Program-made: the position numbers and the translations under genes
Part shown: positions 1-64,000 of the stretch, one piece after another
Layout: each line of letters starts with the position of its first letter
How positions within the stretch are numbered: the first letter of the stretch is position 1
The notes under the pieces: generated by a model
What the model was told of the DNA's origin: nothing
The model's input: the letters and a program-made list of their open reading frames with translations, nothing else
The model's database searches: none
From: a virus
DNA length: 64,000 bases
Reading direction: 5' to 3' (one strand)
IMG/VR virus record: IMGVR_UViG_3300018079_000002
Span: 3,768-67,767 of that record

Positions 1-1663
1 GGGTTGGATCAACGTCCAGCACGGTGAGCGCGTCATACTTGCTTTCGCTTTCCAGAATAATGGCGATGTCACCAACCCGGTAGTCTGCATAGGCCGTGGA
101 CTTCACCACGATCTCGGTAGCGCCCACCAGCACGTCTGCAGTTAGCTCCGTTGGCTCATACCAGACCGGTATGCCGAAGGCGCGTGCGTGCCAGTCGAAG
201 ACCAGGTTCTCGATTTGACTGCGCTCGACCGAACCCTCGCGCACTAACCGTAAGTCGAACGTCTGGCGGGGAGCCTTACGGAGATTGATGCGCTGTTCGG
301 TGCCCCCTTGTTTCTCCAGCACATCGGTCAAGAAGCGCATGGTCTCGATCAAGGGCACTTCGGGTGCATAGGGAAACACGATGACCCGTAAGCCTTCAAT
401 GGGCAGCTCCAGGGTATAAATGCTCAGGCCGAAGTCGATGGTGCCTTCAAACACCGGCGAACCTTCCTGGGTAGCTTCCACCGTCAGCACTAATGAAGTC
501 AGGTGCAGGATCGAAAAAGGTAAACCCGGTGCGGGCGGATTGAAGCCAACACCAGCACCCAGGTTGTTGACAATGGTATTCAGCAGTATGTTCGTTTTGC
601 GGAAGGCGTTATACAGCTCCACTTCGGCTGTCACGGTGGTCAGCACCTGACCAAAGTCGATTGCCTTCGGGAATAGGTGCACCAGCTCGAACCAAGCCTG
701 ACTTAGATCTTCGGCAATACGGCCAGGTTCAGTTTTAGGTGTCAGCACTAAGGGGCCAATGCGCTGCTCAAGAGTGCTGACCGGACTGTTCATGTTCAGC
801 ACCTTAGTGGTGCGTTCGATGAAGTATTCGCCTTCTGTGTTGCCAGTCTCGGCAGGGGTCTTGCGGCCAAGGCCGTTGATGCCCAGGGAGTTGGCCTGCT
901 GGCCTTGCTCGCGTAGCTGGTAAGAAAGGCGATGGAAGGTGTAACCAGCGCCGTTGTTATAGAGCAATGTTTTCTCCTCGGCAGTCAGCACTCGGTCCCA
1001 AAGACCTACCGAATCCATCTTACCTTCATGCCAGGTGCCGCCTTCCGGGTTGGTGCCAAGGCGCAGTATAGAGCCAAGGCCGATACCGGTAATGCCGGTC
1101 AAGTGGACAAGCGAATAAATGGTGCCGTTGTTCACCTGGATGTTAATCGTGCCTTCTGCTTTGTTATACCAACCTACGACGAAATACCAAGTGTCAGTGG
1201 CCAGTGCAGTGCCGTCAACGACGTTGTAACCGGTGCTGCCGTCATCGGAGACATAGAAGCGAAGATTGGTGCTGTCCTGGTAAAGAATCCAAACGTTCGT
1301 GCCTGGCCCTTCCCACTTGGCCACCAATCCACTGCCAATACCCAGGTCGATAAAGTAGAACCAACCGGCAACAGTAAAATCATGGTCTCCAAATTCGCCG
1401 ATATAAATATTATCGGCCTGGAGCTCCTGAAACGCAGCCGCATCGAATAAAGCTGCAGCAACATTTCCAGCAGCAGCGATGCCTGCACCGTCTTCCACGC
1501 CATTAACGTCCGCTAAGGTTGCACTCCCTGGGTCAACCCGGCTCTTGCGTGGTCCACTGGCTTCATCCAAGTCCCACCAAGCCACCATGCCGTCGTGGAG
1601 CGAAGACCCGATCTGGTCTCTCAACCAAAGATCAGGATGAACGATGCCTGGACCAGTTGCCAT
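1..1663 (-). CDS. Distal-tail/baseplate-region virion protein with N-terminal LamG (concanavalin A-like) domain; 3'-truncated by window edge
   Basis: Manual translation from ATG at 1663 stays open to position 2 (absent from ORF track). MATGPGIVHPDLWLRDQIGSSLHDGMVAWWDLDEASG...FTVAGWF...WYFVVGWY...GKMDSVGLWDRVLTAEEKTLLYNNGAG is LamG-like; later ETMRFLTDVLEKQGGTEQRINLRKAPRQTF resembles YuA-type tail structural proteins. Confidence 0.75.
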   Translation of the reverse strand, partial: MATGPGIVHPDLWLRDQIGSSLHDGMVAWWDLDEASGPRKSRVDPGSATLADVNGVEDGAGIAAAGNVAAALFDAAAFQELQADNIYIGEFGDHDFTVAGWFYFIDLGIGSGLVAKWEGPGTNVWILYQDSTNLRFYVSDDGSTGYNVVDGTALATDTWYFVVGWYNKAEGTINIQVNNGTIYSLVHLTGITGIGLGSILRLGTNPEGGTWHEGKMDSVGLWDRVLTAEEKTLLYNNGAGYTFHRLSYQLREQGQQANSLGINGLGRKTPAETGNTEGEYFIERTTKVLNMNSPVSTLEQRIGPLVLTPKTEPGRIAEDLSQAWFELVHLFPKAIDFGQVLTTVTAEVELYNAFRKTNILLNTIVNNLGAGVGFNPPAPGLPFSILHLTSLVLTVEATQEGSPVFEGTIDFGLSIYTLELPIEGLRVIVFPYAPEVPLIETMRFLTDVLEKQGGTEQRINLRKAPRQTFDLRLVREGSVERSQIENLVFDWHARAFGIPVWYEPTELTADVLVGATEIVVKSTAYADYRVGDIAIILESESKYDALTVLDVDPT

Positions 1664-1666
1664 AGC

Positions 1667-2632
1667 TTACGGAATTTTCTTAATCGCGAAACCCTGATTG
1701 CCGGTTTGGGGAATGGTGGTTTGCGCAGGGTCATGAATCTTATTCACCTGCGGAAAGATAATCCAGGTGTCCGGACCCACGATGACTTCTTGCTCTGGCG
1801 CAAACCGTCCGATGTTGAGCTGGCGGAAGTCCGGCAAGAAACCTAGGATGTGGATGTGCTGTGGGCTCGTGCCCCTGCGGTGGTAAATCGCGGGTATCGG
1901 TGCCAGTGGAATCAGCCCCTGGGCAGCACTCAATTGGTAGTAGCACAAGGCGTTCGGATAAATCCCACCACGGCCACCACCGATCAAGGGCACTCGTGCC
2001 ACGCTGGCGTCATCGTTTCCGGACGTGGCGCTATCGCAGAACACGCCCCACTTACCGGTGCCACCTTGCCCCGGCATACCTTCCAGGTGCATACAGGCCG
2101 CAATGGTGTTATCGGTGCAGGCCACGTCGCATACGGTGGTGTGCAAAACACTCAGCGGAGAATTGACGCTGATTACGTGCCAGTAAGTGCCAAACAAGAA
2201 TTCACCACCCACCCAGTTACCTAGCTTCGTCACCTTGCCACAACCGAAGTGCCGCCAGATGCCCGTCGAGATTTGAATGGCCGCATAAACGTAATCACCA
2301 CTCGCGAAGAAGTGGTGGTTGATGTAAGGGCCATTAGTCAGCACATTGATGCGACGGCCTGTGGAGATAGCACCGGTGGCCGCAGCGATGTTTCCAGAAT
2401 CATCTGGGTGGTTGCCGGGAAGATTACCGCCAGTGTAGCCAAGGCTCTGCCAGATGCCGATGTCGTCGGTATTGTCCCAATGGAACTGAACATAGACCGT
2501 GCTCTTGTGTAGCGACATACGGTCATTGCCGGTGTCGAATTCGTCTTGAGTCCAGCCAGCAGCAACCATGAAGTCCTTCAGCTTGGTCATCAGGTCTTCC
2601 TGGCTCGTCGCGCTTCCAAGTTGGTATGACAT
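1667..2632 (-). CDS. Virion structural protein (YuA-like post-tape-measure module)
   Basis: 321 aa; MSYQLGSATSQEDLMTKLKDFMVAAGWT N-terminus; C-terminal PEQEVIVGPDTWIIFP is paralogous to the upstream protein; position after TMP. Confidence 0.7.
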   Translation of the reverse strand: MSYQLGSATSQEDLMTKLKDFMVAAGWTQDEFDTGNDRMSLHKSTVYVQFHWDNTDDIGIWQSLGYTGGNLPGNHPDDSGNIAAATGAISTGRRINVLTNGPYINHHFFASGDYVYAAIQISTGIWRHFGCGKVTKLGNWVGGEFLFGTYWHVISVNSPLSVLHTTVCDVACTDNTIAACMHLEGMPGQGGTGKWGVFCDSATSGNDDASVARVPLIGGGRGGIYPNALCYYQLSAAQGLIPLAPIPAIYHRRGTSPQHIHILGFLPDFRQLNIGRFAPEQEVIVGPDTWIIFPQVNKIHDPAQTTIPQTGNQGFAIKKIP

Positions 2633-2633
2633 A

Positions 2634-3965
2634 TTAGAACGATCGTTTTAGTGCGAGATAGTCAAAGGCATTGGCAAGGTTGGGGCCAGGAAAAAGAATA
2701 TAGGTATCAGCGCCGAAGGTAACTTCGTCTTCGCTAGTCAATCCGGAGCCAGCGATGGGTGCCCACATCACATCGTTGTATTGACCCCACACCTGGCCGA
2801 TCTGTCCTGGGCCAACCGGCTGAGTAGTATACAAGATGGTGGGCGGAAACAACAACACTTCGTGCGTGGGAGTCGATGGCACACCCCGCAATTCATAGGT
2901 GGGTGTAGTCCCAGTCTCTGGGCGAATGGAACGCCAGGCCCAACTGTTCTGGACACTCAACACCAGCGTATCAATCATGGTGATGTTGTTATCGCGAAAG
3001 CCACCACCAGGAGGCACGAAGTTTTCGGTGCGCTTGATGACGCGAGTGGAGTTGGCTGCACCAGTGGCTTCGGTCCAGTTGGTGATATTCTTCCAGACAC
3101 CATCTGGTTGGCGCATCATGACTGGTCCAGCGCACTCTGACGGACTGGCTGCAGTAAGTTTAGTGGTGGGCTCAATGATTGAGCACAGGCTTGCTCGCGA
3201 AGAGTTGAACCGGGTTTCCTTCTGACAGGAGCAGCCGGATATGATCAATGGGTAAGGCCACTCGGTGTCCGTGTTGAATGGGTCAAGGAAACCAAGATAC
3301 GCTTGCACGTAGCTGGTCCCAGGGCGTGCAAACACAATGATGCGACGGCCAGTGACGTTGAACCAGAATGGAAATGAAACATCGTCCAGGGGCACGTAGG
3401 CACCACCGTCGATCACCGGCTGGCCCGAGTCCCAGCGCCCAGGGGAAATACCCGGCTGTAGGTTCCAGGCGAGTGCGTTATTGAACCCGGTGAACCCGGC
3501 CAGCTCCCAGTTGAAGATGTCCGGACCCGCATCGCGGTAAGTGCGAATGCCAACATATACTTCGTCTGCACCACTGCCGATGCCCTGCAGGATGACTTCT
3601 TTCTCGGTGGTGAGATAAGTCGAATTGCGCAGCGTGGTCCAGGGGACAGCGCCATAGGTCAGGTTGAAGGTTGCGCCTGTGCCGGTGCCCCCGGTGTGGC
3701 CGCGTGGGTTCGCGGCTGGCGCAGTGTAAACTCCCGAAGTCCACATCTTGACGCCAGTGATGGCACCACCACCGCCGATGGTTGTGACCTTAACGGTTGC
3801 GGCGAAAGTAAATGTGCCGCCGGAGATTGTAAGAACGTCACCGACAACGTAGCCGGTCCCTGCGGCCTGTATGGCCACCGATATGGCGTGTTGTCCAGTG
3901 CAGTATAACACCAACTTGTCGAGCAAGTCGATGTAACTCGTAGCTGTTCCATTTTGAAAGGGCAT
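2634..3965 (-). CDS. Virion structural protein directly after tape measure, with Gly/Thr-rich inserted domain
   Basis: 443 aa; MPFQNGTATSYIDLLDKL start; insert AAGTGYVVGDVLTISGGT...GGTGTGATFNLTY; C-terminal SEDEVTFGADTYILFP. Confidence 0.7.
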   Translation of the reverse strand: MPFQNGTATSYIDLLDKLVLYCTGQHAISVAIQAAGTGYVVGDVLTISGGTFTFAATVKVTTIGGGGAITGVKMWTSGVYTAPAANPRGHTGGTGTGATFNLTYGAVPWTTLRNSTYLTTEKEVILQGIGSGADEVYVGIRTYRDAGPDIFNWELAGFTGFNNALAWNLQPGISPGRWDSGQPVIDGGAYVPLDDVSFPFWFNVTGRRIIVFARPGTSYVQAYLGFLDPFNTDTEWPYPLIISGCSCQKETRFNSSRASLCSIIEPTTKLTAASPSECAGPVMMRQPDGVWKNITNWTEATGAANSTRVIKRTENFVPPGGGFRDNNITMIDTLVLSVQNSWAWRSIRPETGTTPTYELRGVPSTPTHEVLLFPPTILYTTQPVGPGQIGQVWGQYNDVMWAPIAGSGLTSEDEVTFGADTYILFPGPNLANAFDYLALKRSF

Positions 3966-3970
3966 ATGCT

Positions 3971-6496
3971 CTAAGCGATACCGAGTGCGTTTTTAACGGC
4001 TGCACGATTTCTTGTCAAAGAATTTAGGATAACTTTGTCACCTTTTTGACTGGACATGGCTTCCGGCACCTTGTCTTCGCTATCCACATTGATGACCTGG
4101 ACATTAACATTGGGGGGAGGCGCAGCAGCCGTGTTAGTCAAACTCTCGTTGGGCACCACGGTGCCTGCTGCGTTCGGCCTGAACAGTTCCGGACCACGTT
4201 CACCCACCAGGTAGGCGCGTCCAGAATTCACTGGACCACCATCCGCCTTCGCTCCCCCCAAAGCACCAATAACCCCGCCCACTAAGCCACCAGCGCCTCC
4301 ACCAGCGCCACCAACGGCGTTGATCAGTGCGGCCAATGCTTGTCTGGCCAATAGTCGGGTAAGATCAGCTAAGATGCTGTCCACCAGTTTGGAGAAGTTT
4401 ACTTCTCCGGTGGTGACAAATTCTACCAGCGCATCCTCCGCCGAATGCCAGGCGTTGACCAGCGTCTTCTCGGCTGCGTTGGCCACGTCCAGGATGTCGG
4501 CTTTGATCTTCTGGAAACCACGGCTGAACCCTTCGGCTGCAGTCGTGCCGGTCTCCAGCATCTGACCGCGAAGCTGGGCTAGGGCCAGGTTGTATTGCTG
4601 GATGGTAATGATACCTTCGTTGAGAAGCTGGTTCAGTGCTTCTTCCTGGACCTTCAATTGTGCCTGTGGCCCCTGAATCTGCTGCAGCAGTTGTGCGCGT
4701 GCGGTTAGTAGCGCCTGCTCTTCGATCAGTGCAGCAATTTGGTCCCGTTCCACCGCCGTGAGCTGGGACTTGATGTCCTTCTCAATCTTGTAAATCTCGG
4801 ACAGCTTCTGACGTTCAATGCCTTGCAGCTTGAGCAGCTCATTCTCCTGCCGTAGCTGTTGAAGGTTTTCCTGGAGCTCTTTGTTACCCGGTCGTGGTGT
4901 CAGGTTGGCACCGCCTTGGCTCAAGGCACTTTGGGCTGCGGCTGCGGCATTCTTATCCTGTGCGCTCTTGGCCAGCCGGTCCTTGGCAATCTGCTCAGCG
5001 CGCACGAAGGTCTGGTCCAGCACCGCACCCACGGTCTTGATGTTGAACCCTTCCAGGAAAGCCTGCTGGACGGTGGCACCTAAGTCCTCGGCCTGCTCCT
5101 TCATGCCGTCGAACTTGATCAACTCGAAAGCACCGGACGTGCCAGGGATGTCCAGGCCAGGTAGCTTGTTGAGCACGGTGATGATCTTGTTCATCGCGTT
5201 CTCAGCAACCTTTAGCACGCTGTTGAATGCGCGAATGAAAATGGTCTTCAGGATATCCGGGAAGCGTTGGAAGGCTACCACAGAGGCATTGGCCGCACCT
5301 ACGAACAGACCCACAAAGTTGTCAACCACTTCAGCGGCATACTCCAGCACCCCGCGCAACGTGATGTTGATGTCGCCGAAGATGCTGCGGAAGGCCGTAG
5401 CAATAAAGCCGAAATTCTCCTGGAAGAATTTGGACAGGCTGCTCACCGCCAGCTTGATCTCTGAGAAGGCCGCAAGGGCAAAGTCCTGGAGTGTAACAAA
5501 GCCGTCCGAAGTCAGGAAGATACGATCGCTGAACGCAATCAAGGCAGCAATGGCTGCAGTGATGCCTACCAATAACGCACCAATCGGATTCGCCGCAATG
5601 GCTAGCGTCAGCAGTCGTATCCCGGCGATAGCTTTACCAATCGCCTGCTGCGCAAACGTTACACCAATGATCAGTGAGACGGCCGCAAAGACTCGACCAA
5701 CGGTGCTCATGTTATCCGCAAGGAAGATTAGCATCTTCGCAAACGATTGAGTGGCACCGGTAGCTCGATCAAATTCTCCAATAGCGCGTATGATAGCATT
5801 ACGTAACACTACGAACGACTGGCCAATGCTAGGCACGGACTTGGCAAACTTCTCTGACAATTCTTTACGTGCATTCTTGAAAGCGTTGAGCACGATGTCC
5901 GCCGTGATCTTACCGTCTTCGCCCATCTTGCGTAGCTCGCCACGAGTGACACCGAGCTCTTTGGCGATAACGTCCGCCACCACTGGGAGCTGCTCCAGCA
6001 CCGAGCGCAATTCGTCGCCGCGCAGTGTACCAGAGGCGAGACCCTGGCTCAGTTGGATCATGCCCGCATTCGCTTCCTGGGCACTAGCACCAGACAAGAT
6101 GATTGCCTGATTCAAACTTTCGGTGAAGTCCAGCGTCTGCTGCTGACTGATACCGAGCTCACGCACGGCCAGCGCCGTGCGCGAGAAAACTTCGGTGGTG
6201 CCCTCGAACGAAGAGCGTGTCCTCTGGGCAATACCAAAGAGCTGCTCCGTCACCACGTTCAATTCGCCGATCGACTTAGTCACTACCCGCACCCGGTTCT
6301 GGATGTTGGTGAAGGTGTCTGCGAAGTCCAGCAGGCGTTTGATGGCTGCTGCACCGCCCAGGAGAAGCAGCGCCTTCCGCAAAATGGAAAGAGCACCACC
6401 ACTCTTTTCGGCTGAGGCACCGATCTCCGCGATGTTACGACTAACAACACGGGCACCGCGTTCATCAACCTGAATCAATAGGCGTTCTGTCGGCAT
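3971..6496 (-). CDS. Tail tape measure protein
   Basis: 841 aa; tape-measure motif QLSQGLASGTLRGDELRSVLEQLP; Ala/Gln-rich coiled coil; C-terminal GGAKADGGPVNSGRAYLVGERGPELF. Confidence 0.95.
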   Translation of the reverse strand: MPTERLLIQVDERGARVVSRNIAEIGASAEKSGGALSILRKALLLLGGAAAIKRLLDFADTFTNIQNRVRVVTKSIGELNVVTEQLFGIAQRTRSSFEGTTEVFSRTALAVRELGISQQQTLDFTESLNQAIILSGASAQEANAGMIQLSQGLASGTLRGDELRSVLEQLPVVADVIAKELGVTRGELRKMGEDGKITADIVLNAFKNARKELSEKFAKSVPSIGQSFVVLRNAIIRAIGEFDRATGATQSFAKMLIFLADNMSTVGRVFAAVSLIIGVTFAQQAIGKAIAGIRLLTLAIAANPIGALLVGITAAIAALIAFSDRIFLTSDGFVTLQDFALAAFSEIKLAVSSLSKFFQENFGFIATAFRSIFGDINITLRGVLEYAAEVVDNFVGLFVGAANASVVAFQRFPDILKTIFIRAFNSVLKVAENAMNKIITVLNKLPGLDIPGTSGAFELIKFDGMKEQAEDLGATVQQAFLEGFNIKTVGAVLDQTFVRAEQIAKDRLAKSAQDKNAAAAAQSALSQGGANLTPRPGNKELQENLQQLRQENELLKLQGIERQKLSEIYKIEKDIKSQLTAVERDQIAALIEEQALLTARAQLLQQIQGPQAQLKVQEEALNQLLNEGIITIQQYNLALAQLRGQMLETGTTAAEGFSRGFQKIKADILDVANAAEKTLVNAWHSAEDALVEFVTTGEVNFSKLVDSILADLTRLLARQALAALINAVGGAGGGAGGLVGGVIGALGGAKADGGPVNSGRAYLVGERGPELFRPNAAGTVVPNESLTNTAAAPPPNVNVQVINVDSEDKVPEAMSSQKGDKVILNSLTRNRAAVKNALGIA

Positions 6497-6942
6497 TAGT
6501 TAAGCACCTTTATCTTCTTGAGTAAAGCATTCGCCTGGAGGATAGCCCGTTTGACGAAATTGGCAGGTGCCTGCGCGGAATGACCTTCGTCCAGGCGCTG
6601 GATGTAAGGCAGGTTGTTGGATACAAATAAACTTTGGCCAGCTTTGCGACGGGCAATGACCGCAGCACCAGCTTCGAGGGCAGCACTGGCATTGGCACTC
6701 TCACCAATGCCAGCGCCTGAGCCTTTAGGGTGTGGCTTGTAAGCCTTACGGGTGCCGTTGGCCGGAGACCCTAGGCTGACAATCCAATTGCTCCTGGCCG
6801 TGCCAGTGTCCACCGGGGTGGCCAGGACCAGCTCCCGGTGCAGCACAATGCAGACCTTGCGGGCAACCGTATTCACGTTGCGCTCGACATTACTCGCTCG
6901 CCGTTTCATGCGCTTACCAAAACTACGCAAATCGTTTGCCAT
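6496..6942 (-). CDS. Neck/tail-completion protein (HK97 gp10-like)
   Basis: 148 aa with TPVDTGTARSNW and NNLPYIQRLDEGHSAQAPANFV motifs. Confidence 0.85.
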   Translation of the reverse strand: MANDLRSFGKRMKRRASNVERNVNTVARKVCIVLHRELVLATPVDTGTARSNWIVSLGSPANGTRKAYKPHPKGSGAGIGESANASAALEAGAAVIARRKAGQSLFVSNNLPYIQRLDEGHSAQAPANFVKRAILQANALLKKIKVLN

Positions 6943-7273
6943 GATTTATTAGTGGCTTCTTTTCAGCCACCGGTTTTTCCGTTCGCTTGGATTGATGATT
7001 GATGAACGTGTGGTCCATGTGGCGCACGAAGTGGAACAGGTCATCCACTTGATCGTCGTCAAACTGATAGACTTGCGCATAATCAGCAATAACATTCCAC
7101 GGTATCGGTGACACCCCGAAACCAACCTGCCTGCAGGTGCTTAAATCGAAGAACGCACCGTAATACAACTCCAGGCCGGGATGCAGCTCTGGTGCGTGCT
7201 GAATTTTCTGCGGGAGAGGAAGTCTCTCCCGCATACACTGCACGATGATACGCCTTTCGTCTTCTGGCACCAT
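6923..7273 (-). CDS. Tail assembly chaperone C-terminal extension (gpT-like; reached by -1 frameshift)
   Basis: 116 aa ORF (FFDLSTCRQVGFGVSPIPW) in the -1 frame relative to 7300..7704, open back to the slippery site. Confidence 0.8.
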   Translation of the reverse strand: MVPEDERRIIVQCMRERLPLPQKIQHAPELHPGLELYYGAFFDLSTCRQVGFGVSPIPWNVIADYAQVYQFDDDQVDDLFHFVRHMDHTFINHQSKRTEKPVAEKKPLINHGKRFA

Positions 7274-7299
7274 CTCCAGCGTGTAGAGAAGGCACTCGG

Positions 7300-7704
7300 T
7301 TAGTTTTTTGCAGATGCATCACGAATATCTTCGCGGAATAACGCCATCTTACCAGCTTGGTCCATGATGTCCCGCAGCAGGTCCGGCATTTGTTTGAACA
7401 GGGCCAGGCAGTTCTCCTTGGAGAAGTCCAGCTTCTTGCCGTCCACTTTGATGCCTTCCCAGCCGAGCACCACGCTTTCGGCATAGACTTCGGCCATCAG
7501 GTTTTCGGCAGCTTCGTTGTCGAGCATTTCCGACTGGATAGCGCGTCGCAACGGACGGCTCTTCTTCTCGAGGCACTTGGCGAACGCTTTGTTAGCGCCA
7601 CCGGCACGAGCGATGTTGATTTTGAATTCGCCGTAGTCGAGGACGATTCCTTTCGTCTCCAACTCGGCGTTCGTTTTGAACAGGTTTTGAACGTTTGATG
7701 CCAT
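7300..7704 (-). CDS. Tail assembly chaperone (gpG-like)
   Basis: 134 aa between tail tube and TMP; IARAGGANKAF, VVLGWEG, LFKQMPDL motifs. Confidence 0.85.
   Translation of the reverse strand: MASNVQNLFKTNAELETKGIVLDYGEFKINIARAGGANKAFAKCLEKKSRPLRRAIQSEMLDNEAAENLMAEVYAESVVLGWEGIKVDGKKLDFSKENCLALFKQMPDLLRDIMDQAGKMALFREDIRDASAKN
7303..7309 (-). promoter_or_regulatory. Programmed -1 ribosomal frameshift slippery heptamer A AAA AAC
   Basis: Minus strand GCA AAA AAC TAA; the -1 frame reads KKLTECLLYTLE-MVPEDERR into ORF 6923..7273. Confidence 0.85.
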
Positions 7705-7721
7705 ATGTTTTTGTTTGGTGA

Positions 7722-9602
7722 TTACATGGCCAATGTCGGCAGGTAATCCCAGAACACCATGAGCAAAGTGTAGTCCATAGTGCTTGCAATTTTCGCTGCC
7801 GTCGCCGCATCCATGCTAAGCGGCAAAGTAACCGGCTGGTCTTGCTCGATATTCGCACGACCGTCACCCAGGGCAATGAGTGGCAGGTCAATGGCGATAC
7901 CGGAATTGGCTTTCGCCAAGATCATGTCCAGCGTGATGTCCGAGTTGTTGCGCACCGCAGCCACCGCAGCGATGTCGCTGAAGTAGGCGGTAAGGTCTCC
8001 ACTGACCTGGAAGGTGCCAGCCGAAACCGAGAAAGCACCGAGCACGCCAATGGCTTTGTTCGGATTGACATTGTTGTTGATGTTCAGCGACACGTCCGTG
8101 ACGAACGCGAACAACGGGGTGGGTGCGCCGTCCACCAGCGACACCAGCGACATTTTCACCCGGCTGAAGTCCGAGCTGGTGTTGAAGGCGTCTGCCTCAA
8201 CGATCGCGGGACGGCTACCGGTCTTGACCCCCTGGGCCGAAGTGCGCTGCTCATTGTCATTACTGACGAAGGACAAATCACCATTGATCTTGTCCGCCGT
8301 CGCGATGCTCAAGGCCAGCTCATTGCAAATGGAGCCAGTGAGATATTCGCTTTGCAGCGCGTTCGGGAAGTCACTGTCCGGTGCGCCCAGGGTGCGTTCG
8401 AGTTGATAGGTGCGCGCCTTGACCAGCGTGCCGGTCTCGTTCTTGAGCACTCGGCCCAGGAAGACGCGGATGGTCTTGGTCGCACCTGCGTCCGTGACCA
8501 GTGTGTTCTGGGTCTTGTCCAGGGTGATGAGACTCGCAGTGACCGAGCGCACCCGCACGAAGCAATTGTCCGCCACCGTGGCGAACTGCTCGACCAGCGA
8601 GTCACCACCGATGAAGAGCCATTCGCCAGGAATGAGACCGAGCTCGGTCAGGTTCTTCGCAGTGGCACCCAAGGTGGGGAAGGCCACGCCACCATTGGTG
8701 ATGGTCGCATCCGCTGTAGCGAATTGGAAGCCCACCACTACGACGGTTGCACCAGCCGCAGGAGTTTCGTCCACCAGGTTTTCGGCCACGGTGATGTCGG
8801 CATCGCCACCGGCGAGGGTGCCGCCACCAAAGCTGGTGTTCGTGCCTGACTCGGTCGTGGTAATGGCGTTACCGCCAGGACCGTCGCGTAGCGCCGTCAC
8901 GTTCATGTTGCCTGCGTTCGCGGAGGCAGTGACCGTGGTATGAGCAAGGGTGCCGGTGCCGTAGTTCGTGCCAGCACCTGCGCCACCGGTGATGGCCAGC
9001 ACCAGGTTGTCCCGTGACAAGGCTGCGCTCGCACCGATTAGCACTTCGTTCGCCGCACCGGTCAGTGCAGTCTTCCAGGTATAGACTTTGCCGTCGAGGG
9101 TGACAGTGTCGTTGTTCGCGGGTTGGCCAGCGAAGGTCAGTAGGCCGGTTGCCTTGACCGAATTGACGGCAGTGATGCGATGCAGGCCGTTGTTCTGAGA
9201 ATTGGTAAACCCCGTCATGAACGTCAGGCTGTTGACGAACATACCTTCTGCGTGGTCCAGTTCATATTTATCGGTGGCCGTGGTTACGCCAGAGGCAATG
9301 CCTTCGCCCTTGCGCCGCAAATCGGCGAACATGAATCCCTGGAGCATGTCCTGGAGATTCGATTGGGTCAGGTCCATGTTGAACCCGCCACTGGCATCCA
9401 GGTCAGTGACCACACCTTTCTTGCGTTGGCGCGAGGGATTGATGGGGTTGCGCGAGAGCAGCGTCAGGTTGCCGCCAAAATCATTATAGGAGTTAGGCTC
9501 CAGTGGTTTCCAAACCGGTGAACCCGGCAGCACGCCAGGAGAGAGCTCTTCGCAATAACGAAGACCAGTTACGTTGCTATCGATTTTGTTTACTTTAGGC
9601 AT
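7722..9602 (-). CDS. Major tail tube protein with inserted accessory domain
   Basis: 626 aa; SRNPINPSRQRKKGVVTDLDASGGF and SGDLTAYFSD tube motifs; about 120 aa Gly/Ala/Thr insert (ATGLLTFAGQPANNDTVTLDG...GGGTLAGG). Confidence 0.9.
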   Translation of the reverse strand: MPKVNKIDSNVTGLRYCEELSPGVLPGSPVWKPLEPNSYNDFGGNLTLLSRNPINPSRQRKKGVVTDLDASGGFNMDLTQSNLQDMLQGFMFADLRRKGEGIASGVTTATDKYELDHAEGMFVNSLTFMTGFTNSQNNGLHRITAVNSVKATGLLTFAGQPANNDTVTLDGKVYTWKTALTGAANEVLIGASAALSRDNLVLAITGGAGAGTNYGTGTLAHTTVTASANAGNMNVTALRDGPGGNAITTTESGTNTSFGGGTLAGGDADITVAENLVDETPAAGATVVVVGFQFATADATITNGGVAFPTLGATAKNLTELGLIPGEWLFIGGDSLVEQFATVADNCFVRVRSVTASLITLDKTQNTLVTDAGATKTIRVFLGRVLKNETGTLVKARTYQLERTLGAPDSDFPNALQSEYLTGSICNELALSIATADKINGDLSFVSNDNEQRTSAQGVKTGSRPAIVEADAFNTSSDFSRVKMSLVSLVDGAPTPLFAFVTDVSLNINNNVNPNKAIGVLGAFSVSAGTFQVSGDLTAYFSDIAAVAAVRNNSDITLDMILAKANSGIAIDLPLIALGDGRANIEQDQPVTLPLSMDAATAAKIASTMDYTLLMVFWDYLPTLAM

Positions 9603-9616
9603 ACAAGGTTTACTTT

Positions 9617-10078
9617 CTATTTAACTTCGTCGTATGTGAATTCCACCAGCACATTCGTCTGGTGCCATTCGCCATCTTGCCCGATTTCGTTTGCTCTTAC
9701 GTTGCGAAACCAAACGCCATTCAAAGTGGCTTTACCTTCGAAGGCATCTTGCACGACCTTAGTGAGCGTATCGGATTTCGTCAATCCCGTTCCATAAGGC
9801 GTAAAGACCTGGACAGTTAGCACTCCATTTCTGGTGAAAATCTTTTTACTGGTATTATCGGCCAGCGATGTCTGGCCACTGGTGACGTGCTGCAAGGTGA
9901 CACGTGCCCAGGGGGAGCCAGAGACCGGCTGCGCGACTTTGGTGCCAGCGAGACCCTTAACCCCTACCACGGTATCCGGATAGAAGACCAGCACGTCCAC
10001 CGTTGCGCCATTGGCGAGCCAGGCCGTGCGTAAGTGGCCGAGAATTCCGTCGCGTGCTTGAGTGATGGTTAGGCTCAT
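9617..10078 (-). CDS. Tail terminator / tail completion protein
   Basis: 153 aa; PWARVTLQH, GVLTVQVFTP, WHQTNVLVEFTYDE; position upstream of tail tube. Confidence 0.85.
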   Translation of the reverse strand: MSLTITQARDGILGHLRTAWLANGATVDVLVFYPDTVVGVKGLAGTKVAQPVSGSPWARVTLQHVTSGQTSLADNTSKKIFTRNGVLTVQVFTPYGTGLTKSDTLTKVVQDAFEGKATLNGVWFRNVRANEIGQDGEWHQTNVLVEFTYDEVK

Positions 10079-11148
10079 GGGTAAGTCAGGCCGTTACCGG
10101 CATTGTAAATAGCAGCTCGGTCTGCTTCGGTTAGGTTGCCGGTCCACAATGCTGCTTCGTCGATGACTCCTAAGAATGGTTGAGTGCCGTCCGAAGAACT
10201 GCCAATGGTAAAGTCTTCCGGTGCTGCTGTGGGTAAGAAACCCCCGGTAGTTACTTCACCTACATTGTTGATGCGAATATGGTATTGCAGCAGGCCATCC
10301 AGCCAAACCTGGATGAGATTCATTTGACCAACGACAATTGGCACGGCAGAAGTAATTCGTGCAAATTGAAAAAGCAGTGAGCTGTAAAAGCTAAGCGCAT
10401 AGGTGCCTGCAGCGGTCAGCACAATATCCCAGCCGTCCACCGAACCAGCATTATTCTTGGCTAGCACCGTTCGATCCACTCCCAAGGCTGTTGCCTTGGC
10501 CCATACCGCCATTTCAAATGGTGCAACGAAGCCAAAGGCCGGTGAATTATTCGTAAGTTTTTGGGTGCCAGTAAACGAGGCACCACTGAGAATTTTTCCT
10601 GGAGCGATAATGGGTGCCGGTGAAGGTGTCAGGTGCCTCGCACCAGTGTGGGCGTCTGGCCAGGTTACACCAGCCGGTCCTTCAAGACGATACCAGGCTA
10701 CCAGGTTTGTTAGCAACGAAGCAGGAAAGATGGACGAGGGTATTACACCGGTGGACACTAACAAGAAGATGTAAAGCAGTTTTTTCGTGCCAGGTCGGAG
10801 CACTTCCACGTGTATAATCTTAAATAGGGAATTGGTCTCAACTACTTCGTGGAACGTTTCTAAGTCGAACGTCAGTGCTGAGTCCGAAGCAACTAGCGCC
10901 ACTGAATCAATCTTGTTGATCATCTCCTCGCCGGTTACACCCAAACCCATTTTGGCTGCGCTGACTGGATCAACGAACACGGCCTTGGCCTGGACTTCCA
11001 GTTCTGCCGGGTTGCGCACATTCTCTGACGCACGCCAGGGCTTGGTAGGGTCATCGACCTGAGTGCCCAGGCGACGGAAGGTGACAGTGCGGCCACTCGC
11101 CTCAATCAGGCGTTTGGCGGTTGCAGCAAGTTTCGTATAGTCAGGCAT
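10075..11148 (-). CDS. Head-closure (stopper) protein fused to C-terminal LamG domain
   Basis: First about 130 aa MPDYTKLAATAKRLIEASGRTVTFRR...LRPGTKKLLYIF is stopper-like; then NLVAWYRLEG...FLGVIDEAALWTGNLTEADRAAIYNAGNG is LamG-like. Confidence 0.75.
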   Translation of the reverse strand: MPDYTKLAATAKRLIEASGRTVTFRRLGTQVDDPTKPWRASENVRNPAELEVQAKAVFVDPVSAAKMGLGVTGEEMINKIDSVALVASDSALTFDLETFHEVVETNSLFKIIHVEVLRPGTKKLLYIFLLVSTGVIPSSIFPASLLTNLVAWYRLEGPAGVTWPDAHTGARHLTPSPAPIIAPGKILSGASFTGTQKLTNNSPAFGFVAPFEMAVWAKATALGVDRTVLAKNNAGSVDGWDIVLTAAGTYALSFYSSLLFQFARITSAVPIVVGQMNLIQVWLDGLLQYHIRINNVGEVTTGGFLPTAAPEDFTIGSSSDGTQPFLGVIDEAALWTGNLTEADRAAIYNAGNGLTYP

Positions 11149-11150
11149 AT

Positions 11151-11750
11151 TTAGCCACGGTGCGCATCTCGACTAATTGACGAACCCAGCAGCTCTTCCA
11201 GCCACAGGTCCGCCTCTGGGTAAGGTGGAAGGAACATCCCGTCCACCAGCGTGCTGCCACTGCTAATACGGGTAGAGGCACTCTGGGTTTCGGCGAACTT
11301 TACTTCTTCCTCGATTGGACCAACCTTCTCCTTTTTACTGATGACCTGCCCTGCAGTCACCGCCGTCGCACCACCAGTGGCATCTCTTGTGGTGAAAGGT
11401 AGTGCAGGGTCAGGCGCTAAGATGCCCAGGGTATGTGCCCGCAGTGCATACTCTGCGCACGCCTTAACCAACTGCGCGGGCAGGCCATCAAGAATCCATC
11501 CGTCTCGGTCCCAGGCGTCGAGGCGTGGCCACTCCAGCCCCTGGGTCTTCTTAAGACGAAAACCTAAAAACCTTCGTCCGAAACGTTTGTCAATGTAGTC
11601 CGAAGCCTTAATCGCCGCAGCCTGGATTTGTGGATCAGTAATCGCGGTGATGTCCTTACCACGATCAGTAAAGTGGTCCTTGAATTGCTGCACAGCGATG
11701 TAGCTGTTCGCTCCTGCCACTCCGGTGCCTGTTTCTTGCGTAAAGGGCAT
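11151..11750 (-). CDS. Head-tail connector/adaptor (DnaT_2-like)
   Basis: 199 aa; FTQETGTGVAGANSYI, QGLEWPR, PAQLVKACAEYA, KKEKVGPIEEE. Confidence 0.85.
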   Translation of the reverse strand: MPFTQETGTGVAGANSYIAVQQFKDHFTDRGKDITAITDPQIQAAAIKASDYIDKRFGRRFLGFRLKKTQGLEWPRLDAWDRDGWILDGLPAQLVKACAEYALRAHTLGILAPDPALPFTTRDATGGATAVTAGQVISKKEKVGPIEEEVKFAETQSASTRISSGSTLVDGMFLPPYPEADLWLEELLGSSISRDAHRG

Positions 11751-11751
11751 A

Positions 11752-12039
11752 CTATTTCTTTTCGGTTAGGCCGATGATTGGACGCCAATCGTGCTCGACG
11801 ATGGCCATAGGACCAAAGTTAATTTTCTTCTGGTAACGGACGCCAAGTGCGTCCTGGGTCAGCAGCCACACGAAGTATCCCTGACCTTGGGATGAATGAT
11901 AAACCGAAACGCCCACGTCACAGTTGATCTTCCTTTGGGGCAGCACCTGGACGCGCTGCTGGTCCTGCACCACATGTAATGCAGGCAGCAGGGTTTGCAC
12001 TTCTGCCTCGATCAGTGCTTTCTTAGCGTTAGGAATCAT
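11752..12039 (-). CDS. Hypothetical protein
   Basis: 95 aa ORF coupled to neighbours in the head-neck operon. Confidence 0.6.
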   Translation of the reverse strand: MIPNAKKALIEAEVQTLLPALHVVQDQQRVQVLPQRKINCDVGVSVYHSSQGQGYFVWLLTQDALGVRYQKKINFGPMAIVEHDWRPIIGLTEKK

Positions 12040-12716
12040 GAGAGTCTGGCTACCGCGATTTCGCTAAGTTCAATGCCAGGAGAACTGGTGTTCCACGAAA
12101 GGTTGACCGAGTCGCAAGCACCTGCACCTTCGTCCATGGCCAGGGCGATGTTCCCCGAAGCTGCATGGTTGGTCAGCACCGGTGTCGCCGCTTCCATTTG
12201 CTGGAGGAATACTTCTTTGGAGATATCCGCAGGTGTGGTATTGACGCTGCGTCGGAAGAAGTTAGCAGTCCAGTTCGGCGAACCCTTGGTGATATCCAGC
12301 AAGAAGATAGTGCGGTAGCCAGTGGCCGGGTCTGCAAAGATATGGCCCACGCTGCCAGACCCAGCCGTGTAGGTGCTGCCCACGCGTCTTACCGCGAAGT
12401 GAGACCAGCTATAGCTGGGCGGTGGGCCAGCCACACGGGTGGCGGTAACACCGTTCGCATAAACGTCTGGGCCAAGACCAAAGAAGTTGGTGGTGGTTGC
12501 GTCGCCGAACAGGTTGGTCAGACCGGAGCAAACCCCCAGCCCCCACTTGAGGGAGCCAACATTACCGCCACTGTCTGGCATCGTTTGGCGTAAACCAATA
12601 CGAATTTTGTTCCAGGTCGTGCCAATGAAGAGCGTGCGAGCGAGCTGTGAGTTAGACAGGACGAAACGTTTATCGTCCAGGCCACCGATATTTCTAAGTA
12701 AGATTGATGTTGCCAT
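12036..12716 (-). CDS. Hypothetical beta-rich protein, possible virion decoration
   Basis: 226 aa, Gly/Thr/Ser-rich, in structural operon. Confidence 0.6.
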   Translation of the reverse strand: MATSILLRNIGGLDDKRFVLSNSQLARTLFIGTTWNKIRIGLRQTMPDSGGNVGSLKWGLGVCSGLTNLFGDATTTNFFGLGPDVYANGVTATRVAGPPPSYSWSHFAVRRVGSTYTAGSGSVGHIFADPATGYRTIFLLDITKGSPNWTANFFRRSVNTTPADISKEVFLQQMEAATPVLTNHAASGNIALAMDEGAGACDSVNLSWNTSSPGIELSEIAVARLS

Positions 12717-12722
12717 AAATTC

Positions 12723-13196
12723 TTATACGTCCCAAGCACCGGACCAGCCCGTGCCACCAGTTTGACCAACAGCATCGGCGCCATCCGCGTAGGCTTCGGC
12801 ATCGTCTTCGGCTTTAATGCCGGTATAGTTCACTGTGTCCTGCCAGGAAAGAAGAAAACCAAAACCGCCATTGAAGACATTAGCTTCGTCAAAGGCCACA
12901 ATGCCAAGATAGTTTGGTCTATCCACCCAAGGGCCATTCCAGGCATTACCATTGTCCAGGGGTTCAATAATGGGTGGGTCAGTCGGCTCATACGCTTCGC
13001 CTGAGTCGCCGCCACCGTCCAGAATATCTAGCTCACCAGGATCACCACCGCCTTCTTCGCCTTGATTGTAACGTCGATCACGCATCCAGTCATAGATGGC
13101 CGGGTTATTAGCGCCAGAGGCAGCACGCTGAACACGTGCTGCCTCCCCGCGTAATCCACCGTGACCTGGCTGGATTCTGAATGCGCGTTTCGACAT
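12723..13196 (-). CDS. Acidic Gly/Asp-rich protein with three NGGxGWxGxW-like repeats
   Basis: 157 aa; DNGNAWNGPW, FNGGFGFLLSW, QTGGTGWSGAW. Confidence 0.6.
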   Translation of the reverse strand: MSKRAFRIQPGHGGLRGEAARVQRAASGANNPAIYDWMRDRRYNQGEEGGGDPGELDILDGGGDSGEAYEPTDPPIIEPLDNGNAWNGPWVDRPNYLGIVAFDEANVFNGGFGFLLSWQDTVNYTGIKAEDDAEAYADGADAVGQTGGTGWSGAWDV

Positions 13197-13198
13197 GC

Positions 13199-13375
13199 TT
13201 AGGTGCCAGTGCTTGGACCCTTGATCACGCCACGCATGGTGCCCATCACTTTGGAGCGAGGATCACCCGTGCGCGTGGCACGTGCGTTGATGTTCTTGTT
13301 ACCGCCAGTGGCCGGACGGCTACGCTGGCTTACCGCACGCTGGTGCGCGCCTTGTTTTGTCGTGGTCGAGACCAT
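13199..13375 (-). CDS. Small basic disordered protein (58 aa; possible capsid-internal DNA-binding peptide)
   Basis: Manual translation MVSTTTKQGAHQRAVSQRSRPATGGNKNINARATRTGDPRSKVMGTMRGVIKGPSTGT; fills the gap between flanking genes; below ORF-track cutoff. Confidence 0.6.
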   Translation of the reverse strand: MVSTTTKQGAHQRAVSQRSRPATGGNKNINARATRTGDPRSKVMGTMRGVIKGPSTGT

Positions 13376-13402
13376 AGTTTGTTCGCTTTCGTTACTGGTT
13401 TG

Positions 13403-13990
13403 TTACTGTTGGGGTGGAGCACCATCGCCTTGCGGCGCAGTGCCTGCGGCAATCTCCCGGCTAAAGCCAGGGATGGCTGCTTCAATTTCTTTTCGCGTGA
13501 CCTGGCCACCGCCTAACAATTGCTCCACCATCGTCAGCGAGGGCAAACCCTTCTGCGTCCAGTGAGCATCGTTCTTCGGGTCCAGGTTGTTCAACGCGCC
13601 AATCAGGCGCGTGTGTAACCGGGGGTCTTCGTGTCCGTCCCCCGTGGATAGACTGCCGGTTCCCCCTCCCTGGGTTCCGCCATCTCCTGCGCCGTCATTT
13701 GTTTCTTGCGCGGTAAGTCCGGACCCATCCTGTTCTCCTGCGCCAGATATCGTCTTTGTCTGGTGGCCGAGTGCTGTGGCAGGAACTTGACTTGCATGTA
13801 GTTCTCCTTCTTCCGGACTGAGACCCTCCGGGTAGGCTTGGAAGCAACGACCCAGGTAAGTAATCAGCCCTTCGTTTTGGGCAAAGCTGCCAGGCAAAAT
13901 AACTTCTCCCTTGGTAAACTGAATGCCACGGAGATTCACGGTCTTGCCAGCATAGTGACCGTGAAGAATTAACTTTACTCGTGATGCCAT
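13403..13990 (-). CDS. Post-capsid conserved protein (putative packaging/head accessory)
   Basis: 195 aa directly after MCP; C-terminal LDPKNDAHWTQKGLPSL...VTRKEIEAAIPGFSR module as in YuA-like phages. Confidence 0.65.
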   Translation of the reverse strand: MASRVKLILHGHYAGKTVNLRGIQFTKGEVILPGSFAQNEGLITYLGRCFQAYPEGLSPEEGELHASQVPATALGHQTKTISGAGEQDGSGLTAQETNDGAGDGGTQGGGTGSLSTGDGHEDPRLHTRLIGALNNLDPKNDAHWTQKGLPSLTMVEQLLGGGQVTRKEIEAAIPGFSREIAAGTAPQGDGAPPQQ

Positions 13991-14014
13991 AGTATGTGTT
14001 TGTTTTGGAGTTTA

Positions 14015-14046
14015 GGGAGCTGGCACCCGCGAAGGCACCAGCTCCC
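14015..14046 (-). terminator. GC-rich hairpin after major capsid gene (partial terminator or mRNA stabiliser)
   Basis: GGGAGCTGG-TGCCTTCGCGGGTG-CCAGCTCCC just after the MCP stop; no U-tract. Confidence 0.5.
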
Positions 14047-14052
14047 GACAGT

Positions 14053-14973
14053 TTAGCTGGTGATACCGTCGGCCAGCGCGAGTCCCTTTTCAGAGAACAG
14101 CGCCAAACCGGAATACCACTTCACACGCCAAATGTGTTCGTCTTTGGCTTCGGCTTCACCAACGTCCACGACGTTGATGCCTGCCTGACTTTCCGCAGTC
14201 AACCCGGCGATACCGTGCTGACGCGAACCGTCATCGAAGTTTCCGGCGAAGACCATGGTCTGGTTGGAGCCAGTGCCCTTCACCTGGTTGATGGGAATCC
14301 AGTCGTTACGGAAGATGGGCGTGCCACGATAGGCAGGCACTTCCGCACCGGACGGCAGCGTAACCACGTCGCCGATGCCAGCGCCACCGAGTGCGCGCAA
14401 CAGCGAGAAGTAGGCACGCAACGGACGAGAGTGCATCGTAATCCAATCCACCTGCCCGTCCTTGTCCACGACCAGGTCGAGGAGTTCGTCGAGGAAGGTG
14501 AACGACAACGCGCCACCGTTCGCACCCGTGGCCACCTTCTGGGCAGCAGCACACAGGTTGATCAGGCCATTGAACTGATCACCGGCACCAGTGCCGTTGA
14601 TGAACATGTCCTGCCATTGACGGCCACAGCTTTTCGCCTTGGAGGCGATTTGCGTAGCAGTCTGGTCGTTTCCGTCGCTGGAGCGCGTGGCCTGAATCAG
14701 GCCGTTCACTTCAGCGTCACCGATGATCGTGGTGAGCGAGCTGGTCACTTGCGTGAACGTGGCAGCAGCTTTCGCTGTGATCGTGCCACCAACGCCAAGC
14801 ACCTGCGTATCACCGAGAACGTTTTCTCGGTTGTAAGCGAGCGCGTTGCCGCTGATCCCGTCGAACGGAATGACTTCGAAGATACGATTAACCGTGATCA
14901 CATTTTCGATCACGCCTGCGACCAGCTCGTTCTGAGCTAGCTTTGCCGATTCGGCCAATGTTACAGAAGGCAT
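14053..14973 (-). CDS. Major capsid protein (HK97 fold)
   Basis: 306 aa; MPSVTLAESAKL, IPFDGISGNALAYNRE, RVKWYSGLALFSEKGLALADGI; downstream of scaffold. Confidence 0.92.
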   Translation of the reverse strand: MPSVTLAESAKLAQNELVAGVIENVITVNRIFEVIPFDGISGNALAYNRENVLGDTQVLGVGGTITAKAAATFTQVTSSLTTIIGDAEVNGLIQATRSSDGNDQTATQIASKAKSCGRQWQDMFINGTGAGDQFNGLINLCAAAQKVATGANGGALSFTFLDELLDLVVDKDGQVDWITMHSRPLRAYFSLLRALGGAGIGDVVTLPSGAEVPAYRGTPIFRNDWIPINQVKGTGSNQTMVFAGNFDDGSRQHGIAGLTAESQAGINVVDVGEAEAKDEHIWRVKWYSGLALFSEKGLALADGITS

Positions 14974-15083
14974 AAGTAATCCAATTCTTTCAAATTTGTT
15001 GTTGTTTGTTTACTGCCCTGTCTTTGGATCACCCGCAGAGGGTAGGTGATTACGGAATCACTCCGAATCGTTTACTCGCTGTT

Positions 15084-15113
15084 ACTTGAACAGGATTCGG
15101 GGAAGGAAGGCAA
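15084..15113 (-). promoter_or_regulatory. Putative late sigma70-type promoter upstream of MCP
   Basis: TTGCCT-N18 (TGn)-TCAAGT; same architecture as 16557..16586. Confidence 0.5.
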
Positions 15114-15122
15114 GACCTATTT

Positions 15123-15494
15123 TTAGGTGATTGGATAAGTCTCCACCCAGCGCTGCTTGCCGATGCGCCGTGCTCTGCGGCCCATCACCACCGAACCGGA
15201 TGGAATACCCAGGGTTACTGTGATATCTCCAAAGGTTTCCTGGGAGGGTATACCGCCCAACACGATCTGTTGCGATATGGTAGGGGTGCCAAATGCCTCC
15301 TGGGCAGCAATGCCTTCTGGCCGGACCTGCTGGCTAACCACCGGGGTGCCGAAAGCTTCACTGGTCTCAATGCCCAGGGGGCGCACCTGTTGATGGACGC
15401 TGGGGGTGCCGAAAGTTTCAGACGAAGCAATACCTTCAGGGAAGATCGTTTGATCCGGCGGTGGACTGCCTTTGAGTAAAAGAAGTAGGCTCAA
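15123..15494 (-). CDS. Repeat-containing virion protein (four about 20-aa GIxxxExFG repeats)
   Basis: PEGIASSETFGTPSVHQQVR / PLGIETSEAFGTPVVSQQVR / PEGIAAQEAFGTPTISQQIV / LGGIPSQETFGDITV. Confidence 0.7.
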   Translation of the reverse strand: MSLLLLLKGSPPPDQTIFPEGIASSETFGTPSVHQQVRPLGIETSEAFGTPVVSQQVRPEGIAAQEAFGTPTISQQIVLGGIPSQETFGDITVTLGIPSGSVVMGRRARRIGKQRWVETYPIT

Positions 15495-16132
15495 TTGTCC
15501 ACGCAGAATCCGACCAGCCAGCCGGAGTTGCCTGCTGCCGAATTCGTTTCCTGGTTGAGACGAAGACCTTGGTTCTGACGCAGCACGATGCCACCACCAC
15601 GTTCGCGCAGAATCCAGGGAATCACATCCATGCCTTGATAGGCACCACCGGCCAATTGATTACCGGCCTGGGTTTCTTCGCTGTGGGTGTAGTAGCGTCG
15701 CAGCGACGTGCTAGCCGTTGCACCACCCGTTGCCTTGAGACGGCAGGTGATGTCGGTGTCCAGTGCTGGATCAGTCGTGTCAGCAAGCCATGCGGTTTGT
15801 GCGGTGCCAGCAGTGCCGATTGCGGTCGTGCGCAGGAGCTGCCACTCAAAGCCAACCCCGGTCACTGCGGTTTCCAGGTCCACAATGTGCTGGATGGAAA
15901 GCACACGAACAATCTTGGCCGCATCCGCATTGAACAAGTCCCACATCAAGGTGGAGGCAGCAGCGACGTGCACCGTTGGACCAATGGAGTAAAAGTAATC
16001 AGGGAGTTGGTGTATCAGGTGGCCGTCCGAATTCGCCAGCATGATGGCCTGATAGAGTTTCGCGTTTGCAGTATGTGCTGCGATGATGGTGCCAGCGCCT
16101 GCCGTGATTGGGACATTGCTATCGGCTAACAT
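15491..16132 (-). CDS. Putative virion structural protein
   Basis: 213 aa, Ala/Thr/Gly-rich, coupled to neighbours. Confidence 0.6.
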   Translation of the reverse strand: MLADSNVPITAGAGTIIAAHTANAKLYQAIMLANSDGHLIHQLPDYFYSIGPTVHVAAASTLMWDLFNADAAKIVRVLSIQHIVDLETAVTGVGFEWQLLRTTAIGTAGTAQTAWLADTTDPALDTDITCRLKATGGATASTSLRRYYTHSEETQAGNQLAGGAYQGMDVIPWILRERGGGIVLRQNQGLRLNQETNSAAGNSGWLVGFCVDN

Positions 16133-16545
16133 TAGAGTTTGAAGATTTTGTTCGCACCATTGTCGAACGTGATAGTGATGTTGGCGGTGTTCGGTGTTAC
16201 TGGCAGGCCGGTGGCCGAATCGATGTAGGCCACCAGACGCGAAGTGCCTTCCGTGCCGGTGTGCTTGTAGATGATCAATGCCTCCGAAGGATCGCCAGAC
16301 ACATTGGACAGCACCACGTCATCCGCATCGAACACGCGGGCAGTGATGGTCTTGTTGGCCAGCGCCGTGGCCGCACTGACGCGTGCACCCGCAGGCACGT
16401 CCGAAAGGAATTCGTGCGTAGCCAAATTGACGGTATAGTCCGCCACGTCAATCAGGATTGCACGAAGGTCATCGGTTTCCAAATCAACCTGACTCGCTTC
16501 CTGTTTCAGGTATGATTCCACGAATTTCTGGTAGAGTGCGTTCAT
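16132..16545 (-). CDS. Conserved phage virion protein
   Basis: 137 aa; NALYQKF...DDLRAILID...VFDADDV...LPVTPNTANITITFDNGANKIFKL, a pattern widespread in environmental phage structural modules. Confidence 0.75.
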   Translation of the reverse strand: MNALYQKFVESYLKQEASQVDLETDDLRAILIDVADYTVNLATHEFLSDVPAGARVSAATALANKTITARVFDADDVVLSNVSGDPSEALIIYKHTGTEGTSRLVAYIDSATGLPVTPNTANITITFDNGANKIFKL

Positions 16546-16556
16546 CGCTCAAGGCA

Positions 16557-16586
16557 AGTTGAACACCAATTGCGGAAATTAGGCAA
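16557..16586 (-). promoter_or_regulatory. Putative late sigma70-type promoter
   Basis: TTGCCT-N18 (TGn)-TCAACT immediately after the terminator. Confidence 0.5.
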
Positions 16587-16589
16587 GCG

Positions 16590-16629
16590 AAAAACAAAAA
16601 CCCCACCGGCTTGCTCAGGGCCAGTGGGG
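16590..16629 (-). terminator. Rho-independent terminator
   Basis: CCCCACTGGC-loop-GCCGGTGGGG followed by TTTTTGTTTTT, just after the FN3 gene stop. Confidence 0.85.
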
Positions 16630-16650
16630 CTTGGGCGTGGCAGGGGCTAA

Positions 16651-17034
16651 TCAGGGACTGATGTTGACGGTGGGCGCACCGGGGGCACTCGGCAATGGAG
16701 GCGTGGCCGTTGCGGGCGAGGCACCACCCTGGCCGGTCAGGTTCACGGCACGCACGGTGACGTAATACTGGTAGCCAGGAGCCAGGTTGGCCTGCAAGTT
16801 GGTCGAGGCGGACGAACCAAGCAACTGGGGATTGCTGGTGCCGTTCGTCGCGACGTAAACGTTGTAGGACAACACCTGCTGTTCCGGCGGACTGGCTGGC
16901 CAACTGATGTCTGCCGTAGCAGCGACAATCGGTATGGCGGTAAGCGCAATCAGCGCGATGCAGGCGAGGATGGTTTTGTATTTTCGTTTTATGTTGTTCA
17001 TATGTTTTGCTCTTTCTTTATGGGTGTAACCCAA
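16651..17034 (-). CDS. Secreted fibronectin type III domain protein
   Basis: Signal peptide KRKYKTILACIALIALTAIPIVAATA; FN3 motifs ISWPAS..VLSYNVY, LAPGYQYYVTVRAVNLTGQG. Confidence 0.85.
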   Translation of the reverse strand: MGYTHKERAKHMNNIKRKYKTILACIALIALTAIPIVAATADISWPASPPEQQVLSYNVYVATNGTSNPQLLGSSASTNLQANLAPGYQYYVTVRAVNLTGQGGASPATATPPLPSAPGAPTVNISP

Positions 17035-17075
17035 AGAAGCACCGAGAATACTAATTTGGTATCTCGGCGCAATTC

Positions 17076-17867
17076 TTATCTGCCTGGACGTTGAGCCTGA
17101 CCCTTGGCCAACCCGGCCTGAATCTTTTGCATTGAGGTCATCTGGTCCCGCGCAGTCGTCTGGGTGACGTGCTGCGTGCGCTTACCCGTGCCGGGAGGCG
17201 TGCCACCACCAGGAGGCGTTTCGCTCTCGAACAAACGGCCAAACTCCTGCTGGCCTTTCATTTCGCTGACCAGCTCTTTGATGGTCATGGGCGCACCGGT
17301 GGCACCAAAGCGAATGTTACCTTCCGCGTCCACTACCTGGACGTTCAGGTTGCCGTCCTTCTCATCAACCTTGACCTGGTTACGCACGAACGGCAGCAAC
17401 AGCTTGGGCACGCCTTTTAATTCGGCGATGGCCGTGGTGGCGGTGGTGTCCACCAGGTGCGCATAGAGCTGCGTGGTCAGCCCTTTGATGCGGGTGTCGC
17501 GTGCAGTCAGCTCCTTGCCATGGGCTTCCTGCAGCGCCTTCTTGATGTTCTCCAGCTCCTTGGCACCTTTCTTGTCGCCGCCAAGCTTGGCTTCTTCCAG
17601 CTTGGACGTGACACTGGCGAGAATTTCCTCGGGGGTTGCACCGTATTCGGCCAACCCGGACAAGTCCACTACCTTGGTCTTGTAATTCTTCGCTTCGGTC
17701 CTTGCGGCCTTGAGCGAACCATTCAAGCCAAGGATCGTCTTTACAGACGCCTTCACAATGGGGTCATCCCTGAGGGTGTGCTTGTCTCCGGCTTGGGCGT
17801 AAAACCCACGAAAATCTTCCGGGACTGCGTTAATATCCGTCACTTCTGGGGCGAAGGCGAATTCCAT
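17076..17867 (-). CDS. Capsid scaffolding protein
   Basis: 263 aa coiled coil; DINAVPEDFRGFY, GVPKLLLP, FGRLFESE, GGGTPPG; between minor head gene and MCP. Confidence 0.85.
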   Translation of the reverse strand: MEFAFAPEVTDINAVPEDFRGFYAQAGDKHTLRDDPIVKASVKTILGLNGSLKAARTEAKNYKTKVVDLSGLAEYGATPEEILASVTSKLEEAKLGGDKKGAKELENIKKALQEAHGKELTARDTRIKGLTTQLYAHLVDTTATTAIAELKGVPKLLLPFVRNQVKVDEKDGNLNVQVVDAEGNIRFGATGAPMTIKELVSEMKGQQEFGRLFESETPPGGGTPPGTGKRTQHVTQTTARDQMTSMQKIQAGLAKGQAQRPGR

Positions 17868-17877
17868 ATCTTATTGC

Positions 17878-18174
17878 TCACTTTCTTGTTTCGTTTTGTG
17901 ACTCACTCACATTCAACGAACCAGGCTCACCCTGGTCTCGTCGTTTCTCAAGAATGGTTGGTTCCATATCCTGAGTAAAGCTTAATTTGATGCGATATTT
18001 CCTCTCACATACCACGCAAATCGGAATGCCACCCAGGCACTCTTCCTTATGGTAGATGCCCAGCAGGAAGGGGCGTGTCTGTGGGTGCCCACAGGTGGCG
18101 CAACGGACGATAGGCCCAGGGGTGGTTGGTGGGCTCCAGCGCAAACTTAAATCGACGAAGACCGTTATGGCCAT
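17878..18174 (-). CDS. Small zinc-finger protein
   Basis: CATC...CVVC motifs, 98 aa. Confidence 0.55.
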   Translation of the reverse strand: MAITVFVDLSLRWSPPTTPGPIVRCATCGHPQTRPFLLGIYHKEECLGGIPICVVCERKYRIKLSFTQDMEPTILEKRRDQGEPGSLNVSESQNETRK

Positions 18175-18785
18175 GGTCCTGCCTCGTTAGTTAGCGTGAT
18201 TATACCACGGAAGAAAGCAGCATCATTGGTGGTGGGCGGCACCAGCACCTGGTAGATGCGAAGCCAGTTCACGAAGTCCGTGCTCTGCTCGATTGCTACG
18301 AAAGTATTGGTCATGCCCGTCACCTGACTGATCTGCATTTCCATCTGCAACGGTGGTCGATTGGTGAACAGCGGTCCAGCCGGTTCACTTTCCAGGCCAG
18401 CCCAATTGTAGGCCGTGAGGGTAAAGTAATTCGTCACACCCCTGGGCACGATCATGCAGGCATTGCTGATGGCCGCACCCGGCAGGTCCACACGCTGTGT
18501 ATACATCCCACTTTCCACGCCTTGATAGAGGCGATAACCCGCCAGGTCCGGTTCGGAGTTAGTGCGCCACTGGAAGCAGATGCGGTAGGTGCCCTTCCAC
18601 ACATTGGACTGCGCGAATAAGTTTGACGCTGACAAGAAAAAGAAGAACCCTACTCGCAGCAGGTCACAGCGTGTAAGCCACCCCAGCCGTCGTCGATTAA
18701 GCTTGGGCGACACGTCCAACCCGGTAAGGCTGACATGCTCACTGGGCACCTTGTCCTGGTAACGAGTAGGGTGGTGAGATTTCAT
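18165..18785 (-). CDS. Secreted FN3 protein with C-terminal xSTDxxNW...FFR module
   Basis: Hydrophobic GFFFFLSASNLFAQ; FQWRTNSEPDLAGYRLYQGVESGMY; YFTLTAYNWAGLES; IEQSTDFVNWL...AAFFRG. Confidence 0.75.
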   Translation of the reverse strand: MKSHHPTRYQDKVPSEHVSLTGLDVSPKLNRRRLGWLTRCDLLRVGFFFFLSASNLFAQSNVWKGTYRICFQWRTNSEPDLAGYRLYQGVESGMYTQRVDLPGAAISNACMIVPRGVTNYFTLTAYNWAGLESEPAGPLFTNRPPLQMEMQISQVTGMTNTFVAIEQSTDFVNWLRIYQVLVPPTTNDAAFFRGIITLTNEAGPWP

Positions 18786-20035
18786 TCAAAGTCCTCTGGG
18801 TCTAAGCCTGCGCGCATGAACGCAGTCGGGTTGGTTTCGGCCAGTTGTTCTAGGTTCAATTCGTTACCGGCCTTGTCCACGAATTGATCAAGCTTCAAGC
18901 CACCACGGCGAAACAGTGCACCCTTGGCGTTACCCAGCACATCGTCCTGGAAGGCTGCAGGCTGGCGTTTGAGCCACTGTTCGTAATTTACATTGGCGGG
19001 CACCGAGCCCACCATGTCCTTGGTCCACTGGTTACGCGCCTTGCGCATTAGTTCGTTACGCTCACCCGCGTCCAGATCCACCCACTTGGCACCGGCCTTG
19101 GTCTTGGCCAGCTCCCGGAAGTTTACTTCGTTGCGGTTGCCAAGCATTGTGGGCCGTTCGCCAATCGCTTTGCCGATGCCTTCGCCGTCCAGGTAAGCTA
19201 CCATCATACTGCGACAATTCGGATGTGCCGGTGGCCGAGCAGAGAGAGGCTCTAACTTCGTCATCCCCCTTGGTAACTCTCGGTGGGCTAACGGGGATAC
19301 TCGTCCGTCTCTCGCTCGACACACCGCACTTGTTCGCCCATCCAACGTGGCTACCCACTTCAGGCCAGCGACAATGTCGGAGTTTTCGGTCCATACGGAC
19401 TCCCGAGCTGCCGTGCTGACATGGTTTACGGCGGTGCGAACAATAGTCTCTGCGTTGCGACGGGTTACAGCGAGCAACCCATCAGCGAAATGATTAGCTT
19501 TGGTGCCAGCGATGCGCTTGACCATCTGGTCCACCGTCTCGCCCTGGACGATACCGAGCTGGAGTGCGTTGACCAGCCGTGCCTGATCCGTGACCCGCAG
19601 TTCATCGAACCACTGGCCCAGGGTGGACCCACCTGCAAAAGGTTTTGCGACCAGTTCTTGTAAGCGTTCGATGGGCACCGCGTTGAACTTCAGCTCAATG
19701 GGCAGTGCGCCACGTATCAGTTTCAGCTCCACGTCTGCCTCCAGGCGCGAAAGGCCGCGCATGCTGCCTCCGAGCTCGGTCTTCACCTGGGCAATCAGCT
19801 CCTTGCGCGTATCACGAACAGAGGCAAGCAGCTCACGAATGCGATTGATGGCCAGGTTGTTGCGCGCCTTGCCAGCGACAGGAGCCAACCGTTCACGTAG
19901 TTTCGCGGTTAGCTCCTTGTCGGCCTGCTCCATCAGGCGTATCAACCTGCGGACTTCTCCAGCAGCCAATCGGCGCACTTGTATCTGGTGGCGCAGGGTT
20001 GCATCCAGCAATTCTTCGTTGGCAGTTCGTGGCAT
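18782..20035 (-). CDS. Minor head / head morphogenesis protein (MuF, SPP1 gp7-like)
   Basis: 417 aa; AETIVRTAVNH, WVATLDGRTSAVCRARDG, PPAHPNCRS. Confidence 0.93.
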   Translation of the reverse strand: MPRTANEELLDATLRHQIQVRRLAAGEVRRLIRLMEQADKELTAKLRERLAPVAGKARNNLAINRIRELLASVRDTRKELIAQVKTELGGSMRGLSRLEADVELKLIRGALPIELKFNAVPIERLQELVAKPFAGGSTLGQWFDELRVTDQARLVNALQLGIVQGETVDQMVKRIAGTKANHFADGLLAVTRRNAETIVRTAVNHVSTAARESVWTENSDIVAGLKWVATLDGRTSAVCRARDGRVSPLAHRELPRGMTKLEPLSARPPAHPNCRSMMVAYLDGEGIGKAIGERPTMLGNRNEVNFRELAKTKAGAKWVDLDAGERNELMRKARNQWTKDMVGSVPANVNYEQWLKRQPAAFQDDVLGNAKGALFRRGGLKLDQFVDKAGNELNLEQLAETNPTAFMRAGLDPEDFE

Positions 20036-20211
20036 TATTGTCCCGATCTTTGGCGGTAGTTCTTCGCTTGGTCCGGGTCCACACGGCGCATGCGCTTCAT
20101 CAGCTCATCGACACCGGGTGGCTTCTCGATCTTCGGGTGCTGTGGTTCGCTACCGTCGCCGGATTGTGGGCGAGGCATCAACGGCCTGGGTTTCTGTTTT
20201 TGTTCTGGCAT
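20035..20211 (-). CDS. ubact: Ubiquitin-like protein UBact (Pup-analogous modifier), phage-encoded
   Basis: 58 aa from ATG 20211: MPEQKQKPRPLMPRPQSGDGSEPQHPKIEKPPGVDELMKRMRRVDPDQAKNYRQRSGQ. Pro/Gly-rich disordered N-half; conserved-type C-half (L/M)KRMRRVDPDQAxxYRQR[S/T]G[Q/E]; TAATG overlap with the MuF gene. Confidence 0.88.
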   Translation of the reverse strand: MPEQKQKPRPLMPRPQSGDGSEPQHPKIEKPPGVDELMKRMRRVDPDQAKNYRQRSGQ

Positions 20212-20215
20212 AAAA

Positions 20216-20380
20216 TTAAACTTCGTCTGCGCGTTCGGTTGCCTCACTGCAAAGCAAGTGCGCTTTCAGGTGCAATGCACCTATCACTGAGGCATACGAA
20301 ATGTCATACTCACTGCGAAAGCGTTCTACCAATTTGTCGAGCTCGTCCGCAAAATGATCAATCTGTTGTCCTTCGTCCAT
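20216..20380 (-). CDS. Small helical hypothetical protein (54 aa)
   Basis: Manual translation MDEGQQIDHFADELDKLVERFRSEYDISYASVIGALHLKAHLLCSEATERADEV; fills the gap immediately upstream of UBact. Confidence 0.65.
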   Translation of the reverse strand: MDEGQQIDHFADELDKLVERFRSEYDISYASVIGALHLKAHLLCSEATERADEV

Positions 20381-20416
20381 AAGTGTTTTCAGTTCCTACT
20401 CGGTTCTTACTGTTCC

Positions 20417-20698
20417 TTATGGCTTCAGCTCAGACGGGTGCAGCCAGTAGTTGCCTGGAGCCAGTTGGTGCGACTTGTGGACGCACGAGCTCCGATGCTC
20501 CTTCTGCTGACCATACTGATCACGACGGTCTGGGTCCAGCGTAACGAACACCAGGTTGATGGGGCCAACGTAGGTGTTTGGATCATCCAGGTCCAACTCC
20601 TTGCGTCCCCACGACGCGGTAATGAGCGCATCGTGTTGCTTGCTGTGTTCGTCCACGTAGATCACGTGGGCACCGTCTTCGAGTATGATGTTTCGCAT
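20417..20698 (-). CDS. Hypothetical protein
   Basis: 93 aa, coupled to upstream ORF. Confidence 0.6.
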   Translation of the reverse strand: MRNIILEDGAHVIYVDEHSKQHDALITASWGRKELDLDDPNTYVGPINLVFVTLDPDRRDQYGQQKEHRSSCVHKSHQLAPGNYWLHPSELKP

Positions 20699-20916
20699 TA
20701 TGTTCCTTCTTGTTCCTTCTCACGCTGGCGGTTTAACATATCGTGATGTGCCTGGGCAAACAGTCCCATGGCTTGATAGAATCCACCATCGTAAGAAATT
20801 CTCTTCTGGACAAATCCATCGTCCGTCTTCCAGGTTACGGCCAGACCAAACCCGTCGAAGTGCTCACCCAGCTCCAGGCAGGCTCGTTTCAAAACTTGTT
20901 CTTGTGCTGGTGTCAT
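20698..20916 (-). CDS. Hypothetical protein
   Basis: 72 aa from MTPAQEQ (ATGA overlap); LGEHFDGFGLAVTW. Confidence 0.6.
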   Translation of the reverse strand: MTPAQEQVLKRACLELGEHFDGFGLAVTWKTDDGFVQKRISYDGGFYQAMGLFAQAHHDMLNRQREKEQEGT

Positions 20917-21383
20917 TGCTGCACTTCGTTGATTGAGTAATCGCCCTTGTGCTGACGCCATTCCAGCCAGGCTGGGTCTGGCCTGATCAGGTGGTGCTGG
21001 AGCGAGTGCAGCAGCCGGTTCGTAATCATGCGCGCTGCCGGGTGGGGCATGAACACCACGGGTTTGATCTTCATCTGCTTCAGCACTTCCATGTCCTTGG
21101 CGAGCAGCCGGTGCACCGAGTCACGCGCCTGATTACCACACACCAGGTAGCAATCCCAATCACGACGAAGGATGGCACGTCGCAGAAACAGCAGGTCCGG
21201 CGGTAGTCTAACCTTCGCACAAGGCGCGCACTTGGAGCTGCTGTTCGTCACCCACAGCTCGTGCTGACCGCAGATGAAGTAAAGCTTCTTACCGGTGTGG
21301 TTACGCGGGTTGATGCGGAAGACGTTCGGTGCCTCGGTGCGGGCTGGGTCCCACATGTTCTGGAGTATGGCAAGAATAGTCAT
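20913..21383 (-). CDS. Divergent uracil-DNA-glycosylase-superfamily protein
   Basis: Ordered motifs ILAILQNMW / NHTGKKL / WVTNS / PPDLLFL / LVCGNQA / FMPHPAAR match the UDG-fold layout (motif A strand, [ST]G.RL, TN, G..A, HPS). Confidence 0.6.
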   Translation of the reverse strand: MTILAILQNMWDPARTEAPNVFRINPRNHTGKKLYFICGQHELWVTNSSSKCAPCAKVRLPPDLLFLRRAILRRDWDCYLVCGNQARDSVHRLLAKDMEVLKQMKIKPVVFMPHPAARMITNRLLHSLQHHLIRPDPAWLEWRQHKGDYSINEVQQ

Positions 21384-21635
21384 TTATGCCTCGCGAGTTC
21401 GAGCCAGGTCACGAACCATTGGGCGTCGTGCCAGCTCTGATAGGCTGCACCCTGGTGGTGGCCAATCGGCGGTTTCGTCGATGTAGCAGGCATAGAAGCC
21501 TGGATCACCGAGTGAAGGAGGCACGAAGTGCGGTCCTGGCCTACCACAATTGGGGCAGAGTCTTTCAACCTGCCTCCCGAAGAAAGCTTTGCGTTCATTC
21601 TTTTGGTGGTTGGTTAGTTTCAACAGCTCCTCCAC
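21384..21635 (-). CDS. Small Cys-motif protein
   Basis: CPNCGRPGPHFVPPSLGDPGFYAC. Confidence 0.5.
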   Translation of the reverse strand: MEELLKLTNHQKNERKAFFGRQVERLCPNCGRPGPHFVPPSLGDPGFYACYIDETADWPPPGCSLSELARRPMVRDLARTREA

Positions 21636-21865
21636 ACGCCAGCTTCGAGGAAGCCATGGAACACTGTGCGCCCGTCGTTGATCAGTATGGACGGCGAGAC
21701 CGTAATGGTGCCGTCCGGGTGTTCTTCAACGTCGTGCGCTTCGAGCGAGCCCATATGGTTTCCGGGTGGGTGCGCATACCAGATACCGTTCTTACCTTTG
21801 CCATACTCGCCTTCTTTGAGAAGAAGCTGGCCTTCTTGATTGGGCTGAACACGATTTCCTTTCAT
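21620..21865 (-). CDS. Small protein with DUF6527-like C-terminus
   Basis: 81 aa; HDVEEHPDGTITVSPSIL...FHGFLEAGVWRSC. Confidence 0.5.
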   Translation of the reverse strand: MKGNRVQPNQEGQLLLKEGEYGKGKNGIWYAHPPGNHMGSLEAHDVEEHPDGTITVSPSILINDGRTVFHGFLEAGVWRSC

Positions 21866-22053
21866 AGGTTATCCACGGTTGGGGGTTCAATGATCTTACC
21901 GTCTTCGTCGCACTGATTGACTTTGCGTATGATACCCAGCGGAGTCTTTTCGTGGAAGATCTCCCTCGCCTGGGCTTCGCACATTACACCTTCCGCCATC
22001 ACGTGCTGAATTGCGCGTGTCGGTGGGGTGTAATATTCAATCAGAAAGTTCAT
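21862..22053 (-). CDS. Hypothetical protein
   Basis: 63 aa coupled to portal stop. Confidence 0.55.
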   Translation of the reverse strand: MNFLIEYYTPPTRAIQHVMAEGVMCEAQAREIFHEKTPLGIIRKVNQCDEDGKIIEPPTVDNL

Positions 22054-23498
22054 GCACCTTCAGCCGGTGGTTGTTGCTGCGCACCTGGGTCCATGTCCTG
22101 CATGGTCTTGATCATCTGCGCTTCTTCCTGCTTCAGCTCGTCCACGTCATCTTCCGGGTCGTATTCGTCATGCAAGATACCACGGCGTTTCAACTCATCG
22201 ATGTAGGCCGTGCGGCTGATGTCGCGCCGATCGCGTGCCTTGTCCAGCGTGCTCAGGTCCGCCGGGTCAATGGTCTCAGGTCCGAATTCGCGATTGATCT
22301 TTACGGTGCCACCGGCTTCGACCTGCATCCAGGCCGCAGTGAATTCCAGCGCCTTGTTGACCGCATCCTCGAAACGCACCGTTACATCCTGCAAGGGCGA
22401 AGTCGCCTCAGCCGAATCCAGGGCACGTGCGGTCGCCGTCTCCGTGCCTGAACGCTTGCGGAGAAACTCAGCGCCATACTGTGCCATCTGGGTCTCCAGC
22501 GCCTCCATATCCTTCTGACCTGCTTCCAGTGCTGCACCGGTGTGCTCCACATAATAAAATTCGCTGTCTGCATTCGAGGAGAACAACCACTTGTTGGGGC
22601 CAACCACAATATCCTTTTCGTCCTGCACCCCACTGCCTGCCAGGATGGGAAAGCGAGCCACCGTTAAGCAGTTGCGCTGGTCCGAAGAGCTCTGCCAATG
22701 ACTGATGTTCAAGTCAGCCAGGTCCGACAATGGTGGCTTGCCCAGGAAGGGGCACTCACGCGCAGCGTAAAAAGTGACCAGTGGAATAAAGTCCAGGCCG
22801 TATTGATATTCGTCGATCTTGACCCACTCCACCTTGCCACGCTGACTGCGCATGTATTCGTAAACGGTGACTTGTCCTGGTTCGATCACCCGAATCCATT
22901 TGCGCTTCACTTCGGCGAAACCGTCCATGACCGTGTGTTCTTCCTGGATGCGCACATGCACCAGCGTCTCCACCCCGTTGATGGTCTCAGTGCGGGCGAA
23001 GATGATGTTCTCCGGCGGTATGTTGATCCAGTAAGGCCGCAGCTTGTCCTTGCGGTCATCCTCCAGGGTGCGTGGCTGGCCGTCTAGCCGTGGCTGCACA
23101 CGAGGAAACTCGACCAGCACATGGGAGAAAGACTTGGCCAGGCCGTCACGAAACCAGCCACGTGCGAACACGTTCAGCTCGTTGCCTTGCAGGTCCACGT
23201 CCTCCAGCAACTCTTCGATCTCCTTCGGCACATCATCGTTGAGCTGAATGGGGTCACTGAAGGGACGGCCCACCCAGGACTCCAGCGTCAGCTCCGTCAT
23301 GTTGAGCAGCGTGGCGCTGGCCAGCCGTGCCGCATAGATATCGTCCTTCTCGAACTGGTGCTGGGGCAACAGGGCTTGGCCTGCTGCTCGCATCGCTTCG
23401 GTGCCGCCTAGCAGAGCATTCATTTTCTGCCAGCGAGGAAGCATGGTATTATACGCCTCGCTCGTTACGGATGGGTCATCGGTTTTCTGTTTTGGCAT
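22050..23498 (-). CDS. Portal protein (DUF4055-type)
   Basis: 482 aa after TerL; LLGGTEAMRAAG..LLP, PPLSDLADLNISHWQSSSD, ETATARALD. Confidence 0.93.
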   Translation of the reverse strand: MPKQKTDDPSVTSEAYNTMLPRWQKMNALLGGTEAMRAAGQALLPQHQFEKDDIYAARLASATLLNMTELTLESWVGRPFSDPIQLNDDVPKEIEELLEDVDLQGNELNVFARGWFRDGLAKSFSHVLVEFPRVQPRLDGQPRTLEDDRKDKLRPYWINIPPENIIFARTETINGVETLVHVRIQEEHTVMDGFAEVKRKWIRVIEPGQVTVYEYMRSQRGKVEWVKIDEYQYGLDFIPLVTFYAARECPFLGKPPLSDLADLNISHWQSSSDQRNCLTVARFPILAGSGVQDEKDIVVGPNKWLFSSNADSEFYYVEHTGAALEAGQKDMEALETQMAQYGAEFLRKRSGTETATARALDSAEATSPLQDVTVRFEDAVNKALEFTAAWMQVEAGGTVKINREFGPETIDPADLSTLDKARDRRDISRTAYIDELKRRGILHDEYDPEDDVDELKQEEAQMIKTMQDMDPGAQQQPPAEGA

Positions 23499-23500
23499 AA

Positions 23501-25033
23501 CTACATGTCACGTTGTTTTACGGTCTTGTTCTGTTGGCGCACACGGTAACGTGCTTCGTCAGCGATGTGGTCTTCGCTTTCGGAGTCCACGTCATCCAGA
23601 TCATCATCGTCACGAGGCAACACTGGAATTGTTCTTAGAAATTGCTGGCAGCGGCCACCGCAGATAAACAGGCCGGGAGTTTCTCGCTTGGAGCTGCCTT
23701 TGGGGAGGAAACTTTGGGATAGCAGCAGACGGAGCTGTTCCCAACCTTGTTTGCGCGAACCGGGACTCTTATCACTTGGGTCCCAGTGGACGCCCAATTT
23801 AGCCATGTCACCAGCAACAGATTTTCCAGGTTCATAATCGTCAAAGATGCTACTATCTGCCGGCCCACGTCGCACCTTGCCAGACAAGCCCCATTCTTCT
23901 TCGCGGTCGAGGATGCCTTGGGCAATGTCCTTGGACTGCATGCGTATGCCTTCGTTGGAACGGCCACTCCAGCCATACCACTCAGCAATGCGAATCAAGT
24001 CGCCACGCACGTCGCCAATCAGACGGCCGTCCCACAGGATGGGGTCTTCGCCATTGGACTCAGCCCACCACCCCACCGAGAACGGCGCTGACTGACCATG
24101 ATCGTAGGAACGATTTAGTTTCCAGCTCCGGGGTATCAAGCGCAGTGGAAAGTCCGGCAGCACGTGCGTCCTGGCCCACCACACGTCATCAAACATACCG
24201 CCAGCGACGATGTTCCAATCACCTTCCAGCCAGGCCGCAAGCTGCGACTTGTTCTGTGCCGCAGCACGAAGGCGAATAATGTAATCAGGATTCGCGCGCA
24301 GCAGGATTTGATTCTCGGACAGCCTGCCATGGATGGCCACCCTGGGCGGTTCCACGTTACCCTCGATGTCCATGCTGTTCTTAATGACTGGACCAACCAC
24401 CTTGCCAGGCAGTATCGGCAAACGCCAGCGCGATTTGACCCAGTTATGACCCACCCCATACGGGTTCGTTGTTGAGCGCACCTTGATGGGCAGGCCCACC
24501 GCCGTCGAGCGCGCACAGGAGAACATCGACTTGTAGCACTCGTCACTGGGCCAGGTGGTCAGCTCTTCCCAGCCAATCCACGGATAGGCATGTCCGTGGT
24601 AGCTCCAGTAATCCGCCTTCTTCATGAAGTGACGGAAGAATAATATTTCGCCCTTGGGCCAGCGCCAAAAGTTCTTCGCCTCATTGAACTTTGCGTCTGG
24701 CCAGATCTTAGGAAACCACTTCTTGGACTTGTCGATCACGTCCTGGAGCTCCGGGTAGGTGCGACGAAAGAGCACCCCACGCCAGTCACTACCCCAACCC
24801 TGGTTGACGTGCTGGGCGAAGTCCATCAGCAGCGCATCGGTCTTACCTGGACCACGGGTGCCTGCATAGAGGCATTCAAACACCGGACACTGCAGGAATG
24901 CTTCCTGGCTACCGGGTTGTGGAGCCCAGGTGACGGCAATGCGCCTGCCTTCGGGCATCTTGACGTAAGGACGAATGCCTTCCTCTGAGTCTTCCCACTC
25001 AAGCACGCCTGGACTGGTTTGGGTCTCGACCAT
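23501..25033 (-). CDS. terL: Terminase large subunit
   Basis: 510 aa; Walker A LYAGTRGPGKT, Walker B WIGWEELT, STTNPYG, nuclease DYGQ-type YDHGQS and EDHIADEARY. Confidence 0.96.
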   Translation of the reverse strand: MVETQTSPGVLEWEDSEEGIRPYVKMPEGRRIAVTWAPQPGSQEAFLQCPVFECLYAGTRGPGKTDALLMDFAQHVNQGWGSDWRGVLFRRTYPELQDVIDKSKKWFPKIWPDAKFNEAKNFWRWPKGEILFFRHFMKKADYWSYHGHAYPWIGWEELTTWPSDECYKSMFSCARSTAVGLPIKVRSTTNPYGVGHNWVKSRWRLPILPGKVVGPVIKNSMDIEGNVEPPRVAIHGRLSENQILLRANPDYIIRLRAAAQNKSQLAAWLEGDWNIVAGGMFDDVWWARTHVLPDFPLRLIPRSWKLNRSYDHGQSAPFSVGWWAESNGEDPILWDGRLIGDVRGDLIRIAEWYGWSGRSNEGIRMQSKDIAQGILDREEEWGLSGKVRRGPADSSIFDDYEPGKSVAGDMAKLGVHWDPSDKSPGSRKQGWEQLRLLLSQSFLPKGSSKRETPGLFICGGRCQQFLRTIPVLPRDDDDLDDVDSESEDHIADEARYRVRQQNKTVKQRDM

Positions 25034-25443
25034 TACCGTCTGTTCTTCTTAACGATGTCCTGGAAATTGGTAGCGGGTTTGGGCCTGAGTGCTTCGCCCT
25101 TCTTTAGCTCGATGATGGCTTGCTGCTTTTCGGGAGGCACCTGGCGACGGAGCTGGTCCATCAGCATGCTGAATGCCTCACCTGCAGCCTTGGCCACTTC
25201 ATCCGGGTCGTGCTGATCACGATAGGCTTTGTTCTGATGCTCGGCCAGTCCACCGGCCACCAGCATTACCTTCACATGCACATTACCGTCGGCGGGGTCC
25301 ACCGGGAGCTGACTGACCAATTGCGCTCCTGGTATGCCCATGGCCTTGGCGCTGGTGACGCGCACAATGAACAAGGGCTTGGTTGGGTTCTTGCGACTCA
25401 ATTGAACTTCGACCTTGGTCGAACCAATCAAACGAATACTCAT
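25033..25443 (-). CDS. Hypothetical protein between TerS and TerL
   Basis: 136 aa from MSIRLIGS (ATGA overlap with TerS stop); ORF-track extension to 25806 overlaps TerS and is discounted. Confidence 0.7.
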   Translation of the reverse strand: MSIRLIGSTKVEVQLSRKNPTKPLFIVRVTSAKAMGIPGAQLVSQLPVDPADGNVHVKVMLVAGGLAEHQNKAYRDQHDPDEVAKAAGEAFSMLMDQLRRQVPPEKQQAIIELKKGEALRPKPATNFQDIVKKNRR

Positions 25444-25946
25444 TTCTTGGAATCCTTTCCATTGAATTTTGCTGCCCACTCGTCTGGCGTCATGCCAGTC
25501 GCAGTGCCGGTGACTACCAGCACCCCCGCATTCACATTCATCTCGACCGCATTCGCGTCGCGATATTCTGGCACGAACCGTTTGGCGCCGAGCTCCAGCA
25601 GCCGATCGCTGAACTTGAGCACGTGGCCAATGATGGTGTTGTCGCGATAATTGATCAGTGGCTCCTTGACCCCTTCCACGCTGCGTCGATGAATCTCCTT
25701 CTGCAGCAGGTCGCCATAGAAGTTGCGGGCTGCCTCGAACGCTTCCGCGAAGGCCGTATCCTCCTTGAGTGCTTTGCGCACGGTGTTGGGGCACACCATG
25801 GCGCACTCAGCCGCATAGGTCAGACGGCCAGTGGTGGAATACACTTCAAGGAATTTCGCCTTGCCTTGATCGTCGAATTTGAATTTGCCAATGTTTCGGA
25901 AATCCTGAAACATTGAAAACGGTTTCGTTGCTGTTTGCTTCGCCAT
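25440..25946 (-). CDS. terS: Terminase small subunit
   Basis: 168 aa; KAKFLEVYSTTGRLTYAAECA HTH, EIHRRSVEG, FSDRLL..R..PEYRD; upstream of TerL. Confidence 0.88.
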   Translation of the reverse strand: MAKQTATKPFSMFQDFRNIGKFKFDDQGKAKFLEVYSTTGRLTYAAECAMVCPNTVRKALKEDTAFAEAFEAARNFYGDLLQKEIHRRSVEGVKEPLINYRDNTIIGHVLKFSDRLLELGAKRFVPEYRDANAVEMNVNAGVLVVTGTATGMTPDEWAAKFNGKDSKK

Positions 25947-25949
25947 ATT

Positions 25950-26370
25950 CAGATCACCTGTGCCCCACGCATCACGCGAAGGAGCAGGGCTTTGCTCGTG
26001 CGTGGTTTAGCTCAATTAGGGGATTCGTCGCAAGCTATATCTCGTTCGACCAGGATAGCAGGCGATTTGGCGCGTAGCACTCAAACCCAGGGCATGGCCG
26101 TCCTCCTCACCCTACTCAACCCACCCAAAAACATTAAGCGCACTTCTAGCCCAGGGAGGCTGGCCCCTCCTTAACCTACTCCCTCTCCTTAGAGAGAAGA
26201 GAGAGATATAGGAAATTGACCCCGGTAAGCCACCGCCGTCCCGTTTCCCCGGCGATTTACCCCGCTAAGGTCGAGTTCGAGGAGGAAGTCGAGCACAGCC
26301 CAGCAGCTACAGCCTAGTTTGCGCCACAGTGGGTCGAGTTGGCCTGAGCACGGTCGAGTGCACCCTCAGC
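25950..26370. other. Long non-coding interval upstream of TerS (candidate pac/origin/regulatory region)
   Basis: About 420 nt without a credible ORF; pyrimidine then purine tracts (26101-26210); GTCGAG at 26270, 26288, 26333, 26353. Confidence 0.45.
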
Positions 26371-26730
26371 CTAGCTGTGTTTCCAGGTTTGCAAAAAAGC
26401 TGCCCGTAGGGCGTCCTCGCGCCTCAACCGGCCCAGGACGCACTCCCCGGCTGGATCGAAGACGTGCCAGAGCCGGGTGGACCGGGACTGTTTCAAGGCG
26501 CTACCGTCCGTTGCATAAACCACCACGGTCCAGGGGTGGCGCTTGCTGCGATAAGTCCTTGCGCCCTGCAAACGTAAAAACGAAACAATCATGGCTTCCT
26601 CCAGGCCCATCGCCTTAGCCACTTCGTCCCCATGCGGGTCTTTCAAAAACCAAAGTTTTTTGCGCTGCTCCAGCACGTAGCCGTCCTTAGCTATCAGGCG
26701 TTGCCGTGGATTCTTCTTCCAGTCAATCAT
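26371..26730 (-). CDS. Hypothetical protein with internal duplication
   Basis: 119 aa; two similar halves (YVLEQRKKLWFLKDPHG / LKQSRSTRLWHVFDPAG). Confidence 0.6.
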   Translation of the reverse strand: MIDWKKNPRQRLIAKDGYVLEQRKKLWFLKDPHGDEVAKAMGLEEAMIVSFLRLQGARTYRSKRHPWTVVVYATDGSALKQSRSTRLWHVFDPAGECVLGRLRREDALRAAFLQTWKHS

Positions 26731-26960
26731 TCGGCTACCTTGGGTGTTCGTTTAAAGAAGTCCCCGCGCACGATCACGCACCGGTCGTTGGCACTCTGCA
26801 TAATGAACAGCACTTGTTCGCCTGCTGGCTTGATGGGGTTATACCAATACCGTTCGCCCGCCGAGTTGTATTCCGGTGCGTAGCCAAAACCCTCCAGGTA
26901 GCTCTGCGCGTTCCGCAGCCGGTCAAAGTATTCTTTGATCTGTTGATTGCGTTTCTTCAT
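26727..26960 (-). CDS. Hypothetical protein
   Basis: 77 aa, coupled. Confidence 0.6.
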   Translation of the reverse strand: MKKRNQQIKEYFDRLRNAQSYLEGFGYAPEYNSAGERYWYNPIKPAGEQVLFIMQSANDRCVIVRGDFFKRTPKVAE

Positions 26961-27205
26961 GTTAGTTCCATTCGGTCACACCATTGCGTAAATTGATTAT
27001 CACCCTGACTGTTGCAAATGGCATTGTGCATAATGTCCTGCACCCAGCCCCAGGCCAATTCGTCACTAGCAATCATGCTGGAGCCTTTCAGGTAAGCGCA
27101 CAGGCAGGCGTGCAATAACCGGTCTTCGTTGTCCATCAAGTTCCAGTTTGGATTCTTGAGGGTCTCAACGTTCGCCTGCATTAGGGTTTGAGCATAGCTT
27201 GTCAT
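26957..27205 (-). CDS. Hypothetical protein
   Basis: 82 aa, coupled. Confidence 0.6.
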   Translation of the reverse strand: MTSYAQTLMQANVETLKNPNWNLMDNEDRLLHACLCAYLKGSSMIASDELAWGWVQDIMHNAICNSQGDNQFTQWCDRMELT

Positions 27206-27209
27206 ATAT

Positions 27210-27500
27210 TTAATCTTGTTCCAAAAACTGGTCCGGCACTAATATCGCATCTCCCACAATCGGCGGACGCGGTCGGCCACTCGCTAACTGCTGCAAGGCC
27301 GTCGCCTTGATGTTGATGCACTTACCCTCATTGCGTCCGTTGTCGCACACGAACAGCGTATGCCCAGCGAGCACCCGTGGTCCCATCTCAATATAACCGC
27401 CCACCGCCGTCTGAATCTCCTGGAGCGTAAACTTCTCGCCCACTGGTATCACTTCCAATATTTCGCCGTTGGTCTTCATTAGTTTAGCCGTGCCCTTCAT
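27210..27500 (-). CDS. DUF3846-like protein
   Basis: 96 aa from MKGTAK; FTLQEIQTAVGGYIE, N..AT.L, IVGDAILV. Confidence 0.75.
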   Translation of the reverse strand: MKGTAKLMKTNGEILEVIPVGEKFTLQEIQTAVGGYIEMGPRVLAGHTLFVCDNGRNEGKCINIKATALQQLASGRPRPPIVGDAILVPDQFLEQD

Positions 27501-27557
27501 ATTCAATTGTGCGGAGGCGCGAGTCTGCGAGTGCCGGAGCACACCTTTCGTATTGAA

Positions 27558-27671
27558 GCCAGCCCACCCCAGCAGTTTGGACCTGCTGGTGCTATGGAAA
27601 ATCCCCCGTGGGTTTGCACCGCCATGACACCACATCGTAGGGTGCAGCCATAACGGGGTTGGTGGGCCAGC
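27558..27671 (-). ncRNA. Candidate structured non-coding RNA / cis-regulatory element
   Basis: Closing stem GCTGGCCCACC/GGTGGGCTGGC (2 G-U pairs), nested CCCCGT/ACGGGG and TGCACC/GGTGCA stems, hairpin CCAGCAG-GTCCAAA-CTGCTGG; intergenic. Confidence 0.4.
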
Positions 27672-27680
27672 AAAGTCATG

Positions 27681-28769
27681 TTAGTCAGTAGGCGTGTTAT
27701 CGATCTTGAGCCGGTAGAACGCCTTGCTGTAGCGCGTTAAGTCCTCGAACTGCAGCTCCAGCCCTTCCGGCAGCTCGGTGCGCATCACCGTGGTCCAGGT
27801 CACTAGGTCGCGACTGCGCTGCACCAGCACCTTGCGGCTGGCCACCCCGTAATTCAGCCGCACGTTAGGCAGGCCGTTGGGTCTGGCCGGGTCCGGCTCA
27901 AAGCGTATGGGACAATCCTCCGGTGCACAGCGCCGTCCGTTCCTGGCAAAGGACTGGTAGCCACCCCAATAGAAGTCAATGCCGTGCCCGTTGATAATGC
28001 GGTTGAATTCTTCGCCATTGATCAGTGGCAATTCACCGTTGGTCCCCCTGGGCAGGAAGGCATTGTAGGTAATCACCGGCCTGCCGTTGCGATGGGTGCC
28101 ACGCAGGTGCCACAGCATCAGGTCCGCAGGCACCGTTGGTTGTTCGCCACTAAGCCACATGGGCTCCATCAGCATCATGGGGGACGAGGCAGTATCCGTT
28201 TCGTTCGTTTCCACGTCACAATCCTCGCCGCACTCTGGGTCTGAATCGGCTGGCCAGGTTTCCTCCCAGCAATACTCGATGCCACTACCCGAATACGAAG
28301 CAGCCGCATCGTCCGCATTGTTCAATGAGTATACCCCAAACCCAAACTCGTCCGGTGGTGCATTAGTGTTGGCCGGAGCAGGTGGAGTGGGGCCAAAGTT
28401 CTTCTGGCAGAACCGGACGATCTTACAACTGACCACCCCGCCCACTACGATGATCACAATGGCCACGATCAGTGGACCACTGCGCACTTCCGCCTTGGCT
28501 TTAGGTGGGGGTGTCAGTCCAATGCCCAGCAGGGAACAGGCCAGCACCAGCGCCACCAGCTTGTTGCGCGTATCCTTATGCAGAACGAACAACCACAGCA
28601 CCGCTATTGCCGAGAATAAGCCCCAGAAGTATCGGTGCACGGTGCCCGAGCTGGCCAGCACACAGAGCAGCGTCAGTGCCCAGGTGAATCCAATCGCCTT
28701 ATACGGGTGCATCCTGACCCATCCGTCGAATCGTTTTATTGCGTTCATGTTTTTCTTTTGGTTGACCAT
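27681..28769 (-). CDS. Membrane/secreted protein with C-terminal xSxDLxxW...FYR module
   Basis: Several hydrophobic segments in the N-terminal 120 aa, Pro/acidic linker, C-terminal VLVQRSRDLVTWTTV...SKAFYRLKI. Confidence 0.75.
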   Translation of the reverse strand: MVNQKKNMNAIKRFDGWVRMHPYKAIGFTWALTLLCVLASSGTVHRYFWGLFSAIAVLWLFVLHKDTRNKLVALVLACSLLGIGLTPPPKAKAEVRSGPLIVAIVIIVVGGVVSCKIVRFCQKNFGPTPPAPANTNAPPDEFGFGVYSLNNADDAAASYSGSGIEYCWEETWPADSDPECGEDCDVETNETDTASSPMMLMEPMWLSGEQPTVPADLMLWHLRGTHRNGRPVITYNAFLPRGTNGELPLINGEEFNRIINGHGIDFYWGGYQSFARNGRRCAPEDCPIRFEPDPARPNGLPNVRLNYGVASRKVLVQRSRDLVTWTTVMRTELPEGLELQFEDLTRYSKAFYRLKIDNTPTD

Positions 28770-29193
28770 CCATGAGTTTCTTTCCTCTCACCACGGCACG
28801 TTCAGTTCGTCCGGCCATGATAATTTTGATAATCATTCGCGAATCAACCTTGACGCACTGCTTGCGTATCTCCTGGAGCCGCAGCAACGGTATGTCGTAG
28901 TGGTCCCGGTCGAACCAGCCACGGTTGATGCCCAGCGCCTCGGCCATCTGGTGCAGGTTCTCCTTGGAGTAGGGAATGCACACCAGGTGCCGTTGCGCGT
29001 CGCAATAGTAAGTCAGCTCGATCTCCGGCAGCGTGCCTAGGTAGGCGACGAATTCTGCCACGTAGGTTTTGTCCGCAAACAGATGGCCTTCCACGTAACC
29101 CACCAGCCAGGCTTCGATGGTAGCCTTGGCGAACGCCAGCAGCCTTAGCTTTCTTCTTACTTCGTCTTTAGTTAAATAATTTGGCATAAGCAT
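28699..29193 (-). CDS. DUF4031-like protein
   Basis: HLVCIPYSKENLHQMAEALGINRGWFDRDHYDI. Confidence 0.6.
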   Translation of the reverse strand: MLMPNYLTKDEVRRKLRLLAFAKATIEAWLVGYVEGHLFADKTYVAEFVAYLGTLPEIELTYYCDAQRHLVCIPYSKENLHQMAEALGINRGWFDRDHYDIPLLRLQEIRKQCVKVDSRMIIKIIMAGRTERAVVRGKKLMDGQPKEKHERNKTIRRMGQDAPV

Positions 29194-29440
29194 GATTGAT
29201 CATATCGTCTACCGTGGCCGGGATGGCCGGTCCATTCTTACAAAGTCCATGGCAGAGCACCGCCTTGGTTTGCGCGTGCACCACTTCCATGCTCGCCTCG
29301 CCGGTGGTTAGCTCCTCGATCTCAAACACATAGCCCAGAGCAACGATGGCCTTGGCGCGTGCCTCGATCTCGGCAGGCCGGGTAATGAAGGTCGGACGCT
29401 GCCTGCCATTAGGGCGCACGAACTGGGTAAAGGGTATCAC
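29168..29440 (-). CDS. Hypothetical protein
   Basis: 90 aa from GTG (IPFTQFVRPNGRQR). Confidence 0.6.
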   Translation of the reverse strand: MIPFTQFVRPNGRQRPTFITRPAEIEARAKAIVALGYVFEIEELTTGEASMEVVHAQTKAVLCHGLCKNGPAIPATVDDMINHAYAKLFN

Positions 29441-29676
29441 TTGCAAATCTGCTTCACTTCGTGGATGACGATCTTGAGCACGTCCTCGGCTGCGTCCTGG
29501 CCCACCGTCTGCAAGGTCTTCAATCGGCTTTCCCAAAGAGGAAACAGCAGCTTGATATTCTCCTGGCACTCCACCGCCTTATGGCAGCAGTCCCGGCAGA
29601 TGTCCGAGCCATGGGCGAAATACATTTTGTGCCACTGGATAGTGCACTTGATACATAGCTTGTTCCCGTCATTCAT
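29437..29676 (-). CDS. Small zinc-finger protein
   Basis: CIKC...ICRDCC. Confidence 0.55.
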   Translation of the reverse strand: MNDGNKLCIKCTIQWHKMYFAHGSDICRDCCHKAVECQENIKLLFPLWESRLKTLQTVGQDAAEDVLKIVIHEVKQICK

Positions 29677-29984
29677 AGTTGTTCCATTCTTCGTTTTAAT
29701 AATACCAACAGTCTCATTCTCAATGCATCGGTCGAAAGCAGCTCAATGGGCTCTTCGCGCACCAACCCAATCATTGGTTTGTTCTGGGGCTTAAAGTGGT
29801 TCAACAGCTTGAGCACGATCAGCGCCATCATCAGCTTGATCTTCGGGTCATAATAGCTGACCCCGGCTTCACGTGCGGCCTGCACCGCCAGCTCGTTGCC
29901 CTTGTGCCAGTCCCACTGGTGGCGCGAAGCACCAATGGCGAACAGTTCTTCGGTTGGTGTGCCTTTGGTCATCGCATTGGACAA
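29673..29984 (-). CDS. Hypothetical protein
   Basis: 103 aa, in gene chain. Confidence 0.55.
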   Translation of the reverse strand: MSNAMTKGTPTEELFAIGASRHQWDWHKGNELAVQAAREAGVSYYDPKIKLMMALIVLKLLNHFKPQNKPMIGLVREEPIELLSTDALRMRLLVLLKRRMEQL

Positions 29985-30232
29985 TCGTCGTCCACCCCTC
30001 CAATCAATGTCCCAGGGTCATTCTTAGCATCCTTGATCAACCGTGCAATCAGGTCAGGCATCAACGTATTCGGATCAACGTCTTCGCGCAGCAGCACCTT
30101 GGCCCCACAACGAACGCAGGTCCAGGCCCACGCACCGTCCTCACCGCAGGCATACAGCACGTCGAGACTTCGCCTGCGTTCGAAAGCAGGATGGCCCTTC
30201 CAGGCGCACAGCGTTATAGCGAATATATTCAT
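29969..30232 (-). CDS. Small Cys-motif protein
   Basis: 87 aa from MNIFAI; CAWKGH, CVRCG. Confidence 0.5.
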   Translation of the reverse strand: MNIFAITLCAWKGHPAFERRRSLDVLYACGEDGAWAWTCVRCGAKVLLREDVDPNTLMPDLIARLIKDAKNDPGTLIGGVDDDCPMR

Positions 30233-30537
30233 GGCGCCACCCGGTTGATGTAACAATCGTGGCACTCACCCGGCTTCGGCACTTCGCACCGACACCCTGG
30301 GCAATAATGCTTCTCCACCACGGTCGCCTGCTGCACTGGGCCATCCCCCATGACCTTAAGGTTGGCCGCAGTCATGTCCACGTGCAGGGTTACTCGCGCA
30401 AAGTCTTCCTCCGCGTCCAGGATATACTCCAGGCGTTTGACACCCAGCAGCTCCACCCCTGTTTTCGTCTTGATGACGGTGCCCATGCGGGTGCCATCAC
30501 TCTCAATGATCAGATCGTTGTTGAGATTTATCGTCAT
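30229..30537 (-). CDS. Hypothetical protein with C-terminal zinc ribbon
   Basis: 102 aa from MTINLNN; CPGC...CHDC. Confidence 0.6.
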   Translation of the reverse strand: MTINLNNDLIIESDGTRMGTVIKTKTGVELLGVKRLEYILDAEEDFARVTLHVDMTAANLKVMGDGPVQQATVVEKHYCPGCRCEVPKPGECHDCYINRVAP

Positions 30538-30818
30538 TTGATTCCTTTCGCATAGTTGGTTGGATAAGTCAGCACCACGGTCTCGCTCTTCAGACCAGTG
30601 TGCCCCACGGCCTGCACCATGATATAGGTCACTGGCGCAATCGTCTTGACCGTGACCTTGGGCTCCTTGGTGATTTGGAACTGGAGCACCTGATACGGCG
30701 CTGGGCCAGCACCCACAGACCAATAGGCCACGTTGGTGTCTGGCTTCCAGAACAGTGTAAAGGTTTCAGGCTTCTTCGCGCAGCCCACCAGCAGCAGTAG
30801 CAATAATAGTTTCTTCAT
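30534..30818 (-). CDS. Lipoprotein with FN3-like domain
   Basis: MKKLLLLLLLVG-C lipobox; FTLFWKPDTNVAYW...IMVQAVGHTGLKSE. Confidence 0.75.
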   Translation of the reverse strand: MKKLLLLLLLVGCAKKPETFTLFWKPDTNVAYWSVGAGPAPYQVLQFQITKEPKVTVKTIAPVTYIMVQAVGHTGLKSETVVLTYPTNYAKGIK

Positions 30819-31042
30819 ACCTTCTTCCTGATAGGTGGCCAATAGACCACCCAACCCTTACCCATGTGATCAACTTGTGCGTTGCGCAAGCCCAGGGCAC
30901 CGGCTTCCTCCAACGCTTGATTCGCGTCATCGCAGTAAACCGCGCAGCAGGTTTCGCCATACATGCCACGGCCACTGTATTCGTCCTCGAAGCTGCCACC
31001 CACACGCTTGGCAACTTCTTCAATCTTTTCTAATAAACTCAT
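30815..31042 (-). CDS. Conserved small phage protein (YSGRGMYG motif)
   Basis: DEYSGRGMYGETC...DHMGKGWVVYWP. Confidence 0.7.
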   Translation of the reverse strand: MSLLEKIEEVAKRVGGSFEDEYSGRGMYGETCCAVYCDDANQALEEAGALGLRNAQVDHMGKGWVVYWPPIRKKV

Positions 31043-31373
31043 GTTTTATCCGCCAATAGCCCTGTGGCCATACCTGTTCGTAAAACTCGCGCTTGTCCGG
31101 TGAGACCCAGGCGCGCATATCGTTCTGCGTAACAAACTCTTCCTGTTCCTTGGTTAAGCGCGTGACCAGGAAGGTCAGGTCTTGGGGCACCAGCTCCACC
31201 CTATAGCTATAAGCCGAGCCCATGATCTGCTCCAGCGCACGGTCCAGAATGCTCCAACCCGGCCAGCAGTGCTGCTCGATGACGTGCATCCTAGGCAGGT
31301 CGTGCTGATAGAACTTTACCGCGTGCCCAGGAGGCATGCGCTGAAGCGTCTCAACAAGAAAAGGAAAGTTCAT
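31020..31373 (-). CDS. Hypothetical protein
   Basis: 117 aa from MNFPFL (ATGA overlap). Confidence 0.55.
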   Translation of the reverse strand: MNFPFLVETLQRMPPGHAVKFYQHDLPRMHVIEQHCWPGWSILDRALEQIMGSAYSYRVELVPQDLTFLVTRLTKEQEEFVTQNDMRAWVSPDKREFYEQVWPQGYWRIKHEFIRKD

Positions 31374-31687
31374 CGTTGTGGCCTTGGCTCCCGGTGGGCC
31401 AATCCTTTCGTGCGTTCGGCTAGCACCTGCCGAATGGCGCTGCACAGGTTCTTAGTGGTCATGCTGCTGTCCCTGCCGTCCCGGAAAATGGTGCCATAAC
31501 GGGCATCCCACGCCTGGCGCAGATCGTAATTGTGCGCCTCGCCGTATAACCCGTGCGAATAAAAGATTAGCACCAGCTCCATGGCCATCTGGTGGCGCTG
31601 GAGACCGAGCTCCGGGGTCCACAGCAGTTGTTCGGACTGGGGCACGCCCACGTCGATCTCCACTTTTTCGTTTAGGTGGACTTTCAT
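31370..31687 (-). CDS. Hypothetical protein
   Basis: 105 aa, coupled. Confidence 0.55.
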   Translation of the reverse strand: MKVHLNEKVEIDVGVPQSEQLLWTPELGLQRHQMAMELVLIFYSHGLYGEAHNYDLRQAWDARYGTIFRDGRDSSMTTKNLCSAIRQVLAERTKGLAHREPRPQR

Positions 31688-32085
31688 AGCTCTGCGTCCA
31701 GTCTGCGTAGCAGTTCAACTTCCTCGGTGCGCTCACTGACCTTGGGTGCAGGCTTCTCACCAAGAATAAACTCCACGTCAATGACCTGGCCACTCTGCAA
31801 TTCGTCCCAGTGCTCTTCGATGTAGCGGTGGGCATTGCCCCAGGTGCGCTGGTTGTCCCACTCGATTGGGTCCCAATGCGCTTCTTTGACGTAATGAAGG
31901 TTGCCTAGGGTGACTAAGTGCTGTGAGCCTACGCCAAAGCCAGCTCGCCTAAATAGCCAGTCTTCCTGTTCTTGTTTACGTTCAGCAAACGTGCCTTCGT
32001 TGTCAGGCATTGGTTTGTTGCGAAATGCGAACGCAGGTATGAATGTCCCACGGTCGCGCAGCTCGAATAGTTTTAGTTCAATCAT
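31684..32085 (-). CDS. Conserved phage hypothetical protein
   Basis: KLFELRDRGTFIPA...AHRYIEEHWDELQSGQVIDVEFILGE. Confidence 0.7.
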   Translation of the reverse strand: MIELKLFELRDRGTFIPAFAFRNKPMPDNEGTFAERKQEQEDWLFRRAGFGVGSQHLVTLGNLHYVKEAHWDPIEWDNQRTWGNAHRYIEEHWDELQSGQVIDVEFILGEKPAPKVSERTEEVELLRRLDAEL

Positions 32086-32167
32086 AAATAGGAAACCAGG
32101 ACCACCTGGGTGCTTGTGGTTGAGACTCCGAGCAGCACGCTTGGGGTATCAGATGGCCCTGGCAAAT

Positions 32168-32533
32168 TCATTTCTTAGCGCCTTTCTTCTTACGTTGGTC
32201 CAGCTCCGCGTAGTTGGAAGACGGGGTGCTGCCGTCGCCGTCACCGGCCATCCACTCCGCAGCGTGCACCGCAGCCGAGTGGATATTCTCGCGGACTTCC
32301 TCCACGTCCTCCTCGCCGGTGGCATATGGATATTCGTCATATACATCGTCGGTGGTCCAGCGCCTCTCCAGCACATTGATCACCGCCTCGATTGCCTCAT
32401 GGTGATTATCACCGAAGATGCTCGCCTTGAGCACATGCGGTTTCATTTCTTCAAGCTTCTTGATCTCCGCAATGATCTGCGGCGCACTCGGCACCTTGAT
32501 CACCGGTGGTTTTACTTTCTTTTTCTTCGCCAT
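32168..32533 (-). CDS. Hypothetical protein
   Basis: 121 aa, basic N-terminus, acidic core. Confidence 0.6.
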   Translation of the reverse strand: MAKKKKVKPPVIKVPSAPQIIAEIKKLEEMKPHVLKASIFGDNHHEAIEAVINVLERRWTTDDVYDEYPYATGEEDVEEVRENIHSAAVHAAEWMAGDGDGSTPSSNYAELDQRKKKGAKK

Positions 32534-32785
32534 ACTTTTGCCCTTTCTTGATTATCGCGTTGCACTTCGGTCAGCCCCATCTGGCACCAGGTGCAGTAGC
32601 CTTTGTTGCCGTCCGGGTGCACGCACCGGTAAACAAACCAGTGGTTCCACCGCCAGCGGAAGGCATGTATTAGTGGTTTGATCATCGGTTGATAACTTTG
32701 CGCAGCACCCAGGCCATCACAACAATCACCCACGCTAGCAGGGTTAAACCCGCCAGCGCCAACAGTGCATAACCCGTTAATAACA

Positions 32786-33121
32786 TTAGACTCCAATCGT
32801 GTAGTTGGGTGGGTCGTCAGGTTCGGCTGTGGGTTTGGGCTCTTCCCTTGGCTCAGGCAGGAACGGCATGGCCTTTTGCAGCTCGTCATGAAGCTTCTTA
32901 CCCTGCTCCTGAAACTCCTCCAGGTGCCCTTCATCCACAAAGACGAAGCGCAGGCCGTTCGGCGCAAACCGTTCCATGGCTTCCTGCAGGGTCAGCCCTG
33001 CCACCTGGTCCCAAGAGCTACCGCCATGCATTTGTTCCCGTGCCTTGTTCCAGGTTCGCACGAAGTCAGCATGACATAGCGCCACGGCCATTTCGTTCGC
33101 AGTGTTGATTGGTTTATTCAT
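32786..33121 (-). CDS. Hypothetical protein
   Basis: 111 aa from MNKPINT. Confidence 0.55.
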   Translation of the reverse strand: MNKPINTANEMAVALCHADFVRTWNKAREQMHGGSSWDQVAGLTLQEAMERFAPNGLRFVFVDEGHLEEFQEQGKKLHDELQKAMPFLPEPREEPKPTAEPDDPPNYTIGV

Positions 33122-33675
33122 GCGTCGTCCCTTGCGCACTCGTTGGAGCAATAAACGGCCACGTGGTCCGGTGCCAATGGCTTATTACAGGCTTCGCGTT
33201 CGCAGCGCCGTCCCTTCGGATTTTCGGCTGGCACCAGCCAACCCCGTTGCACACAGGTATCGCACCCATGACCACCGCACTCGTGGCACTGCACCGAGTC
33301 AACCGGGAACGGTTTTACTTTGGGTAGATTCATTTGTTTCTTTCTTCGTTTAATTTGTGTGGCCTTGATGATAGTTGCCTCGACCTGCTTGGGGTCATAG
33401 TTCTTGCTATGTGGGTCCGCCGAGTCATACAACGTCAACTTGACCATAATCGAATTCAACTCAGTGTCATTTAGCTCCAGGGCACGTTCGACCAACTCCA
33501 CTAACAGTCGCCGGAAAATGTCCAGTGGAATTCGTAGGATGGCCGTCTCTTTATTGACCATGATCTCCTTGAGCAAGCACGGAGTGTGCACCCGCCACAC
33601 ATTCCAGGCTTGGTCAATAGACTCGTAGATTTCGCGCTTGGTCTTGACGCTAGGTGCTGGTGGTTTACGCTCCAT
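33118..33675 (-). CDS. Hypothetical protein with C-terminal Cys-rich zinc fingers
   Basis: VHTPCLLKEI...LTLYDSADP N-domain; CHECGGHGCDTC and C..C...YCSNEC. Confidence 0.6.
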   Translation of the reverse strand: MERKPPAPSVKTKREIYESIDQAWNVWRVHTPCLLKEIMVNKETAILRIPLDIFRRLLVELVERALELNDTELNSIMVKLTLYDSADPHSKNYDPKQVEATIIKATQIKRRKKQMNLPKVKPFPVDSVQCHECGGHGCDTCVQRGWLVPAENPKGRRCEREACNKPLAPDHVAVYCSNECARDDA

Positions 33676-34009
33676 TCTTCTTGTTATCGTGTCGCACCCG
33701 GCTCGCAATGGCGATACGCAGGGCAGGGGTTGCGGCCTTGATCATCACGTCCGAGAACGGTGACTTGCCGTCTCGGATGTCCCGGCGACTAATGCCATAC
33801 TTGCGGAGGCGATAACTGATTTGCCCCTCGGAGTAACCGGTGTTGCGGCGAATGGCGCTACCATGCAACGCAGCAGCACCGAGCAGCAGCGTGGCGAAGT
33901 CATCGTCATTGCCCAAGGGGTCAACCCGGTTAGGCTTACCCTTCTGGTGGCCAGCCGTGTGTGGTGCCGGTGGCAAGTCCCACACGTAAGCTTTCTTCTT
34001 GCGCGTCAC
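33665..34009 (-). CDS. Putative HTH DNA-binding protein
   Basis: GTG start overlapping upstream stop; HGSAIRRNTGYSEGQISYRLRKYGI. Confidence 0.55.
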   Translation of the reverse strand: MTRKKKAYVWDLPPAPHTAGHQKGKPNRVDPLGNDDDFATLLLGAAALHGSAIRRNTGYSEGQISYRLRKYGISRRDIRDGKSPFSDVMIKAATPALRIAIASRVRHDNKKNGA

Positions 34010-34470
34010 TTGACCCTCCCGGCTAAGGTTAAGGCGCGTTCGATCAACTGCTGCTGCACCTGGGCTTCGCGATTCTCGATAGCCACCGACAGGGTGCCAC
34101 ACTTCGGACAGAAGTGGCTGGTGGCTTGTGGTGCATTGGCAGGCACCGGGTGCGCAGCGAGCTCTACTCCGTCGTATTTGCGCAGGGCGAGCGCAGCTTT
34201 GCGGGTGGATACATATTTCTTGCCTTTTTTTGTAGCCTGTTTCATGACCCAGCCAATACGAGCGAGCGAACGCTTGCGCTCTTCCTCGTTGGACTCATCA
34301 AACTCCAGGGCAACCTTCCACTCCGGGTGTTCTTCCCAAACCTGTTTCCAGTCAATCCGTTTAGGGTAACGGCCTTTACCTTTGTAAAGGTCATTGATCT
34401 GCTTACATATTGGCACTCGTGGGTCTTCTGCGACCACGGCGTCACCGTTTGTTGCGCTGTTTTCTCGCAT
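34006..34470 (-). CDS. Hypothetical protein with zinc ribbon
   Basis: 154 aa from MRENSA; HFCPKCG. Confidence 0.55.
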   Translation of the reverse strand: MRENSATNGDAVVAEDPRVPICKQINDLYKGKGRYPKRIDWKQVWEEHPEWKVALEFDESNEEERKRSLARIGWVMKQATKKGKKYVSTRKAALALRKYDGVELAAHPVPANAPQATSHFCPKCGTLSVAIENREAQVQQQLIERALTLAGRVK

Positions 34471-34669
34471 CTTGTTTCTCCATTTCTGGTTGTTCGCCGG
34501 CAAGCACCGGCTGGTTAGTTGTTACTTTCCCCTCGCACCCGAATTCCCGGCGGAAGCTAGTCATGGCACGGTCTGCGGCCAGTTCCGAGCTGCTGCCCAG
34601 GAAGCGATACCGGCCAATATCCCGGCCAGCCTTAATCTCGATGTAATGCACCTGGTCTTTCATGATCAA
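34442..34669 (-). CDS. Hypothetical protein
   Basis: 75 aa, coupled. Confidence 0.5.
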   Translation of the reverse strand: MIMKDQVHYIEIKAGRDIGRYRFLGSSSELAADRAMTSFRREFGCEGKVTTNQPVLAGEQPEMEKQDARKQRNKR

Positions 34670-35346
34670 CCATACATGCTCGGAAACTCTGCTGACTCCA
34701 CTTCGCTATTAATGCTTTCCAATTCGTCGATAAGCGTTTGGAGCGCGTCCTTCTGTTCCTCAGCCGTTTCCTCTGGCTCCTCCTGGCCCTTTCTTTTCTC
34801 CTGGAAGATGTACACCTGACGGTTGTCCTCGTCATGATATAGCGCGAATTCGTTTGCGTCCTTGGCGTCCTGGAGTGCCTGCACCGCCTGCTGGAGCTGG
34901 TGCAACGCATCGTCTCGCCGGTCAGCTCGGGAGTTTACATTGAGCATTGGGGGCGCATACACCGCCATGCTTTTGGCGAATTCTGGCACGTCTGGTTCGC
35001 TGACGTTCTCGAGCTGGTTAGCGCACTCGTCCAGCATGCTGCCCTTATCCCCATCGCGTAGGCCGTCGGGCAGGTTATCATACCAGCCACGCACTTCCTC
35101 TGCCAGGTTCGCAATTTCCCCGCAGGCACCGCTAATCACGTCATCCAGCCGTGCGGTAAACTTTACTCGCATTAACTTTTCGTATTCCGTCTTGTTCGGC
35201 AAGGGCTTGAGCAGTTCAAACTTCTTGCGGTCTCCCTTACCCGTCCTGGGTAGGCGTTTAACATAAACACCTTCCAGCACCATCGGTGCGTAGGCGTCGA
35301 ACATATTCTTCAGGGCAACAAGCCCCATGACTTTTTTATCACTCAT
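34666..35346 (-). CDS. Hypothetical acidic helical protein
   Basis: 226 aa; LAEEVRGWYDNLPDGLRDG. Confidence 0.65.
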   Translation of the reverse strand: MSDKKVMGLVALKNMFDAYAPMVLEGVYVKRLPRTGKGDRKKFELLKPLPNKTEYEKLMRVKFTARLDDVISGACGEIANLAEEVRGWYDNLPDGLRDGDKGSMLDECANQLENVSEPDVPEFAKSMAVYAPPMLNVNSRADRRDDALHQLQQAVQALQDAKDANEFALYHDEDNRQVYIFQEKRKGQEEPEETAEEQKDALQTLIDELESINSEVESAEFPSMYG

Positions 35347-35711
35347 TTGATTCTAAACTTCGTTTTTAGGTGGTCGATCAGCTCCCAGGCTCCCCGAAAC
35401 TTCTTCGTTACTGGCTTGACGGTGTCCTTGACCTTCTTGCGCCAGTAGGGCTTACCCTCGCACTCCAGCTCGATGTTGGTGGGCGTCCAGATGCAAACCA
35501 TGGCGTTGAATTTGTTCTGTATACCGAAGGTAACGGTGCGGCCAAAGCCACCCCTGGGTGCCTCCAGCATCTTGACGATGGTGCCGTATTCCGCGTTGAA
35601 GGTGTCCTGGTGCTCCCAGAGAAACTTGATTATCTCCTCGTGCACCAGCTCACGCTGGCTCTTCGCTTGGCCCAACACGGTGGGCACCGGCAATATAACC
35701 GCCTTAGGCAA
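35343..35711 (-). CDS. Hypothetical protein
   Basis: 122 aa, coupled. Confidence 0.55.
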   Translation of the reverse strand: MPKAVILPVPTVLGQAKSQRELVHEEIIKFLWEHQDTFNAEYGTIVKMLEAPRGGFGRTVTFGIQNKFNAMVCIWTPTNIELECEGKPYWRKKVKDTVKPVTKKFRGAWELIDHLKTKFRIK

Positions 35712-36468
35712 TGGCTCCTTTCTTGGCTTTCTCCACCGGTGCGGTCATCCCCGGACGCACCTGGATGGCTTTACCTTTCTCCACGCCTTCGTCATAGGCT
35801 TCCTGGTTCCACCCGGCCTGTGGGATGTCGTCGCCTTCAGTCATGTCCGGGTGCTTCTCTTCCAGGAACCGTTTGCGCTGGGCCAGCTTATTGCTAATGA
35901 CCATCAGCGCACGTTCCTGGCACTGTGCGGCCTTCTCCGCGTTCAGCCGGTCCAGGACGCCTTTGACCAGCCCCAGCATAAAGGAATGGCGTGCCTGATA
36001 ACCCTCGGGAAACTTGGTGGGGTAACGGCCACTGCGCCGTGCCTCGTTCCACAGGTCGCGAAATTGGCGAATCAGGTAATCGAAAATGTATTTCGCAATG
36101 GCCTTATCCGTATCGGTGCCCACCACCTTGACTTCGTGGCGTGACTTATTGGCGCCGAAGAAACGGACGGGCAGCTTCCGGCTATGGTAGTAAACCGAGA
36201 CGTTGAAAAACTTCTGTATGACCAGCGCAGCGAACTTGACTTCGTTGTTGATGCGCACGCTTTGCAGGAAGGTGCTTTCGTTGACTTCAAACTCCTCGGC
36301 GAACGGGTCGATGGACGCCAGGTCGAGCTGATACTTCAGGGCAAGGCGCTGGGCCAGCGCCATGGCTGACTCCATTTCTTCTTGCGTAGTGTTGGCGGAC
36401 GGGTCCGCCTTTCGTAACAGGGCTTTTAACTTCCTGACGATATCGTCTTTATTTTTATCTGCGCTCAT
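35704..36468 (-). CDS. DUF2786 domain protein
   Basis: IVRKLKALLRKA...EEMESAMALAQRLALKYQLD; later SFMLGLVKGV and AYDEGVEKG. Confidence 0.85.
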   Translation of the reverse strand: MSADKNKDDIVRKLKALLRKADPSANTTQEEMESAMALAQRLALKYQLDLASIDPFAEEFEVNESTFLQSVRINNEVKFAALVIQKFFNVSVYYHSRKLPVRFFGANKSRHEVKVVGTDTDKAIAKYIFDYLIRQFRDLWNEARRSGRYPTKFPEGYQARHSFMLGLVKGVLDRLNAEKAAQCQERALMVISNKLAQRKRFLEEKHPDMTEGDDIPQAGWNQEAYDEGVEKGKAIQVRPGMTAPVEKAKKGAIA

Positions 36469-36491
36469 ACCTGGCTCGTAGTCTCAGTTGT

Positions 36492-36520
36492 CTTTTATGA
36501 TTTCTAAGTAAAAAAGGCAA
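36492..36520 (-). promoter_or_regulatory. Putative sigma70-type promoter
   Basis: TTGCCT-TTTTTAC..N17-TAAAAG; shares TTGCCTTTTT(T)AC with 51265..51292 and 61986..62014. Confidence 0.55.
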
Positions 36521-36534
36521 GTGCCAATTTGCGG

Positions 36535-36858
36535 TTAAATTTCAGAGCATTCAAACCCAAACCGTTGCATGACCAGCTCCACCGGCAGCGAAGACTCGCT
36601 GAACGCATTCAGCAGGCCGTCCGCCACCATGCGCATCTGCTCCACGTGGGTGCCTTCCAGCACCAAGTAGTATTGGCGGCTTTCGTCATCGAGCTCCACC
36701 AGAATTTCCATCCGGTCGTTGTCCACGATCACCACGCACCCTTCGTGCTGGCACACGGTAACATCGTCGCAGAGCAGGGCAGCGTCAGACGCACCACCGA
36801 ATATTTCGCGCTCGTCTTTGTCCAGCGCGTGCCAGTTAAGACCTTTGCCGAGACTCAT
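36535..36858 (-). CDS. Hypothetical acidic protein
   Basis: 107 aa from MSLGKG. Confidence 0.6.
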   Translation of the reverse strand: MSLGKGLNWHALDKDEREIFGGASDAALLCDDVTVCQHEGCVVIVDNDRMEILVELDDESRQYYLVLEGTHVEQMRMVADGLLNAFSESSLPVELVMQRFGFECSEI

Positions 36859-36992
36859 GCTGCCTCCTTTTCTTCCACCGGCTTCACCCAGCACCCCTGG
36901 GCTTGGTCCCATTCGGTCGCCTCTTGCGCCTCCAGGGTTAAGTAGGCCAGCATTTCCTTGCTGGACAATTGGCGATACATTTCGTAGGTCAT
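36855..36992 (-). CDS. Small hypothetical protein
   Basis: 45 aa from MTYEMY. Confidence 0.45.
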   Translation of the reverse strand: MTYEMYRQLSSKEMLAYLTLEAQEATEWDQAQGCWVKPVEEKEAA

Positions 36993-36996
36993 AAAG

Positions 36997-37578
36997 TTAA
37001 ACCTTCTTCCTCCGGGTAGGCCATTGGTTGAATACTCGGCCCAGGCAGGAGACGTTGAAGATGCATTGTGTGTGCCAGAATTGGGGTTCAAAGTCTTCGC
37101 AAATGACGTTCAGCGTGCAATTCGTCCAAAGGCTACCAACCAGTTCGGCGGAAACCACCGGCTTGCCGATCTTGTTGGCCAGCTTGATGATGTAGCCATC
37201 AAAGTATTTCGCCGTTGCCTCGTCCGCCATCTTGTCCAGGGTTTTATCCCAATCCTTGCGGGCAGCGACGAAGTAAGGCTGGTCACTGCCACTGCGTTGC
37301 ATTGCATACTTGTCAGTGCCTTCAAAGAATCGCCAGGCAAACTGGTTCAGCTCCATTGCGGCGATGTAGGCGTTACGGCCTTTATAGGTGGGGCCATAAC
37401 TCGCCGGGTAAGGAGCGACTTTGTTTAGGTCCAGGTTGTTCTGCGCCAGCTTGGCAGCAATTTCGTCCACCTGTGCGCGGACGTGCTGGCGGAAACGGGC
37501 ACGGTATTCAAGCCTCGGTGCAGCCAAGGCCGTCCGGAGGGTTTCGCTGACTTGTTCGAGTTTCTTTATTGCGCTCAT
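36997..37578 (-). CDS. Conserved phage early protein (leaderless)
   Basis: 193 aa; YIIKLANKIG...QCIFNVSCLGRVFNQWPTR; ATG 7 nt after sigma28-type -10. Confidence 0.75.
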   Translation of the reverse strand: MSAIKKLEQVSETLRTALAAPRLEYRARFRQHVRAQVDEIAAKLAQNNLDLNKVAPYPASYGPTYKGRNAYIAAMELNQFAWRFFEGTDKYAMQRSGSDQPYFVAARKDWDKTLDKMADEATAKYFDGYIIKLANKIGKPVVSAELVGSLWTNCTLNVICEDFEPQFWHTQCIFNVSCLGRVFNQWPTRRKKV

Positions 37579-37585
37579 ACTATTG

Positions 37586-37612
37586 TTATCGGTTGTTCGT
37601 CGTTAAACTTTA
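37586..37612 (-). promoter_or_regulatory. sigma28/FliA-type promoter
   Basis: TAAAGTTT-N11-ACCGATAA. Confidence 0.85.
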
Positions 37613-37906
37613 GGCCGTAAATCCTCCCAGCCGTGCCAGCTTGCCCAGGAAGGCCATGCCATTGGCCGATTCGCTGGACCACAAGTCCCAGAGGCAATAC
37701 AGGGCTTCTTCGCGGGTTTTGGGCTCCAGGTTCTCCACGTTCAGGGAGAACCGGTCAATGCCGTGGGTGTCAGTGGTCCGGCGGCAATCCACCTTGTATT
37801 TCGTGCCACGGAATTTAACCTGCTTGCCGTGCATCGCCAGCAGCGCAGCCTGGATGTCCATGGTCTCGCCGGTTTCGTTCGGGTATATCGTTCTTGTTGC
37901 ACTCAT
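37610..37906 (-). CDS. Hypothetical early protein (leaderless)
   Basis: 98 aa from MSATRT; stop TAA is the -35 TAAA of the next promoter. Confidence 0.7.
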   Translation of the reverse strand: MSATRTIYPNETGETMDIQAALLAMHGKQVKFRGTKYKVDCRRTTDTHGIDRFSLNVENLEPKTREEALYCLWDLWSSESANGMAFLGKLARLGGFTA

Positions 37907-37913
37907 GGTAATG

Positions 37914-37940
37914 GTATCGGTTAGCGGCGAACAAACTTTA
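37914..37940 (-). promoter_or_regulatory. sigma28/FliA-type promoter
   Basis: TAAAGTTT-N11-ACCGATAC. Confidence 0.85.
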
Positions 37941-38111
37941 GGCCGGGTTAAAGATGTGCTCCTGACGGCGAACAATCACACGGTCCAGCCGTTCGATTGC
38001 GGCCTGGGTTTCGGCCACCCGGTTCGCCAGCACCGAATCCCGGTGGTCCAGGGCTTCCAGGGCGTCCACGGCTTCCACTAAGGCTTTACGAATTTCGGTA
38101 ATCGTTTTCAT
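37938..38111 (-). CDS. Small coiled-coil protein
   Basis: 57 aa from MKTITEI. Confidence 0.6.
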   Translation of the reverse strand: MKTITEIRKALVEAVDALEALDHRDSVLANRVAETQAAIERLDRVIVRRQEHIFNPA

Positions 38112-38113
38112 GA

Positions 38114-38221
38114 TTACAGCCTCGCGAAGCAGATCACACACCACACAATTCCGTAAGCAATGGTTCCGGCCAGCTTCAGTGCTGTGCTCGCCTCTTCAAT
38201 CTTTTCGACTATTGTCGTCAT
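38114..38221 (-). CDS. Small single-TM membrane peptide (35 aa, leaderless)
   Basis: MTTIVEKIEEASTALKLAGTIAYGIVWCVICFARL; ATG 7 nt after -10. Confidence 0.6.
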   Translation of the reverse strand: MTTIVEKIEEASTALKLAGTIAYGIVWCVICFARL

Positions 38222-38228
38222 ATTCTTA

Positions 38229-38255
38229 GTATCGGTTGTTTTCGTTTTTACTTTA
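38229..38255 (-). promoter_or_regulatory. sigma28/FliA-type promoter
   Basis: TAAAGTAA-N11-ACCGATAC. Confidence 0.8.
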
Positions 38256-38513
38256 GGCGTTCGGGAAGGTGATTTTGACCCACCAGTGCGAATAATTCGC
38301 CGTTGAGGCACCGCCGGAGAAAGCCTTGTTGACTTCGCCCTTGCCCACCACCACCGCACCCGGCAGCGCAGCAACAACGCCAGCAGCGTATTGTTCTGCG
38401 TCCATGCCGTGGCGATAAAAGAAACCACGGCGCAAGGTGAAGACGCCTTCTTTGTGGGACACGGTGTCCGCCAGCCCCAGCTCCCGGATTTGTTTGACTG
38501 TCATTTTCATCAT
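38253..38513 (-). CDS. Hypothetical early protein (leaderless)
   Basis: 86 aa; FTLRRGFFYRHGMD. Confidence 0.7.
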   Translation of the reverse strand: MMKMTVKQIRELGLADTVSHKEGVFTLRRGFFYRHGMDAEQYAAGVVAALPGAVVVGKGEVNKAFSGGASTANYSHWWVKITFPNA

Positions 38514-38520
38514 ACCAATA

Positions 38521-38547
38521 CTATCGGCGAAAAGGCGAAAGACCTTA
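38521..38547 (-). promoter_or_regulatory. sigma28/FliA-type promoter
   Basis: TAAGGTCT-N11-GCCGATAG. Confidence 0.75.
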
Positions 38548-38587
38548 AGCCTAAATGACGAATAACCGTCCTTGGACCCTGAAACTG

Positions 38588-38616
38588 CGTAAGTCCCACA
38601 TCCATAGGGACTTACG
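38588..38616. repeat. Perfect 10-bp inverted repeat
   Basis: CGTAAGTCCC-acatccata-GGGACTTACG in non-coding DNA. Confidence 0.8.
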
Positions 38617-38736
38617 TAAAAACCCTCTAAAACAGCCTAGGCTGCGTCGAGGCTCCTAGGTGTATAATGGGGCAAAAACCGGCTCCGGCTGGCCTAGGGG
38701 CGAGCCTGGAGGGTGAAACCGGCCTGATTTTGTGGC

Positions 38737-39036
38737 CTAGGGCACACCACCCTTGATGCCCTGGATCAGCGCCTTGGTGGCTCCCTCGGTGATGGCCTTT
38801 ACCGAGTCGCTGTCCGGCTTGAGAGTTACACCCTCGGCATTGACGGTGCGAATAAATTCCATCGTCTGTGTCTCGGTTTTTAGCTTCGCGGCCTGACCGA
38901 ACATCAAGAACGTTTTGTGGCTCACGTCCACGATGTGATTCGTCCCTTGGGGTCCGTAGTAAGTAAACCGTTCGCGGTAGGTGCTGCATGCGGTCAGGGT
39001 TAGGCTAAGCATCAACAGAAGAAACATTTTGCTCAT
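38737..39036 (-). CDS. Lipoprotein
   Basis: MSKMFLLLMLSLTLTA-C lipobox. Confidence 0.75.
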   Translation of the reverse strand: MSKMFLLLMLSLTLTACSTYRERFTYYGPQGTNHIVDVSHKTFLMFGQAAKLKTETQTMEFIRTVNAEGVTLKPDSDSVKAITEGATKALIQGIKGGVP

Positions 39037-39379
39037 CGTCCAAGCTTAGGACCACGTAGCCGTCAGGCAAGCCGAAACCCTTGTCCATGACATAAAGCAC
39101 CCGGCGAAATAAATCGTCGCCATGTTTGGCATACTCGCCGTGCAGTGGTCCGCAGCCGCAACGTTCTCCCTCGCCACCACTATGACCCGCATGCGTGTAG
39201 TCGCGTCCGGTGCCATGGCAACGTTCGCACGGATAAAACTTCCGCAGGTGGAGTAAGTCACCCACCTGGAAGCCACGATCGTTTTTCCGGAATTCAAATC
39301 GCTTGTCACCGTCTTTGACAGCTTCGAATTGGTCCGGCCAACTTTTTAGTTCATGCACTTTCATATTATTCTTCTCCAC
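39005..39379 (-). CDS. DUF3850 / ASCH-PUA domain protein with inserted CxxCxGxG zinc motif
   Basis: VHELKSWPDQFEAVKDGDKRFEFRKNDRGFQVGDLLHL; GLPDGYVVLSL. Confidence 0.85.
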   Translation of the reverse strand: MEKNNMKVHELKSWPDQFEAVKDGDKRFEFRKNDRGFQVGDLLHLRKFYPCERCHGTGRDYTHAGHSGGEGERCGCGPLHGEYAKHGDDLFRRVLYVMDKGFGLPDGYVVLSLDDEQNVSSVDA

Positions 39380-39765
39380 TCGTTCATTATCTGAATAAAC
39401 TGCAGACGGTCTAGGGGCACCGCACCCAGCTTCAGTGCCTGACTCCGTTGTTCTGGCGACAAGTCGTAGTGCGGCACCGGGTGCGGATTGTGCGCCGAAC
39501 GTTCAATGTCCAGCTTCCTGGCCATGCGGTGAAGGATATCCAGGTGGCAGGTGCCAGGGTTGGTCAGCAAGTAACAACTCAGGCGTCCCGAGCTGGTGGT
39601 GCTGACCGGCTGGCACTCGTCCACGAAGACCGGGATGAAGGTAGGCGTGGTGCATTCACCCCGGTCGCACTGCGGGCAATGACCAATCACAATCACCGAG
39701 CCATCGTCCAGGAATTGAATCGCCTGGACTCGGTCGAGGATGGTCATACACGCCATGCAGTTCAT
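39361..39765 (-). CDS. DUF4031 protein with N-terminal zinc ribbon
   Basis: CMAC...CPQC; VFVDE, LHRMARKLDI, HYDLSPEQRSQALKLGAV. Confidence 0.75.
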   Translation of the reverse strand: MNCMACMTILDRVQAIQFLDDGSVIVIGHCPQCDRGECTTPTFIPVFVDECQPVSTTSSGRLSCYLLTNPGTCHLDILHRMARKLDIERSAHNPHPVPHYDLSPEQRSQALKLGAVPLDRLQFIQIMNEWRRII

Positions 39766-40007
39766 ACCGGTGTCCCGTCGCTGTAACCTTGATGAGTTAC
39801 CTTAGCGGTGTTTTCCTTCGTGCTGCAGTCCACGCAAATGTGTTCCCATTCCGTGCGGCATTGCGGATGTGGCCGCACCAGCCAACCGTTCTGTTTGATG
39901 ATGGCCACCACCTGGCGGAAGTCTGCTGCCTCCAGGTCTTCTTCGCTGTGGCTGCACCGGTCGCAGCTAACGTCCCACAACCCGCGCGATGTGCCTCGTT
40001 CGATCAT
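39762..40007 (-). CDS. Small zinc-finger protein
   Basis: CDRC...GW...HICVDC. Confidence 0.65.
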   Translation of the reverse strand: MIERGTSRGLWDVSCDRCSHSEEDLEAADFRQVVAIIKQNGWLVRPHPQCRTEWEHICVDCSTKENTAKVTHQGYSDGTPV

Positions 40008-40699
40008 TTTGAGTATGTCAGTCCTTGCAATTGACTATAGGCAATGCCTCGTTCGTGCATTGCTTTGCGCCACAGCGTCCAGTCCTCGTCAGGCAGTCCC
40101 TCTGGGCGAGTGGTCATTAGCTGGGCCAGGTTCGGCTCAAAGAAGTTTGGACCCTTACCCACCTTGCCACTGGGGAATTTAATTGGACGGCCGTCCTCAC
40201 CAAGCTTGGACATATTGCTGCGGTGCACTTCGGTATAACCGGCAAAGCGTAAGCTGCCAAAGCCCAGGGAACGCCAGGCCAGGTCCAGCTCGTTCTGGAC
40301 ACGGTTCAAACACGAAGGCAGCAGGTCCACCTGCCCGTCCGCCACGTGCTTGATGAACCGTGCGTGCTCCCGGTTCAACCCGGCCAGCAGGTTCAGATTG
40401 TTTTCCAGGTTGGTCATGCCAAGGACGGGTTTATCGACCAAACTGAATTCGCGTTTGGACTCCGGCATGCCGAAGGTGCGGTAAGTGCCGTCCACCACGT
40501 ATTGGCTGTCCACCAGCGCATCAAAGACCGCAATGGGGTCTTGTGCGGCCAGAGCAGCAGCGAGCTCGCTAAGTTCTCCGCCAATGAGTTGGATGCGGAC
40601 GAAGATGGTTTGGGCGTCCGGAATTCCGAGCCTCGACAGTTCTTTGATTTCATAGACACGATGGAATTCTCCATTCAGGTCGATCGTTTTGGTTTGCAT
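40004..40699 (-). CDS. MazG-like NTP pyrophosphohydrolase (PRA-PH/DR2231 type) with helical insertion
   Basis: From MQTKT; ELSEL...DALVDSQYVVDG and EVHRSNMSKLGEDGRPI..GKVGKGPNF. Confidence 0.85.
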   Translation of the reverse strand: MQTKTIDLNGEFHRVYEIKELSRLGIPDAQTIFVRIQLIGGELSELAAALAAQDPIAVFDALVDSQYVVDGTYRTFGMPESKREFSLVDKPVLGMTNLENNLNLLAGLNREHARFIKHVADGQVDLLPSCLNRVQNELDLAWRSLGFGSLRFAGYTEVHRSNMSKLGEDGRPIKFPSGKVGKGPNFFEPNLAQLMTTRPEGLPDEDWTLWRKAMHERGIAYSQLQGLTYSK

Positions 40700-40866
40700 A
40701 TTAGTTTGATGATGACGTATAGGCACCACAAGGGCCAGCTCAGCACCAAACAGATATGCCATCCTGGCCCTAAGTCGCGTCCTGCGGTTTTGAAGAAGGC
40801 ACGGGCACACACGTGCCCAAGCCATAGGTAAATTATCGCTGCAAGTGATTCGAGGAAGAAGTTCAT
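40675..40866 (-). CDS. Small two-TM membrane protein
   Basis: MNFFLESLAAIIYLWLG...ICLVLSWPLWCLYVII. Confidence 0.55.
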   Translation of the reverse strand: MNFFLESLAAIIYLWLGHVCARAFFKTAGRDLGPGWHICLVLSWPLWCLYVIIKLICKPKRST

Positions 40867-40951
40867 AGGTTCAAAAGTAAACCCTGACGAAGGTGATGAG
40901 CCTCCGCCAGGGCACCTACGGCCAGCCTGAGCGCAACTGAATGGCTCGCCG

Positions 40952-41158
40952 TTAAGCTTGGACCATACTGCGGGTGATAAACTCCGTCTCCAGCCGAATC
41001 GTCTCCCGGTGCGCCTTGGCGCATTCGGGACAGATCGTATGGGAAACGGCCACACCCACAAGTTGCTGCGGGTCGCAGCGCAAGAACTTGCCGGACAAGA
41101 TGTCCTGTTTCTTGCTGCACCACGAGCAGACCAACGTGAACTGTTTCTCTGTTCTCAT
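40952..41158 (-). CDS. Small zinc-binding protein
   Basis: VCSWC...SHTICPEC. Confidence 0.65.
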   Translation of the reverse strand: MRTEKQFTLVCSWCSKKQDILSGKFLRCDPQQLVGVAVSHTICPECAKAHRETIRLETEFITRSMVQA

Positions 41159-41219
41159 CAAATGGACCCATCGGCTGGACCACCGCAAACCTTAAACAAT
41201 ATTTTGCGCTCATGGCCGG

Positions 41220-41248
41220 AGTATCCCCCCTCCCACCGGGTTGGCCAA
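41220..41248 (-). promoter_or_regulatory. Putative sigma70-type promoter
   Basis: TTGGCC-N17-GATACT after the primase stop. Confidence 0.4.
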
Positions 41249-41274
41249 GCCTTTTGTTGTCTTTTTATACACCC

Positions 41275-43668
41275 TCAAAATGGCTCCTTGGCCTTCGGCA
41301 GCTCCGGCTGGTCCTCACACGCATTGGGGTCGCCCCAGACTTCCTCGCCATAAATCTTGGCCCAGGAGGCACGGCACTGGTCCAGGTCTGGCAGGCAGTA
41401 ATGATAGGCTCGCCGTTTCTTTTTCTTAGTGACACCGTCCGCATCGATCTCGCTTACGGTGGTCAGCAATTGGCGGGTGAGCATCGCTGGCACCACTCGC
41501 CGGATGAATTGGCCTAGCACCGTTTCGTTCGACCGTCGTGCCATGATCTGCGCTTCCTGCATATAGCGCACGTAGTCCACGAACAACTCGCGCTTCGAGA
41601 CCTGGTTGTGCCAGCCGTCGTCCCTGACTAATACCCGGCCATCGTGCAACTTACGATACCACCACTCCTCGTCCGGACTTAGCGACATGATCTTCTGTTC
41701 CTGCAGCGCCTTGGTTTTCGGCACATCACGCACCTGGAAGTTACCCAGCTCGAACGTTAGCAGGAAGTGCAGCAGCGCCTCGCGGCCACCGTTGTCCAGC
41801 TCATCCCTGATCTTCTCGAAATATTTAGTGTCCTGCTTTTTGCTGTCGCCCACGTCCAGGACGAAGAACCTGCGCTCGTCTTTACCGGCTGGAATAATCC
41901 ACTGACTGTTCGAAGCCATAATCACGTGCGTGAAATTGGGGCTAACTTCCACGTCTAGTCCCTTACCTTCCACCGGGATGGTTTCCTCGGTGATCAGCAT
42001 CTTGAGCACGGACTCATGCTTCTTGTCTCCAGCATAGAACGCTTCGTCCGCAAACAGCACCACACAGTCACGTAGGTGCGCATTGAACGAGCCCACCAGG
42101 TGCTTGGGGTCTGCCACCTGGAGGAAGTGCCGTCCAAACAGCGAGCCCAATTGTTTGGCGAATAAACCTTTACCTACGCCTTGATCACCGCGCAGCACCA
42201 CCGCCACTTCTCCTGGGCTATCCGGCTGCTGCACCGCACGCACCATCCAGCGTATCAGGTAATCAAAGTGGTCCTTGTTACCATTGCATATGTTCGTCTT
42301 CAGGTGGGTCAGGAACAAACCACAATCTCCCTCCTTGGGCTCGACCGCGAAGCCTTTCCATAGGTTGTATACGTCTGCCTCGGTCTCTCGCCCAGGGGAG
42401 AACACGATGGACTCGTATTGGCGACGTTTGGCATGCTGCAGCCACCACTTGCCCAGGGGGATGCGAATGGTAACGCCTTCCTTGTTCTTACCACCGTCCA
42501 CCAGGATGTGCATGTGACGATTGCGGAAGTCATCGAAGCTTTGCTTGGTCAGCCGGTGGCGTTTCAATGCCGCGTCGAAAACTTCCTCCACAATCCGACA
42601 CCGGCCACCCATGTTACCAATGACCGCGAAACGTTCGTTGAGTTTACGGAGCCAGGGGTCCACCGCCTCTTCCTTGGCGCGTTCAATCTGGCGCAGGGCA
42701 TATTTCTCGGTGTTCCGGCCTTTGTCCAGCACTGATTCGCTGATCTTAAAATCCGGGTCCGTAATGACGGCATAGATGACTTCGTCCGGGACTTCTGCAC
42801 GCACCAGTTGGCAGAGGCAGTCAAATAGCCAGGCACTGCGGCTATCGTCACCAAGCTTCTTCTCATCTGGCACCTTGCCCTGGACGATCAAGACCTTGAC
42901 CCGGTCAGTGACGTTCCACTCGTTCAGCTCTTCAATGTCGTCGAGCCTGCGCACGTTGCCAGATACCTTCGGCTGGTTCTGACCACCGGAGAAGCCTTTG
43001 TCGTCCGGCCTTTGGGTAGGTGCGGCTGGAGTAAATTCGGCAATGTTATATACCCGGTGCGGATTGTGCTCGACTACTTCGGCCAGCTCCTCCTGGCGTC
43101 CCTTCTTTTTCTTCCGCGCATCGGGTATGTTGATGGTGCCAGGTAGGCGCATGAGCCGATCAATGTTGTGGCAGTTATCACCACCAAAGATCAGTTCGAG
43201 CTGGATGTTGTAACGCTTGGCGTCTTCCGCACGGCCTAAGTCACCATCAATGGGAATAGGCTCCTTGAGTTTCCAGAAAGCCTGATACCCACCACCACTG
43301 AACACAATGAAGGTGGGCTTGACCGTCTTAGTAGGTGACTGGAGTAAGCCCAGGGCACGCTTACGCTCCGTGTCCAGGTCTTCCCCGGCACGTGGGTCAA
43401 TGTCCACGTGCAGGTAGGCAACTTCCTTGATGTCCTCGCGTTCGGCCTTCTTGGTGATGGCCTGACTTACTGGGTTGACATGCCAGTAAAGATTGCGCTC
43501 GCCGTTATACTTCTTGAGCCAGTTAAGCAGCCCACGTTTTTGGTCCGGGTAGAAGGTCTGGGTCTCAATGCTCTTCTTGTCGATGGAGATAGCCGTGAGT
43601 GCCCATGGCCCTTCCGGATACACCAGCTCCAGGAATTCAACGGCCTTATCGTTTTGAGGCGTGGCCAT
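41275..43668 (-). CDS. DNA primase-helicase (RepB-like primase + SF3/DUF5906 helicase)
   Basis: 797 aa; HVDID, SGGGYQAFW, RLMRLPGT; Walker A GDQGVGKG; FADEA; FTHVIMASN; ERRFFV. Confidence 0.92.
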   Translation of the reverse strand: MATPQNDKAVEFLELVYPEGPWALTAISIDKKSIETQTFYPDQKRGLLNWLKKYNGERNLYWHVNPVSQAITKKAEREDIKEVAYLHVDIDPRAGEDLDTERKRALGLLQSPTKTVKPTFIVFSGGGYQAFWKLKEPIPIDGDLGRAEDAKRYNIQLELIFGGDNCHNIDRLMRLPGTINIPDARKKKKGRQEELAEVVEHNPHRVYNIAEFTPAAPTQRPDDKGFSGGQNQPKVSGNVRRLDDIEELNEWNVTDRVKVLIVQGKVPDEKKLGDDSRSAWLFDCLCQLVRAEVPDEVIYAVITDPDFKISESVLDKGRNTEKYALRQIERAKEEAVDPWLRKLNERFAVIGNMGGRCRIVEEVFDAALKRHRLTKQSFDDFRNRHMHILVDGGKNKEGVTIRIPLGKWWLQHAKRRQYESIVFSPGRETEADVYNLWKGFAVEPKEGDCGLFLTHLKTNICNGNKDHFDYLIRWMVRAVQQPDSPGEVAVVLRGDQGVGKGLFAKQLGSLFGRHFLQVADPKHLVGSFNAHLRDCVVLFADEAFYAGDKKHESVLKMLITEETIPVEGKGLDVEVSPNFTHVIMASNSQWIIPAGKDERRFFVLDVGDSKKQDTKYFEKIRDELDNGGREALLHFLLTFELGNFQVRDVPKTKALQEQKIMSLSPDEEWWYRKLHDGRVLVRDDGWHNQVSKRELFVDYVRYMQEAQIMARRSNETVLGQFIRRVVPAMLTRQLLTTVSEIDADGVTKKKKRRAYHYCLPDLDQCRASWAKIYGEEVWGDPNACEDQPELPKAKEPF

Positions 43669-44038
43669 TGACGTTGCGCCTTGTCCAGAATTCTGTTAGT
43701 TGTTCACATGGCACCAGCCCACGTTCCATCTGGTTCAGCCACCACCGACAAACGTTCAATTGTTTCGCCAGTGCATCCTGGCGTAACCCAGAACGTTTTC
43801 GCATGACGTAAGCCTGCTCGAACGGCTTAATGTTTTCGACTCTGACCTGTGGCAGGGTAAGGTCAGTGCCGTTTTCCCATAGGAAATACTTTTGTGGGGT
43901 TACGCGGAAGTGTTTTGCCGCCTGTGGCTGACGCCACTGCTTGCGCCGTCGCCATACTCTTAGCCGTTCCTGGCTTGTTAGTGTCATTGTGTCCATATCG
44001 TCCGTGATGAAGAACGTCGAGCAGTTCTTGATCGACAA
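43646..44038 (-). CDS. Tandem XRE-family HTH regulator
   Basis: LRVWRRRKQWRQPQAAKHF...WENG and RKRSGLRQDALAKQL...NQMERG; probable start MDTMTL at 43996. Confidence 0.75.
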   Translation of the reverse strand: MSIKNCSTFFITDDMDTMTLTSQERLRVWRRRKQWRQPQAAKHFRVTPQKYFLWENGTDLTLPQVRVENIKPFEQAYVMRKRSGLRQDALAKQLNVCRWWLNQMERGLVPCEQLTEFWTRRNVNGHASKR

Positions 44039-44396
44039 GTCCTTCGTTCCATGTTTTCAATGCTCTCGTCCTGAGAGCAAGGCGGGGTAACTTACCCACA
44101 TCATAAGCCTGCTCACCGGAAAACAGGAGCCACTCGGTCCTGACCTGGAGCAGAAGATAAACTTCACCGCCCACCCGCCAGCGATTGATGATCCAGATGC
44201 GCTGCTGCTGAGTGAAGTGCGGTATCATAACAATGTCATGCACGTGGTCCGGCCAGCGCCGTAGCCACTTCAGCTCCAGCCAACCCTCGGCATAGTTCAC
44301 GTCCGGGGTGCCTGGATAGGCCGGGTTCTCCACGGCAATCGCGTTTAGCGAACGCAACGCCTTGCAGACTCGACCGCGCATGCCATATTCACTCAT
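43863..44396 (-). CDS. PD-(D/E)xK nuclease, putative Holliday junction resolvase
   Basis: MSEYGMR...VENPAYPGTPDVNY..GWLELK...FTQQQRIW. Confidence 0.8.
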   Translation of the reverse strand: MSEYGMRGRVCKALRSLNAIAVENPAYPGTPDVNYAEGWLELKWLRRWPDHVHDIVMIPHFTQQQRIWIINRWRVGGEVYLLLQVRTEWLLFSGEQAYDVGKLPRLALRTRALKTWNEGLVDQELLDVLHHGRYGHNDTNKPGTAKSMATAQAVASATGGKTLPRNPTKVFPMGKRH

Positions 44397-44875
44397 GCTA
44401 TTGCTTCGTATTCAGTAACTTCAATCCCGGCCTTAGTCAAAAGTTCTCGCGAACGATCGTAAGAGTCCTTCGGGATGTTATTAGTCGCCACCGTGGCCAG
44501 GGTTACTACCCGGCCAATCCGTTTCTGAACTAAGTGCACGGCGCAACGGCAGCAGGGCAGCACCGGGTAAGTAAACAGTGTGTGACCGGAAACGTGCTCG
44601 TTGGCGAAAAAGACCGCATTCATTTCCGCATGAATGGTCAGCTCCAGGCGTAGCCTCGGGTCGTGGAGCACCACTGGGTCATCCGGCATATCCTGGGGCA
44701 AACCGTTGAAGCCAACGGACGCAATGGTCAGGTCGTGCCGCACAATGACCGCACCCACTTTGGTCGAAGGGTCTTTGGACCAAGTGGAAACTTCTCGCGC
44801 TAGTCGTAGGAAGCGCATGTCCCATTTGGTTTGCTTTGCAGTCATCGCTCGTTCCAATTCAAACATGTTAGACAT
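44393..44875 (-). CDS. dCMP deaminase
   Basis: WSKDPSTKVGAVI, GFNG, HAEMNA, PCCRC. Confidence 0.95.
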   Translation of the reverse strand: MSNMFELERAMTAKQTKWDMRFLRLAREVSTWSKDPSTKVGAVIVRHDLTIASVGFNGLPQDMPDDPVVLHDPRLRLELTIHAEMNAVFFANEHVSGHTLFTYPVLPCCRCAVHLVQKRIGRVVTLATVATNNIPKDSYDRSRELLTKAGIEVTEYEAIA

Positions 44876-44888
44876 AAATTAGGCAACA

Positions 44889-46814
44889 TTATTCAACTTC
44901 ACCCCAGCTAGGACCGATCTCCACGTCCACTTTACTGGGCACCTGCAAGGGCACGCAGGTCCGCATAATCTCACCGATCTCCTCGGCCTGCTTATCGTCA
45001 CGCACGCTGCCGTCCAGCTCGTCATGCACCTGGAGCTGGAGCTCGTGTCCGGCTGCGTCACACATCACCATGGCCGTCTTGGTCTGATCAGCACTGCTGC
45101 CCTGGATCAAACGGTTCAGCGCCTTATGGCACCAGTCGAAATTCCCAAGTGCATCCTTGGGAAACCGGCAGCGCCTTCCGCCCACCGTCACAATGAAGCC
45201 ACGACTAAACGCAACTTCTTCGCAACGCTTGGCCAGCTCCTTGATGAACGGTGCCTTGTCATTGAAGGTGTCGAGGATGGTTTGTGCCTCGTTACCGGCC
45301 ACTTCGATCTTCCGCTTCTTATCGGCCTTACCTACTTCAATGACCTTAGTGGGTAGCTTTAAGTCCCGCGCCAACTTAGCCCCACCCATACCGTAACACA
45401 GCCCTAAGTAAACAATCTTCGCGTAACTGCGTTTCAACCCGGTCAAGTCCGCCATCATCTGGTGGTTGTCCGTATTCGGGTCGTTGCGATACTTGTCCGC
45501 AGCTTCCTGGGCACGGGAGCAATCCGCTAGCACCGCATAGTGGGTCAGCACCCTGGGCTCCTGCTGCGAATAATCTGCGCTCATCCAGAAGTCAGTATCA
45601 GGCCGGTAAATCGAACGCCAGCGTTTGGCGAATTCGTCACGCGCAGGTTGCTGCTGCATGTTCGGGTGCTCGCTGCTGAGACGGCCATAGCGTGCACCCC
45701 TAATCGCACCTTCTTCGTCTTCGCGTGCAATCTGATTGAAGACACAGTGGATACGGCCCTTACACATGTGGTCCCGAATACTGGCCGCAAAGGTGGTGCG
45801 TAGTTTATTAACCTTTCGTGCCCAGAGGATGGCTTCGGCCACCGGGTGGTCAATCCGGTCGAGCATAATCTTGTCAATATTCGGTGCACCCTTGGCGGTG
45901 CGGCCTACCTTGACTCCGATCTGCTCCAGGGCAGGTGCAATCAGGGTGGGTTGCCACACGCTGCCCACGGGAATAGCTATGCCGGTCTGGTGCTTTACCT
46001 TGGCCAGCGCCTCGGTCTCTTCGTAAAGGCACCAGCGTTCCACGCCTTCCAGCCGGTCCAGGTCAATGCGCACACCACGACGGCGCATCTTGACCAGCAC
46101 CGGGAGCACCTTGCTTTCCAGGTTATAAATCTGCCACAGCTCCTGCTGGTCAATGATCTGTTCCTGCTTGCGTAATATCTCCAGTGGCCGCCGGGCATCC
46201 GCCTTCGCGTAGTCAGCGACATAGCGTGCCGGTAACTGCCACAAGTTATGCCAAACTTCTTTTTCGGGAATACCGGACAGCATCGCAGCATTCTTTAACA
46301 TGGCCATGTCCTTACCGGGAATGCCATGACGTTCGCACAACGCACCTAAGTTATATTCGTCCAACAGTTCGTCGATCAGTGGGTCTGCAATTTGAACATC
46401 ACGGAAGAACTTAACGTTGTTGAACCAAACCCCGTATTCGGCAAGATAGTCTAAGTCATAATTCATATTGGCCCCACCCAGGTCACCATCATAGTGCCTC
46501 GCCTGATCCTTCAAGTAGTCGAATACCTGGGTGGGGTCCAAATTGTCGCCGCCGCCATGTCCAACGGGTAAGTAAAAGTCCGGACCATCTTCAATGGCGA
46601 AAGATACTCCGGCAATTCGGCCGTCCCTCCTGGGGCCAGGACCAAGCTTCTTGAGATTCGGGTCTTTCGTCTCAATGTCGATACCGACACGCTTGGCACC
46701 TGCCCAGGAGGGTAGCTGGGAGACGGGGGTAGGTCTCCAGTCTCCTTGCGGTTGGAATAAGGGAAGCTGGAAGCCAGCAGCCCCTCGTGCAGTGTTATGT
46801 TTGCGCCGAGCCAT
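44889..46814 (-). CDS. polA: Family A DNA polymerase (3'-5' exonuclease + polymerase; Leu762 type)
   Basis: DIET exo I; motif A ADYSQQEPR; motif B AKIVYLGLCYG; motif C QVHDE. Confidence 0.96.
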   Translation of the reverse strand: MARRKHNTARGAAGFQLPLFQPQGDWRPTPVSQLPSWAGAKRVGIDIETKDPNLKKLGPGPRRDGRIAGVSFAIEDGPDFYLPVGHGGGDNLDPTQVFDYLKDQARHYDGDLGGANMNYDLDYLAEYGVWFNNVKFFRDVQIADPLIDELLDEYNLGALCERHGIPGKDMAMLKNAAMLSGIPEKEVWHNLWQLPARYVADYAKADARRPLEILRKQEQIIDQQELWQIYNLESKVLPVLVKMRRRGVRIDLDRLEGVERWCLYEETEALAKVKHQTGIAIPVGSVWQPTLIAPALEQIGVKVGRTAKGAPNIDKIMLDRIDHPVAEAILWARKVNKLRTTFAASIRDHMCKGRIHCVFNQIAREDEEGAIRGARYGRLSSEHPNMQQQPARDEFAKRWRSIYRPDTDFWMSADYSQQEPRVLTHYAVLADCSRAQEAADKYRNDPNTDNHQMMADLTGLKRSYAKIVYLGLCYGMGGAKLARDLKLPTKVIEVGKADKKRKIEVAGNEAQTILDTFNDKAPFIKELAKRCEEVAFSRGFIVTVGGRRCRFPKDALGNFDWCHKALNRLIQGSSADQTKTAMVMCDAAGHELQLQVHDELDGSVRDDKQAEEIGEIMRTCVPLQVPSKVDVEIGPSWGEVE

Positions 46815-46815
46815 T

Positions 46816-47163
46816 TTAGGCAGCGTGTAACATACGGAAGAAAGTCCACCGGTCCACCGGGTGGCGTTGTGCTTCCTGGCGCATTTGCATCAGCGTGGTG
46901 CGCCGTTCCTGGAGTTTGGCTTTGCCCTTGTCCGGGTCTTGGCCAAGCAACTCCGTGTAGTCAGTGAGGATGCGGCCATTGTCGTGGCCAATCAACACAC
47001 CGGTAGTGGCGTCAAACACGAAGTGCTGGCCACTCGGTGACGTGACGTTCAGCACGGCCAGCCCCTCACATAGCTCCGTGTGCCGGTCGTATTCGAGCTC
47101 GGTGCTGATCAGTCCGACGTGCACGCATGGGTTGGTAAGTGCAGCCCAGATTGTGGTCTTCAT
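46816..47163 (-). CDS. Hypothetical protein
   Basis: 115 aa, in operon. Confidence 0.6.
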   Translation of the reverse strand: MKTTIWAALTNPCVHVGLISTELEYDRHTELCEGLAVLNVTSPSGQHFVFDATTGVLIGHDNGRILTDYTELLGQDPDKGKAKLQERRTTLMQMRQEAQRHPVDRWTFFRMLHAA

Positions 47164-47648
47164 TTATTGTCTCTGTGGTTGTTAGCTTGGACCACTCCGC
47201 GAGCACGCATTTCAGCCTCGACAAGAAGCAGGTAGCGACGAAGATCGCGAACGTCGTCCAAAAGTCCTTCGGGTCGCTGGTCGGCAGCCAGACCAGCGAA
47301 GATATCCCAGGCAGGCACCGTCACTCCGGCCCACCGGCTCATTGGTGCCAGTGCCGCTTTCTGTTCTGCGTTGCAGGCTGCATAGTCACTCGGCCACTTA
47401 GCTGGGTCGAGCGCAACTTCCATGCGGTCGAACTTACGGCAGAATTGCATGAAGGCACCAGCGCCTCCACGTGACTTCCAGCTATCACCGTAGGAGACTG
47501 CGGCCTTCTTCAGACCAGCCGAGTCTTCTTTGATGATACCGGCGATTGCCTCAAAAAGGATGATCTTATCCTCTTGAGTTATGCCATCCAGGTATTCCAG
47601 GAAGGCGAATGTTGCTGCTTTATCTGTCATTGGGGCACTCCAGTCCAT
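47160..47648 (-). CDS. Nucleotide-modification-associated domain 1 protein (DUF1599/Nmad1, MazG-like fold)
   Basis: SYGDSWKSRGGAGAFMQFCRKFDR...LLDDVRDLRRYLLLVEAE. Confidence 0.75.
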   Translation of the reverse strand: MDWSAPMTDKAATFAFLEYLDGITQEDKIILFEAIAGIIKEDSAGLKKAAVSYGDSWKSRGGAGAFMQFCRKFDRMEVALDPAKWPSDYAACNAEQKAALAPMSRWAGVTVPAWDIFAGLAADQRPEGLLDDVRDLRRYLLLVEAEMRARGVVQANNHRDNK

Positions 47649-48091
47649 TGGTCTTTACCGAATTTTTGATCCATGTATTCTCTCCAGTGCACCCATCCTC
47701 CGAGTGTATGGAAACCCCATGAACGTTGCTTGCGACCAATAAACACCAACGTCCATGCTGGTATAAATTTACCCCATTCGTCCGTGCGCAGCTCCACCCG
47801 ATGAATGTCCGTGGCCTTGTGCCGCAGGACACTTCCAGGTCCGCACCAGCGCCGACGGTCAGTAAGTGGCGGGTGGTCCGTTAGGTATTCCCAATAGCCA
47901 CCGCGCAGGATGAACGTGGTAAAGTTCCACGGATGATCGTGCATGTCATCACGATCGTTCCGGTGAATGTTATGTAGGTAAATGCCGAACCAACGTGATC
48001 TCAGCACGAAGTAACGGGTCAGGTAAGGCGAACCGTCTTGGTCGGCAATCGTGAATGGCCGGAGCCACTTGAGTAATAGTTTCTTGATCAT
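47627..48091 (-). CDS. Cupin-fold metalloprotein
   Basis: IYLHNIHRNDRDDMHDHPWNFTTFILRGGYWE...HRVEL...WTLVFIG. Confidence 0.75.
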   Translation of the reverse strand: MIKKLLLKWLRPFTIADQDGSPYLTRYFVLRSRWFGIYLHNIHRNDRDDMHDHPWNFTTFILRGGYWEYLTDHPPLTDRRRWCGPGSVLRHKATDIHRVELRTDEWGKFIPAWTLVFIGRKQRSWGFHTLGGWVHWREYMDQKFGKDQWTGVPQ

Positions 48092-48696
48092 ACTTCGGGT
48101 GTTCTGGTGTGTTCAAAGTGCGTCATAAAGTCATAGACGCTGTTGGGCAACGGGTCCACTTGCTTCTCGAACCAGCCGTTGACCATACCTAGGGCACCAA
48201 GAATATTACGGTTGCCGAGCGCAAGCTGGTCATGGCACCACAACCAGAATTCCAGGCGGTCAATCACGTCCAGCCACCAAGCATCGTCCTGACTTAGGAT
48301 AGGTATTTGGATAGCTTTCTTCTTAGTCACCACTGCCTCAGCGGCACGATACTCGATGCCTAACTGGTCGTTGAACCACTTAGCTGGAGCCGGCAAATCG
48401 CCTAACCAGCGTTCGGGTACGTCATGCAGTATCAAGGCCAGGATCAACTCCCGGCTGGCGTCTGGCTTGAGCACCAGCAGCAGCGTTAGGGCGTCCGCCA
48501 CGTGCTTGCCTACCGTGTATTCACCGACGTGCGGCAGGGTGTGGCAGCGCCTCGTGTTGTTGCACTCGCGAAACATCAGCACCCGGTGCACCAGCCGTTC
48601 CGGTGCCATGTCCGGATGTCTGGCCACCGATGCATCTTCGCGCACCGTCTTGAAGGGATGAAATGGTCCATCGTATATCGTCTTAGGCTTATCCAT
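48088..48696 (-). CDS. HD-domain 5'-deoxynucleotidase (YfbR-like)
   Basis: RRCHT...TVGKH...LHDVPERWLGDLPAPAK...D(R)LE. Confidence 0.88.
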   Translation of the reverse strand: MDKPKTIYDGPFHPFKTVREDASVARHPDMAPERLVHRVLMFRECNNTRRCHTLPHVGEYTVGKHVADALTLLLVLKPDASRELILALILHDVPERWLGDLPAPAKWFNDQLGIEYRAAEAVVTKKKAIQIPILSQDDAWWLDVIDRLEFWLWCHDQLALGNRNILGALGMVNGWFEKQVDPLPNSVYDFMTHFEHTRTPEV

Positions 48697-49729
48697 GCTG
48701 CACCCCGTCATCCATGACTTTTTCAAACTTCGCTTTCCTGCGAAGTAACCATTCGTTGCCTGCGCGTTGCCAGTCCGGTGCTTCGCATGCAGTCAACGCC
48801 TCCAGGGCAGCGCCGTAACGTTCTCCACCTTCCGTCTCCTTGAAACGACGATAGGCGTTGCACATCGGCGCCACCACCTTGCGGAAGAACTTGGTCTTCA
48901 GGCCGGGTGGTGTGCCCAGTTCCATAAATGCCTGCAGGTCCGCTTCCCAGTGCTCGATCAATTCCCCTGGGCTTAGTAACGGCTGGTAATTGGTCGTGCC
49001 TTGTTGGTAAGGGTCGTTGTTGGCAACTTTCTGATACGGCATATTGCCCAGGGAGAACAACGGCTCGGCGGTGGCCAGGTAGCCGTGCATGTTGTTACTG
49101 AACTGGTAGTATGGCCCCATTTCGCAGCCGATCAGCATGGCCAGGTATTCTTGCAGCACACTGAAGTGGACTGCGTTCGCACCGAGCGCACCCCAAACCA
49201 GGTCGTTGCTGCGATTGCAAACTGTCATAGTCAGACGGCCTGCCGTGTCGCGCAGGAAGTAGGCATGTGTATTGCAGGGCAGGTCTTTGCTTTGCAGCCC
49301 CAGGTCGTGGAAACCATCCCACATAGCCAGCACCTGCCGACGGCAGTCCGGATTGTTCTTGAGTGCTAGCGCAATCGGGTAGAGCTGGTCCTTGCCGAAG
49401 TGCTTGCGCCAGCGAAACCCGTAGGCCGCGTTGAAGGTCTGGCCGTCATCCGAGAAGTCCGCCATGCGCTTAACATAGGCAGCGACGAAGGCTACGTCAT
49501 TTCTCCCGGCCAGCATCCACAGGGACTCGACCAGATGGAAGAACGGATTGCAGTCGCGCTCCGGCCAGAACATTACCCGTTCCCAGGGACGTTCGTATTG
49601 CACGATCACCGGTGCCGGGAACACCAGCACTGGTCCATTTCGGCTTTCGCGTTTGACTCCATGTTGCTGGAGTTGATTCATTGCGCAGGGCAACACCTGG
49701 TGCACGTTCCGTGCCTGTATTCCATACAT
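48689..49729 (-). CDS. dUMP hydroxymethylase (thymidylate synthase superfamily)
   Basis: ESRNGPV, RDCNPFFHLVESLWMLAGRND, catalytic DLPCN, RSND..WGALGAN (Asn indicating dUMP specificity). Confidence 0.88.
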   Translation of the reverse strand: MYGIQARNVHQVLPCAMNQLQQHGVKRESRNGPVLVFPAPVIVQYERPWERVMFWPERDCNPFFHLVESLWMLAGRNDVAFVAAYVKRMADFSDDGQTFNAAYGFRWRKHFGKDQLYPIALALKNNPDCRRQVLAMWDGFHDLGLQSKDLPCNTHAYFLRDTAGRLTMTVCNRSNDLVWGALGANAVHFSVLQEYLAMLIGCEMGPYYQFSNNMHGYLATAEPLFSLGNMPYQKVANNDPYQQGTTNYQPLLSPGELIEHWEADLQAFMELGTPPGLKTKFFRKVVAPMCNAYRRFKETEGGERYGAALEALTACEAPDWQRAGNEWLLRRKAKFEKVMDDGVQHG

Positions 49730-49735
49730 AGGCTA

Positions 49736-50626
49736 TTACTTGGTTGAGCGGAAGAGTTGTTTCGGTCTTCCCTGACCGAGCCGAGCACGTTCGTATTTGT
49801 CGAATTCGCAGAGCGTGTGCTCGACTTCACGCATCTCCCATAGGGGCCATTGATCGCACCAATACTTGGGGTGGCGCGAATATTCTAAAAGGTTCATCAT
49901 GCCCAGGGCGAGCACGAGTTGATCTTCGTCTGAGTGGTAATTGAAGTGACCGATCTCGCCGTATACAACCCGGCTTAGGCCACGGGCAGCGCCTGGACCG
50001 GCGGACGCCCATTCGTTGATGTCCGTGGCCTGCTCCAGCACCCGTGTGTGGCGTAAGTCAGTGACAATTTCGTAAGCCATGAAGTTACCCACATAGGGAA
50101 ACTCGCGCAGCAGTTCCCAGGCATAGCGTAAGGTATTCGCCTTACCCATCTTGAACCATAACTCCTTGTAGCAGTCACGTATGGGTGCAAGGATTTCGGC
50201 GATACCTTCAAACTTCGTTTTACCGGCTGGTGTCTTAAGCATGTAGGCCGAAGTTACAATGGGTGGCTCCAGCTTGGCCACCTGTGCACGGCAGCGCGTC
50301 GTGTCCCAGCCCTTCTCCAGGAGGATATGTGCCATTGCCTCCAGGGTTGAAATGCGATTGAAGAAACGGCAGGCACACATGGCAATGACAACCTTGGGGT
50401 CATGCTTCAAGGGCTTGCGGATGTTCTTCTTGATCCACCGCGTGGTGGTGTCGTCCTCGCGGAAGACGTTGCAAAAGCGATACGTCTGGAGTATCGGGTC
50501 CGTGGTCCAGGATGAGGCAGGCGTCTTGGCTTCGGTGCGCATCAGATAAATCGCGTAGCGCGTTGATGCGTAACCAAAGAACGGAGCCAGCCCCACCCAC
50601 TCTTTGGTGGGCGGTAGCTCTTTCAT
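49736..50626 (-). CDS. 5-hmdU DNA kinase helical-domain protein (formerly aGPT-Pplase1)
   Basis: DPILQTYRFCNVFREDDTTTRWI, GNFMAYEIVTDL, GPGAARGL, EVEHTLCEFDKYER. Confidence 0.88.
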   Translation of the reverse strand: MKELPPTKEWVGLAPFFGYASTRYAIYLMRTEAKTPASSWTTDPILQTYRFCNVFREDDTTTRWIKKNIRKPLKHDPKVVIAMCACRFFNRISTLEAMAHILLEKGWDTTRCRAQVAKLEPPIVTSAYMLKTPAGKTKFEGIAEILAPIRDCYKELWFKMGKANTLRYAWELLREFPYVGNFMAYEIVTDLRHTRVLEQATDINEWASAGPGAARGLSRVVYGEIGHFNYHSDEDQLVLALGMMNLLEYSRHPKYWCDQWPLWEMREVEHTLCEFDKYERARLGQGRPKQLFRSTK

Positions 50627-51180
50627 GCCAACCCCAGCATTTCTTCTATGAGGTCAGCAGCCTGCTGACGGTTGCAACGGAAGACCTGGACCGGTTTACC
50701 CGGCAGCTCCTCGAACCGTTGCGCCGCACGTTTGGCTTGGCTGTGCTTGGCGGTGGTGTTCTTGGTTGGCACCGGCTCCATTTCGCCTCGCGCCTGACGG
50801 CGTGCATTGACACCGGCGAGGCAGGTTTCGATTGTTTCCTCGATGAATACCACCCGGCAGTCAGGCAGCTCCTTGGTGCGATTGATCTCGTTTGTCAGCA
50901 GCAGCCCCTCGAACAGCACGTTGCGTCCGAGTGCTATCTGTTCCTGGATAAGTTGATACGTTGTATCAATCTTAGTGATGGTATCACAACCACCGCACGG
51001 TGACTCATAGTGTCCCAGGACGGCCAGCTCTGGCGTCCCTTCACCATTGCGCATGATGTAATACAAAGGCTGCTTGCGGTCTTCCACTCGCACCGGCTCC
51101 TTGTTGGAGTAGAGACTCATAATGTGACGAACAAGGAATGACTTACCTGAGCCACTTGTTCCACGAATATTGATGATCAT
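50623..51180 (-). CDS. P-loop nucleotide kinase of 5-hmdU DNA kinase type
   Basis: IINIRGTSGSGKS, LGHYESPCGGCDTI, VLFEGLL; adjacent to the helical-domain gene. Confidence 0.85.
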   Translation of the reverse strand: MIINIRGTSGSGKSFLVRHIMSLYSNKEPVRVEDRKQPLYYIMRNGEGTPELAVLGHYESPCGGCDTITKIDTTYQLIQEQIALGRNVLFEGLLLTNEINRTKELPDCRVVFIEETIETCLAGVNARRQARGEMEPVPTKNTTAKHSQAKRAAQRFEELPGKPVQVFRCNRQQAADLIEEMLGLA

Positions 51181-51264
51181 AGACTGCTTTGCTCAAACCG
51201 ACGTTGACTGCTCACTAGACTGGTTTACCCGCCATCCGTGCGGACCAGCTATCTGAATGTTGTC

Positions 51265-51292
51265 ATTTTCGCTGACGCACGTAAAAAGGCAA
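51265..51292 (-). promoter_or_regulatory. Putative sigma70-type promoter of kinase/hydroxymethylase operon
   Basis: TTGCCT-TTTTAC..N16-GAAAAT. Confidence 0.5.
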
Positions 51293-51334
51293 CGATAAGT
51301 TACTAAAGGTTATTAACGTGTTATGCACCGGTTA

Positions 51335-51514
51335 TTAACTTTCCAGGCCCACGGCCTTTAGGGCACGCTGGGCAATCATTTCAAACTCGGCCATGGAGAG
51401 GCGCTGGGTGGAGCCGGTTAAGTTGTTAACCACCAGCGCGTAGTCCTCCGGCGGACGGATAATGAAGGTTGATTCCTTCGAACGAAGAACCATTTCCACA
51501 AATTCGCCTTTCAT
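51335..51514 (-). CDS. Small hypothetical protein (59 aa)
   Basis: Manual translation MKGEFVEMVLRSKESTFIIRPPEDYALVVNNLTGSTQRLSMAEFEMIAQRALKAVGLES; ATGA overlap. Confidence 0.6.
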   Translation of the reverse strand: MKGEFVEMVLRSKESTFIIRPPEDYALVVNNLTGSTQRLSMAEFEMIAQRALKAVGLES

Positions 51515-51723
51515 ATCATTGGCCCACTCTTAAGTTGATCAACGTAGGCCGCATTGGTGCGGCCAGTTGCCCTGCAGGAACGGCACTGCACTGCTGAGAA
51601 GTCAGAAGACTTGACGCGATAACCATCGAAAGCCGAACAACGGGCATTACGTTGCACCACTACCCAGTTGCGCTCGGCCACCGGCTTCTTACGTTCCGGA
51701 CAATGACAGTTGAACCAATGCAT
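51511..51723 (-). CDS. Small Cys-rich conserved phage protein
   Basis: WVVVQRNARCSAFDGY..SSDFSAVQCRSC..RTNAAYV. Confidence 0.65.
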   Translation of the reverse strand: MHWFNCHCPERKKPVAERNWVVVQRNARCSAFDGYRVKSSDFSAVQCRSCRATGRTNAAYVDQLKSGPMI

Positions 51724-52448
51724 TACCGTGCGAGCTGTTCGGTGCGATAAAAGTTGCCACTGTTGGTGCTAATCCTGGGGCCAACCCAGCGATGCTCGTA
51801 ATTGGTGGTAATGGTTTCGGCTTTGCGGGTCCAGGTGTCCTCCAGGCGCATCTTGCTGTCGATACCATAGCGCAGGTTCGGCATACCACGCATGATCACC
51901 ACGTCCTGGCGGTCAGTCACTGAGTGCCCGTTCTGCTGGAATACGAAAATACGGTGCTGCATTTCCAGCAATGGCCCATCAAAGCGATAACCGAACACGG
52001 CCAACTCCCCGATCTCCAGATTAGTCGGATACTTAACCTGGATACGAATAAACTTCGCTGGCCGTCGCACCTGGAGCACCTGCGGAAAGTTGACCCACTG
52101 CTGGAAGCGATAGCTAAAGGTGGTCACGTCCGGGTCAAAGGCGACATTGGTGGTGGCGCTATTGAACGGCAGGTTGGAGACAAACACGAAGAAGTTGGTG
52201 GGCGCATTGCTCGCCCTGGGCAACACTTCCAGGTGATTGATCCAATTGGTTTGGGCGAATGACAACTCCAGCCACGGGGTGTCCTCAAAGCCACTGACCG
52301 CAAACGTATTCGTGTTTCCATCGATGGCATTCGAGGCTGGCAGCACCTGTGACGACTGTGACGCGGACGCGCCTCTGGTGACGTTCGAATTCTGCGCATG
52401 AATAACGCCTGTTAGGAGCAGGCCCATTAGTATGATTATTCTTTTCAT
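51723..52448 (-). CDS. Secreted F5/8-type C (discoidin/fucolectin-like) protein with C-terminal FYR module
   Basis: Signal peptide MKRIIILMGLLLTGVIHA; ASQSS...ASNAIDGNTNT...PWLELSF...AKFIRIQ...LEIGELAVFG; ends SGNFYRTEQ. Confidence 0.85.
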   Translation of the reverse strand: MKRIIILMGLLLTGVIHAQNSNVTRGASASQSSQVLPASNAIDGNTNTFAVSGFEDTPWLELSFAQTNWINHLEVLPRASNAPTNFFVFVSNLPFNSATTNVAFDPDVTTFSYRFQQWVNFPQVLQVRRPAKFIRIQVKYPTNLEIGELAVFGYRFDGPLLEMQHRIFVFQQNGHSVTDRQDVVIMRGMPNLRYGIDSKMRLEDTWTRKAETITTNYEHRWVGPRISTNSGNFYRTEQLAR

Positions 52449-53320
52449 GGTTTTGGTTTATCTTTCATTTTAAATTCGGCGCAAACTTGTGCGGCGCACC
52501 AGCCATACACCACCAGGCCGTTCTTACCACCACCGTTGACGTGCCAAATGTTCGGATGGTCTTCTCCGCAATAGCCAAACTCGTGGTGCTCGACGATAGG
52601 CCGGTAGCCGATCATCATCTTCTTTACCCGCATGTCACCCACATGTTGACGCGCATGGCGCAGGGTCAGCGCCTGGACTTCCTGGGCACGTTTCTCGTAT
52701 TCATCAATCAGCAGCGCCACGGTGTCCGCGTAATAGACCGTGTCCTCGTCATACTGGTAAAGCTTCTCGTGACGGTAAGGTGCCCACATGCCAAGTCTGC
52801 TCTGCCCAGGAGCGAGGCGTCCTTCAAAAAGGTAGCAGTGGCCAATTCGTGCCCACACCTTGAGGCTGGACCCATGGCCGTAAAGGCCGATGGGTGCGAG
52901 CTCTGGTGCACGATACCCGGCACAGATGATGGTGGGGCCATCGAAGGTCTTCATTGTGCCCTTGCCGGACAGCAGCACCCGCACGCCTTCACCGGTGAGC
53001 TGTTCGACTTTACCAACCACGTCCGGTTTGACCAGCACAGCCTGGACCGGGATTTGTTTGACCTTTGGCGCGTCCTTAATTCCAGAGGCGAACGGGTGGA
53101 CGATCTTAGGTCCATACAGCTCCTGGAGCAGGCGAAAGCCGGTGTCCACCTTGCCACGGTCGAACCGAGTCACCCAGGACGGGGTGAACAGGTTGTCGCT
53201 GGGTGGCGAACCGGCTTTCTTGTCTGCATCGTCAATGACACGCACCTTGAACCCTTCACGGCGCAGGTGCGTGGAAACAATTGAACCGGCGAGACCGGCT
53301 CCAATTACGTTGATCATCAT
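52445..53320 (-). CDS. FAD-dependent oxidoreductase/lyase (DAO/glycine-oxidase-like; PaMx11 gp47-like role inferred)
   Basis: Rossmann VIGAGLAGS; ICAGY; C-terminal GYRP...NGGGKNG; coupled to the amino acid:DNA transferase. Confidence 0.8.
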   Translation of the reverse strand: MMINVIGAGLAGSIVSTHLRREGFKVRVIDDADKKAGSPPSDNLFTPSWVTRFDRGKVDTGFRLLQELYGPKIVHPFASGIKDAPKVKQIPVQAVLVKPDVVGKVEQLTGEGVRVLLSGKGTMKTFDGPTIICAGYRAPELAPIGLYGHGSSLKVWARIGHCYLFEGRLAPGQSRLGMWAPYRHEKLYQYDEDTVYYADTVALLIDEYEKRAQEVQALTLRHARQHVGDMRVKKMMIGYRPIVEHHEFGYCGEDHPNIWHVNGGGKNGLVVYGWCAAQVCAEFKMKDKPKP

Positions 53321-54183
53321 ATGTGTTTCGGCATGTGCTTAAGAAACATCTTTGCCTCGTCCAGTGCCTTGGTCCAAGGCTCCAACCCGGCAGTGATTTC
53401 GTCGATGTCGTTGTAAATGGGGTAGTGACCGTTCATGTGGCTCTTCCACTTGCAAAGAATCGTTTCGATCTCCTGCAAGCCCAGGGGACGGTGGTCGTCC
53501 GGCGGTGCCTTGAAGTCTGCGAAGACACCCTGTAGGTGTTTGACCACCCCGGAAATAATCTCCACGTGTGCGGCCTTATCCTTTGGCCTGGCGTCTTCGG
53601 GCAAGCCCTTCTTCGCTCGCCAGAGCATCAGTGCGGCCTTGGTTGGATCAGTGAACATGAAGACGGCTGCTTCGCTGAAGTCTACCGGCACCTTGAACAC
53701 TCGCTCCGTCATGTCAGCCACCTTGAACGCAATCCAGGGTCCGAACAGCATGTGTTCCTGGACACGGTTGGCCACGGCGGTAAAGTCGCCACCCTCGCCA
53801 ATCACGTAATCCACGAACGCTTCCGGCTGCGGATACTTCGTGCGCAGCTCCTTGACCGCCTTGATGGCCGCATTGCCGCGAAAATGCCGCCGTTCATGAC
53901 CGCGTTCCCACCGAGTGCCAAGTGGCGTCTCGGTTTTGTTCTCCGCAGCCATGTGCATGATATCCCAAAAGCTTTTACCGTCTTTGGTGGAGGCAATATA
54001 GCAGGATGGCCCTGCTGCATAGTAACACCAATACGCCACGAGCCAACGCTTGACCCATTTAATCTTGCGAGGGTCTTTGAGGATACCGCACAGCGCGATA
54101 TAAATGGGGTCAAGATCGTTGGTTTCAAGGAGACGCCTGCCGAATTTTTCAATCGGCAGGCGTTCATAGTTTCGTCCGGCCAT
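53317..54183 (-). CDS. Amino acid:DNA transferase (formerly aGPT-Pplase2)
   Basis: DLDPIY, RWLVAYWCYY, RGHERRHFRG, FGPWIAFKVADM, QEIETILCKWKSH. Confidence 0.9.
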   Translation of the reverse strand: MAGRNYERLPIEKFGRRLLETNDLDPIYIALCGILKDPRKIKWVKRWLVAYWCYYAAGPSCYIASTKDGKSFWDIMHMAAENKTETPLGTRWERGHERRHFRGNAAIKAVKELRTKYPQPEAFVDYVIGEGGDFTAVANRVQEHMLFGPWIAFKVADMTERVFKVPVDFSEAAVFMFTDPTKAALMLWRAKKGLPEDARPKDKAAHVEIISGVVKHLQGVFADFKAPPDDHRPLGLQEIETILCKWKSHMNGHYPIYNDIDEITAGLEPWTKALDEAKMFLKHMPKHI

Positions 54184-54211
54184 ACCCTTTATCCTTTCTG
54201 GCCGGTTGGCC

Positions 54212-54763
54212 TTAGGCTTTGACGATTTTGATCACACCATCCTTCTCAGTCAGGCCGTAACCAAGATGGGTGTTGAGCAGCCGGGTGCCTTCGTAGGCGG
54301 TGCGGTGGTCCCAGCCGGTCTTCTTCATGATCTGCTCGAAGGTGGCACCCTTGCCGGTCAGCAGCTTGATGACCGTATCGCGTTTGGTGCCTTCCCGGTG
54401 TGCCTTGATGTTCTTGCGAGGCTTGAAGTCAAAGGGCTTGCGCGCACGCGGTTTGCGTTCGCCGTTGGACTTCTTTGCGGCCTTGACCTTCTTGACCTTG
54501 GCAGGCTTGCGGGTTTTCGTCGCACGAGTGCGTGCAGGCTTGGTGCTGCTGATGTCCTTCGTCTCAATGATGTAGGCTTCAAAGTCCACCGGCTTTTCGC
54601 CCTGTGCTTTGAATGCCTCCACCGCCTTGGCGACGGCAGCAGCACGGTCACGGATTTTGGAAACCGTGGAGCCAGTGATTAGTCCGAGAAACCTTCCCAG
54701 GTTGACGCCTTGCAGCGCCTCGATGTCCTTGGCCGTTTTGATTGTCATGTTTTCGATTTGCAT
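54212..54763 (-). CDS. Basic DNA-binding protein (Lys/Ala-rich linker + C-terminal winged HTH)
   Basis: KPAKVKKVKAAKK; REGTKRDTVIKLL..GATFEQIMKKTGW. Confidence 0.7.
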   Translation of the reverse strand: MQIENMTIKTAKDIEALQGVNLGRFLGLITGSTVSKIRDRAAAVAKAVEAFKAQGEKPVDFEAYIIETKDISSTKPARTRATKTRKPAKVKKVKAAKKSNGERKPRARKPFDFKPRKNIKAHREGTKRDTVIKLLTGKGATFEQIMKKTGWDHRTAYEGTRLLNTHLGYGLTEKDGVIKIVKA

Positions 54764-54827
54764 ATTGCACCATTTCTGTTTCGTTGTTTCTGTTTATTCT
54801 CGATCCGGCTTCCGGACCTTATTCTTA

Positions 54828-54878
54828 CCATCGTCCGAATCGTGACAGAACTTTAGCCCATACTCGGAAAAAAGCCAA
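54828..54878 (-). promoter_or_regulatory. Overlapping sigma70-type and weak sigma28-type promoters
   Basis: TTGGCT-N17-TAAAGT; the same TAAAGTTC is followed after N12 by GACGATGG. Confidence 0.5.
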
Positions 54879-54905
54879 TAACAAATTTTGCCTGGTTCTG
54901 TTGGG

Positions 54906-56660
54906 CTATTCGCAGCTCCTGCGTCCAGTGGCCGCATCAATCTCGCAGGCTGCACCTTCCTCGCTCGCCACCGGCTGGGGCTTTGACTCCAGCACGCCAG
55001 CACGTTTGCCACCAACCTGGTAGGTGGTGCAACCTTTGCACCCAGCTTCCCAAGCCTGGAAATATAGCGCCTGGAAGTCTGGCCACGGTGTCGTGCTGGG
55101 CACGTTGCAAGTCTTGCTGACGGCGCTGTCCACCCATTTGTATGCCTCCGATAACACCGCAAGATGTTCTTGCACCGTCACGTCCGCCGAACGTTTACCC
55201 TGGACCTGGAACACCCGCCAGCCGTAGTCCACCACGTTGTGCTTCACCGGCTGATTGCCAAACTCAATCACCGTGCGCTCAAATTCGTAATCGAAGACCG
55301 GTTCAATGCCGGACGAAACGTTGTCCGCACAAAGACTAATGGTGCCGGTGGGAGCGATGCTGAGCAGGTGACTGTTGCGTATGCCGTGTTCGTGAATCAG
55401 TGCCACCACTTCCGGGTCCAGGTGCGTCAGGAATTTACTTTCCAGGTAACGATCATCGAACAACGGGAACTCGCCTTTCTCCTTTGCCAGTTCAACACTG
55501 GCACGGTAGCAACCGTTGGCCAATAACTGCAGGATGCGGCCCATTTGTTTAACGAACTGCGGCGTGCCATACGCATACCCCTGGGCTTCGAGTGTATTGG
55601 CCAACCCGGTGACTCCTAAACCCATGCGCCGTTTATTCTTCGCCTCCTTCTCCTGTTCATACAACGGATAGACGGCCTTGTCCACCACATTGTCCATGGC
55701 ACGCACCACGTGTGGAATGTCCGCCAAGAATCGCTTGTCATCAAAGGCGTAACCATTGTCGCCCAGCACCAAGTATTTGACCAGGTTGAAACTGCCCAGG
55801 AGGCAGGCACCGAAGGGTGGCAGTGGCTGCTCGGCGCACGGATTGGTGGCAGCAATCTTTTCGCAGTATTGCAGGTTGTTCATTTCGTTGATGCGGTCGA
55901 TGAAGATCACTCCCGGCTCGGCCCAGTCCCAGGTCGAGCGCATAATCATTTCCCAGAGCGCGAACGCATCCACTTCGCGGTAAACTTCTTTGCCAAAACG
56001 AAGCTGGAAAGTTTTCTTCGCCCTAACGGCCTGCATGAATTCGTCCGTAATGGCGATGCTCAAATTGAATCCGGTCAACTCGGTGGAGTTGTGTTTGGCG
56101 CGAATAAAGTCCTCGATGTCCGGGTGGTCCACCCGCAGGATGCCCATTTGTGCGCCACGACGATGGCCAGCACTGGCAATGCACCGGCAACCCGCGTCGT
56201 AAACATGCATAAACGAAAGTGGGCCACTGCTGCGTGACTGAAGCTTTCTGATCAGAGCACCTTTCGGACGCAGCGTGCTGAAGTCGTAACCAATGCCACC
56301 GCCCATCCGCAGGGTCAGCAGTGCTTCCGAGAAACGGTTGACGATGCTGCCGGTGCCGTCCACCAACGAGTCCTCGATGGTGCCACTGACGAAACAGTTG
56401 TAAGGGGTCACGCGCTTGGTGCTGCCGATCGCAGACTGGATTCGACCTGCAGGCATAAAGCGCATGTCAAACAGCATTTCGCGAAACGTATGGAAGTGTG
56501 CGTCTCCGTCCGCGAGGGTTGAGGCAATCCGGTTTGCCGCCTCGCGAAAAGTTTCCCCTTCGCTGCGATACTTTTGCGCATGCAGGTGTTGGGAGAAAGG
56601 TTGCGTTGGTCCTACTTGCATTCTCATAGATCGATTTGCTTCAATGTGGTGTTCGTTCAT
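54906..56660 (-). CDS. nrdJ: Class II (adenosylcobalamin-dependent) ribonucleotide reductase
   Basis: PAGRI, NCFV, GGGIGYDFS, TNPCAEQPL..CLLGSFNL, IAPTGTIS, KGCTTY; no small subunit in window. Confidence 0.92.
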   Translation of the reverse strand: MNEHHIEANRSMRMQVGPTQPFSQHLHAQKYRSEGETFREAANRIASTLADGDAHFHTFREMLFDMRFMPAGRIQSAIGSTKRVTPYNCFVSGTIEDSLVDGTGSIVNRFSEALLTLRMGGGIGYDFSTLRPKGALIRKLQSRSSGPLSFMHVYDAGCRCIASAGHRRGAQMGILRVDHPDIEDFIRAKHNSTELTGFNLSIAITDEFMQAVRAKKTFQLRFGKEVYREVDAFALWEMIMRSTWDWAEPGVIFIDRINEMNNLQYCEKIAATNPCAEQPLPPFGACLLGSFNLVKYLVLGDNGYAFDDKRFLADIPHVVRAMDNVVDKAVYPLYEQEKEAKNKRRMGLGVTGLANTLEAQGYAYGTPQFVKQMGRILQLLANGCYRASVELAKEKGEFPLFDDRYLESKFLTHLDPEVVALIHEHGIRNSHLLSIAPTGTISLCADNVSSGIEPVFDYEFERTVIEFGNQPVKHNVVDYGWRVFQVQGKRSADVTVQEHLAVLSEAYKWVDSAVSKTCNVPSTTPWPDFQALYFQAWEAGCKGCTTYQVGGKRAGVLESKPQPVASEEGAACEIDAATGRRSCE

Positions 56661-56664
56661 AGTG

Positions 56665-57888
56665 TTAATCAGCCACCACCAATGTTACTCGCTCAGCAGC
56701 TCGGGTGATGGCTGTATAAAGCCACTGCGCGCGATTTTGCCTAAAGCAGTGAGACTCGTCAAAGACAAGAACATCATCCCACTGACTTCCCTGGGCTTTG
56801 TGCACCGTCAAAGCGTAGCCATAGTCAAACATTTCCGCGTCCTTTGCTGCCCACCACGGAACTTCTTTACCGTCGAACGGTCCAGCGTGTGCCTGGACTT
56901 CTACTACCATGCCGTCTGATTCGTCTTGAATGTTCAGGTAAACTTCATCACCGTCCGGTGGGCTCGCCTCCAGGACTTTCCAGATGCCACCATTGAGCAG
57001 GCCGATCTCGTGATTGTTCCGCAGACAAACCATTTTGTCGTCTGCCTCTGGGAAGACGGTTTTCCGGCCAAGCAGCTCCCGAAACCTACGATTGAAGTCT
57101 CGCCGGGTGGCGTTCATGCCCACCAGGGTCTGTCCAGCAGCAAGCACCACGTCCTTGTTGAATTTGCTTTTGGGCATGACCACTGACGAACCATACGTGC
57201 CCAGGGAAGGTCTGCCTTGACCCTCGCGGATGCGGGTGGCTAGGGCGATGATGGGATTGTCCTTCGCCTGCCGGTGGATATCGGTCAGCATAAAGTCCGG
57301 TTTGACTTCGGTGAAGTAACCCGTGCCCTTTACCGGCGGAAGCTGGGCCGGGTCGCCAAGCACTAATATCTTTTTCTTAAATGACTCCAGGTCTTTACCA
57401 ATCATGGCGTCCACCATGGAGCATTCATCGATGACCACTAGCCGCACGTCGTCGCTGGACAATACTGACTGTAGGTTCAAGCTGAACATTGGCCGCAGGA
57501 CGTTCGCCTTCTCCTCCTTGATCTGTTTGAGTAACTGGTGTTCGAGCTCGTCGAAATTTGGTGGCTTGGTTTCGCCGGAAAGCAGTCGGAGCTGCTCCAG
57601 CTTTGCCTCCAGGTCTTTCAGGTGTGCCTTGGACGTGCTCTTAGGCGTGTAGATCAGCTTGTGGATGGTGGTGGCACCAACACAGCCCTTGGAGCGCAGC
57701 ACGTATGCGGCCTTGCCAGTGAAGGCACCGAACACGGCACGACCGTCCAGCCCTTCGGTAAAACTCTTGGCCAGGGTAGTCTTGCCAGTGCCTGCATAAC
57801 CGAATAGGCGAAACACCTGCTGGTCACTATCTTCCAGCCAGTGCTTTACGGCGCACAAGGCTCGGTCTTGTTCGGCGCTGAATTGCAT
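56665..57888 (-). CDS. RecD/Dda-like SF1 helicase (AAA_30 + UvrD_C_2)
   Basis: From MQFSAEQ; GYAGTGKT, IDECSMV, GDPAQLPPV, LTDIHRQ, YALTVHKAQGSQW, YTAITRA. Confidence 0.93.
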   Translation of the reverse strand: MQFSAEQDRALCAVKHWLEDSDQQVFRLFGYAGTGKTTLAKSFTEGLDGRAVFGAFTGKAAYVLRSKGCVGATTIHKLIYTPKSTSKAHLKDLEAKLEQLRLLSGETKPPNFDELEHQLLKQIKEEKANVLRPMFSLNLQSVLSSDDVRLVVIDECSMVDAMIGKDLESFKKKILVLGDPAQLPPVKGTGYFTEVKPDFMLTDIHRQAKDNPIIALATRIREGQGRPSLGTYGSSVVMPKSKFNKDVVLAAGQTLVGMNATRRDFNRRFRELLGRKTVFPEADDKMVCLRNNHEIGLLNGGIWKVLEASPPDGDEVYLNIQDESDGMVVEVQAHAGPFDGKEVPWWAAKDAEMFDYGYALTVHKAQGSQWDDVLVFDESHCFRQNRAQWLYTAITRAAERVTLVVAD

Positions 57889-58325
57889 ATGATGCGTTTG
57901 ATTTGGCTGCTCAATTCTCCTGCCAGTGTGGCGAGGGTCATACAATTGCCACAAGGTCCAGCGCCGTTACCCTCTTCAAGGTCACAGAACGGACAATCCT
58001 CCGGCGGACGAATTGCCTCCAGCAGCTCCAGGTAACGGTCTCGCTCGTAACGAACCTTCTCCACGTGTTGCACTTCAATGACCGCAGGTGCATTCGTCAA
58101 TGGGTTCAGCACCGTAGGGAGCTGTGGCTGCAACGGGTGCTTGAAGGTTAGTTGCTGGATAAAGATGTGGCCGTGTGCCACTACCTGCTCAATTTCTTTT
58201 GGCGATAATTGCCAGCAGGTGGTTATTACTGCTGTCTCCTCGTGCCAGTGGGCCGGCAAAGGCTGATATTCCGGCTGGCGTTCGGCCAGCGTAAAGTTAC
58301 ATTCGGCGAATCTAACGGGTGTCAT
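57846..58325 (-). CDS. Hypothetical protein
   Basis: From MTPVRF; QPEYQPLPA, ITCWQLS; C-terminal CPFC/CGNC. Confidence 0.6.
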   Translation of the reverse strand: MTPVRFAECNFTLAERQPEYQPLPAHWHEETAVITTCWQLSPKEIEQVVAHGHIFIQQLTFKHPLQPQLPTVLNPLTNAPAVIEVQHVEKVRYERDRYLELLEAIRPPEDCPFCDLEEGNGAGPCGNCMTLATLAGELSSQIKRIICNSAPNKTEPCAP

Positions 58326-58554
58326 ACTTGTCCAAGTTCTTCTTCTCCACGTCCGCAATGAATTCGTTCATACGCATAATCCAAACGCCATTATTCCAAC
58401 CCGGCTCTCGCCGAATACATTTGCGTGTGGGTATGTGCATCAAACAAGGCCAGGGTGGCTTGTTGAAGGTCAGGCAGGACTTGATCTGAAGTTTGGCAAG
58501 GCGTTTGGCCTGCTCGGCTTCCGCCTTGTCGGTGGGTTTCGGTTGCTGGCTCAT
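58312..58554 (-). CDS. Hypothetical protein
   Basis: 80 aa, coupled. Confidence 0.55.
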   Translation of the reverse strand: MSQQPKPTDKAEAEQAKRLAKLQIKSCLTFNKPPWPCLMHIPTRKCIRREPGWNNGVWIMRMNEFIADVEKKNLDKYDTR

Positions 58555-58615
58555 ACGATAATGTTGGCGCAGGCAGCTCTACCCACCTGCGCCAACGAGG
58601 CGTTTCGTCTGCCGA

Positions 58616-59482
58616 TTAGAACGGTTGACCGGGTTTCCTTCCACCGGTTTCGCTCCCTGTCTCAGCACCCTCGGTCTTGGTAGTGCTGTCGTGGGCCAAC
58701 TTCACGGAATTCTGCTCGACCAGCTTCTTGAATCCTTTCGCTTCTTCGAGCAGTGGACTGCCAGGAGGCACCAGGCTATCCTTCAACCCACCCTTGGCCG
58801 GAACCAATTCGAAGTTGAAGAAGTCGCCCTTCGGGTTCGAGTCCTTCACCGTTTTGATACGGGTCAGGTGCGCGAACAAGGGTGGCATCTGTTTGCGGCC
58901 GTCCGGAGTTGAGACCTGGAACATTTTGATCTTCGTGTTCCACCGTTTGTAAACGGCAATCTTCGTGGAAGCAAAGCTGATGACCACGGGTTGCGCTGGC
59001 GTCACACCGTCCTCATCCACCAAAACAGCGTAGATGTAGAACGTCTCCACCAGATCATTTCCTGCGGGCGTCTTATACTTCCCGAATTCCTTACTCTCCT
59101 GACGTGCCTTCGTCACCACATCAGCCTCCGGCTGATACAGGGCAACGAAACCACCGCCTTTGTCTCGTGGCTTCCATTCCACGAACACGTGTTGCGTCAG
59201 TGCAGGGACGAAAAGCAATCCTTGCTTCAACCCGTCAACCACTTCTTCCGTGACTGTGTTGATCAGCATTCCTGGCTTACAGTCTTCCCTGTCTGTGATC
59301 TGCGGACTGTTCGATTGCAACACACCCAGGAACGGGATGGTCATGTCCGCCTGCGATTGGCCTTCGTAACCTTTCCCAGCATCGTCCCCGTAATCCACGT
59401 GGGTGCTGAGTGCGGTTGTTCCTGTCGTCGCCAAGGCTGCACCCTTGGCAGAGTCCTTCTTCGGTTGTTCTACGTTCTTCAT
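58616..59482 (-). CDS. Putative single-stranded DNA-binding protein
   Basis: 288 aa; IPFLGVLQSNSPQ, FVEWKPR..GG, acidic tail ending in F; between replication genes as in YuA-like phages. Confidence 0.65.
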   Translation of the reverse strand: MKNVEQPKKDSAKGAALATTGTTALSTHVDYGDDAGKGYEGQSQADMTIPFLGVLQSNSPQITDREDCKPGMLINTVTEEVVDGLKQGLLFVPALTQHVFVEWKPRDKGGGFVALYQPEADVVTKARQESKEFGKYKTPAGNDLVETFYIYAVLVDEDGVTPAQPVVISFASTKIAVYKRWNTKIKMFQVSTPDGRKQMPPLFAHLTRIKTVKDSNPKGDFFNFELVPAKGGLKDSLVPPGSPLLEEAKGFKKLVEQNSVKLAHDSTTKTEGAETGSETGGRKPGQPF

Positions 59483-59612
59483 TTGTCTAGTGCTCTATGT
59501 ATTAGTTGATTCCGAGGCAACATCATGCTGCTCTGAACAACGCACAACTTAGACAACATCACCGTGGAAGTAAACCTTTAATTTGTCTTTTTACCGGAAA
59601 GTTATACACCAG

Positions 59613-59771
59613 TTATACACTTTTGAACCTTTCGAGCTCCCGTGTGGCGATATCCCAGCCACTTAGCCAACCCTGTGCGCCGTCCGAGCCATCCGGGTAG
59701 GGGCACTCGGTGCGGTCCACCCCTTGCATGGCGTCCTCATACCCCTCCTGGGCAAACGGGTCACTGATCAC
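59613..59771 (-). CDS. Ribosome modulation factor (RMF)-like small protein
   Basis: GTG start overlapping upstream stop; AQEGYEDAMQGVDRTECPYPDGSDGAQGWLSGW matches the RMF G(Y/F)..G..G....CPY.....WL.GW pattern. Confidence 0.6.
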   Translation of the reverse strand: MISDPFAQEGYEDAMQGVDRTECPYPDGSDGAQGWLSGWDIATRELERFKSV

Positions 59772-59965
59772 AGCAGCCACTCCCGCAGGCGCGTCTCGGC
59801 TTCCTGCTCGTTGACCCAGCCTTGTAAGGGAGTTGCGCTGCGCACCCGTGCCCACTCCAGTGCCCATTCGTTTCCCATCTGGAGCTGAATGCTTTTACGT
59901 GCCGAGTCACCGGCCAGGAATTGAGCCAGTGCCTTAATGAACAAACCTTTTTCTTGTGTGGTCAT
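59768..59965 (-). CDS. Hypothetical protein
   Basis: 65 aa from MTTQEK. Confidence 0.55.
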   Translation of the reverse strand: MTTQEKGLFIKALAQFLAGDSARKSIQLQMGNEWALEWARVRSATPLQGWVNEQEAETRLREWLL

Positions 59966-60159
59966 ATGTTTCGTATATCCGGCGGAAGTTTGGAAGGGGG
60001 CAACACAATAGCGAGTCGCCACATTTGGTAGGCCACTACCCAGAAGCCCAGGGCGAGCAGCTTCCAAGCAGGCTCTGGTTCGGCACAAATGAAGTAGGCA
60101 CCGGCAGCGAAGGAGCCACTGCCGACCAGCATGAGGAAGACCCAAAGGACGAACATCAT
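59962..60159 (-). CDS. Small two-TM membrane protein
   Basis: MMFVLWVFLMLVGSGSFAAGAYF...LLALGFWVVAYQMW. Confidence 0.6.
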   Translation of the reverse strand: MMFVLWVFLMLVGSGSFAAGAYFICAEPEPAWKLLALGFWVVAYQMWRLAIVLPPSKLPPDIRNI

Positions 60160-60620
60160 TTCTTCATTTCCTCCGGCATGAGCATCAACCCGGCCTTGAT
60201 CAGGTCATACTCAATCGCCTTTAAGAAGGTGCCTTGCCGTTGGCCCTGGAGCAGGGGTTTCTTCTCGACCACTCCATTGGCGTCCGTGGTTACGTTGTTG
60301 TCCGCGATGCCATGGCGGTAACGCGGCACGGCCTTGGTGCCACAATGCGAACAACGGCAGGCGTCCTCCTGTTGCTGCGCGGCCTTGTAACGGTCGATAC
60401 GATCGAACAGCACGCAGTCCTCGCCGATGATTTCGGCGATTGGTCCCTGCGAAATATTCTGCTCGCACTTGGGGCACCACTCAATGAACCAGTGCCACCA
60501 GGTCGCTGGCCGTTCCTCTTCGTCGAGCCGTGTTTGGTTTTGCTGAATTCTGGTTTCTCTATTGCTTCTTCTTGTCACTTGGTAACTCCACTTTAGTATA
60601 TGGTTGTCGGTGAACCCCAA
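60156..60620 (-). CDS. Zinc-ribbon hypothetical protein
   Basis: WCPKC...CRCSHCG; start uncertain. Confidence 0.5.
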   Translation of the reverse strand: MGFTDNHILKWSYQVTRRSNRETRIQQNQTRLDEEERPATWWHWFIEWCPKCEQNISQGPIAEIIGEDCVLFDRIDRYKAAQQQEDACRCSHCGTKAVPRYRHGIADNNVTTDANGVVEKKPLLQGQRQGTFLKAIEYDLIKAGLMLMPEEMKK

Positions 60621-61170
60621 ACAATTCCGTGGGTATGTCTTCGCCCTTCTCCAGTTGTTCCTTGACGAAAGCTTTGAGGGTCTGTGGGTGGACGCCTTTC
60701 TTGGTCTCTACGTTGACCGGCTTCTTACGTTTGGCTAGGTCCAGCGCAAACTTGTCGGCCCACTTCTCTTCGCCCTTGCCAAACTCCACGACAAAGGCAC
60801 GCTTGATCAGCTTGCTGAACCCATGCTTGTCGAGCCAGGCAAATGCCTTGTCCTGGTTGTCCTTGCTGATGCTGGCGAACAGGTGCTCGTCCAGCTTAAT
60901 GGTTAGGCCGGACCTGGTGCGAAACTCTTCCATGTCCAGTTCGTCCATCAACGTAGGCAGGGTGGTCTCGCTCATGACCTTCAGCTCCACCTTCTTCGCT
61001 GCCAATGCCAACTCGGCTAGCATCACTTCATGCTCCAAACGGCGCTGCGCGTCCGCCAATACGCTGAGGCGTTCCAGTTGCGACTTGGATTGTTCTTTGT
61101 CCAAGTAGGCGCTGTAGTCGTGATCAGTCGTCCCACTCGGGTTGTTCTTGTTCTGGTCCTTCGTTTGCAT
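60559..61170 (-). CDS. Conserved phage replication-module protein
   Basis: LPTLMDELD..FRTRSGLTIKL, AFAWL, VHPQTLKAFVKEQLE. Confidence 0.75.
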   Translation of the reverse strand: MQTKDQNKNNPSGTTDHDYSAYLDKEQSKSQLERLSVLADAQRRLEHEVMLAELALAAKKVELKVMSETTLPTLMDELDMEEFRTRSGLTIKLDEHLFASISKDNQDKAFAWLDKHGFSKLIKRAFVVEFGKGEEKWADKFALDLAKRKKPVNVETKKGVHPQTLKAFVKEQLEKGEDIPTELFGVHRQPYTKVELPSDKKKQ

Positions 61171-61411
61171 ATGCTCCTTCTGCTACTGTTTGTTCTATCC
61201 AATCTTCCACCCCACCAACAAGGTGCTCAACGTCACCTTCGCTGATTGGCTCGCCGTCAAAGAGCCACTTTGTTTCTTCTAGTTCTGTCATCTGCTCACC
61301 GGCCACGGTGCTGCCATACGGATGATATTGTGTATGGCTGCTGACCGTGGCTATGCAAGTAAAGACGCAGCCTTCAAACTCGAATTCCTTCGTGGCCGTG
61401 CTGGTGCTCAA
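61124..61411 (-). CDS. Acidic hypothetical protein
   Basis: 95 aa. Confidence 0.55.
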   Translation of the reverse strand: MSTSTATKEFEFEGCVFTCIATVSSHTQYHPYGSTVAGEQMTELEETKWLFDGEPISEGDVEHLVGGVEDWIEQTVAEGAYANEGPEQEQPEWDD

Positions 61412-61902
61412 ACCTGCTCCTTAGGCAGAATACCTTCCGCCTGCATGCCCTTCGTCATCCACTTTTGAATCCACTGCCAGGTGCTGGCGTTGTCCACGTC
61501 CACATCGTTGGCGTGATGACCCATACCGGACTGGTCATCATAAACCAACCCGGCACTGCCGTCGTGACCAAAGTGGAATTGCTTGTGCTCGCCTACGTGG
61601 CAAGCCTGACCGGCACGGTAAGCGTAAAGGCGAATAAAGCCATGCTCCCGGCGAAACTCCAGCACGGGTTTGGTGACCATACGTTCTTCGTAGGTCATGT
61701 TGATCTGGTTTACCAAGTGGGGAATGGCCGCGTGGACTTCGTCCTGCAAGTCTTCGCTGTGTTCTTTTAGCCACGCTTCCGGGGTGGTCTTGTCTTCCGG
61801 CTGGCCAGCAGCACGCTGACGGCTCCGGCGGTTTGTTAAGGCTCGCTCGACTTGCTCCAGCAGGTCGCTGCGTTCGATCACTATTACTTTGCGCTCAGTC
61901 AT
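61408..61902 (-). CDS. Hypothetical protein
   Basis: 164 aa from MTERKV with GGAG SD upstream. Confidence 0.6.
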   Translation of the reverse strand: MTERKVIVIERSDLLEQVERALTNRRSRQRAAGQPEDKTTPEAWLKEHSEDLQDEVHAAIPHLVNQINMTYEERMVTKPVLEFRREHGFIRLYAYRAGQACHVGEHKQFHFGHDGSAGLVYDDQSGMGHHANDVDVDNASTWQWIQKWMTKGMQAEGILPKEQV

Positions 61903-61949
61903 ATGTTTCTCCATTTCTTTTTTCGGTCTGGCCACATCGGCCTAAACTA

Positions 61950-61976
61950 CTATCGGCCAAACTCGGAAAAACTTTA
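61950..61976 (-). promoter_or_regulatory. sigma28/FliA-type promoter
   Basis: TAAAGTTT-N11-GCCGATAG. Confidence 0.85.
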
Positions 61977-61985
61977 ATCCTGTGC

Positions 61986-62014
61986 ATCCTCGCTGGTCCA
62001 TGTAAAAAAGGCAA
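61986..62014 (-). promoter_or_regulatory. Putative sigma70-type promoter in tandem with the sigma28 site
   Basis: TTGCCT-TTTTTAC..N17-GAGGAT. Confidence 0.5.
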
Positions 62015-62017
62015 CTG

Positions 62018-62353
62018 CTATTTTAGCGCGCACTCGATGCGAATGTATTTGCCGTCCTTGCCGGACCACTGGAGCAATTGCAGACGGCCAGTGCGCTCTG
62101 CGGCCAGCGCCACGGTCAAGCCCATCAGCACCGGGTTGCCAATCAGCAACAAATAATCTTCAGCAGTAAACGTCGCCAGCTTGGTGCGCAACTCCGCAAT
62201 CATGCGGGCAGCGTTCCAGGGGTTGGCCGTTGGACTCAATAAGAAAACCAACTCGCCATACTGCTCGGCTGGTTTCAGATCAAACTTCGGCACCAGCTCG
62301 CCCTTCGCCCCATCCCAGCGTTGTTGCTTTTGGACTACGAAGACTTTGCTCAT
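62018..62353 (-). CDS. Conserved hypothetical protein next to helicase
   Basis: FDLKPAEQYGELV, DYLLLIGNPVL, LLQWSG. Confidence 0.75.
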   Translation of the reverse strand: MSKVFVVQKQQRWDGAKGELVPKFDLKPAEQYGELVFLLSPTANPWNAARMIAELRTKLATFTAEDYLLLIGNPVLMGLTVALAAERTGRLQLLQWSGKDGKYIRIECALK

Positions 62354-63810
62354 ATCCAGGCTTTAAACTCGTCGCCAAGCACATACAAGGCAACATCACG
62401 TTTTTCGCGCAAGTCACTGATGATTTTTTCGTCCACCGTATCCTGTGCCACCAGATCAGTGTAGCCTACCGGATGCTTCTGCCCTGGGCGATGCGCCCGA
62501 TCTTCGCTCTGCAACCGTTTACCGAGCCGGAAGGTAGTGTTGTAATAAATGACGCTGCGTGCCTGGACCAGAGTCAGTCCCTCACCGGCACAATCCTGAT
62601 TGGCCACGAACCACTGCCGCTTACCGTCCTGGAACAGCTTCTTGTTGTGTGCACGTTCATCGTCATCCACCTTGCCATCGTAACGCACGCACTTCTTGGG
62701 CCCAAGGAGTCCAATGATCTTCTCGATGTCCGGGGTGAACTTGGCGAAGATAATTCCCTGGTGCGGGACTTCCTCCACGATGTCGCCCAGGAGGGACAAC
62801 CGTGGGTTGCCACCGGCAATTTCGTGGATGGGCTCTTCGCCGTCCGGAGTAGGGATGTAGCCACTGCAGACCTGCTGAAAGCGTAGCAGCCGGGTAATGG
62901 CCAATGGTGCCGTGACCAGCTCGGTCTCGGTCAGCCAGGTCATGTATTCGTCTTTCAGCTCGTCATAGATACGGCGCTGCTCCTTGGTGATTTCAAAGTA
63001 ACGCTTGGTAAAGAGTTTCGGCGGTAGGTCGAGCACGTCATCCTTGAGCACCCGATCGCTATGCGCTTTTAAGATCTGAGCGAGCTCGTCCAGGTTCTTG
63101 TAACCGACCAACAGCTCCACCTGCTTGCCACGGCTGTCCTTGACGTATTCGTGTTCAGCGTAAACTCCGAAGTGGCTCTTGAACATCGCATAGTTGTCCA
63201 GGCCGTATTGTTTCCAGAAATCAAGGTCCAAGAACTTCATGATGCTGTAGGCATCAAATGGACCGTTCTCCAGAGGCGTGCCGGTCAGCACCCGTCGCCA
63301 GTTCGCATACTTCGCGGAAGCGTGTATGGTTTTGCTGCGCTTGGCGTTCGGGTTCTTGAAGTGCACCGCCTCGTCCGCCACGTAAAAGCATTTGCGGCTC
63401 TCCACGATATCATACAAGAACTTTTTGCAGTTCTTAGTAATCACGGACGTATACGGGATGGTGATGATCACCAGCCCTTGATGCTCCTTGATCTCGCGCA
63501 ACCTACGCTTGTAGGTGTCGGTGTTGGACTTGTTGTTTTGCCAGAAGAACAACTCCGTCTCTTTAATCAGCCACTCCGGCACGTGCACCGGCACTTCGTC
63601 GGTAATCCAATTGCGGTGCACACCATTCGGCGCAAGCACCAGCAACGTATCAATCTCACCTTGTAAGAAAAGATGCTGCGCATGATCAAGCACCACCTTG
63701 GTCTTGCCCGTGCCCATCTCCCAAAACAATGCCCACCGTTTCAGGTCCAGGCGATTCTCGAAATAGCCACGCTGGTGACTGAAAGGCTCCGTCCTAAACT
63801 CAAACCGCAT
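62350..63810 (-). CDS. SNF2-family (SF2) DNA helicase
   Basis: EMGTGKT, VADEAV, LTGTP, QSEDRAHRPGQ. Confidence 0.93.
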   Translation of the reverse strand: MRFEFRTEPFSHQRGYFENRLDLKRWALFWEMGTGKTKVVLDHAQHLFLQGEIDTLLVLAPNGVHRNWITDEVPVHVPEWLIKETELFFWQNNKSNTDTYKRRLREIKEHQGLVIITIPYTSVITKNCKKFLYDIVESRKCFYVADEAVHFKNPNAKRSKTIHASAKYANWRRVLTGTPLENGPFDAYSIMKFLDLDFWKQYGLDNYAMFKSHFGVYAEHEYVKDSRGKQVELLVGYKNLDELAQILKAHSDRVLKDDVLDLPPKLFTKRYFEITKEQRRIYDELKDEYMTWLTETELVTAPLAITRLLRFQQVCSGYIPTPDGEEPIHEIAGGNPRLSLLGDIVEEVPHQGIIFAKFTPDIEKIIGLLGPKKCVRYDGKVDDDERAHNKKLFQDGKRQWFVANQDCAGEGLTLVQARSVIYYNTTFRLGKRLQSEDRAHRPGQKHPVGYTDLVAQDTVDEKIISDLREKRDVALYVLGDEFKAWI

Positions 63811-64000
63811 ATTACTCCATTTCTATGTTAAGCCCTGCGCGTCATGCCCAGGAGCTGCTCGCCCCTAGGATGAGCCGGGTTGCAGCCGGTTATCAAGCCC
63901 AGGGTGCGCACGGCCAGCGCCTAGGGACGTTACAGGCGCAACGGCCTGGAGGCGTCTAGCGCGTGTGGCCAGCCTGCTGGGGGTGTGCTCAACCCTCCTC

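Follow-up and report, generated by a model that had tools for sequence, protein, structure and literature searches.

In Actinobacteria, the small disordered tag Pup, which ends in Gly-Gln or Gly-Glu, is deamidated by Dop, ligated to lysine by PafA and read by Mpa together with the 20S proteasome. In the solved complexes, it is the C-terminal half of Pup that docks on the ligase. This system (Pup, Dop, PafA, Mpa and PrcAB) is the working model for UBact, a small tag with which some bacteria would mark proteins for a proteasome and which to our knowledge is known solely from comparative genomics. The partners of cellular UBact are homologous to the enzymes of the Pup system, but the tags themselves have no detectable sequence similarity, and UBact ends in R[ST]G[QE] while Pup ends in GG[QE]. 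We know of no biochemical demonstration of UBact conjugation, cellular UBact included, and the assignment is made by analogy to Pup.

A virus with its own copy of a host protein-tagging modifier is known from eukaryotes, for example the viral ubiquitin v-ubi of baculovirus, which depends on the conjugation enzymes of the host. Like the phage gene described below, v-ubi is a virus-borne host modifier that relies on host enzymes, while it differs in its unrelated fold, in the chemistry of the E1-E2-E3 cascade and in the eukaryotic host. On the phage side, inhibitors of host ATP-dependent proteases have been reviewed as a class (PMC13696103). If phage UBact were a decoy, it would share with these inhibitors the shielding of phage proteins from host proteolysis; they are, however, dedicated proteins directed against Lon/FtsH-type proteases, whereas phage UBact is a copy of a degradation tag. 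The searched literature contained no case of a proteasome-directed phage inhibitor and no description of a phage UBact, in line with the original prediction, which knew of none that had been characterized.

Here, we analyze a UBact gene in a stretch of 64,000 nucleotides (the window), which is part of a complete virus record of 69,987 bp with direct terminal repeats. Judged by its sequence, the ORF at 20035-20211 is an intact, true UBact gene. The original prediction described a 58-aa ORF with a Pro/Gly-rich N-terminal half and a C-terminus of the UBact type R[S/T]G[E/Q], and proposed an HMM search. Translation of the minus strand reproduces this ORF and its reported C-terminus, which reads RSGQ and is followed directly by TAA. 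Both curated models are matched far above their cut-offs: the Pfam family PF20513 with 67.4 bits (cut-off 27.8, E = 9e-19, profile positions 2-43 of 43), and the NCBIfam equivalog NF033388 with 67.3 bits (cut-off 35, E = 1e-18, profile positions 3-54 of 54). The length is also that of the family, about 55-60 aa. The N-terminal half is of low complexity and the C-terminal half is conserved, and the end-to-end alignment with cellular UBacts has 26 invariant columns across five sequences. The Pup family (PF05639), on the other hand, is not matched, and a Pfam scan at E values up to 1 returned UBact alone; the phage tag ends in SGQ and not in the GG[EQ] of Pup. A profile search of the PDB gave neither a UBact nor a Pup chain.

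Two other start codons come into question, an in-frame GTG at 20247, which would give 70 aa, and Met12, chosen by a public gene caller, which would give 47 aa (P0003). The ATG at 20211 is favored because it agrees with the alignment to cellular UBacts, which begin with MP[DE]Q.QK. The gene and its surroundings are listed in Table 1.

Table 1. Coordinates of the phage UBact gene and neighboring features in the window.
Feature	Position	Strand	Evidence or remark
Head scaffolding protein gene	17076..17867	-	downstream, same late module; phrog_206 E = 6e-45
MuF-type minor head / head morphogenesis gene	18782..20035	-	417 aa; phrog_241 E = 1e-129; PF04233 Phage_Mu_F
UBact gene	20035..20211 (stop included)	-	58 aa + stop; PF20513, NF033388
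Small accessory gene island between portal and MuF	20216..22053	-	roughly 2 kb; ORF calls
Island ORF, 54 aa	20216-20380	-	
Island ORF, 93 aa	20417-20698	-	conserved in 3/3 phages
Island ORF, 87 aa	20698-20961	-	
Island ORF, 156 aa	20913-21383	-	conserved in 3/3 phages
Island ORF, about 83 aa	21384-21635	-	
Island ORF, 81 aa	21620-21865	-	
Island ORF, 63 aa	21862-22053	-	
Portal gene	22050..23498	-	upstream edge of accessory island; phrog_145 E = 2e-135; PF13264 DUF4055; 56% identity to Bordetella CN2-like and Pseudomonas YuA-like portals
Large terminase subunit gene	23501..25033	-	same strand-continuous packaging/head operon; phrog_979

UBact is thus surrounded by terminase, portal, MuF, scaffold and capsid genes, and it is the final gene of the accessory island. 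Apart from the 156-aa and 93-aa genes, the island ORFs are present in one or two of the three phages compared below, and those tested gave no Pfam or PHROG family. A partner captured together with the tag was also sought, but the neighboring small ORFs have no homologue in the cellular UBact loci compared. The TAATG overlap with the MuF gene that had been noted in the original prediction is confirmed in the sequence: the motif is the reverse complement of 20033-20037, so that the UBact stop codon and the MuF ATG share one base. It should be noted that stop/start overlaps of this kind are the rule throughout the operon. A scan for promoters and terminators gave no match near UBact, and the sites found were no more numerous than in shuffled sequence; this and the overlapping neighbor genes are what expression with a late operon would predict.

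The original prediction also stated that the window has no ligase, deamidase or proteasome gene, and this holds for the complete record as well: none of the 69,987 bp gives a match to Pup_ligase (PF03136), Proteasome (PF00227) or AAA (PF00004). No integrase was matched in the record either. The portal protein is 53-57% identical to those of the Bordetella phages CN1, CN2 and FP1 and of Pseudomonas YuA-like phages, and the gene order TerS, TerL, portal, MuF, scaffold, capsid is also the same. By these sequence comparisons, the phage is a distant relative of the YuA/CN2-like siphophages (Mesyanzhinovviridae-like), outside any named genus. In the cultured relative CN2 the island is absent, and a 39-aa ORF alone lies between portal and MuF.

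Two independently assembled contigs of related phages (L002 and L004), whose large terminases show 80-89% identity, carry UBact in the same slot, at an identity of 83% in one and 72% in the other, and each of the three phages thus has the gene between portal and MuF. In L004 the UBact stop overlaps the MuF start as in the window, while in L002 a 76-aa ORF stands between the two. Identities among the phages are 72-83% for UBact, 64-82% for the portal and 66-84% for MuF. The comparison of the window with L004 gives a dN/dS of 0.22 for UBact; with L002, synonymous sites are saturated (pS 0.80) at a pN of 0.19, and of 0.087 in the C-terminal half. With dN/dS at 0.22, or synonymous sites saturated, the gene is thus under purifying selection. 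The last eight residues, NYRQRSGQ, are common to the three copies, and so are K5, Q6, K7, P8, P10, L11, P13, R14 and P15. An invariant N-terminal motif together with the invariant terminal GQ fits, as far as sequence can tell, a tag that is ligated and threaded, and not a truncated blocker.

UBact is very rare among viral contigs. No further viral copy was found in IMG/VR by a single-sequence scan, an alignment scan or a degenerate DNA pattern, scans that may omit the window's own genome or a very near one. The pattern, built on the C-terminal 15 codons, can be considered sensitive since it recovers 70 of 84 UBact loci. A tblastn search of 50,697 GenBank phage records gave no UBact, and a set of 5.8 billion proteins contained no viral UBact beyond the three phage copies. 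In JGI metagenomes, the phage profile retrieved cellular-type copies only, at 66% identity or less, and none of them adjoins phage genes.

Cellular UBact is found in a quite different context. A ligase, proteasome or ATPase gene lies beside the tag in 157 of 161 cellular loci, and the remaining four are contigs shorter than 1.6 kb. With its partner genes absent, the phage therefore has a member of the UBact family but no UBact-proteasome system. The closest cellular loci have Mpa-like, Dop-like, 20S beta and alpha, and PafA-like genes around UBact; in the verrucomicrobial locus L005, for example, the genes are those for a WYL regulator, an Mpa-like ATPase, a Dop-like enzyme, UBact, 20S beta, 20S alpha and a PafA-like enzyme. 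While the cellular tag of Verrucomicrobiota sits with ligase, deamidase, ATPase and proteasome genes, the phage tag is encoded alone.

The proteins themselves share up to 67% identity over the full length. Verrucomicrobiota UBact has the same length as the phage tag, and the two share the N-terminal motif MP[DE]Q.QK.RP and the C-terminal region KRM[RK][RK]VDPDQAK.YRQR[ST]G[QE]. The original prediction, from recall, found the phage tag most like verrucomicrobial UBact. Full-length similarity and a quick IQ-TREE phylogeny with SH-aLRT support only, in which the phage copies cluster with Verrucomicrobiota-type UBact, bear this out; the C-terminal half, however, is equally close to Armatimonadota and verrucomicrobial UBact. 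The captured gene was most likely of the Verrucomicrobiota type, judging from these alignments.

Differences are seen close to the C-terminus, where the three phage copies have NYRQRSGQ and the verrucomicrobial copies RYRQRTGQ. Position -8 is Arg in 151 of the 161 cellular copies (94%) but Asn in all three phages, and position -3 is Thr in 142 (88%) and Ser in 19, with Ser in all three phages. Asn(-8) and Ser(-3) occur together in a single cellular locus among the 161, although each is natural in cellular copies from Armatimonadota. As to the terminal Gln, which according to the original prediction would need Dop-type deamidation, it is present in the phage tag, but it is the norm of the family (142 of 161 cellular copies, 88%; the other 19 have Glu) and no peculiarity of the phage.

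The docking of the phage tag was modeled with the PafA-like enzyme of L005. The complex reached an ipSAE of 0.79 (0.79, 0.79 and 0.78 in the individual runs; best control 0.00), a score that may partly reflect the solved Pup-PafA/Dop complexes and whose pass does not tell which family member binds. In the calibration, the pass mark was reached by 51 of 78 solved complexes and by 2 of 108 mismatched pairs. The pLDDT of the partners is at least 53, and the contact agreement between runs is at least 69%. According to the model, it is through its C-terminal half that phage UBact contacts the verrucomicrobial PafA-like ligase, with residues 33-58 forming the interface, which resembles the docking of Pup in the solved complexes. 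Both positions -8 and -3 lie inside the modeled interface, and the changes found there may just as well be signs of an altered tag with inhibitory action.

Since enzymes of the Dop/PafA type, an ARC/Mpa ATPase and a 20S proteasome are all missing from the phage, the tag can act only through host enzymes, and it is probable that phage UBact does act through the UBact machinery of the host. With the tag present and none of the enzymes that use it, interference with host protein degradation is the most likely role. We tentatively favor the reading that phage UBact is an extra conjugatable tag; the host that the phage infects, the conjugation of the tag and the direction of its effect are what we infer here. 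UBact would have been taken, alone, from a cellular UBact-proteasome locus by an ancestor of this small, probably virulent siphophage clade, and its transcription would now be shared with the genes for packaging and the head in a tightly packed late operon. The product would be of full length and have all that conjugation requires, namely the conserved N-terminal segment, the conserved C-terminal binding region and the terminal Gly-Gln. By analogy to Pup, the terminal Gln would first be deamidated to Glu by a Dop-like enzyme of the host; lysines would then receive the tag from a PafA-like ligase, and its reading would fall to an Mpa-like ATPase together with the 20S core. Additional tag late in infection may in this way direct host proteins into the proteasome, either supplying amino acids for virions or removing host factors.

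No related prophage came up when the portal was searched for in 401 genomes from the phylum of a verrucomicrobial UBact genome; 401 genomes from the phylum of an armatimonadote one gave none either, only one weak partial match. The tetranucleotide correlation is 0.46 with UBact-bearing loci vs 0.45 with a Bordetella phage and is therefore uninformative on the host, and Pfam scans of the secreted and repeat proteins of the phage gave nothing that points to one. The phage was found in two runs only, both of DNA from freshwater sediment, and none of the RNA runs contains it. Lysine avoidance, which would be an expected sign of exposure to tagging, gave no signal in the phage proteome (K 5.6%, R 6.6%), and the head proteins resemble those of CN2. 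Since the phage proteins are not lysine-poor, nothing visible shields them from increased tagging.

This lysine content would suit a decoy or competitor, a reading that we regard as possible but somewhat unlikely, in which abundant free or abnormally handled phage tag occupies the host Dop, PafA or Mpa-like ATPase and blocks tagging or degradation, so that phage proteins otherwise exposed to host tagging are spared. The putatively high expression of the late structural operon points in the same direction, as does the Asn(-8)/Ser(-3) pair, shared by the three phages, almost absent from cellular loci and located in the modeled interface; phage inhibitors of host proteases are, moreover, an established theme (PMC13696103). 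A pure blocker, however, would not need both the Gly-Gln end and the N-terminal segment, which are kept in all three phages, and the natural occurrence of both residues in Armatimonadota weakens the case for an altered tag. In addition, no antiphage role of UBact or of the Pup system was found in the searched literature. A still less probable form of the conflict is that the UBact-proteasome system is itself a phage-host battleground, where the host tags phage proteins for destruction and the variant phage tag, with Asn(-8) and Ser(-3) in its enzyme-binding tail, obstructs Dop, PafA or the ATPase, or else undergoes conjugation yet remains unread.

Another option considered, and an improbable one, is a role in the virion. 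The host ligase might tag head proteins (MuF, scaffold, portal) for timed removal or maturation, or the small basic protein might be packaged with MuF and delivered to the next cell. Scaffold and MuF, with 25 and 22 lysines, are lysine-rich enough to be targets. The original prediction had coupled UBact to head morphogenesis, and the positional part of that claim stands, in the shared TAATG of the window and L004 and the portal-MuF slot of all three phages. The slot is, however, a variable accessory island without which CN2 builds its heads, the ORF that intervenes in L002 separates UBact from MuF, and overlapping codons are general along the operon.

That UBact is a functionless passenger, or cellular DNA joined to the phage contig by an assembly or binning artefact, is very improbable and already largely refuted: transient host fragments do occur in phages and the rarity of viral UBact would suit such an origin, but the synteny common to three independent assemblies rejects a chimera, the overlapping codons tie the gene into the operon, no flanking cellular gene was captured alongside, and UBact is as conserved as portal and MuF, being kept while synonymous sites saturate or at a dN/dS of 0.22 or less.

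If conjugated, the phage tag would leave Ser-Gly-Glu on lysines after trypsin digestion and the verrucomicrobial tag Thr-Gly-Glu, so that phage and host tags would be separable by mass. UBact is also a host marker, which narrows the likely hosts of this phage clade to lineages with a UBact-proteasome locus. A lone and strongly conserved viral tag indicates that manipulating the UBact pathway pays off in infection, and it adds a prokaryotic case to the viruses known to bring along a protein-tagging modifier of their host. These results suggest that bacterial proteasome systems have a part either in the conflict between phage and host or in the recycling of resources while infection proceeds. 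Should the battleground reading prove true, it would mark a first both for an antiviral role of bacterial proteasome tagging and for a viral counter-tag among prokaryotes.

The 58-residue protein on the minus strand has a Pro/Gly-rich N-terminal half and the C-terminus RSGQ, and the original prediction that it is a viral UBact, the Pup-analogous bacterial protein tag, is upheld by the HMM search. It scores 67.4 bits against Pfam UBact (PF20513, gathering score 27.8) and 67.3 bits (vs 35) against the NCBIfam equivalog ubiq_like_UBact (NF033388), with approximately the whole model covered in both cases. No Pup match was obtained in the Pfam scan at E up to 1, and no PHROG family was found for the protein. 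Three starts can be considered for the gene, namely GTG 20247 (70 aa), ATG 20211 (58 aa) and Met12 (47 aa), the last being the choice of the public protein set (P0003). Since the cellular homologues open with the same MP[DE]Q.QK.RP as the 58-aa version, ATG 20211 is taken as the start. The public call drops this conserved N-terminal motif, which means that automatic annotation under-calls the UBact gene. The relevant positions are collected in the table.

Positions of the features discussed, in window coordinates unless a related contig is named
Feature	Position	Strand	Remark
UBact	20035-20211	-	58 residues
UBact, last eight codons	20035-20058		NYRQRSGQ
UBact stop/MuF start	20033-20037		TAATG as reverse complement; one base shared
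Region affected by the P0003 start	20178-20211		
MuF-type head morphogenesis gene	18782-20035	-	phrog_241, E = 1e-129; PF04233
206-aa ORF	18165-18785		directly downstream of MuF
Small genes between portal and UBact	20216-22053		
362-aa ORF	27681-28769		
UBact C-terminus, contig L002	5868-5912		NYRQRSGQ
UBact C-terminus, contig L004	3880-3924		NYRQRSGQ
Homologue of the 206-aa ORF, contig L002	7520-8092		

The window covers bases 3768-67767 of a 69,987-bp IMG/VR record, which carries direct terminal repeats and has a completeness rating of 100%. Nearly all of its genes lie on one strand, the GC content is even (54-58%), and no tRNA genes were found in the sequence. The phage DNA is present in two freshwater sediment metagenome runs, while no RNA run was found to contain it. 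The phage portal shares 53-57% identity with the portals of the Bordetella phages CN1/CN2/FP1 and of Pseudomonas YuA-like siphophages. Around UBact, the gene order is small terminase, large terminase, portal, small ORFs, UBact, MuF, the 206-aa protein and scaffold, followed at some distance in the operon by an SU10-type capsid protein. The 206-aa ORF lacks a Pfam family and has a hydrophobic N-terminal stretch. Its homologue in the corresponding place in L002 is only weak (29% across 72 residues), and its product may be a secreted or decoration protein that evolves rapidly. The absence of ligase, deamidase and proteasome genes, initially noted for the window, holds for the whole record, where the Pup_ligase, Proteasome, AAA and phage integrase models gave no match; each of these searches was positive in one or more named control genomes.

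The gap between portal and MuF comprises ca 2 kb with eight small genes, UBact included, compared to one 39-aa ORF in the cultured relative CN2. Two of these ORFs, of 156 and 93 aa, are common with UBact to all three phages considered here, while the homologue of an 87-aa ORF lies on the other side of UBact, after it, in L002, and the remaining ones occur only in the window and L004. None of the small ORFs has a Pfam or PHROG family. They also have no homologues among the cellular UBact loci compared, which indicates that UBact arrived alone. Among promoter and terminator matches, none close to UBact is conspicuous. The proposed coupling to the head morphogenesis gene stands as far as the overlap with MuF is concerned, but no sign of a shared function was found, and the contact reflects the place of the gene in a densely packed operon.

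L004 (4.5 kb) and L002 (25 kb) are independent assemblies from other sequencing runs, and both carry UBact in the same slot. The overlap of UBact stop and MuF start recurs in L004, whereas in L002 a 76-aa ORF lies between the two genes. Identities to the window for L004 and L002, respectively, are 83% and 72% for UBact, 82% and 64% for the portal, 84% and 66% for MuF, and 89% and 80% for the large terminase. The divergence of UBact is thus in step with the core genes, and the tag therefore predates the split of the three phages. The gene is under purifying selection, with dN/dS = 0.22 between window and L004; the comparison of window and L002 shows saturation at synonymous sites (pS 0.80), against a pN of 0.19 for the whole gene and of 0.087 for its C-terminal half. 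Among the three copies, 37 of the 58 columns are invariant, including the N-terminal K-Q-K-P..P-L.P-R-P and the last ten residues.

No further viral UBact was found in IMG/VR, either by single-sequence and alignment scans or with a degenerate DNA pattern of the C-terminal 15 codons (which recovers 70 of 84 collected UBact loci, 83%), nor by tblastn against 50,697 GenBank phage records; these viral scans may omit the window's own genome or a very near one. A profile of the three phage copies retrieved 766 UBacts from 5.8 billion proteins, with the phage copies at 107-131 bits and all others among the matches listed at 93 bits or below, and the 14 non-phage matches that were read all have the cellular RYRQRTG[QE] ending. 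The best 80 loci of the JGI metagenome scan reach at most 66% identity. A full-text literature search (UBact, Pup/'phage-encoded', pupylation with bacteriophage) returned no report of a viral UBact, the nearest published idea being that mycobacteriophage proteins may escape pupylation by avoiding lysines (PMC13696103).

Cellular UBact genes are found in a different setting. All 81 cellular loci taken from assemblies and species-representative genomes carry a ligase, proteasome or ATPase homologue in their flanks, as do 76 of the best 80 metagenome loci, the four exceptions being contigs of 1.1-1.5 kb that stop just after the tag. Phage packaging genes were found in none of the cellular loci. 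A proteasome subunit gene adjoins UBact, with no ligase homologue in the fetched flanks, in 18/80 metagenome and 5/81 other loci, so that either architectures vary or the ligases lie elsewhere, as in the genomes G002 and G004, whose two Pup_ligase matches are on different contigs or far apart. Six typical Verrucomicrobiota- or Armatimonadota-type UBact-proteasome loci (L007, L034, L052, L042, L069, L016) carry unexpected titles (Klebsiella, Archangium gephyra, Haliangiales, Akkermansia muciniphila, Limnocylindria MAGs), and the copy under the Akkermansia label does not differ from one of Pedosphaera. Such titles probably stem from mis-binning or mislabelling rather than from the true distribution.

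The best cellular matches are overwhelmingly Verrucomicrobiota by label, followed by Armatimonadota. A quick maximum-likelihood tree separates Armatimonadota from a Verrucomicrobiota-type side (SH-aLRT 99), and the phage copies cluster together (support 84) on the latter, near its base and nested in no family, a placement that is soft given the short alignment (58 columns) and the quick search. The suggested resemblance to verrucomicrobial UBact is borne out by the tree and by the N-terminal half (mean identity 0.48 vs 0.33 to Armatimonadota), but not by the C-terminal half, which is equally close to both (0.71 vs 0.73) and has its single best match in a Fimbriimonadaceae copy (0.82). Judged from these identities, the Verrucomicrobiota signal stems from the N-terminal half. 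A portal search of 802 genomes found no prophage relative, and tetranucleotide similarity did not discriminate the host. The host is probably a member of the Verrucomicrobiota; Armatimonadota and another UBact-bearing lineage are both unlikely, and equally so.

We now turn to the tail of the tag. Gln is the usual last residue in the family (142 of 161 cellular copies), and by analogy to Pup it implies that deamidation by a Dop-like enzyme would precede ligation. In the same 161 copies, Arg predominates at position -8 (151 copies, against 6 with Lys, 3 with Gln and 1 with Asn), and position -3 holds either Thr (142) or Ser (19); the phage combination of Asn(-8) with Ser(-3) occurs in a single locus, from Fimbriimonadaceae. 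The closest full-length cellular copy, 67% identical, is that of the verrucomicrobial locus L005, a textbook one, which reads WYL regulator, Mpa-like ATPase (pup_AAA, 406 bits), Dop-like enzyme (Dop model 429 bits vs PafA model 330 bits), UBact, 20S beta, 20S alpha and a second Pup-ligase-family enzyme that the PafA model covers end to end. Solved Pup-ligase complexes exist, while a PDB profile search gave no solved structure for the UBact family, and the phage UBact differs from Pup in having no detectable sequence similarity to it. Modeled with the PafA-like enzyme of L005, the phage tag gave an ipSAE of 0.79 (runs 0.79, 0.79 and 0.78), compared to 0.00 for the best of three controls; in the calibration, the pass mark was reached by 51 of 78 solved complexes and 2 of 108 mismatched pairs. 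The partner pLDDT is at least 53, and at least 69% of contacts agree between runs. The confident interface (residues 33-34, 37-38, 40-42 and 44-58) is the conserved C-terminal half, including both phage-specific positions. The model, which is not proof, supports docking of the phage tag on a PafA-like enzyme.

As to function, the phage tag likely works only through host enzymes. We tentatively favor an extra supply of conjugatable tag, because the ligatable end, the ligase-binding half and the N-terminal segment are all kept under purifying selection. In Pup, the N-terminal segment is needed for threading into the ATPase, not for ligation. The main rival, somewhat less probable, is a competing or variant tag that would obstruct the pathway and protect phage proteins, and two observations fit it better than the extra-tag reading: the two phage-specific substitutions at the interface, and the lack of lysine avoidance in phage proteins. 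The phage proteome is indeed not lysine-poor (K 5.6%, R 6.6% over ca 90 minus-strand ORFs), and the head proteins are similar to those of CN2 in lysine content. The longest lysine-free stretches are of 189 residues, in the 362-aa ORF, and of 142 residues, in the 206-aa ORF. That the tag marks or accompanies phage head proteins, as its place beside MuF might suggest, is improbable. The readings as a neutral passenger gene or as an assembly artefact can largely be set aside.

The phage protein is thus an ordinary member of the UBact family, and the novelty lies in its solitary, conserved place in a virus. In the reading favored here, the phage would supply extra conjugation-competent tag, made late with the virion proteins, which would drive host proteins into the proteasome.

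Follow-up and report, generated by a model that had tools for sequence, protein, structure and literature searches.

How the small genes that lie between the replication and packaging modules of a siphophage are expressed, and which factor directs transcription to the repeated two-box motif placed in front of them, is the question raised by the locus described here. The genome corresponds to an IMG/VR virus record of 69,987 bp, with direct terminal repeats and rated complete; the stretch of DNA analysed, hereafter the window, comprises 64,000 nucleotides (bases 3768-67767 of the record). The phage has a GC content of 55% and all its genes lie on the minus strand, as does every feature given below. 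Two DNA runs, both from freshwater sediment, possibly its source, contain the phage sequence, and there are no RNA runs among the holders. Based on its primase, DNA polymerase, class II ribonucleotide reductase, helicases, terminase, portal and tail genes, the phage was grouped with the YuA/Ab18/PaMx11-like siphophages, to whose proteins its best identities are 54-59%, and its gene order is collinear with those of Ab18 and YuA. Following the direction of transcription, a helicase module is succeeded by the nucleotide metabolism genes, the polymerase and the primase, then by the small-gene block and finally by the terminase and structural genes. Some 3 kb downstream of the primase, the small-gene block opens with an array of four motif copies. 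No close relative for comparison was found when the region was compared with the phage collection by megablast and tblastn, or when the 193-aa protein of the array was searched against IMG/VR.

Architecture of the array

A preliminary description of this DNA had reported four copies of the motif, and all were present when the minus strand was read, in the form TAA(A/G)GTnn-N11-(G/A)CCGATAn, followed by 7 nt and an ATG. The geometry is as fixed as had been claimed, with a spacer of exactly 11 nt and an octamer-to-ATG gap of exactly 7 nt at 4/4 sites. The first predicted promoter, P1 (38547-38521), reads TAAGGTCT-N11-GCCGATAG, continues with TATTGGT-ATG and is located in true intergenic DNA. P2 (38255-38229) reads TAAAGTAA-N11-ACCGATAC followed by TAAGAAT-ATG, P3 (37940-37914) reads TAAAGTTT-N11-ACCGATAC followed by CATTACC-ATG, and P4 (37612-37586), which agrees with the sigma-28 consensus at 15/16 positions, reads TAAAGTTT-N11-ACCGATAA followed by CAATAGT-ATG. 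These predicted promoters stand in tandem, one per 290 to 330 bp, and the base preceding the ATG is a pyrimidine in all four. The repeated unit measures 49 nt, with 69 to 71% identity, and reaches about 12 nt into three of the ORFs. The pattern TAARGT-N14-CCGATA has five matches in the window, to which the rest of the 69,987-bp genome adds no other; all five lie on the coding strand, and 100 dinucleotide-preserving shuffles contain none; in an unbiased dyad count, the sigma-28-type motif is the most repeated hexamer dyad of the genome. Scans of the phage for sigma-70 promoters and for terminators returned matches no commoner than in shuffles.

Upstream of P1, a non-coding stretch of 220 nt includes a structured segment (38588-38724) in which two hairpins, each with a U run and terminator-like, are followed by a 10-bp hairpin; the fold has an energy of -68.7 kcal/mol and a z-score of -2.6. 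Read-through from the preceding gene is probably stopped by these terminator-like hairpins, so that the array would need promoters of its own. Downstream of P1 lies an 86-aa ORF (38253-38513) with no family match and a GC3 of 0.69, which terminates at the TAA of the P2 -35 box. It is followed by a 35-aa ORF (38114-38221), with a hydrophobic C-terminus and a start 7 nt past the P2 -10 octamer, and by a 57-aa ORF (37938-38111) which has no promoter of its own, begins 2 nt past the stop of the 35-aa ORF, suggesting coupling, and ends at the TAA of P3. The 98-aa ORF downstream of P3 (37610-37906), for which no relatives were found in the phage collection, ends in turn at the TAA of P4. The earlier claim that the -35 TAA doubles as the upstream stop at three of the four sites (P2-P4) is thus confirmed, these being the in-frame stops of the 86-, 57- and 98-aa ORFs. 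Downstream of P4, the 193-aa ORF (36997-37578) encodes the sole array protein assigned to any family, phrog_4687, of unknown function; its distant homologues are found in unrelated phages of Salmonella, Dickeya, Klebsiella, Erythrobacter and Agrobacterium.

Relation to sigma-28 promoters and further sites

The E. coli sigma-28 consensus is TAAAGTTT-n11-GCCGATAA, and transcription from the aer promoter of this species begins 6 bp past the -10 octamer (PMC2859248). The proposed resemblance to FliA/sigma-28 promoters withstands comparison, with 12 to 15 of 16 positions matched and an exact spacer. The -35 octamer agrees with TAAAGTTT at 8/8 positions in the sites beginning at 61976, 37940 and 37612, at 7/8 in that at 41194 and at 6/8 in those at 38255 and 38547, and the -10 octamer agrees with GCCGATAA at 6 to 7 of 8 positions, reading CCGATA at five sites and CCGATG at the sixth, with CCGAT invariant. 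The spacer is 11 nt long in all six sites and 12 nt in a weak seventh.

Three of these sites lie outside the array. The fifth (61976-61950) reads TAAAGTTT-N11-GCCGATAG, matches the consensus at 15/16 positions and precedes a 164-aa gene (61902-61408), from which it is set apart by a GGAG-containing leader of some 45 nt; owing to this long leader, the motif is independent of an adjacent start codon and is not a translation signal. The sixth (41194-41168) reads TAAGGTTT-N11-GCCGATGG and is found 81 nt past the primase stop, with an ATG 9 nt past its -10 octamer that opens a 68-aa ORF (40952-41158) with a CxxC...CxxC arrangement resembling a zinc ribbon. The weak seventh candidate (54855-54828), TAAAGTTC-N12-GACGATGG, occupies the gap after the ribonucleotide reductase; it is degenerate, and its spacer is the 12-nt one.

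Compared with bacterial sigma-28 (FliA/SigD/WhiG) promoters, the phage sites share the two octamers, the 11-nt spacer and the invariant CGA core, as well as the C before TAAAG at three of five sites, and the phage ATG sits where the transcript is expected to start, approximately 6 to 8 nt past the -10 octamer. They differ in lying outside a flagellar regulon, in tandem, fused to start codons and overlapping stop codons. At five sites the ATG is found 7 to 9 nt past the octamer; with a gap of 7 nt and a start at the sixth to eighth nucleotide, the leader would be of 0 to 2 nt, and the pyrimidine before the ATG at the array sites fits initiation at the A of the ATG. Judged by the sequence, both the assignment to this promoter class and the leaderless geometry have good support, and the sites are very probably promoters. 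Full-text searches of the literature returned no precedent for the use by phages of GCCGATAA or FliA promoters, or for leaderless FliA promoters. Two matches, one a primer and the other an unrelated predicted promoter, were set aside, neither being a precedent.

Leaderless expression with the -10 box next to the ORF is described for Deinococcus-Thermus (PMC12340547) and mycobacteria (PMC4633059). As in the phage array, the -10 element of these genes is fixed a few nucleotides upstream of the start codon, which places the start of transcription at the AUG; there, however, it is of housekeeping type and chromosomal, whereas the phage motif is of alternative-sigma type and includes a -35 box.

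Shine-Dalgarno usage and the host

It had also been noted that the four array ATGs lack a Shine-Dalgarno sequence. None is present there, but this is not specific to the array, since the absence is genome-wide. A Shine-Dalgarno core was found upstream of 14% of 56 confident phage genes, against 16% at control positions inside genes, whereas among relatives YuA has 78% (control 31%) and Ab18 has 96% (control 18%). The values for this phage indicate that its translation is Shine-Dalgarno-independent throughout the genome, which points away from hosts of the Pseudomonas or E. coli type and towards a Shine-Dalgarno-poor lineage; a host of E. coli type is unlikely.

Other host pointers lead in several directions. 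The UBact query reached MAGs of Nitrospirota, Armatimonadota and Planctomycetota, not one phylum. FliA scored above the curated cut-off in five of the six bacterial genomes with the closest UBact relatives, none of them linked to the phage as host, and the FliA of the MAG with the closest UBact is nearest to Thermodesulfobacteriota Atlas clusters. For the secreted discoidin protein of the phage the nearest clusters are from Verrucomicrobiota, and its repeat protein, searched as a host pointer, returned nothing. The motif was also counted in candidate bacterial genomes of 3 to 9 Mb, namely those with UBact relatives and 61 genomes of one phylum: there are 0-5 copies in each, at or near the level of a reversed-pattern control, and the density in the phage is hundreds of times above that of the sampled bacterial genomes. 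The idea that the motif is a general promoter of the host phylum was rejected on these counts for the sampled groups.

Comparison with YuA and other family members

In bioRxiv 10.1101/2023.10.13.562163, transcription of YuA is attributed, following Ceyssens 2008, to sigma-70, to host sigma-54 and to nine phage-specific promoters. The annotation of the 28-bp repeats of YuA states that a phage cofactor is required; ONT-cappable-seq confirmed these repeats as start sites, and in a promoter trap they showed no activity. They are found downstream of the reductase, downstream of the primase and within the accessory block. YuA belongs to the same family and has a collinear genome, and both phages place a repeated two-box motif at these three locations; the two motifs differ, that of YuA being CTTTACTT-N-CACTATAC, sigma-70-like and accompanied by leaders and Shine-Dalgarno sites, and that of the present phage sigma-28-like. 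Despite the similar site positions, the YuA-type 28-bp motif, CTTTACTTCTTCGG...CACTATAC, was not found to describe the sites of this phage. The label "early", which the preliminary description had given to the block, is not supported; the block lies between the primase and the packaging genes and the other motif sites occur at the positions of YuA phage-specific promoters.

Among family members, one relative (G002), complete and with 64% GC, whose primase and reductase are 49.5% and 57% identical to those of this phage, carries four sigma-28-type sites, and no sigma was found in it. No protein is exclusive to these two phages. The motif is absent from the whole records of Simon and Epa5, from the parts of Ab18 and the 50 kb of YuA that were searched, and likewise from 21 IMG/VR family loci and five further family records searched whole, four of which are complete. 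Homologues of the accessory block were found neither in 25 family loci nor in G002.

Recurrence in unrelated phages

Two motif-seeded scans of IMG/VR returned unrelated phage contigs with arrays of the motif. Exact copies number 6, 3, 8, 9 and 14 in five IMG/VR records, where the reversed control gives 0 to 1. In an unrelated 31-kb fragment (G003) the stop lies inside the -35 box at eight of nine sites, and the ATG is found 7 to 9 nt past CCGATA, again at eight of nine; two further contigs (L228 and L249) have the same layout. Across 96 distinct IMG/VR sites of the form TAAAGT-N14-CCGATA-N8-ATG, a pyrimidine precedes the ATG in 75% (background 49%) and a C precedes TAAAGT in 51% (background 21%), and codon periodicity, seen as purine-rich first codon positions, sets in at that ATG. 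As far as sequence can tell, the packed and putatively leaderless unit is a recurring design, not peculiar to this genome.

A partial counterpart exists in the early cassettes of T4-type phages, in which promoter-early stem-loops flank small mobile ORFs and the sigma-70 promoters come with leaders and ribosome sites. They have in common with the array strong promoters that each serve one small and poorly conserved accessory ORF in a hypervariable region, whereas the units of the phage array are devoid of separating stem-loops.

Which factor reads the sites

The statement that no sigma factor gene was recognised in the window holds, and it extends to the complete genome: searching all six frames with five profile models (PF04542, PF04545, PF08281, TIGR02479 and TIGR02937, covering Sigma70 regions 2, 4 and 4_2, FliA/WhiG and the general sigma-70 family) yielded no sigma domain even when the E-value limit was relaxed to between 1 and 10, and controls were detected. 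Nor do the large proteins leave a place for an RNA polymerase encoded by the phage. With neither a recognisable sigma nor a polymerase of the phage, transcription must be carried out by the host polymerase. The most likely reader of the sites is a host FliA-type sigma, for which the chances may be put at about even. Host RNA polymerase carrying a flagellar-type sigma would then bind each sigma-28 (FliA/SigD/WhiG-class) site of this lytic YuA/Ab18-like siphophage, the transcript would begin no more than 2 nt from the A of the ATG, and each small accessory gene would be expressed from its own leaderless mRNA; packing would be tight, the TAA of the next -35 box closing the preceding gene, and the terminator-like hairpins upstream would shield the array from read-through. 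What we infer in this explanation is that the sites act as promoters, which sigma reads them, where their transcripts start and when they are made. The promoter specificity of sigma-28 is conserved across bacterial phyla, and the near-perfect match to it counts in favour of a host FliA-type sigma, as do the sites of G002 with no sigma found beside them, the FliA of five of the six genomes with close UBact relatives and the low motif counts in the sampled bacteria; the dependence of YuA on host sigma-54 besides sigma-70 may be taken as a family precedent for the use of alternative host sigmas. On the other side, FliA, usually scarce and bound by an anti-sigma factor, would be a strange sigma for a phage to rely on, and nine other family genomes without the motif also count against reading by host FliA, as do some low-GC motif-bearing contigs, whose A/C-rich leaders without Shine-Dalgarno sequences may hint at non-flagellated hosts.

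An alternative, possible but on the doubtful side, is that these are real promoters to which the host RNA polymerase is directed by a phage protein that went unrecognised, either a very divergent sigma or a sigma-appropriating factor made early; the sites would then resemble the FliA consensus because of what this factor prefers to bind, not because host FliA is used. The phage-specific promoters of YuA, found at equivalent genome positions and inactive without phage factors, speak for such a protein, and the sites after the primase and, weakly, after the reductase correspond in place to the YuA repeats; furthermore, three other motif-rich phage genomes encode sigma proteins, and many early-region proteins of the present phage are without known function. 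Against it, the five models found no sigma-like domain in any of the six frames, this phage and G002 have no common protein that is absent from the motif-less relatives, and the sigma genes of the other motif-bearing phages are RpoD-like or ECF-like, do not form one family and include none of FliA type. Moreover, 15 of 16 positions together with the exact spacer could hardly be reached by chance convergence. It would be far less probable still that the repeats are not promoters at all, acting instead as intercistronic signals on a long transcript or as sites for a regulatory protein (for instance a processing site where the mRNA is cut back to the ATG, a re-initiation element or an operator). 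A fixed stop-to-start junction of 33 nt recurring in unrelated phages, and a repeat that extends some 12 nt into three ORFs, could be expected of such elements, yet the two-box structure and the spacer match a known promoter class, the motif can also stand before leaders of 28 to 46 nt, both here and in G002, and A-tracts resembling UP elements precede it in G002 and in other contigs; in addition, P1 stands in true intergenic DNA after the terminator-like hairpins, and no Rfam family was matched in the window.

Possible roles in gene capture and host-state sensing

The suggestions that the phage senses motility and that the units serve recombination-driven gene capture are conjecture; their supports are the lack of homologues of the block in relatives, the homologues of the 193-aa protein in unrelated phages and the continuation of the repeat about 12 nt into the ORFs, the last of which could just as well result from selection on leaderless mRNAs at their 5' end. 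Should the host flagellar sigma indeed read the sites, part of the programme of a lytic phage would be wired to a sigma whose activity is confined to motile cells, so that the phage would in effect sense the state of its host, and the only comparable case known in the phage family would be the use of sigma-54 by YuA. Sigma-28 promoters, the use of alternative host sigmas by phages and leaderless expression are each of an already known kind. Tentatively, and with less confidence than is placed in the promoters themselves, it may be proposed that unrelated environmental phages share an undescribed module, made of strings in which a flagellar-sigma promoter is joined to a leaderless small ORF and the -35 TAA ends the previous gene, and run by a host FliA-type sigma alone. 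If so, such a module would make the expression of accessory genes depend on whether the host is motile, perhaps in phages that use the flagellum as their way in, and would free these genes from Shine-Dalgarno-dependent translation. The packed unit may represent a general and overlooked route by which phages express small accessory genes; it would give gene finders a start-calling rule for phages without ribosome-binding sites and, at about 35 bp from stop to start, could supply compact parts for synthetic operons.

Translation signals and gene starts

A Shine-Dalgarno signal upstream of the phage genes was not found across the whole genome (14%, against 16% in the control), whereas such sites precede 78% of the genes in YuA and 96% of those in Ab18, two collinear siphophage relatives. 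The lack of this signal and the A/C-rich leaders suggest that the host belongs to a lineage whose translation does without Shine-Dalgarno pairing. Behind three promoters of the predicted sigma-28-type tandem array, the ORFs open with similar sets of four codons, ATGAGCGCAATA, ATGAGTGCAACA and ATGACGACAATA (37578-37567, 37906-37895 and 38221-38210, minus strand); A-rich gene starts are found behind sigma-28-type promoters in other phages.

The early region encodes, on the minus strand, a 55-aa ORF (59613-59780) that matches the Pfam ribosome modulation factor family, RMF, with 31.1 bits against a cut-off of 27.9, and in which the GY...CPY...W..GW pattern is preserved. RMF blocks the anti-Shine-Dalgarno region; as the phage's own genes lack Shine-Dalgarno sites, such an activity would be remarkable here. 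Alternatively, the ORF could code for a small mobile-element protein of the CrpP-like kind.

Predicted sigma-28-type promoters in other phages

The complete family relative G002 (69.6 kb, 64% GC), which has only the replication module in common with the phage studied, carries four predicted sigma-28-type promoters on the plus strand (61529-67619 of G002). They have AAAAACC(T/C)C tracts upstream and stand where a divergently transcribed small-gene arm begins. Three of them are associated with GGAGCAAACC ribosome sites, and the fourth has a leaderless layout. In L173, an IMG/VR contig of 169 kb and 34% GC, ten copies of TAAAGTTAGATT-N-CTCCGATA are spread over 14 kb, and strong GGAGG ribosome sites come after them; L173 is a large low-GC phage with predicted promoters of the same class and ordinary leaders.

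Non-coding regions and intergenic motifs

Large non-coding regions stand at the head of the replication module (64230-64003, continuing beyond the window end) and of the packaging module (26330-25810). They share a repeat of about 80 nt (85% identical) and one of 31 nt, and both contain long palindromes, the repeat being present also in inverted copy. At places matching these two repeat-bearing regions, YuA has its two active sigma-70 promoters.

The motif TTG(C/G)CTTTTT(T)AC has four intergenic copies, all on the coding (minus) strand, at 62014, 54878, 51292 and 36520, two of which precede sigma-28-type boxes by 10 to 25 nt. Upstream of P1, the first array promoter, the non-coding DNA at 38736-38640 (minus strand) contains four copies of CCTAGG in about 100 nt, which lie in part within the terminator-like hairpins.

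Follow-up and report, generated by a model that had tools for sequence, protein, structure and literature searches.

What base does a phage leave in its DNA when its thymidine hypermodification genes include a flavin enzyme but no acetyltransferase? The question is raised by a cluster at 48689-54183, on the minus strand of a 64,000-nucleotide window (the whole stretch of DNA that was analysed). The source record is a complete phage genome of 69,987 bp (~70 kb) from freshwater sediment, flanked by direct terminal repeats and with a CheckV completeness of 100%. In Pseudomonas phage PaMx11, the GNAT gp48 is encoded between the oxidase and the kinase of the 5-AcNmdU pathway (PMC8989533; structures 8z2m/8z2o, PMC11472151), and the product of gp47, 5-aminomethyl-dU, has been characterised before. 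The original prediction, whose description of how PaMx11 and M6 modify their DNA agrees with both of these papers, recognised no GNAT, PLP, or radical-SAM gene in the window and offered three end products, namely free 5-aminomethyl-dU, a different amino-acid adduct, or a base finished by a non-homologous enzyme. All of the genes that it named in the cluster were found where it had placed them, and they are given here with their neighbours and predicted activities.

54212..54763, minus strand: gp45-like DUF3489 protein (PF11994, E 5e-7)
53317..54183, minus strand: predicted amino acid:DNA transferase (PF18724, E 3e-25)
52445..53320, minus strand: DAO-type FAD enzyme, NGTO/gp47-like homologue (PF01266, E 6e-9; PF13450)
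51723..52448, minus strand: secreted discoidin (F5/8 type C) protein of 241 aa (signal peptide and domain)
51511..51723, minus strand: Cys-rich small phage protein of 70 aa (tblastn homologues)
51335..51514, minus strand: orphan ORF of 59 aa (unmatched)
50623..51180, minus strand: putative P-loop 5-hmdU DNA kinase, gp49-like (phrog_800, E 2e-17; N-terminal Walker A)
49736..50626, minus strand: putative 5-hmdU DNA kinase helical-domain protein (HMUDK_hel), gp50-like (PF18723, E 1e-41)
48689..49729, minus strand: dUMP hydroxymethylase-like thymidylate-synthase homologue, gp51-like (PF00303, E 4e-16; phrog_5131, E 3e-120)
48088..48726, minus strand: putative HD-domain 5'-deoxynucleotidase, gp52-like (PF12917, E 2e-5, just under the cut-off; phrog_6047, E 4e-43)
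47627-48091: cupin-fold ORF in the nucleotide-metabolism block
46816-47163: 115-aa ORF in the nucleotide-metabolism block
44393..44875, minus strand: putative dCMP deaminase, which would supply dUMP (PF00383, E 2e-17)
40004-40825: MazG-like pyrophosphohydrolase

The order and orientation of these genes are those of PaMx11 gp45 to gp52, covering the gp45-like protein, transferase, oxidase, kinase pair, hydroxymethylase, and HD nucleotidase, except at the position of gp48. Identity to the PaMx11 proteins is 53% for the hydroxymethylase-like protein (gp51), 50% for the helical-domain kinase partner (gp50), 45% over 186 aa for the P-loop kinase (gp49), 43% for the HD nucleotidase (gp52), 36% for the dCMP deaminase (gp56), and 45% over 86 aa for the DUF3489 protein (gp45), whose gene is a conserved upstream neighbour of the transferase gene and is also present in the related loci L005 and L006. 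A hydroxymethylase and a two-part 5-hmdU DNA kinase, which mark a PaMx11-type pathway, are both predicted here; for the former, it is orthology that points to hydroxymethylase rather than methylase activity. The ribonucleotide reductase differs, being a single large protein that is just 26% identical to PaMx11 NrdA. Pfam, PHROG, and the PaMx11 identities bear out the original assignment of the hydroxymethylase, helical kinase domain, P-loop kinase, DAO-like FAD enzyme, and transferase; the dCMP deaminase and HD nucleotidase are likewise confirmed, and the MazG is supported as a MazG-like pyrophosphohydrolase. For Nmad1, which had also been listed, no confirmation came from the Pfam scans, none of which turned up this family.

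The transferase would attach the amino acid. It has both the Cys nucleophile and the glycine pocket of a clade-2 aGPT-Pplase/AADT and is predicted to be a glycine:5-PmdU-DNA transferase. It is 52% identical to the YuA/M6 enzyme and 46 to 49% identical to PaMx11-type enzymes (46% to that of PaMx11 itself), and in the PDB it matches 25qc (E 7e-95) and the glycinyltransferase 8z2m (E 4e-81). All six of the pocket residues defined for YuA Pplase2 (D24, E96, K159, K248, Y257, and D262) are kept, as is the catalytic Cys247, a pattern unlike that of polyamine transferases. Because these residues are conserved, a different amino-acid adduct is unlikely. The system of Pseudomonas phages M6 and YuA, which produces 5-NedU, has an identical glycine pocket and the kinase and hydroxymethylase in common with this cluster, and its end product is also a cationic primary amine on C5, as is predicted here.

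The next enzyme, encoded at 52445..53320, is a homologue of gp47/NGTO that would act as an FAD-dependent N-alpha-glycinylthymidine oxidase/lyase. A profile of its subfamily finds gp47 (8z2o/8z79) as the sole full-length PDB relative (8z2o, E 9e-25), and an AF2 model (pLDDT 86.8) matches 8z79/8z2o best, end to end, with a TM of 0.77-0.81. Conservation extends to W51, P179, Y180, R242, and K268 and covers the base-caging, DNA-wedging, and carboxylate-binding residues. The weaker fold matches include MnmC, which acts on bacterial tRNA (cmnm5U to nm5U to mnm5U) and whose FAD domain similarly strips the glycine carbon skeleton by oxidation while the aminomethyl group stays on uracil C5, but MnmC has an RNA substrate and a fused SAM methyltransferase, which has no equivalent here.

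Nevertheless, this oxidase belongs to another subfamily than that of gp47, the one characterised enzyme, to which it is just 29% identical (39 to 81% within its own metagenomic subfamily). It also has a 7-residue insertion ahead of the DNA-wedge motif, does not keep the gp47 DNA-backbone contacts K48, K202, and R210, and departs from gp47 at Q182 (His) and Y244 (Ile). An enzyme that had drifted or become inefficient would leave mainly N-alpha-glycinylthymidine, 5-hmdU, or a mixture in the DNA, making this effectively a Gly-T or hmU system. We consider such an outcome quite unlikely, given that the caging, wedging, and carboxylate-binding residues are retained, that the fold matches NGTO throughout, and that the same substitutions are found in subfamily members that retain a GNAT, whether as a partner or as a fusion; His at 182 is common to all GNAT-linked members, in which position 244 is Ile or Phe. 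Moreover, comparison with the oxidase of the related fragment L009 gives a dN/dS of 0.12 with dS about 1, which indicates purifying selection since the two split and, therefore, maintained function.

In PaMx11 and nearly all relatives, the amine left by the oxidase is next acetylated by a GNAT. The reported lack of GNAT, PLP, and radical-SAM genes extends from the window to the complete genome, as judged by six-frame searches. PaMx11 gp48 as a protein query was unmatched; PF00583, PF13508, and PF13673 found nothing here and matched all control genomes; and a custom phage-GNAT HMM reached a best E of 1.7, compared with 1e-44 to 1e-59 in six relatives outside its training set. A GNAT elsewhere in the genome had been named beforehand as the finding that would overturn the original prediction, and this check on the complete genome was negative. 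Since the genome is complete, the absence of the last enzyme of the PaMx11-type 5-AcNmdU pathway is solid. The same six frames contain neither radical-SAM (PF04055) nor PLP/PALP (PF00291) matches, although controls matched, in contrast to M6/YuA, where a PLP decarboxylase and a radical-SAM isomerase beside the transferase lead to 5-NedU. MnmC-type (PF05430) and class-I methyltransferase (PF13649) profiles likewise found nothing in the six frames of the complete genome, leaving no SAM methyltransferase for an MnmC-like second step on the aminomethyl group, and none of these four kinds of enzyme appeared among the ~90 ORFs of the genome covered by the Pfam scan.

About 40 ORFs of the genome have no recognisable family, and these could hide a non-homologous finishing enzyme. 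The cupin-fold and 115-aa ORFs have no counterpart in GNAT-bearing relatives, tRNA nm5U is normally processed onward by MnmC2 (PMC8989533), and an exposed amine would be open to a host acetyltransferase or methyltransferase. Thus, a host enzyme or a phage protein of an unrecognised family might convert the base to 5-AcNmdU or another derivative. We find this rather improbable. Six-frame searches of the complete genome revealed no acyl- or methyltransferase fold, and no candidate emerged for the non-homologous finisher of the original prediction. Phages recorded from Mycobacterium, Gordonia, Burkholderia, and Xylella, hosts that are missing from the list for transferase-carrying phages, commonly have a cupin of this family, and a role in the nucleotide pool is indicated by the NUDIX fusions of some of its members. 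In relatives, furthermore, the GNAT is encoded by the phage and may even be fused to pathway enzymes, so this step is apparently not one that the hosts provide.

The place of gp48 between oxidase and kinase is taken by three unrelated genes, previously described as a secreted lectin gene and two small ORFs, and indeed encoding the discoidin protein, the Cys-rich small protein, and the 59-aa orphan. These occupy the exact GNAT position of relatives and overlap the oxidase gene and each other: the discoidin gene start overlaps the FAD gene stop (ATGA), the 70-aa ORF overlaps the adjoining genes at both its start and its stop, and the start of the 59-aa ORF overlaps the preceding stop (ATGA). Such overlaps suggest translational coupling, and one could imagine that these proteins are new tailoring factors replacing the GNAT function, but their properties make this highly improbable. 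The 241-aa protein has a cleavable N-terminal Sec-type signal peptide, which the L009 and P0026 proteins also have, and would therefore exit the cytoplasm. It has a discoidin beta-sandwich domain (PF00754, 26.5 bits, and PF22633, 27.1 bits, both just under the cut-off; in the ESM Atlas, discoidin proteins match it with feature scores of 0.95-0.96 and a structural TM of 0.54-0.57), for which HMMER found 96 matches at E<=1e-10 over residues of about 20-155. This carbohydrate-binding module recurs as repeats in giant secreted proteins. An unrelated phage-like contig of 153 kb encodes a full-length homologue of 245 aa, and within 14.7 kb there is no transferase, oxidase, or kinase gene. Homologues of the 70-aa protein (tblastn, 33-59% identity) occur in 26 phage records, whose hosts include Stenotrophomonas, Xanthomonas, Vibrio, Serratia, Caulobacter, and Streptomyces, genera that are absent among transferase-carrying phages save for one Stenotrophomonas record. 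The 59-aa ORF has no match in Pfam, PHROG, or phage tblastn. The discoidin protein is an accessory gene product outside the DNA pathway, and the slot genes are not DNA enzymes.

Was the GNAT lost, or was it never there? Loci of the same subfamily (L005-L007, L010-L012, L018-L024, and L027-L029), all uncultured, have the same layout of transferase, oxidase, kinase, helical partner, and hydroxymethylase, with identities of 36-49% for the oxidase, 36-50% for the transferase, and 52-60% for the ribonucleotide reductase. They differ in that a GNAT lies beside the oxidase, or is fused to the oxidase (L020) or kinase (L007 and L029), in all but L021, and in that none has the discoidin gene. Of the 17 relatives with readable context, 15 have the GNAT beside the oxidase or close by, and in a midpoint-rooted oxidase tree, the GNAT-less tips are nested in a metagenomic subfamily that is otherwise GNAT-bearing, as is its sister clade, the PaMx11-type enzymes. 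Both observations indicate that the loss is derived. L009, a 1.6-kb fragment in which GNAT status is readable at the junction only, has the same oxidase-discoidin junction, and its discoidin gene is 60% identical (dN/dS 0.18). The common junction, together with the dS and oxidase dN/dS given above, points to an old and stable GNAT-less state.

On balance, we lean towards a PaMx11-type post-replicative hypermodification that stops one step early, which would leave free cationic 5-aminomethyl-dU wherever the virion DNA is modified. The nucleotide pool would be biased by the dCMP deaminase, HD nucleotidase, MazG-like hydrolase, and dUMP hydroxymethylase so that 5-hmdU replaces T at replication, and the two-part kinase would phosphorylate 5-hmdU within DNA. 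The active-site Cys of the transferase would then allow glycine to displace the phosphate, yielding N-alpha-glycinylthymidine, whose N-C-alpha bond the FAD oxidase would oxidise, releasing glyoxylate and leaving 5-aminomethyl-dU. At this point, the GNAT gene has been swapped for an accessory cassette of secreted discoidin, Cys-rich protein, and orphan. Free 5-aminomethyl-dU is the best supported of the three proposed end products because the GNAT is replaced and the complete genome contains no other acetyltransferase. The nucleoside masses reported in the PaMx11 work are 257 u for 5-NmdU and 299 u for 5-AcNmdU.

The pathway is known, and Lee et al. 2021 (PMC8989533) described combinatorial variants of such clusters in metagenomes, but the truncated GNAT-less variant is new. 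If the predicted end product is correct, 5-aminomethyl-uracil would for the first time be known as the finished base of a natural DNA, a new cationic thymine replacement beside putrescinyl-T, 5-NedU, 5-NeOmdU, and dapT, and such pathways would diversify by truncation too, not just by the addition of tailoring enzymes. Enzymatic DNA labelling might also profit from a route that puts a primary amine on DNA with just three enzymes (kinase, transferase, and oxidase). More tentatively, in a reading to which we give slightly less than even weight, a phage lineage naturally ends its hypermodification at 5-aminomethyl-dU, hitherto only an in vitro intermediate, and the acetyl cap has been dropped at least twice independently, once in this phage and L009 and once in L021. 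If the cap has been lost repeatedly, the free cationic amine may be selected in some hosts, for instance through escape from modification-dependent nucleases.

The window corresponds to positions 3768-67767 of the virus record, which is 69,987 bp in length with direct terminal repeats and a CheckV completeness of 100%; almost all of the genes lie on the minus strand. According to the sequencing-run listing, the region is present in two freshwater-sediment metagenome DNA runs, which may be its source, and no RNA runs with the region are listed. Pfam and PHROG scans confirmed the minus-strand cluster genes that the original prediction had named at 48689-54183; the "Nmad1" gene that it had also reported was absent from every Pfam scan.

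Genes of the hypermodification cluster and its surroundings
54212-54763, minus: DUF3489 protein (Pfam/PHROG scans)
53317-54183, minus: amino acid:DNA transferase (PF18724)
52445-53320, minus: DAO-type FAD enzyme (Pfam/PHROG scans)
51723-52448, minus: 241-aa protein, signal peptide plus discoidin domain
51511-51723, minus: 70-aa ORF
51335-51514, minus: 59-aa ORF
51181-51334: non-coding gap of 154 bp, GC 0.46
50623-51180, minus: P-loop kinase
49736-50626, minus: HMUDK helical-domain protein (PF18723)
48689-49729, minus: thymidylate-synthase-fold enzyme
48088-48726, minus: HD nucleotidase
44393-44875: dCMP deaminase, near the cluster
40004-40825: MazG-like hydrolase, near the cluster

The gap, located upstream of the kinase gene, is AT-richer and is the sole sizeable non-coding stretch in the cluster. 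A consensus scan found neither a sigma-70-like promoter nor a terminator within it, and no Shine-Dalgarno sequence is obvious at the kinase start or the discoidin start.

The nearest cultured phages are those of the PaMx11 group. The gene order is identical to that of PaMx11 gp45-gp52, and the counterparts of the transferase, kinase, helical partner, hydroxymethylase, and HD protein show 43-53% protein identity. In contrast, the PaMx11 oxidase gp47 is just 28-29% identical to the present enzyme, and nothing here corresponds to the 140-aa acetyltransferase gp48, whose exact position is filled by the discoidin gene and both small ORFs. The original prediction's accounts of the PaMx11 and M6 pathways, the former ending in acetylation by a GNAT and the latter using PLP and radical-SAM enzymes, are in line with the primary papers (PMC8989533, PMC11472151). 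In the literature searched, 5-aminomethyl-dU (5-NmdU) appears solely in the role of an intermediate, made by gp47, and a preprint on END nucleases (PMC12191111) held nothing relevant on escape through the loss of acetylation.

The absence of a GNAT was examined in six frames of the complete genome. Neither a gp48 query nor the families PF00583, PF13508, and PF13673 gave a match, while every control genome was positive for the latter. An HMM custom-made from six phage GNATs recovered six relatives outside the model (E 1e-44 to 1e-59) and two distant GNAT fusions (E 0.009-0.07); its top match in the complete genome had an E of 1.7 and lay on the non-coding strand. No acyltransferase was found in Pfam scans of about 90 ORFs. 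The possibility of a GNAT remnant, whether in the 154-bp gap, in either small ORF, or elsewhere in six frames, was also rejected, as no score rose above noise. Thus, the original prediction, which by its own terms a GNAT elsewhere in the genome would have refuted, survived these searches. Its claim that PLP and radical-SAM genes are missing likewise holds for the complete genome, in which no radical-SAM, PALP, MnmC-type, or class-I methyltransferase family is represented.

Genomic context could be recovered for 17 relatives in the oxidase subfamily, and 15 of them carry a gp48-family GNAT, usually directly after the oxidase. One uncultured relative encodes an oxidase-GNAT fusion in a single open frame (L020:6893-8260), and two others encode GNAT-kinase fusions (L007:8806-11604, 932 aa; L029:8915-10849, 644 aa). 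These fusions are a functional tie of the GNAT to the pathway, linking acetylation with the kinase and oxidase steps. L029 appeared at first to be a GNAT-less case, which the GNAT fused to its kinase ruled out. The exceptions are L021 and L009. L021 is a fragment of 19.6 kb from marine sediment, with the kinase directly after the oxidase; its cluster (L021:5803-11236) reads transferase, GIY-YIG, oxidase, kinase, helical partner, 171-aa unknown protein, HNH, and hydroxymethylase, without a GNAT. Two of these genes are inserted homing-endonuclease genes. In a midpoint-rooted oxidase tree, the window together with L009 on the one hand and L021 on the other form separate tips within the metagenomic subfamily, whose other members bear GNATs, and the sister clade consists of GNAT-bearing PaMx11-type enzymes. 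This placement argues that the absence is derived, probably through two loss events.

L009, a 1.6-kb contig, represents the nearest relative of this phage. It carries the C-terminal part of the transferase (97% identity), the oxidase (81%), and, across the same overlapping oxidase-discoidin junction as in the window, the first 97 residues of the discoidin protein (60%). Between the two, dN/dS is 0.03 for the transferase, 0.12 for the oxidase, and 0.18 for the discoidin gene, with dS of about 0.6, 1.0, and 1.7, respectively. At the sequence level, the shared junction and these ratios indicate that the discoidin ORF is a real gene under selection and that the oxidase has been under purifying selection throughout a long divergence later than the GNAT replacement. 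Such sustained selection suggests that the GNAT-less pathway is stable rather than decaying, on evidence from L009 that spans 1.6 kb and part of the cluster. The steep climb in divergence along this stretch (window 52100-53800 against L009:1-1597) could stem from a recombination mosaic or from highly unequal constraint on the three genes.

The transferase shares 52% identity with its YuA and M6 counterparts and matches the solved structures 25qc (E 7e-95) and 8z2m (E 4e-81). A 2026 YuA structure paper defined a glycine pocket formed by D24, E96, K159, K248, Y257, and D262; in our alignment, all six residues and the catalytic Cys247 are kept. K248, Y257, and W146 are changed in putrescine and diaminopropane transferases; together with the intact pocket, this makes glycine the likely donor.

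The oxidase falls into a metagenomic subfamily of about 20 proteins with which it shares 39-81% identity. In viral contigs, relatives were recovered with an alignment of this subfamily, a scan with the single protein having found none. Searched against the PDB, the subfamily profile has PaMx11 gp47 as its sole full-length relative (E 9e-25). An AlphaFold model (pLDDT 86.8, pTM 0.87) also matches the gp47 structures best (TM 0.77-0.81, E 1e-21), with glycine oxidases and MnmC weaker by nine orders of magnitude. The base-cage residues W51 and K268, the DNA-wedge residues P179-Y180, and the proposed carboxylate contact R242 are conserved. A weakened or repurposed oxidase, which would leave Gly-T or hmU, seems rather improbable to us: gp47 Q182 is replaced by His and Y244 by Ile or Phe, but these changes are found across the subfamily and are thus not peculiar to this phage.

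The N-terminus of the 241-aa protein at the GNAT position is a typical Sec signal peptide, in which a basic N-region is followed by a hydrophobic core of 13 residues and IHA|Q; this peptide is kept in L009 and in P0026, a 245-aa homologue. Residues ~20-155 form a discoidin domain, with Pfam scores slightly under the cut-off, an Atlas feature score of 0.95-0.96, and structural similarity to the discoidin modules found in glycosidases. A word-index search returned the protein itself alone and a single-protein viral-contig scan no relatives; homologues were found through an exhaustive HMMER search, whose 96 matches at E<=1e-10 are mostly repeats within secreted proteins of 1000-3800 aa. The contig that carries P0026 is phage-like and 153 kb long; small accessory genes surround this homologue, and there is no transferase, oxidase, or kinase within 14.7 kb of it. 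The GC3 of the discoidin gene (0.70) is typical of the genome, so it is no recent arrival. The 70-aa ORF is a member of a small Cys-rich family present in 26 phage records, among them phages of Stenotrophomonas, Xanthomonas, Vibrio, Serratia, Caulobacter, and Streptomyces. Save for one Stenotrophomonas record, these host genera are absent among transferase-carrying phages. The 59-aa ORF is an orphan by tblastn against phage records. That these inserted genes tailor the base is very hard to credit, given that the discoidin protein, predicted to be exported and carbohydrate-binding, could not act on replicating DNA. Our guess is that the three genes are an accessory cassette for the host envelope, perhaps for superinfection exclusion.

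Several other genes deserve mention. Three minus-strand signal-peptide or membrane proteins (51723-52448, 18165-18785, and 27681-28769) and P0026 resemble one another in their C-terminal tails, where a conserved W is followed by F-[FY]-R close to the end, and the Atlas neighbours of such proteins are mostly Verrucomicrobiota. An 84-aa ORF (59613-59867, minus) hits the ribosome modulation factor family PF04957 at an E of 1.2e-6 and 28.9 bits, the cut-off being 27.9; an RMF-like protein would be unusual for a phage. The ribonucleotide reductase (54906-56660, minus) is a single 584-aa protein, just 26% identical to PaMx11 NrdA and 52-60% identical to those of uncultured relatives; tblastn revealed no NrdB homologue, pointing to a different class from that of PaMx11. 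There are also two DUF4031 paralogues (28699-29193 and 39361-39765, minus) and a DUF3850/ASCH protein (39005-39379), and L007 and L008 each have a DUF4031 gene close to the hypermodification cluster.

With each activity assigned by orthology to genes observed directly, the pool enzymes and the hydroxymethylase would yield 5-hmdU-containing DNA, which the kinase would convert to 5-PmdU; the transferase would then install glycine, and the oxidase would take off glyoxylate, leaving 5-aminomethyl-dU. As there is no acetyltransferase, methyltransferase, PLP, or radical-SAM enzyme, we modestly favor this free amine as the predicted end product. A less probable but serious alternative is that the base is finished by an enzyme of the host or by a phage enzyme of unrecognised type, since about 40 ORFs have no family assignment and an ORF for a cupin-fold protein (47627-48091) has no equivalent in the relatives compared. 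The latter is nevertheless an unlikely finishing enzyme, because its family occurs commonly in records of phages whose hosts are unseen among transferase carriers, and some members are fused to NUDIX in the Atlas. This minus-strand gene encodes 154 aa, matches phrog_4786 (annotated "cysteine dioxygenase"), and sits roughly at the NUDIX-gene position of relatives.

Combinatorial variants of such clusters in metagenomes, some with flavin oxidoreductases, were already described by Lee et al. 2021 (PMC8989533), and thus a cluster ending in the free amine would be plausible rather than startling to a specialist. What recommends the case is that the genome is complete and the absence of the GNAT both clean and tested, along with evidence of its repeated loss and a simple mass-spectrometric prediction.
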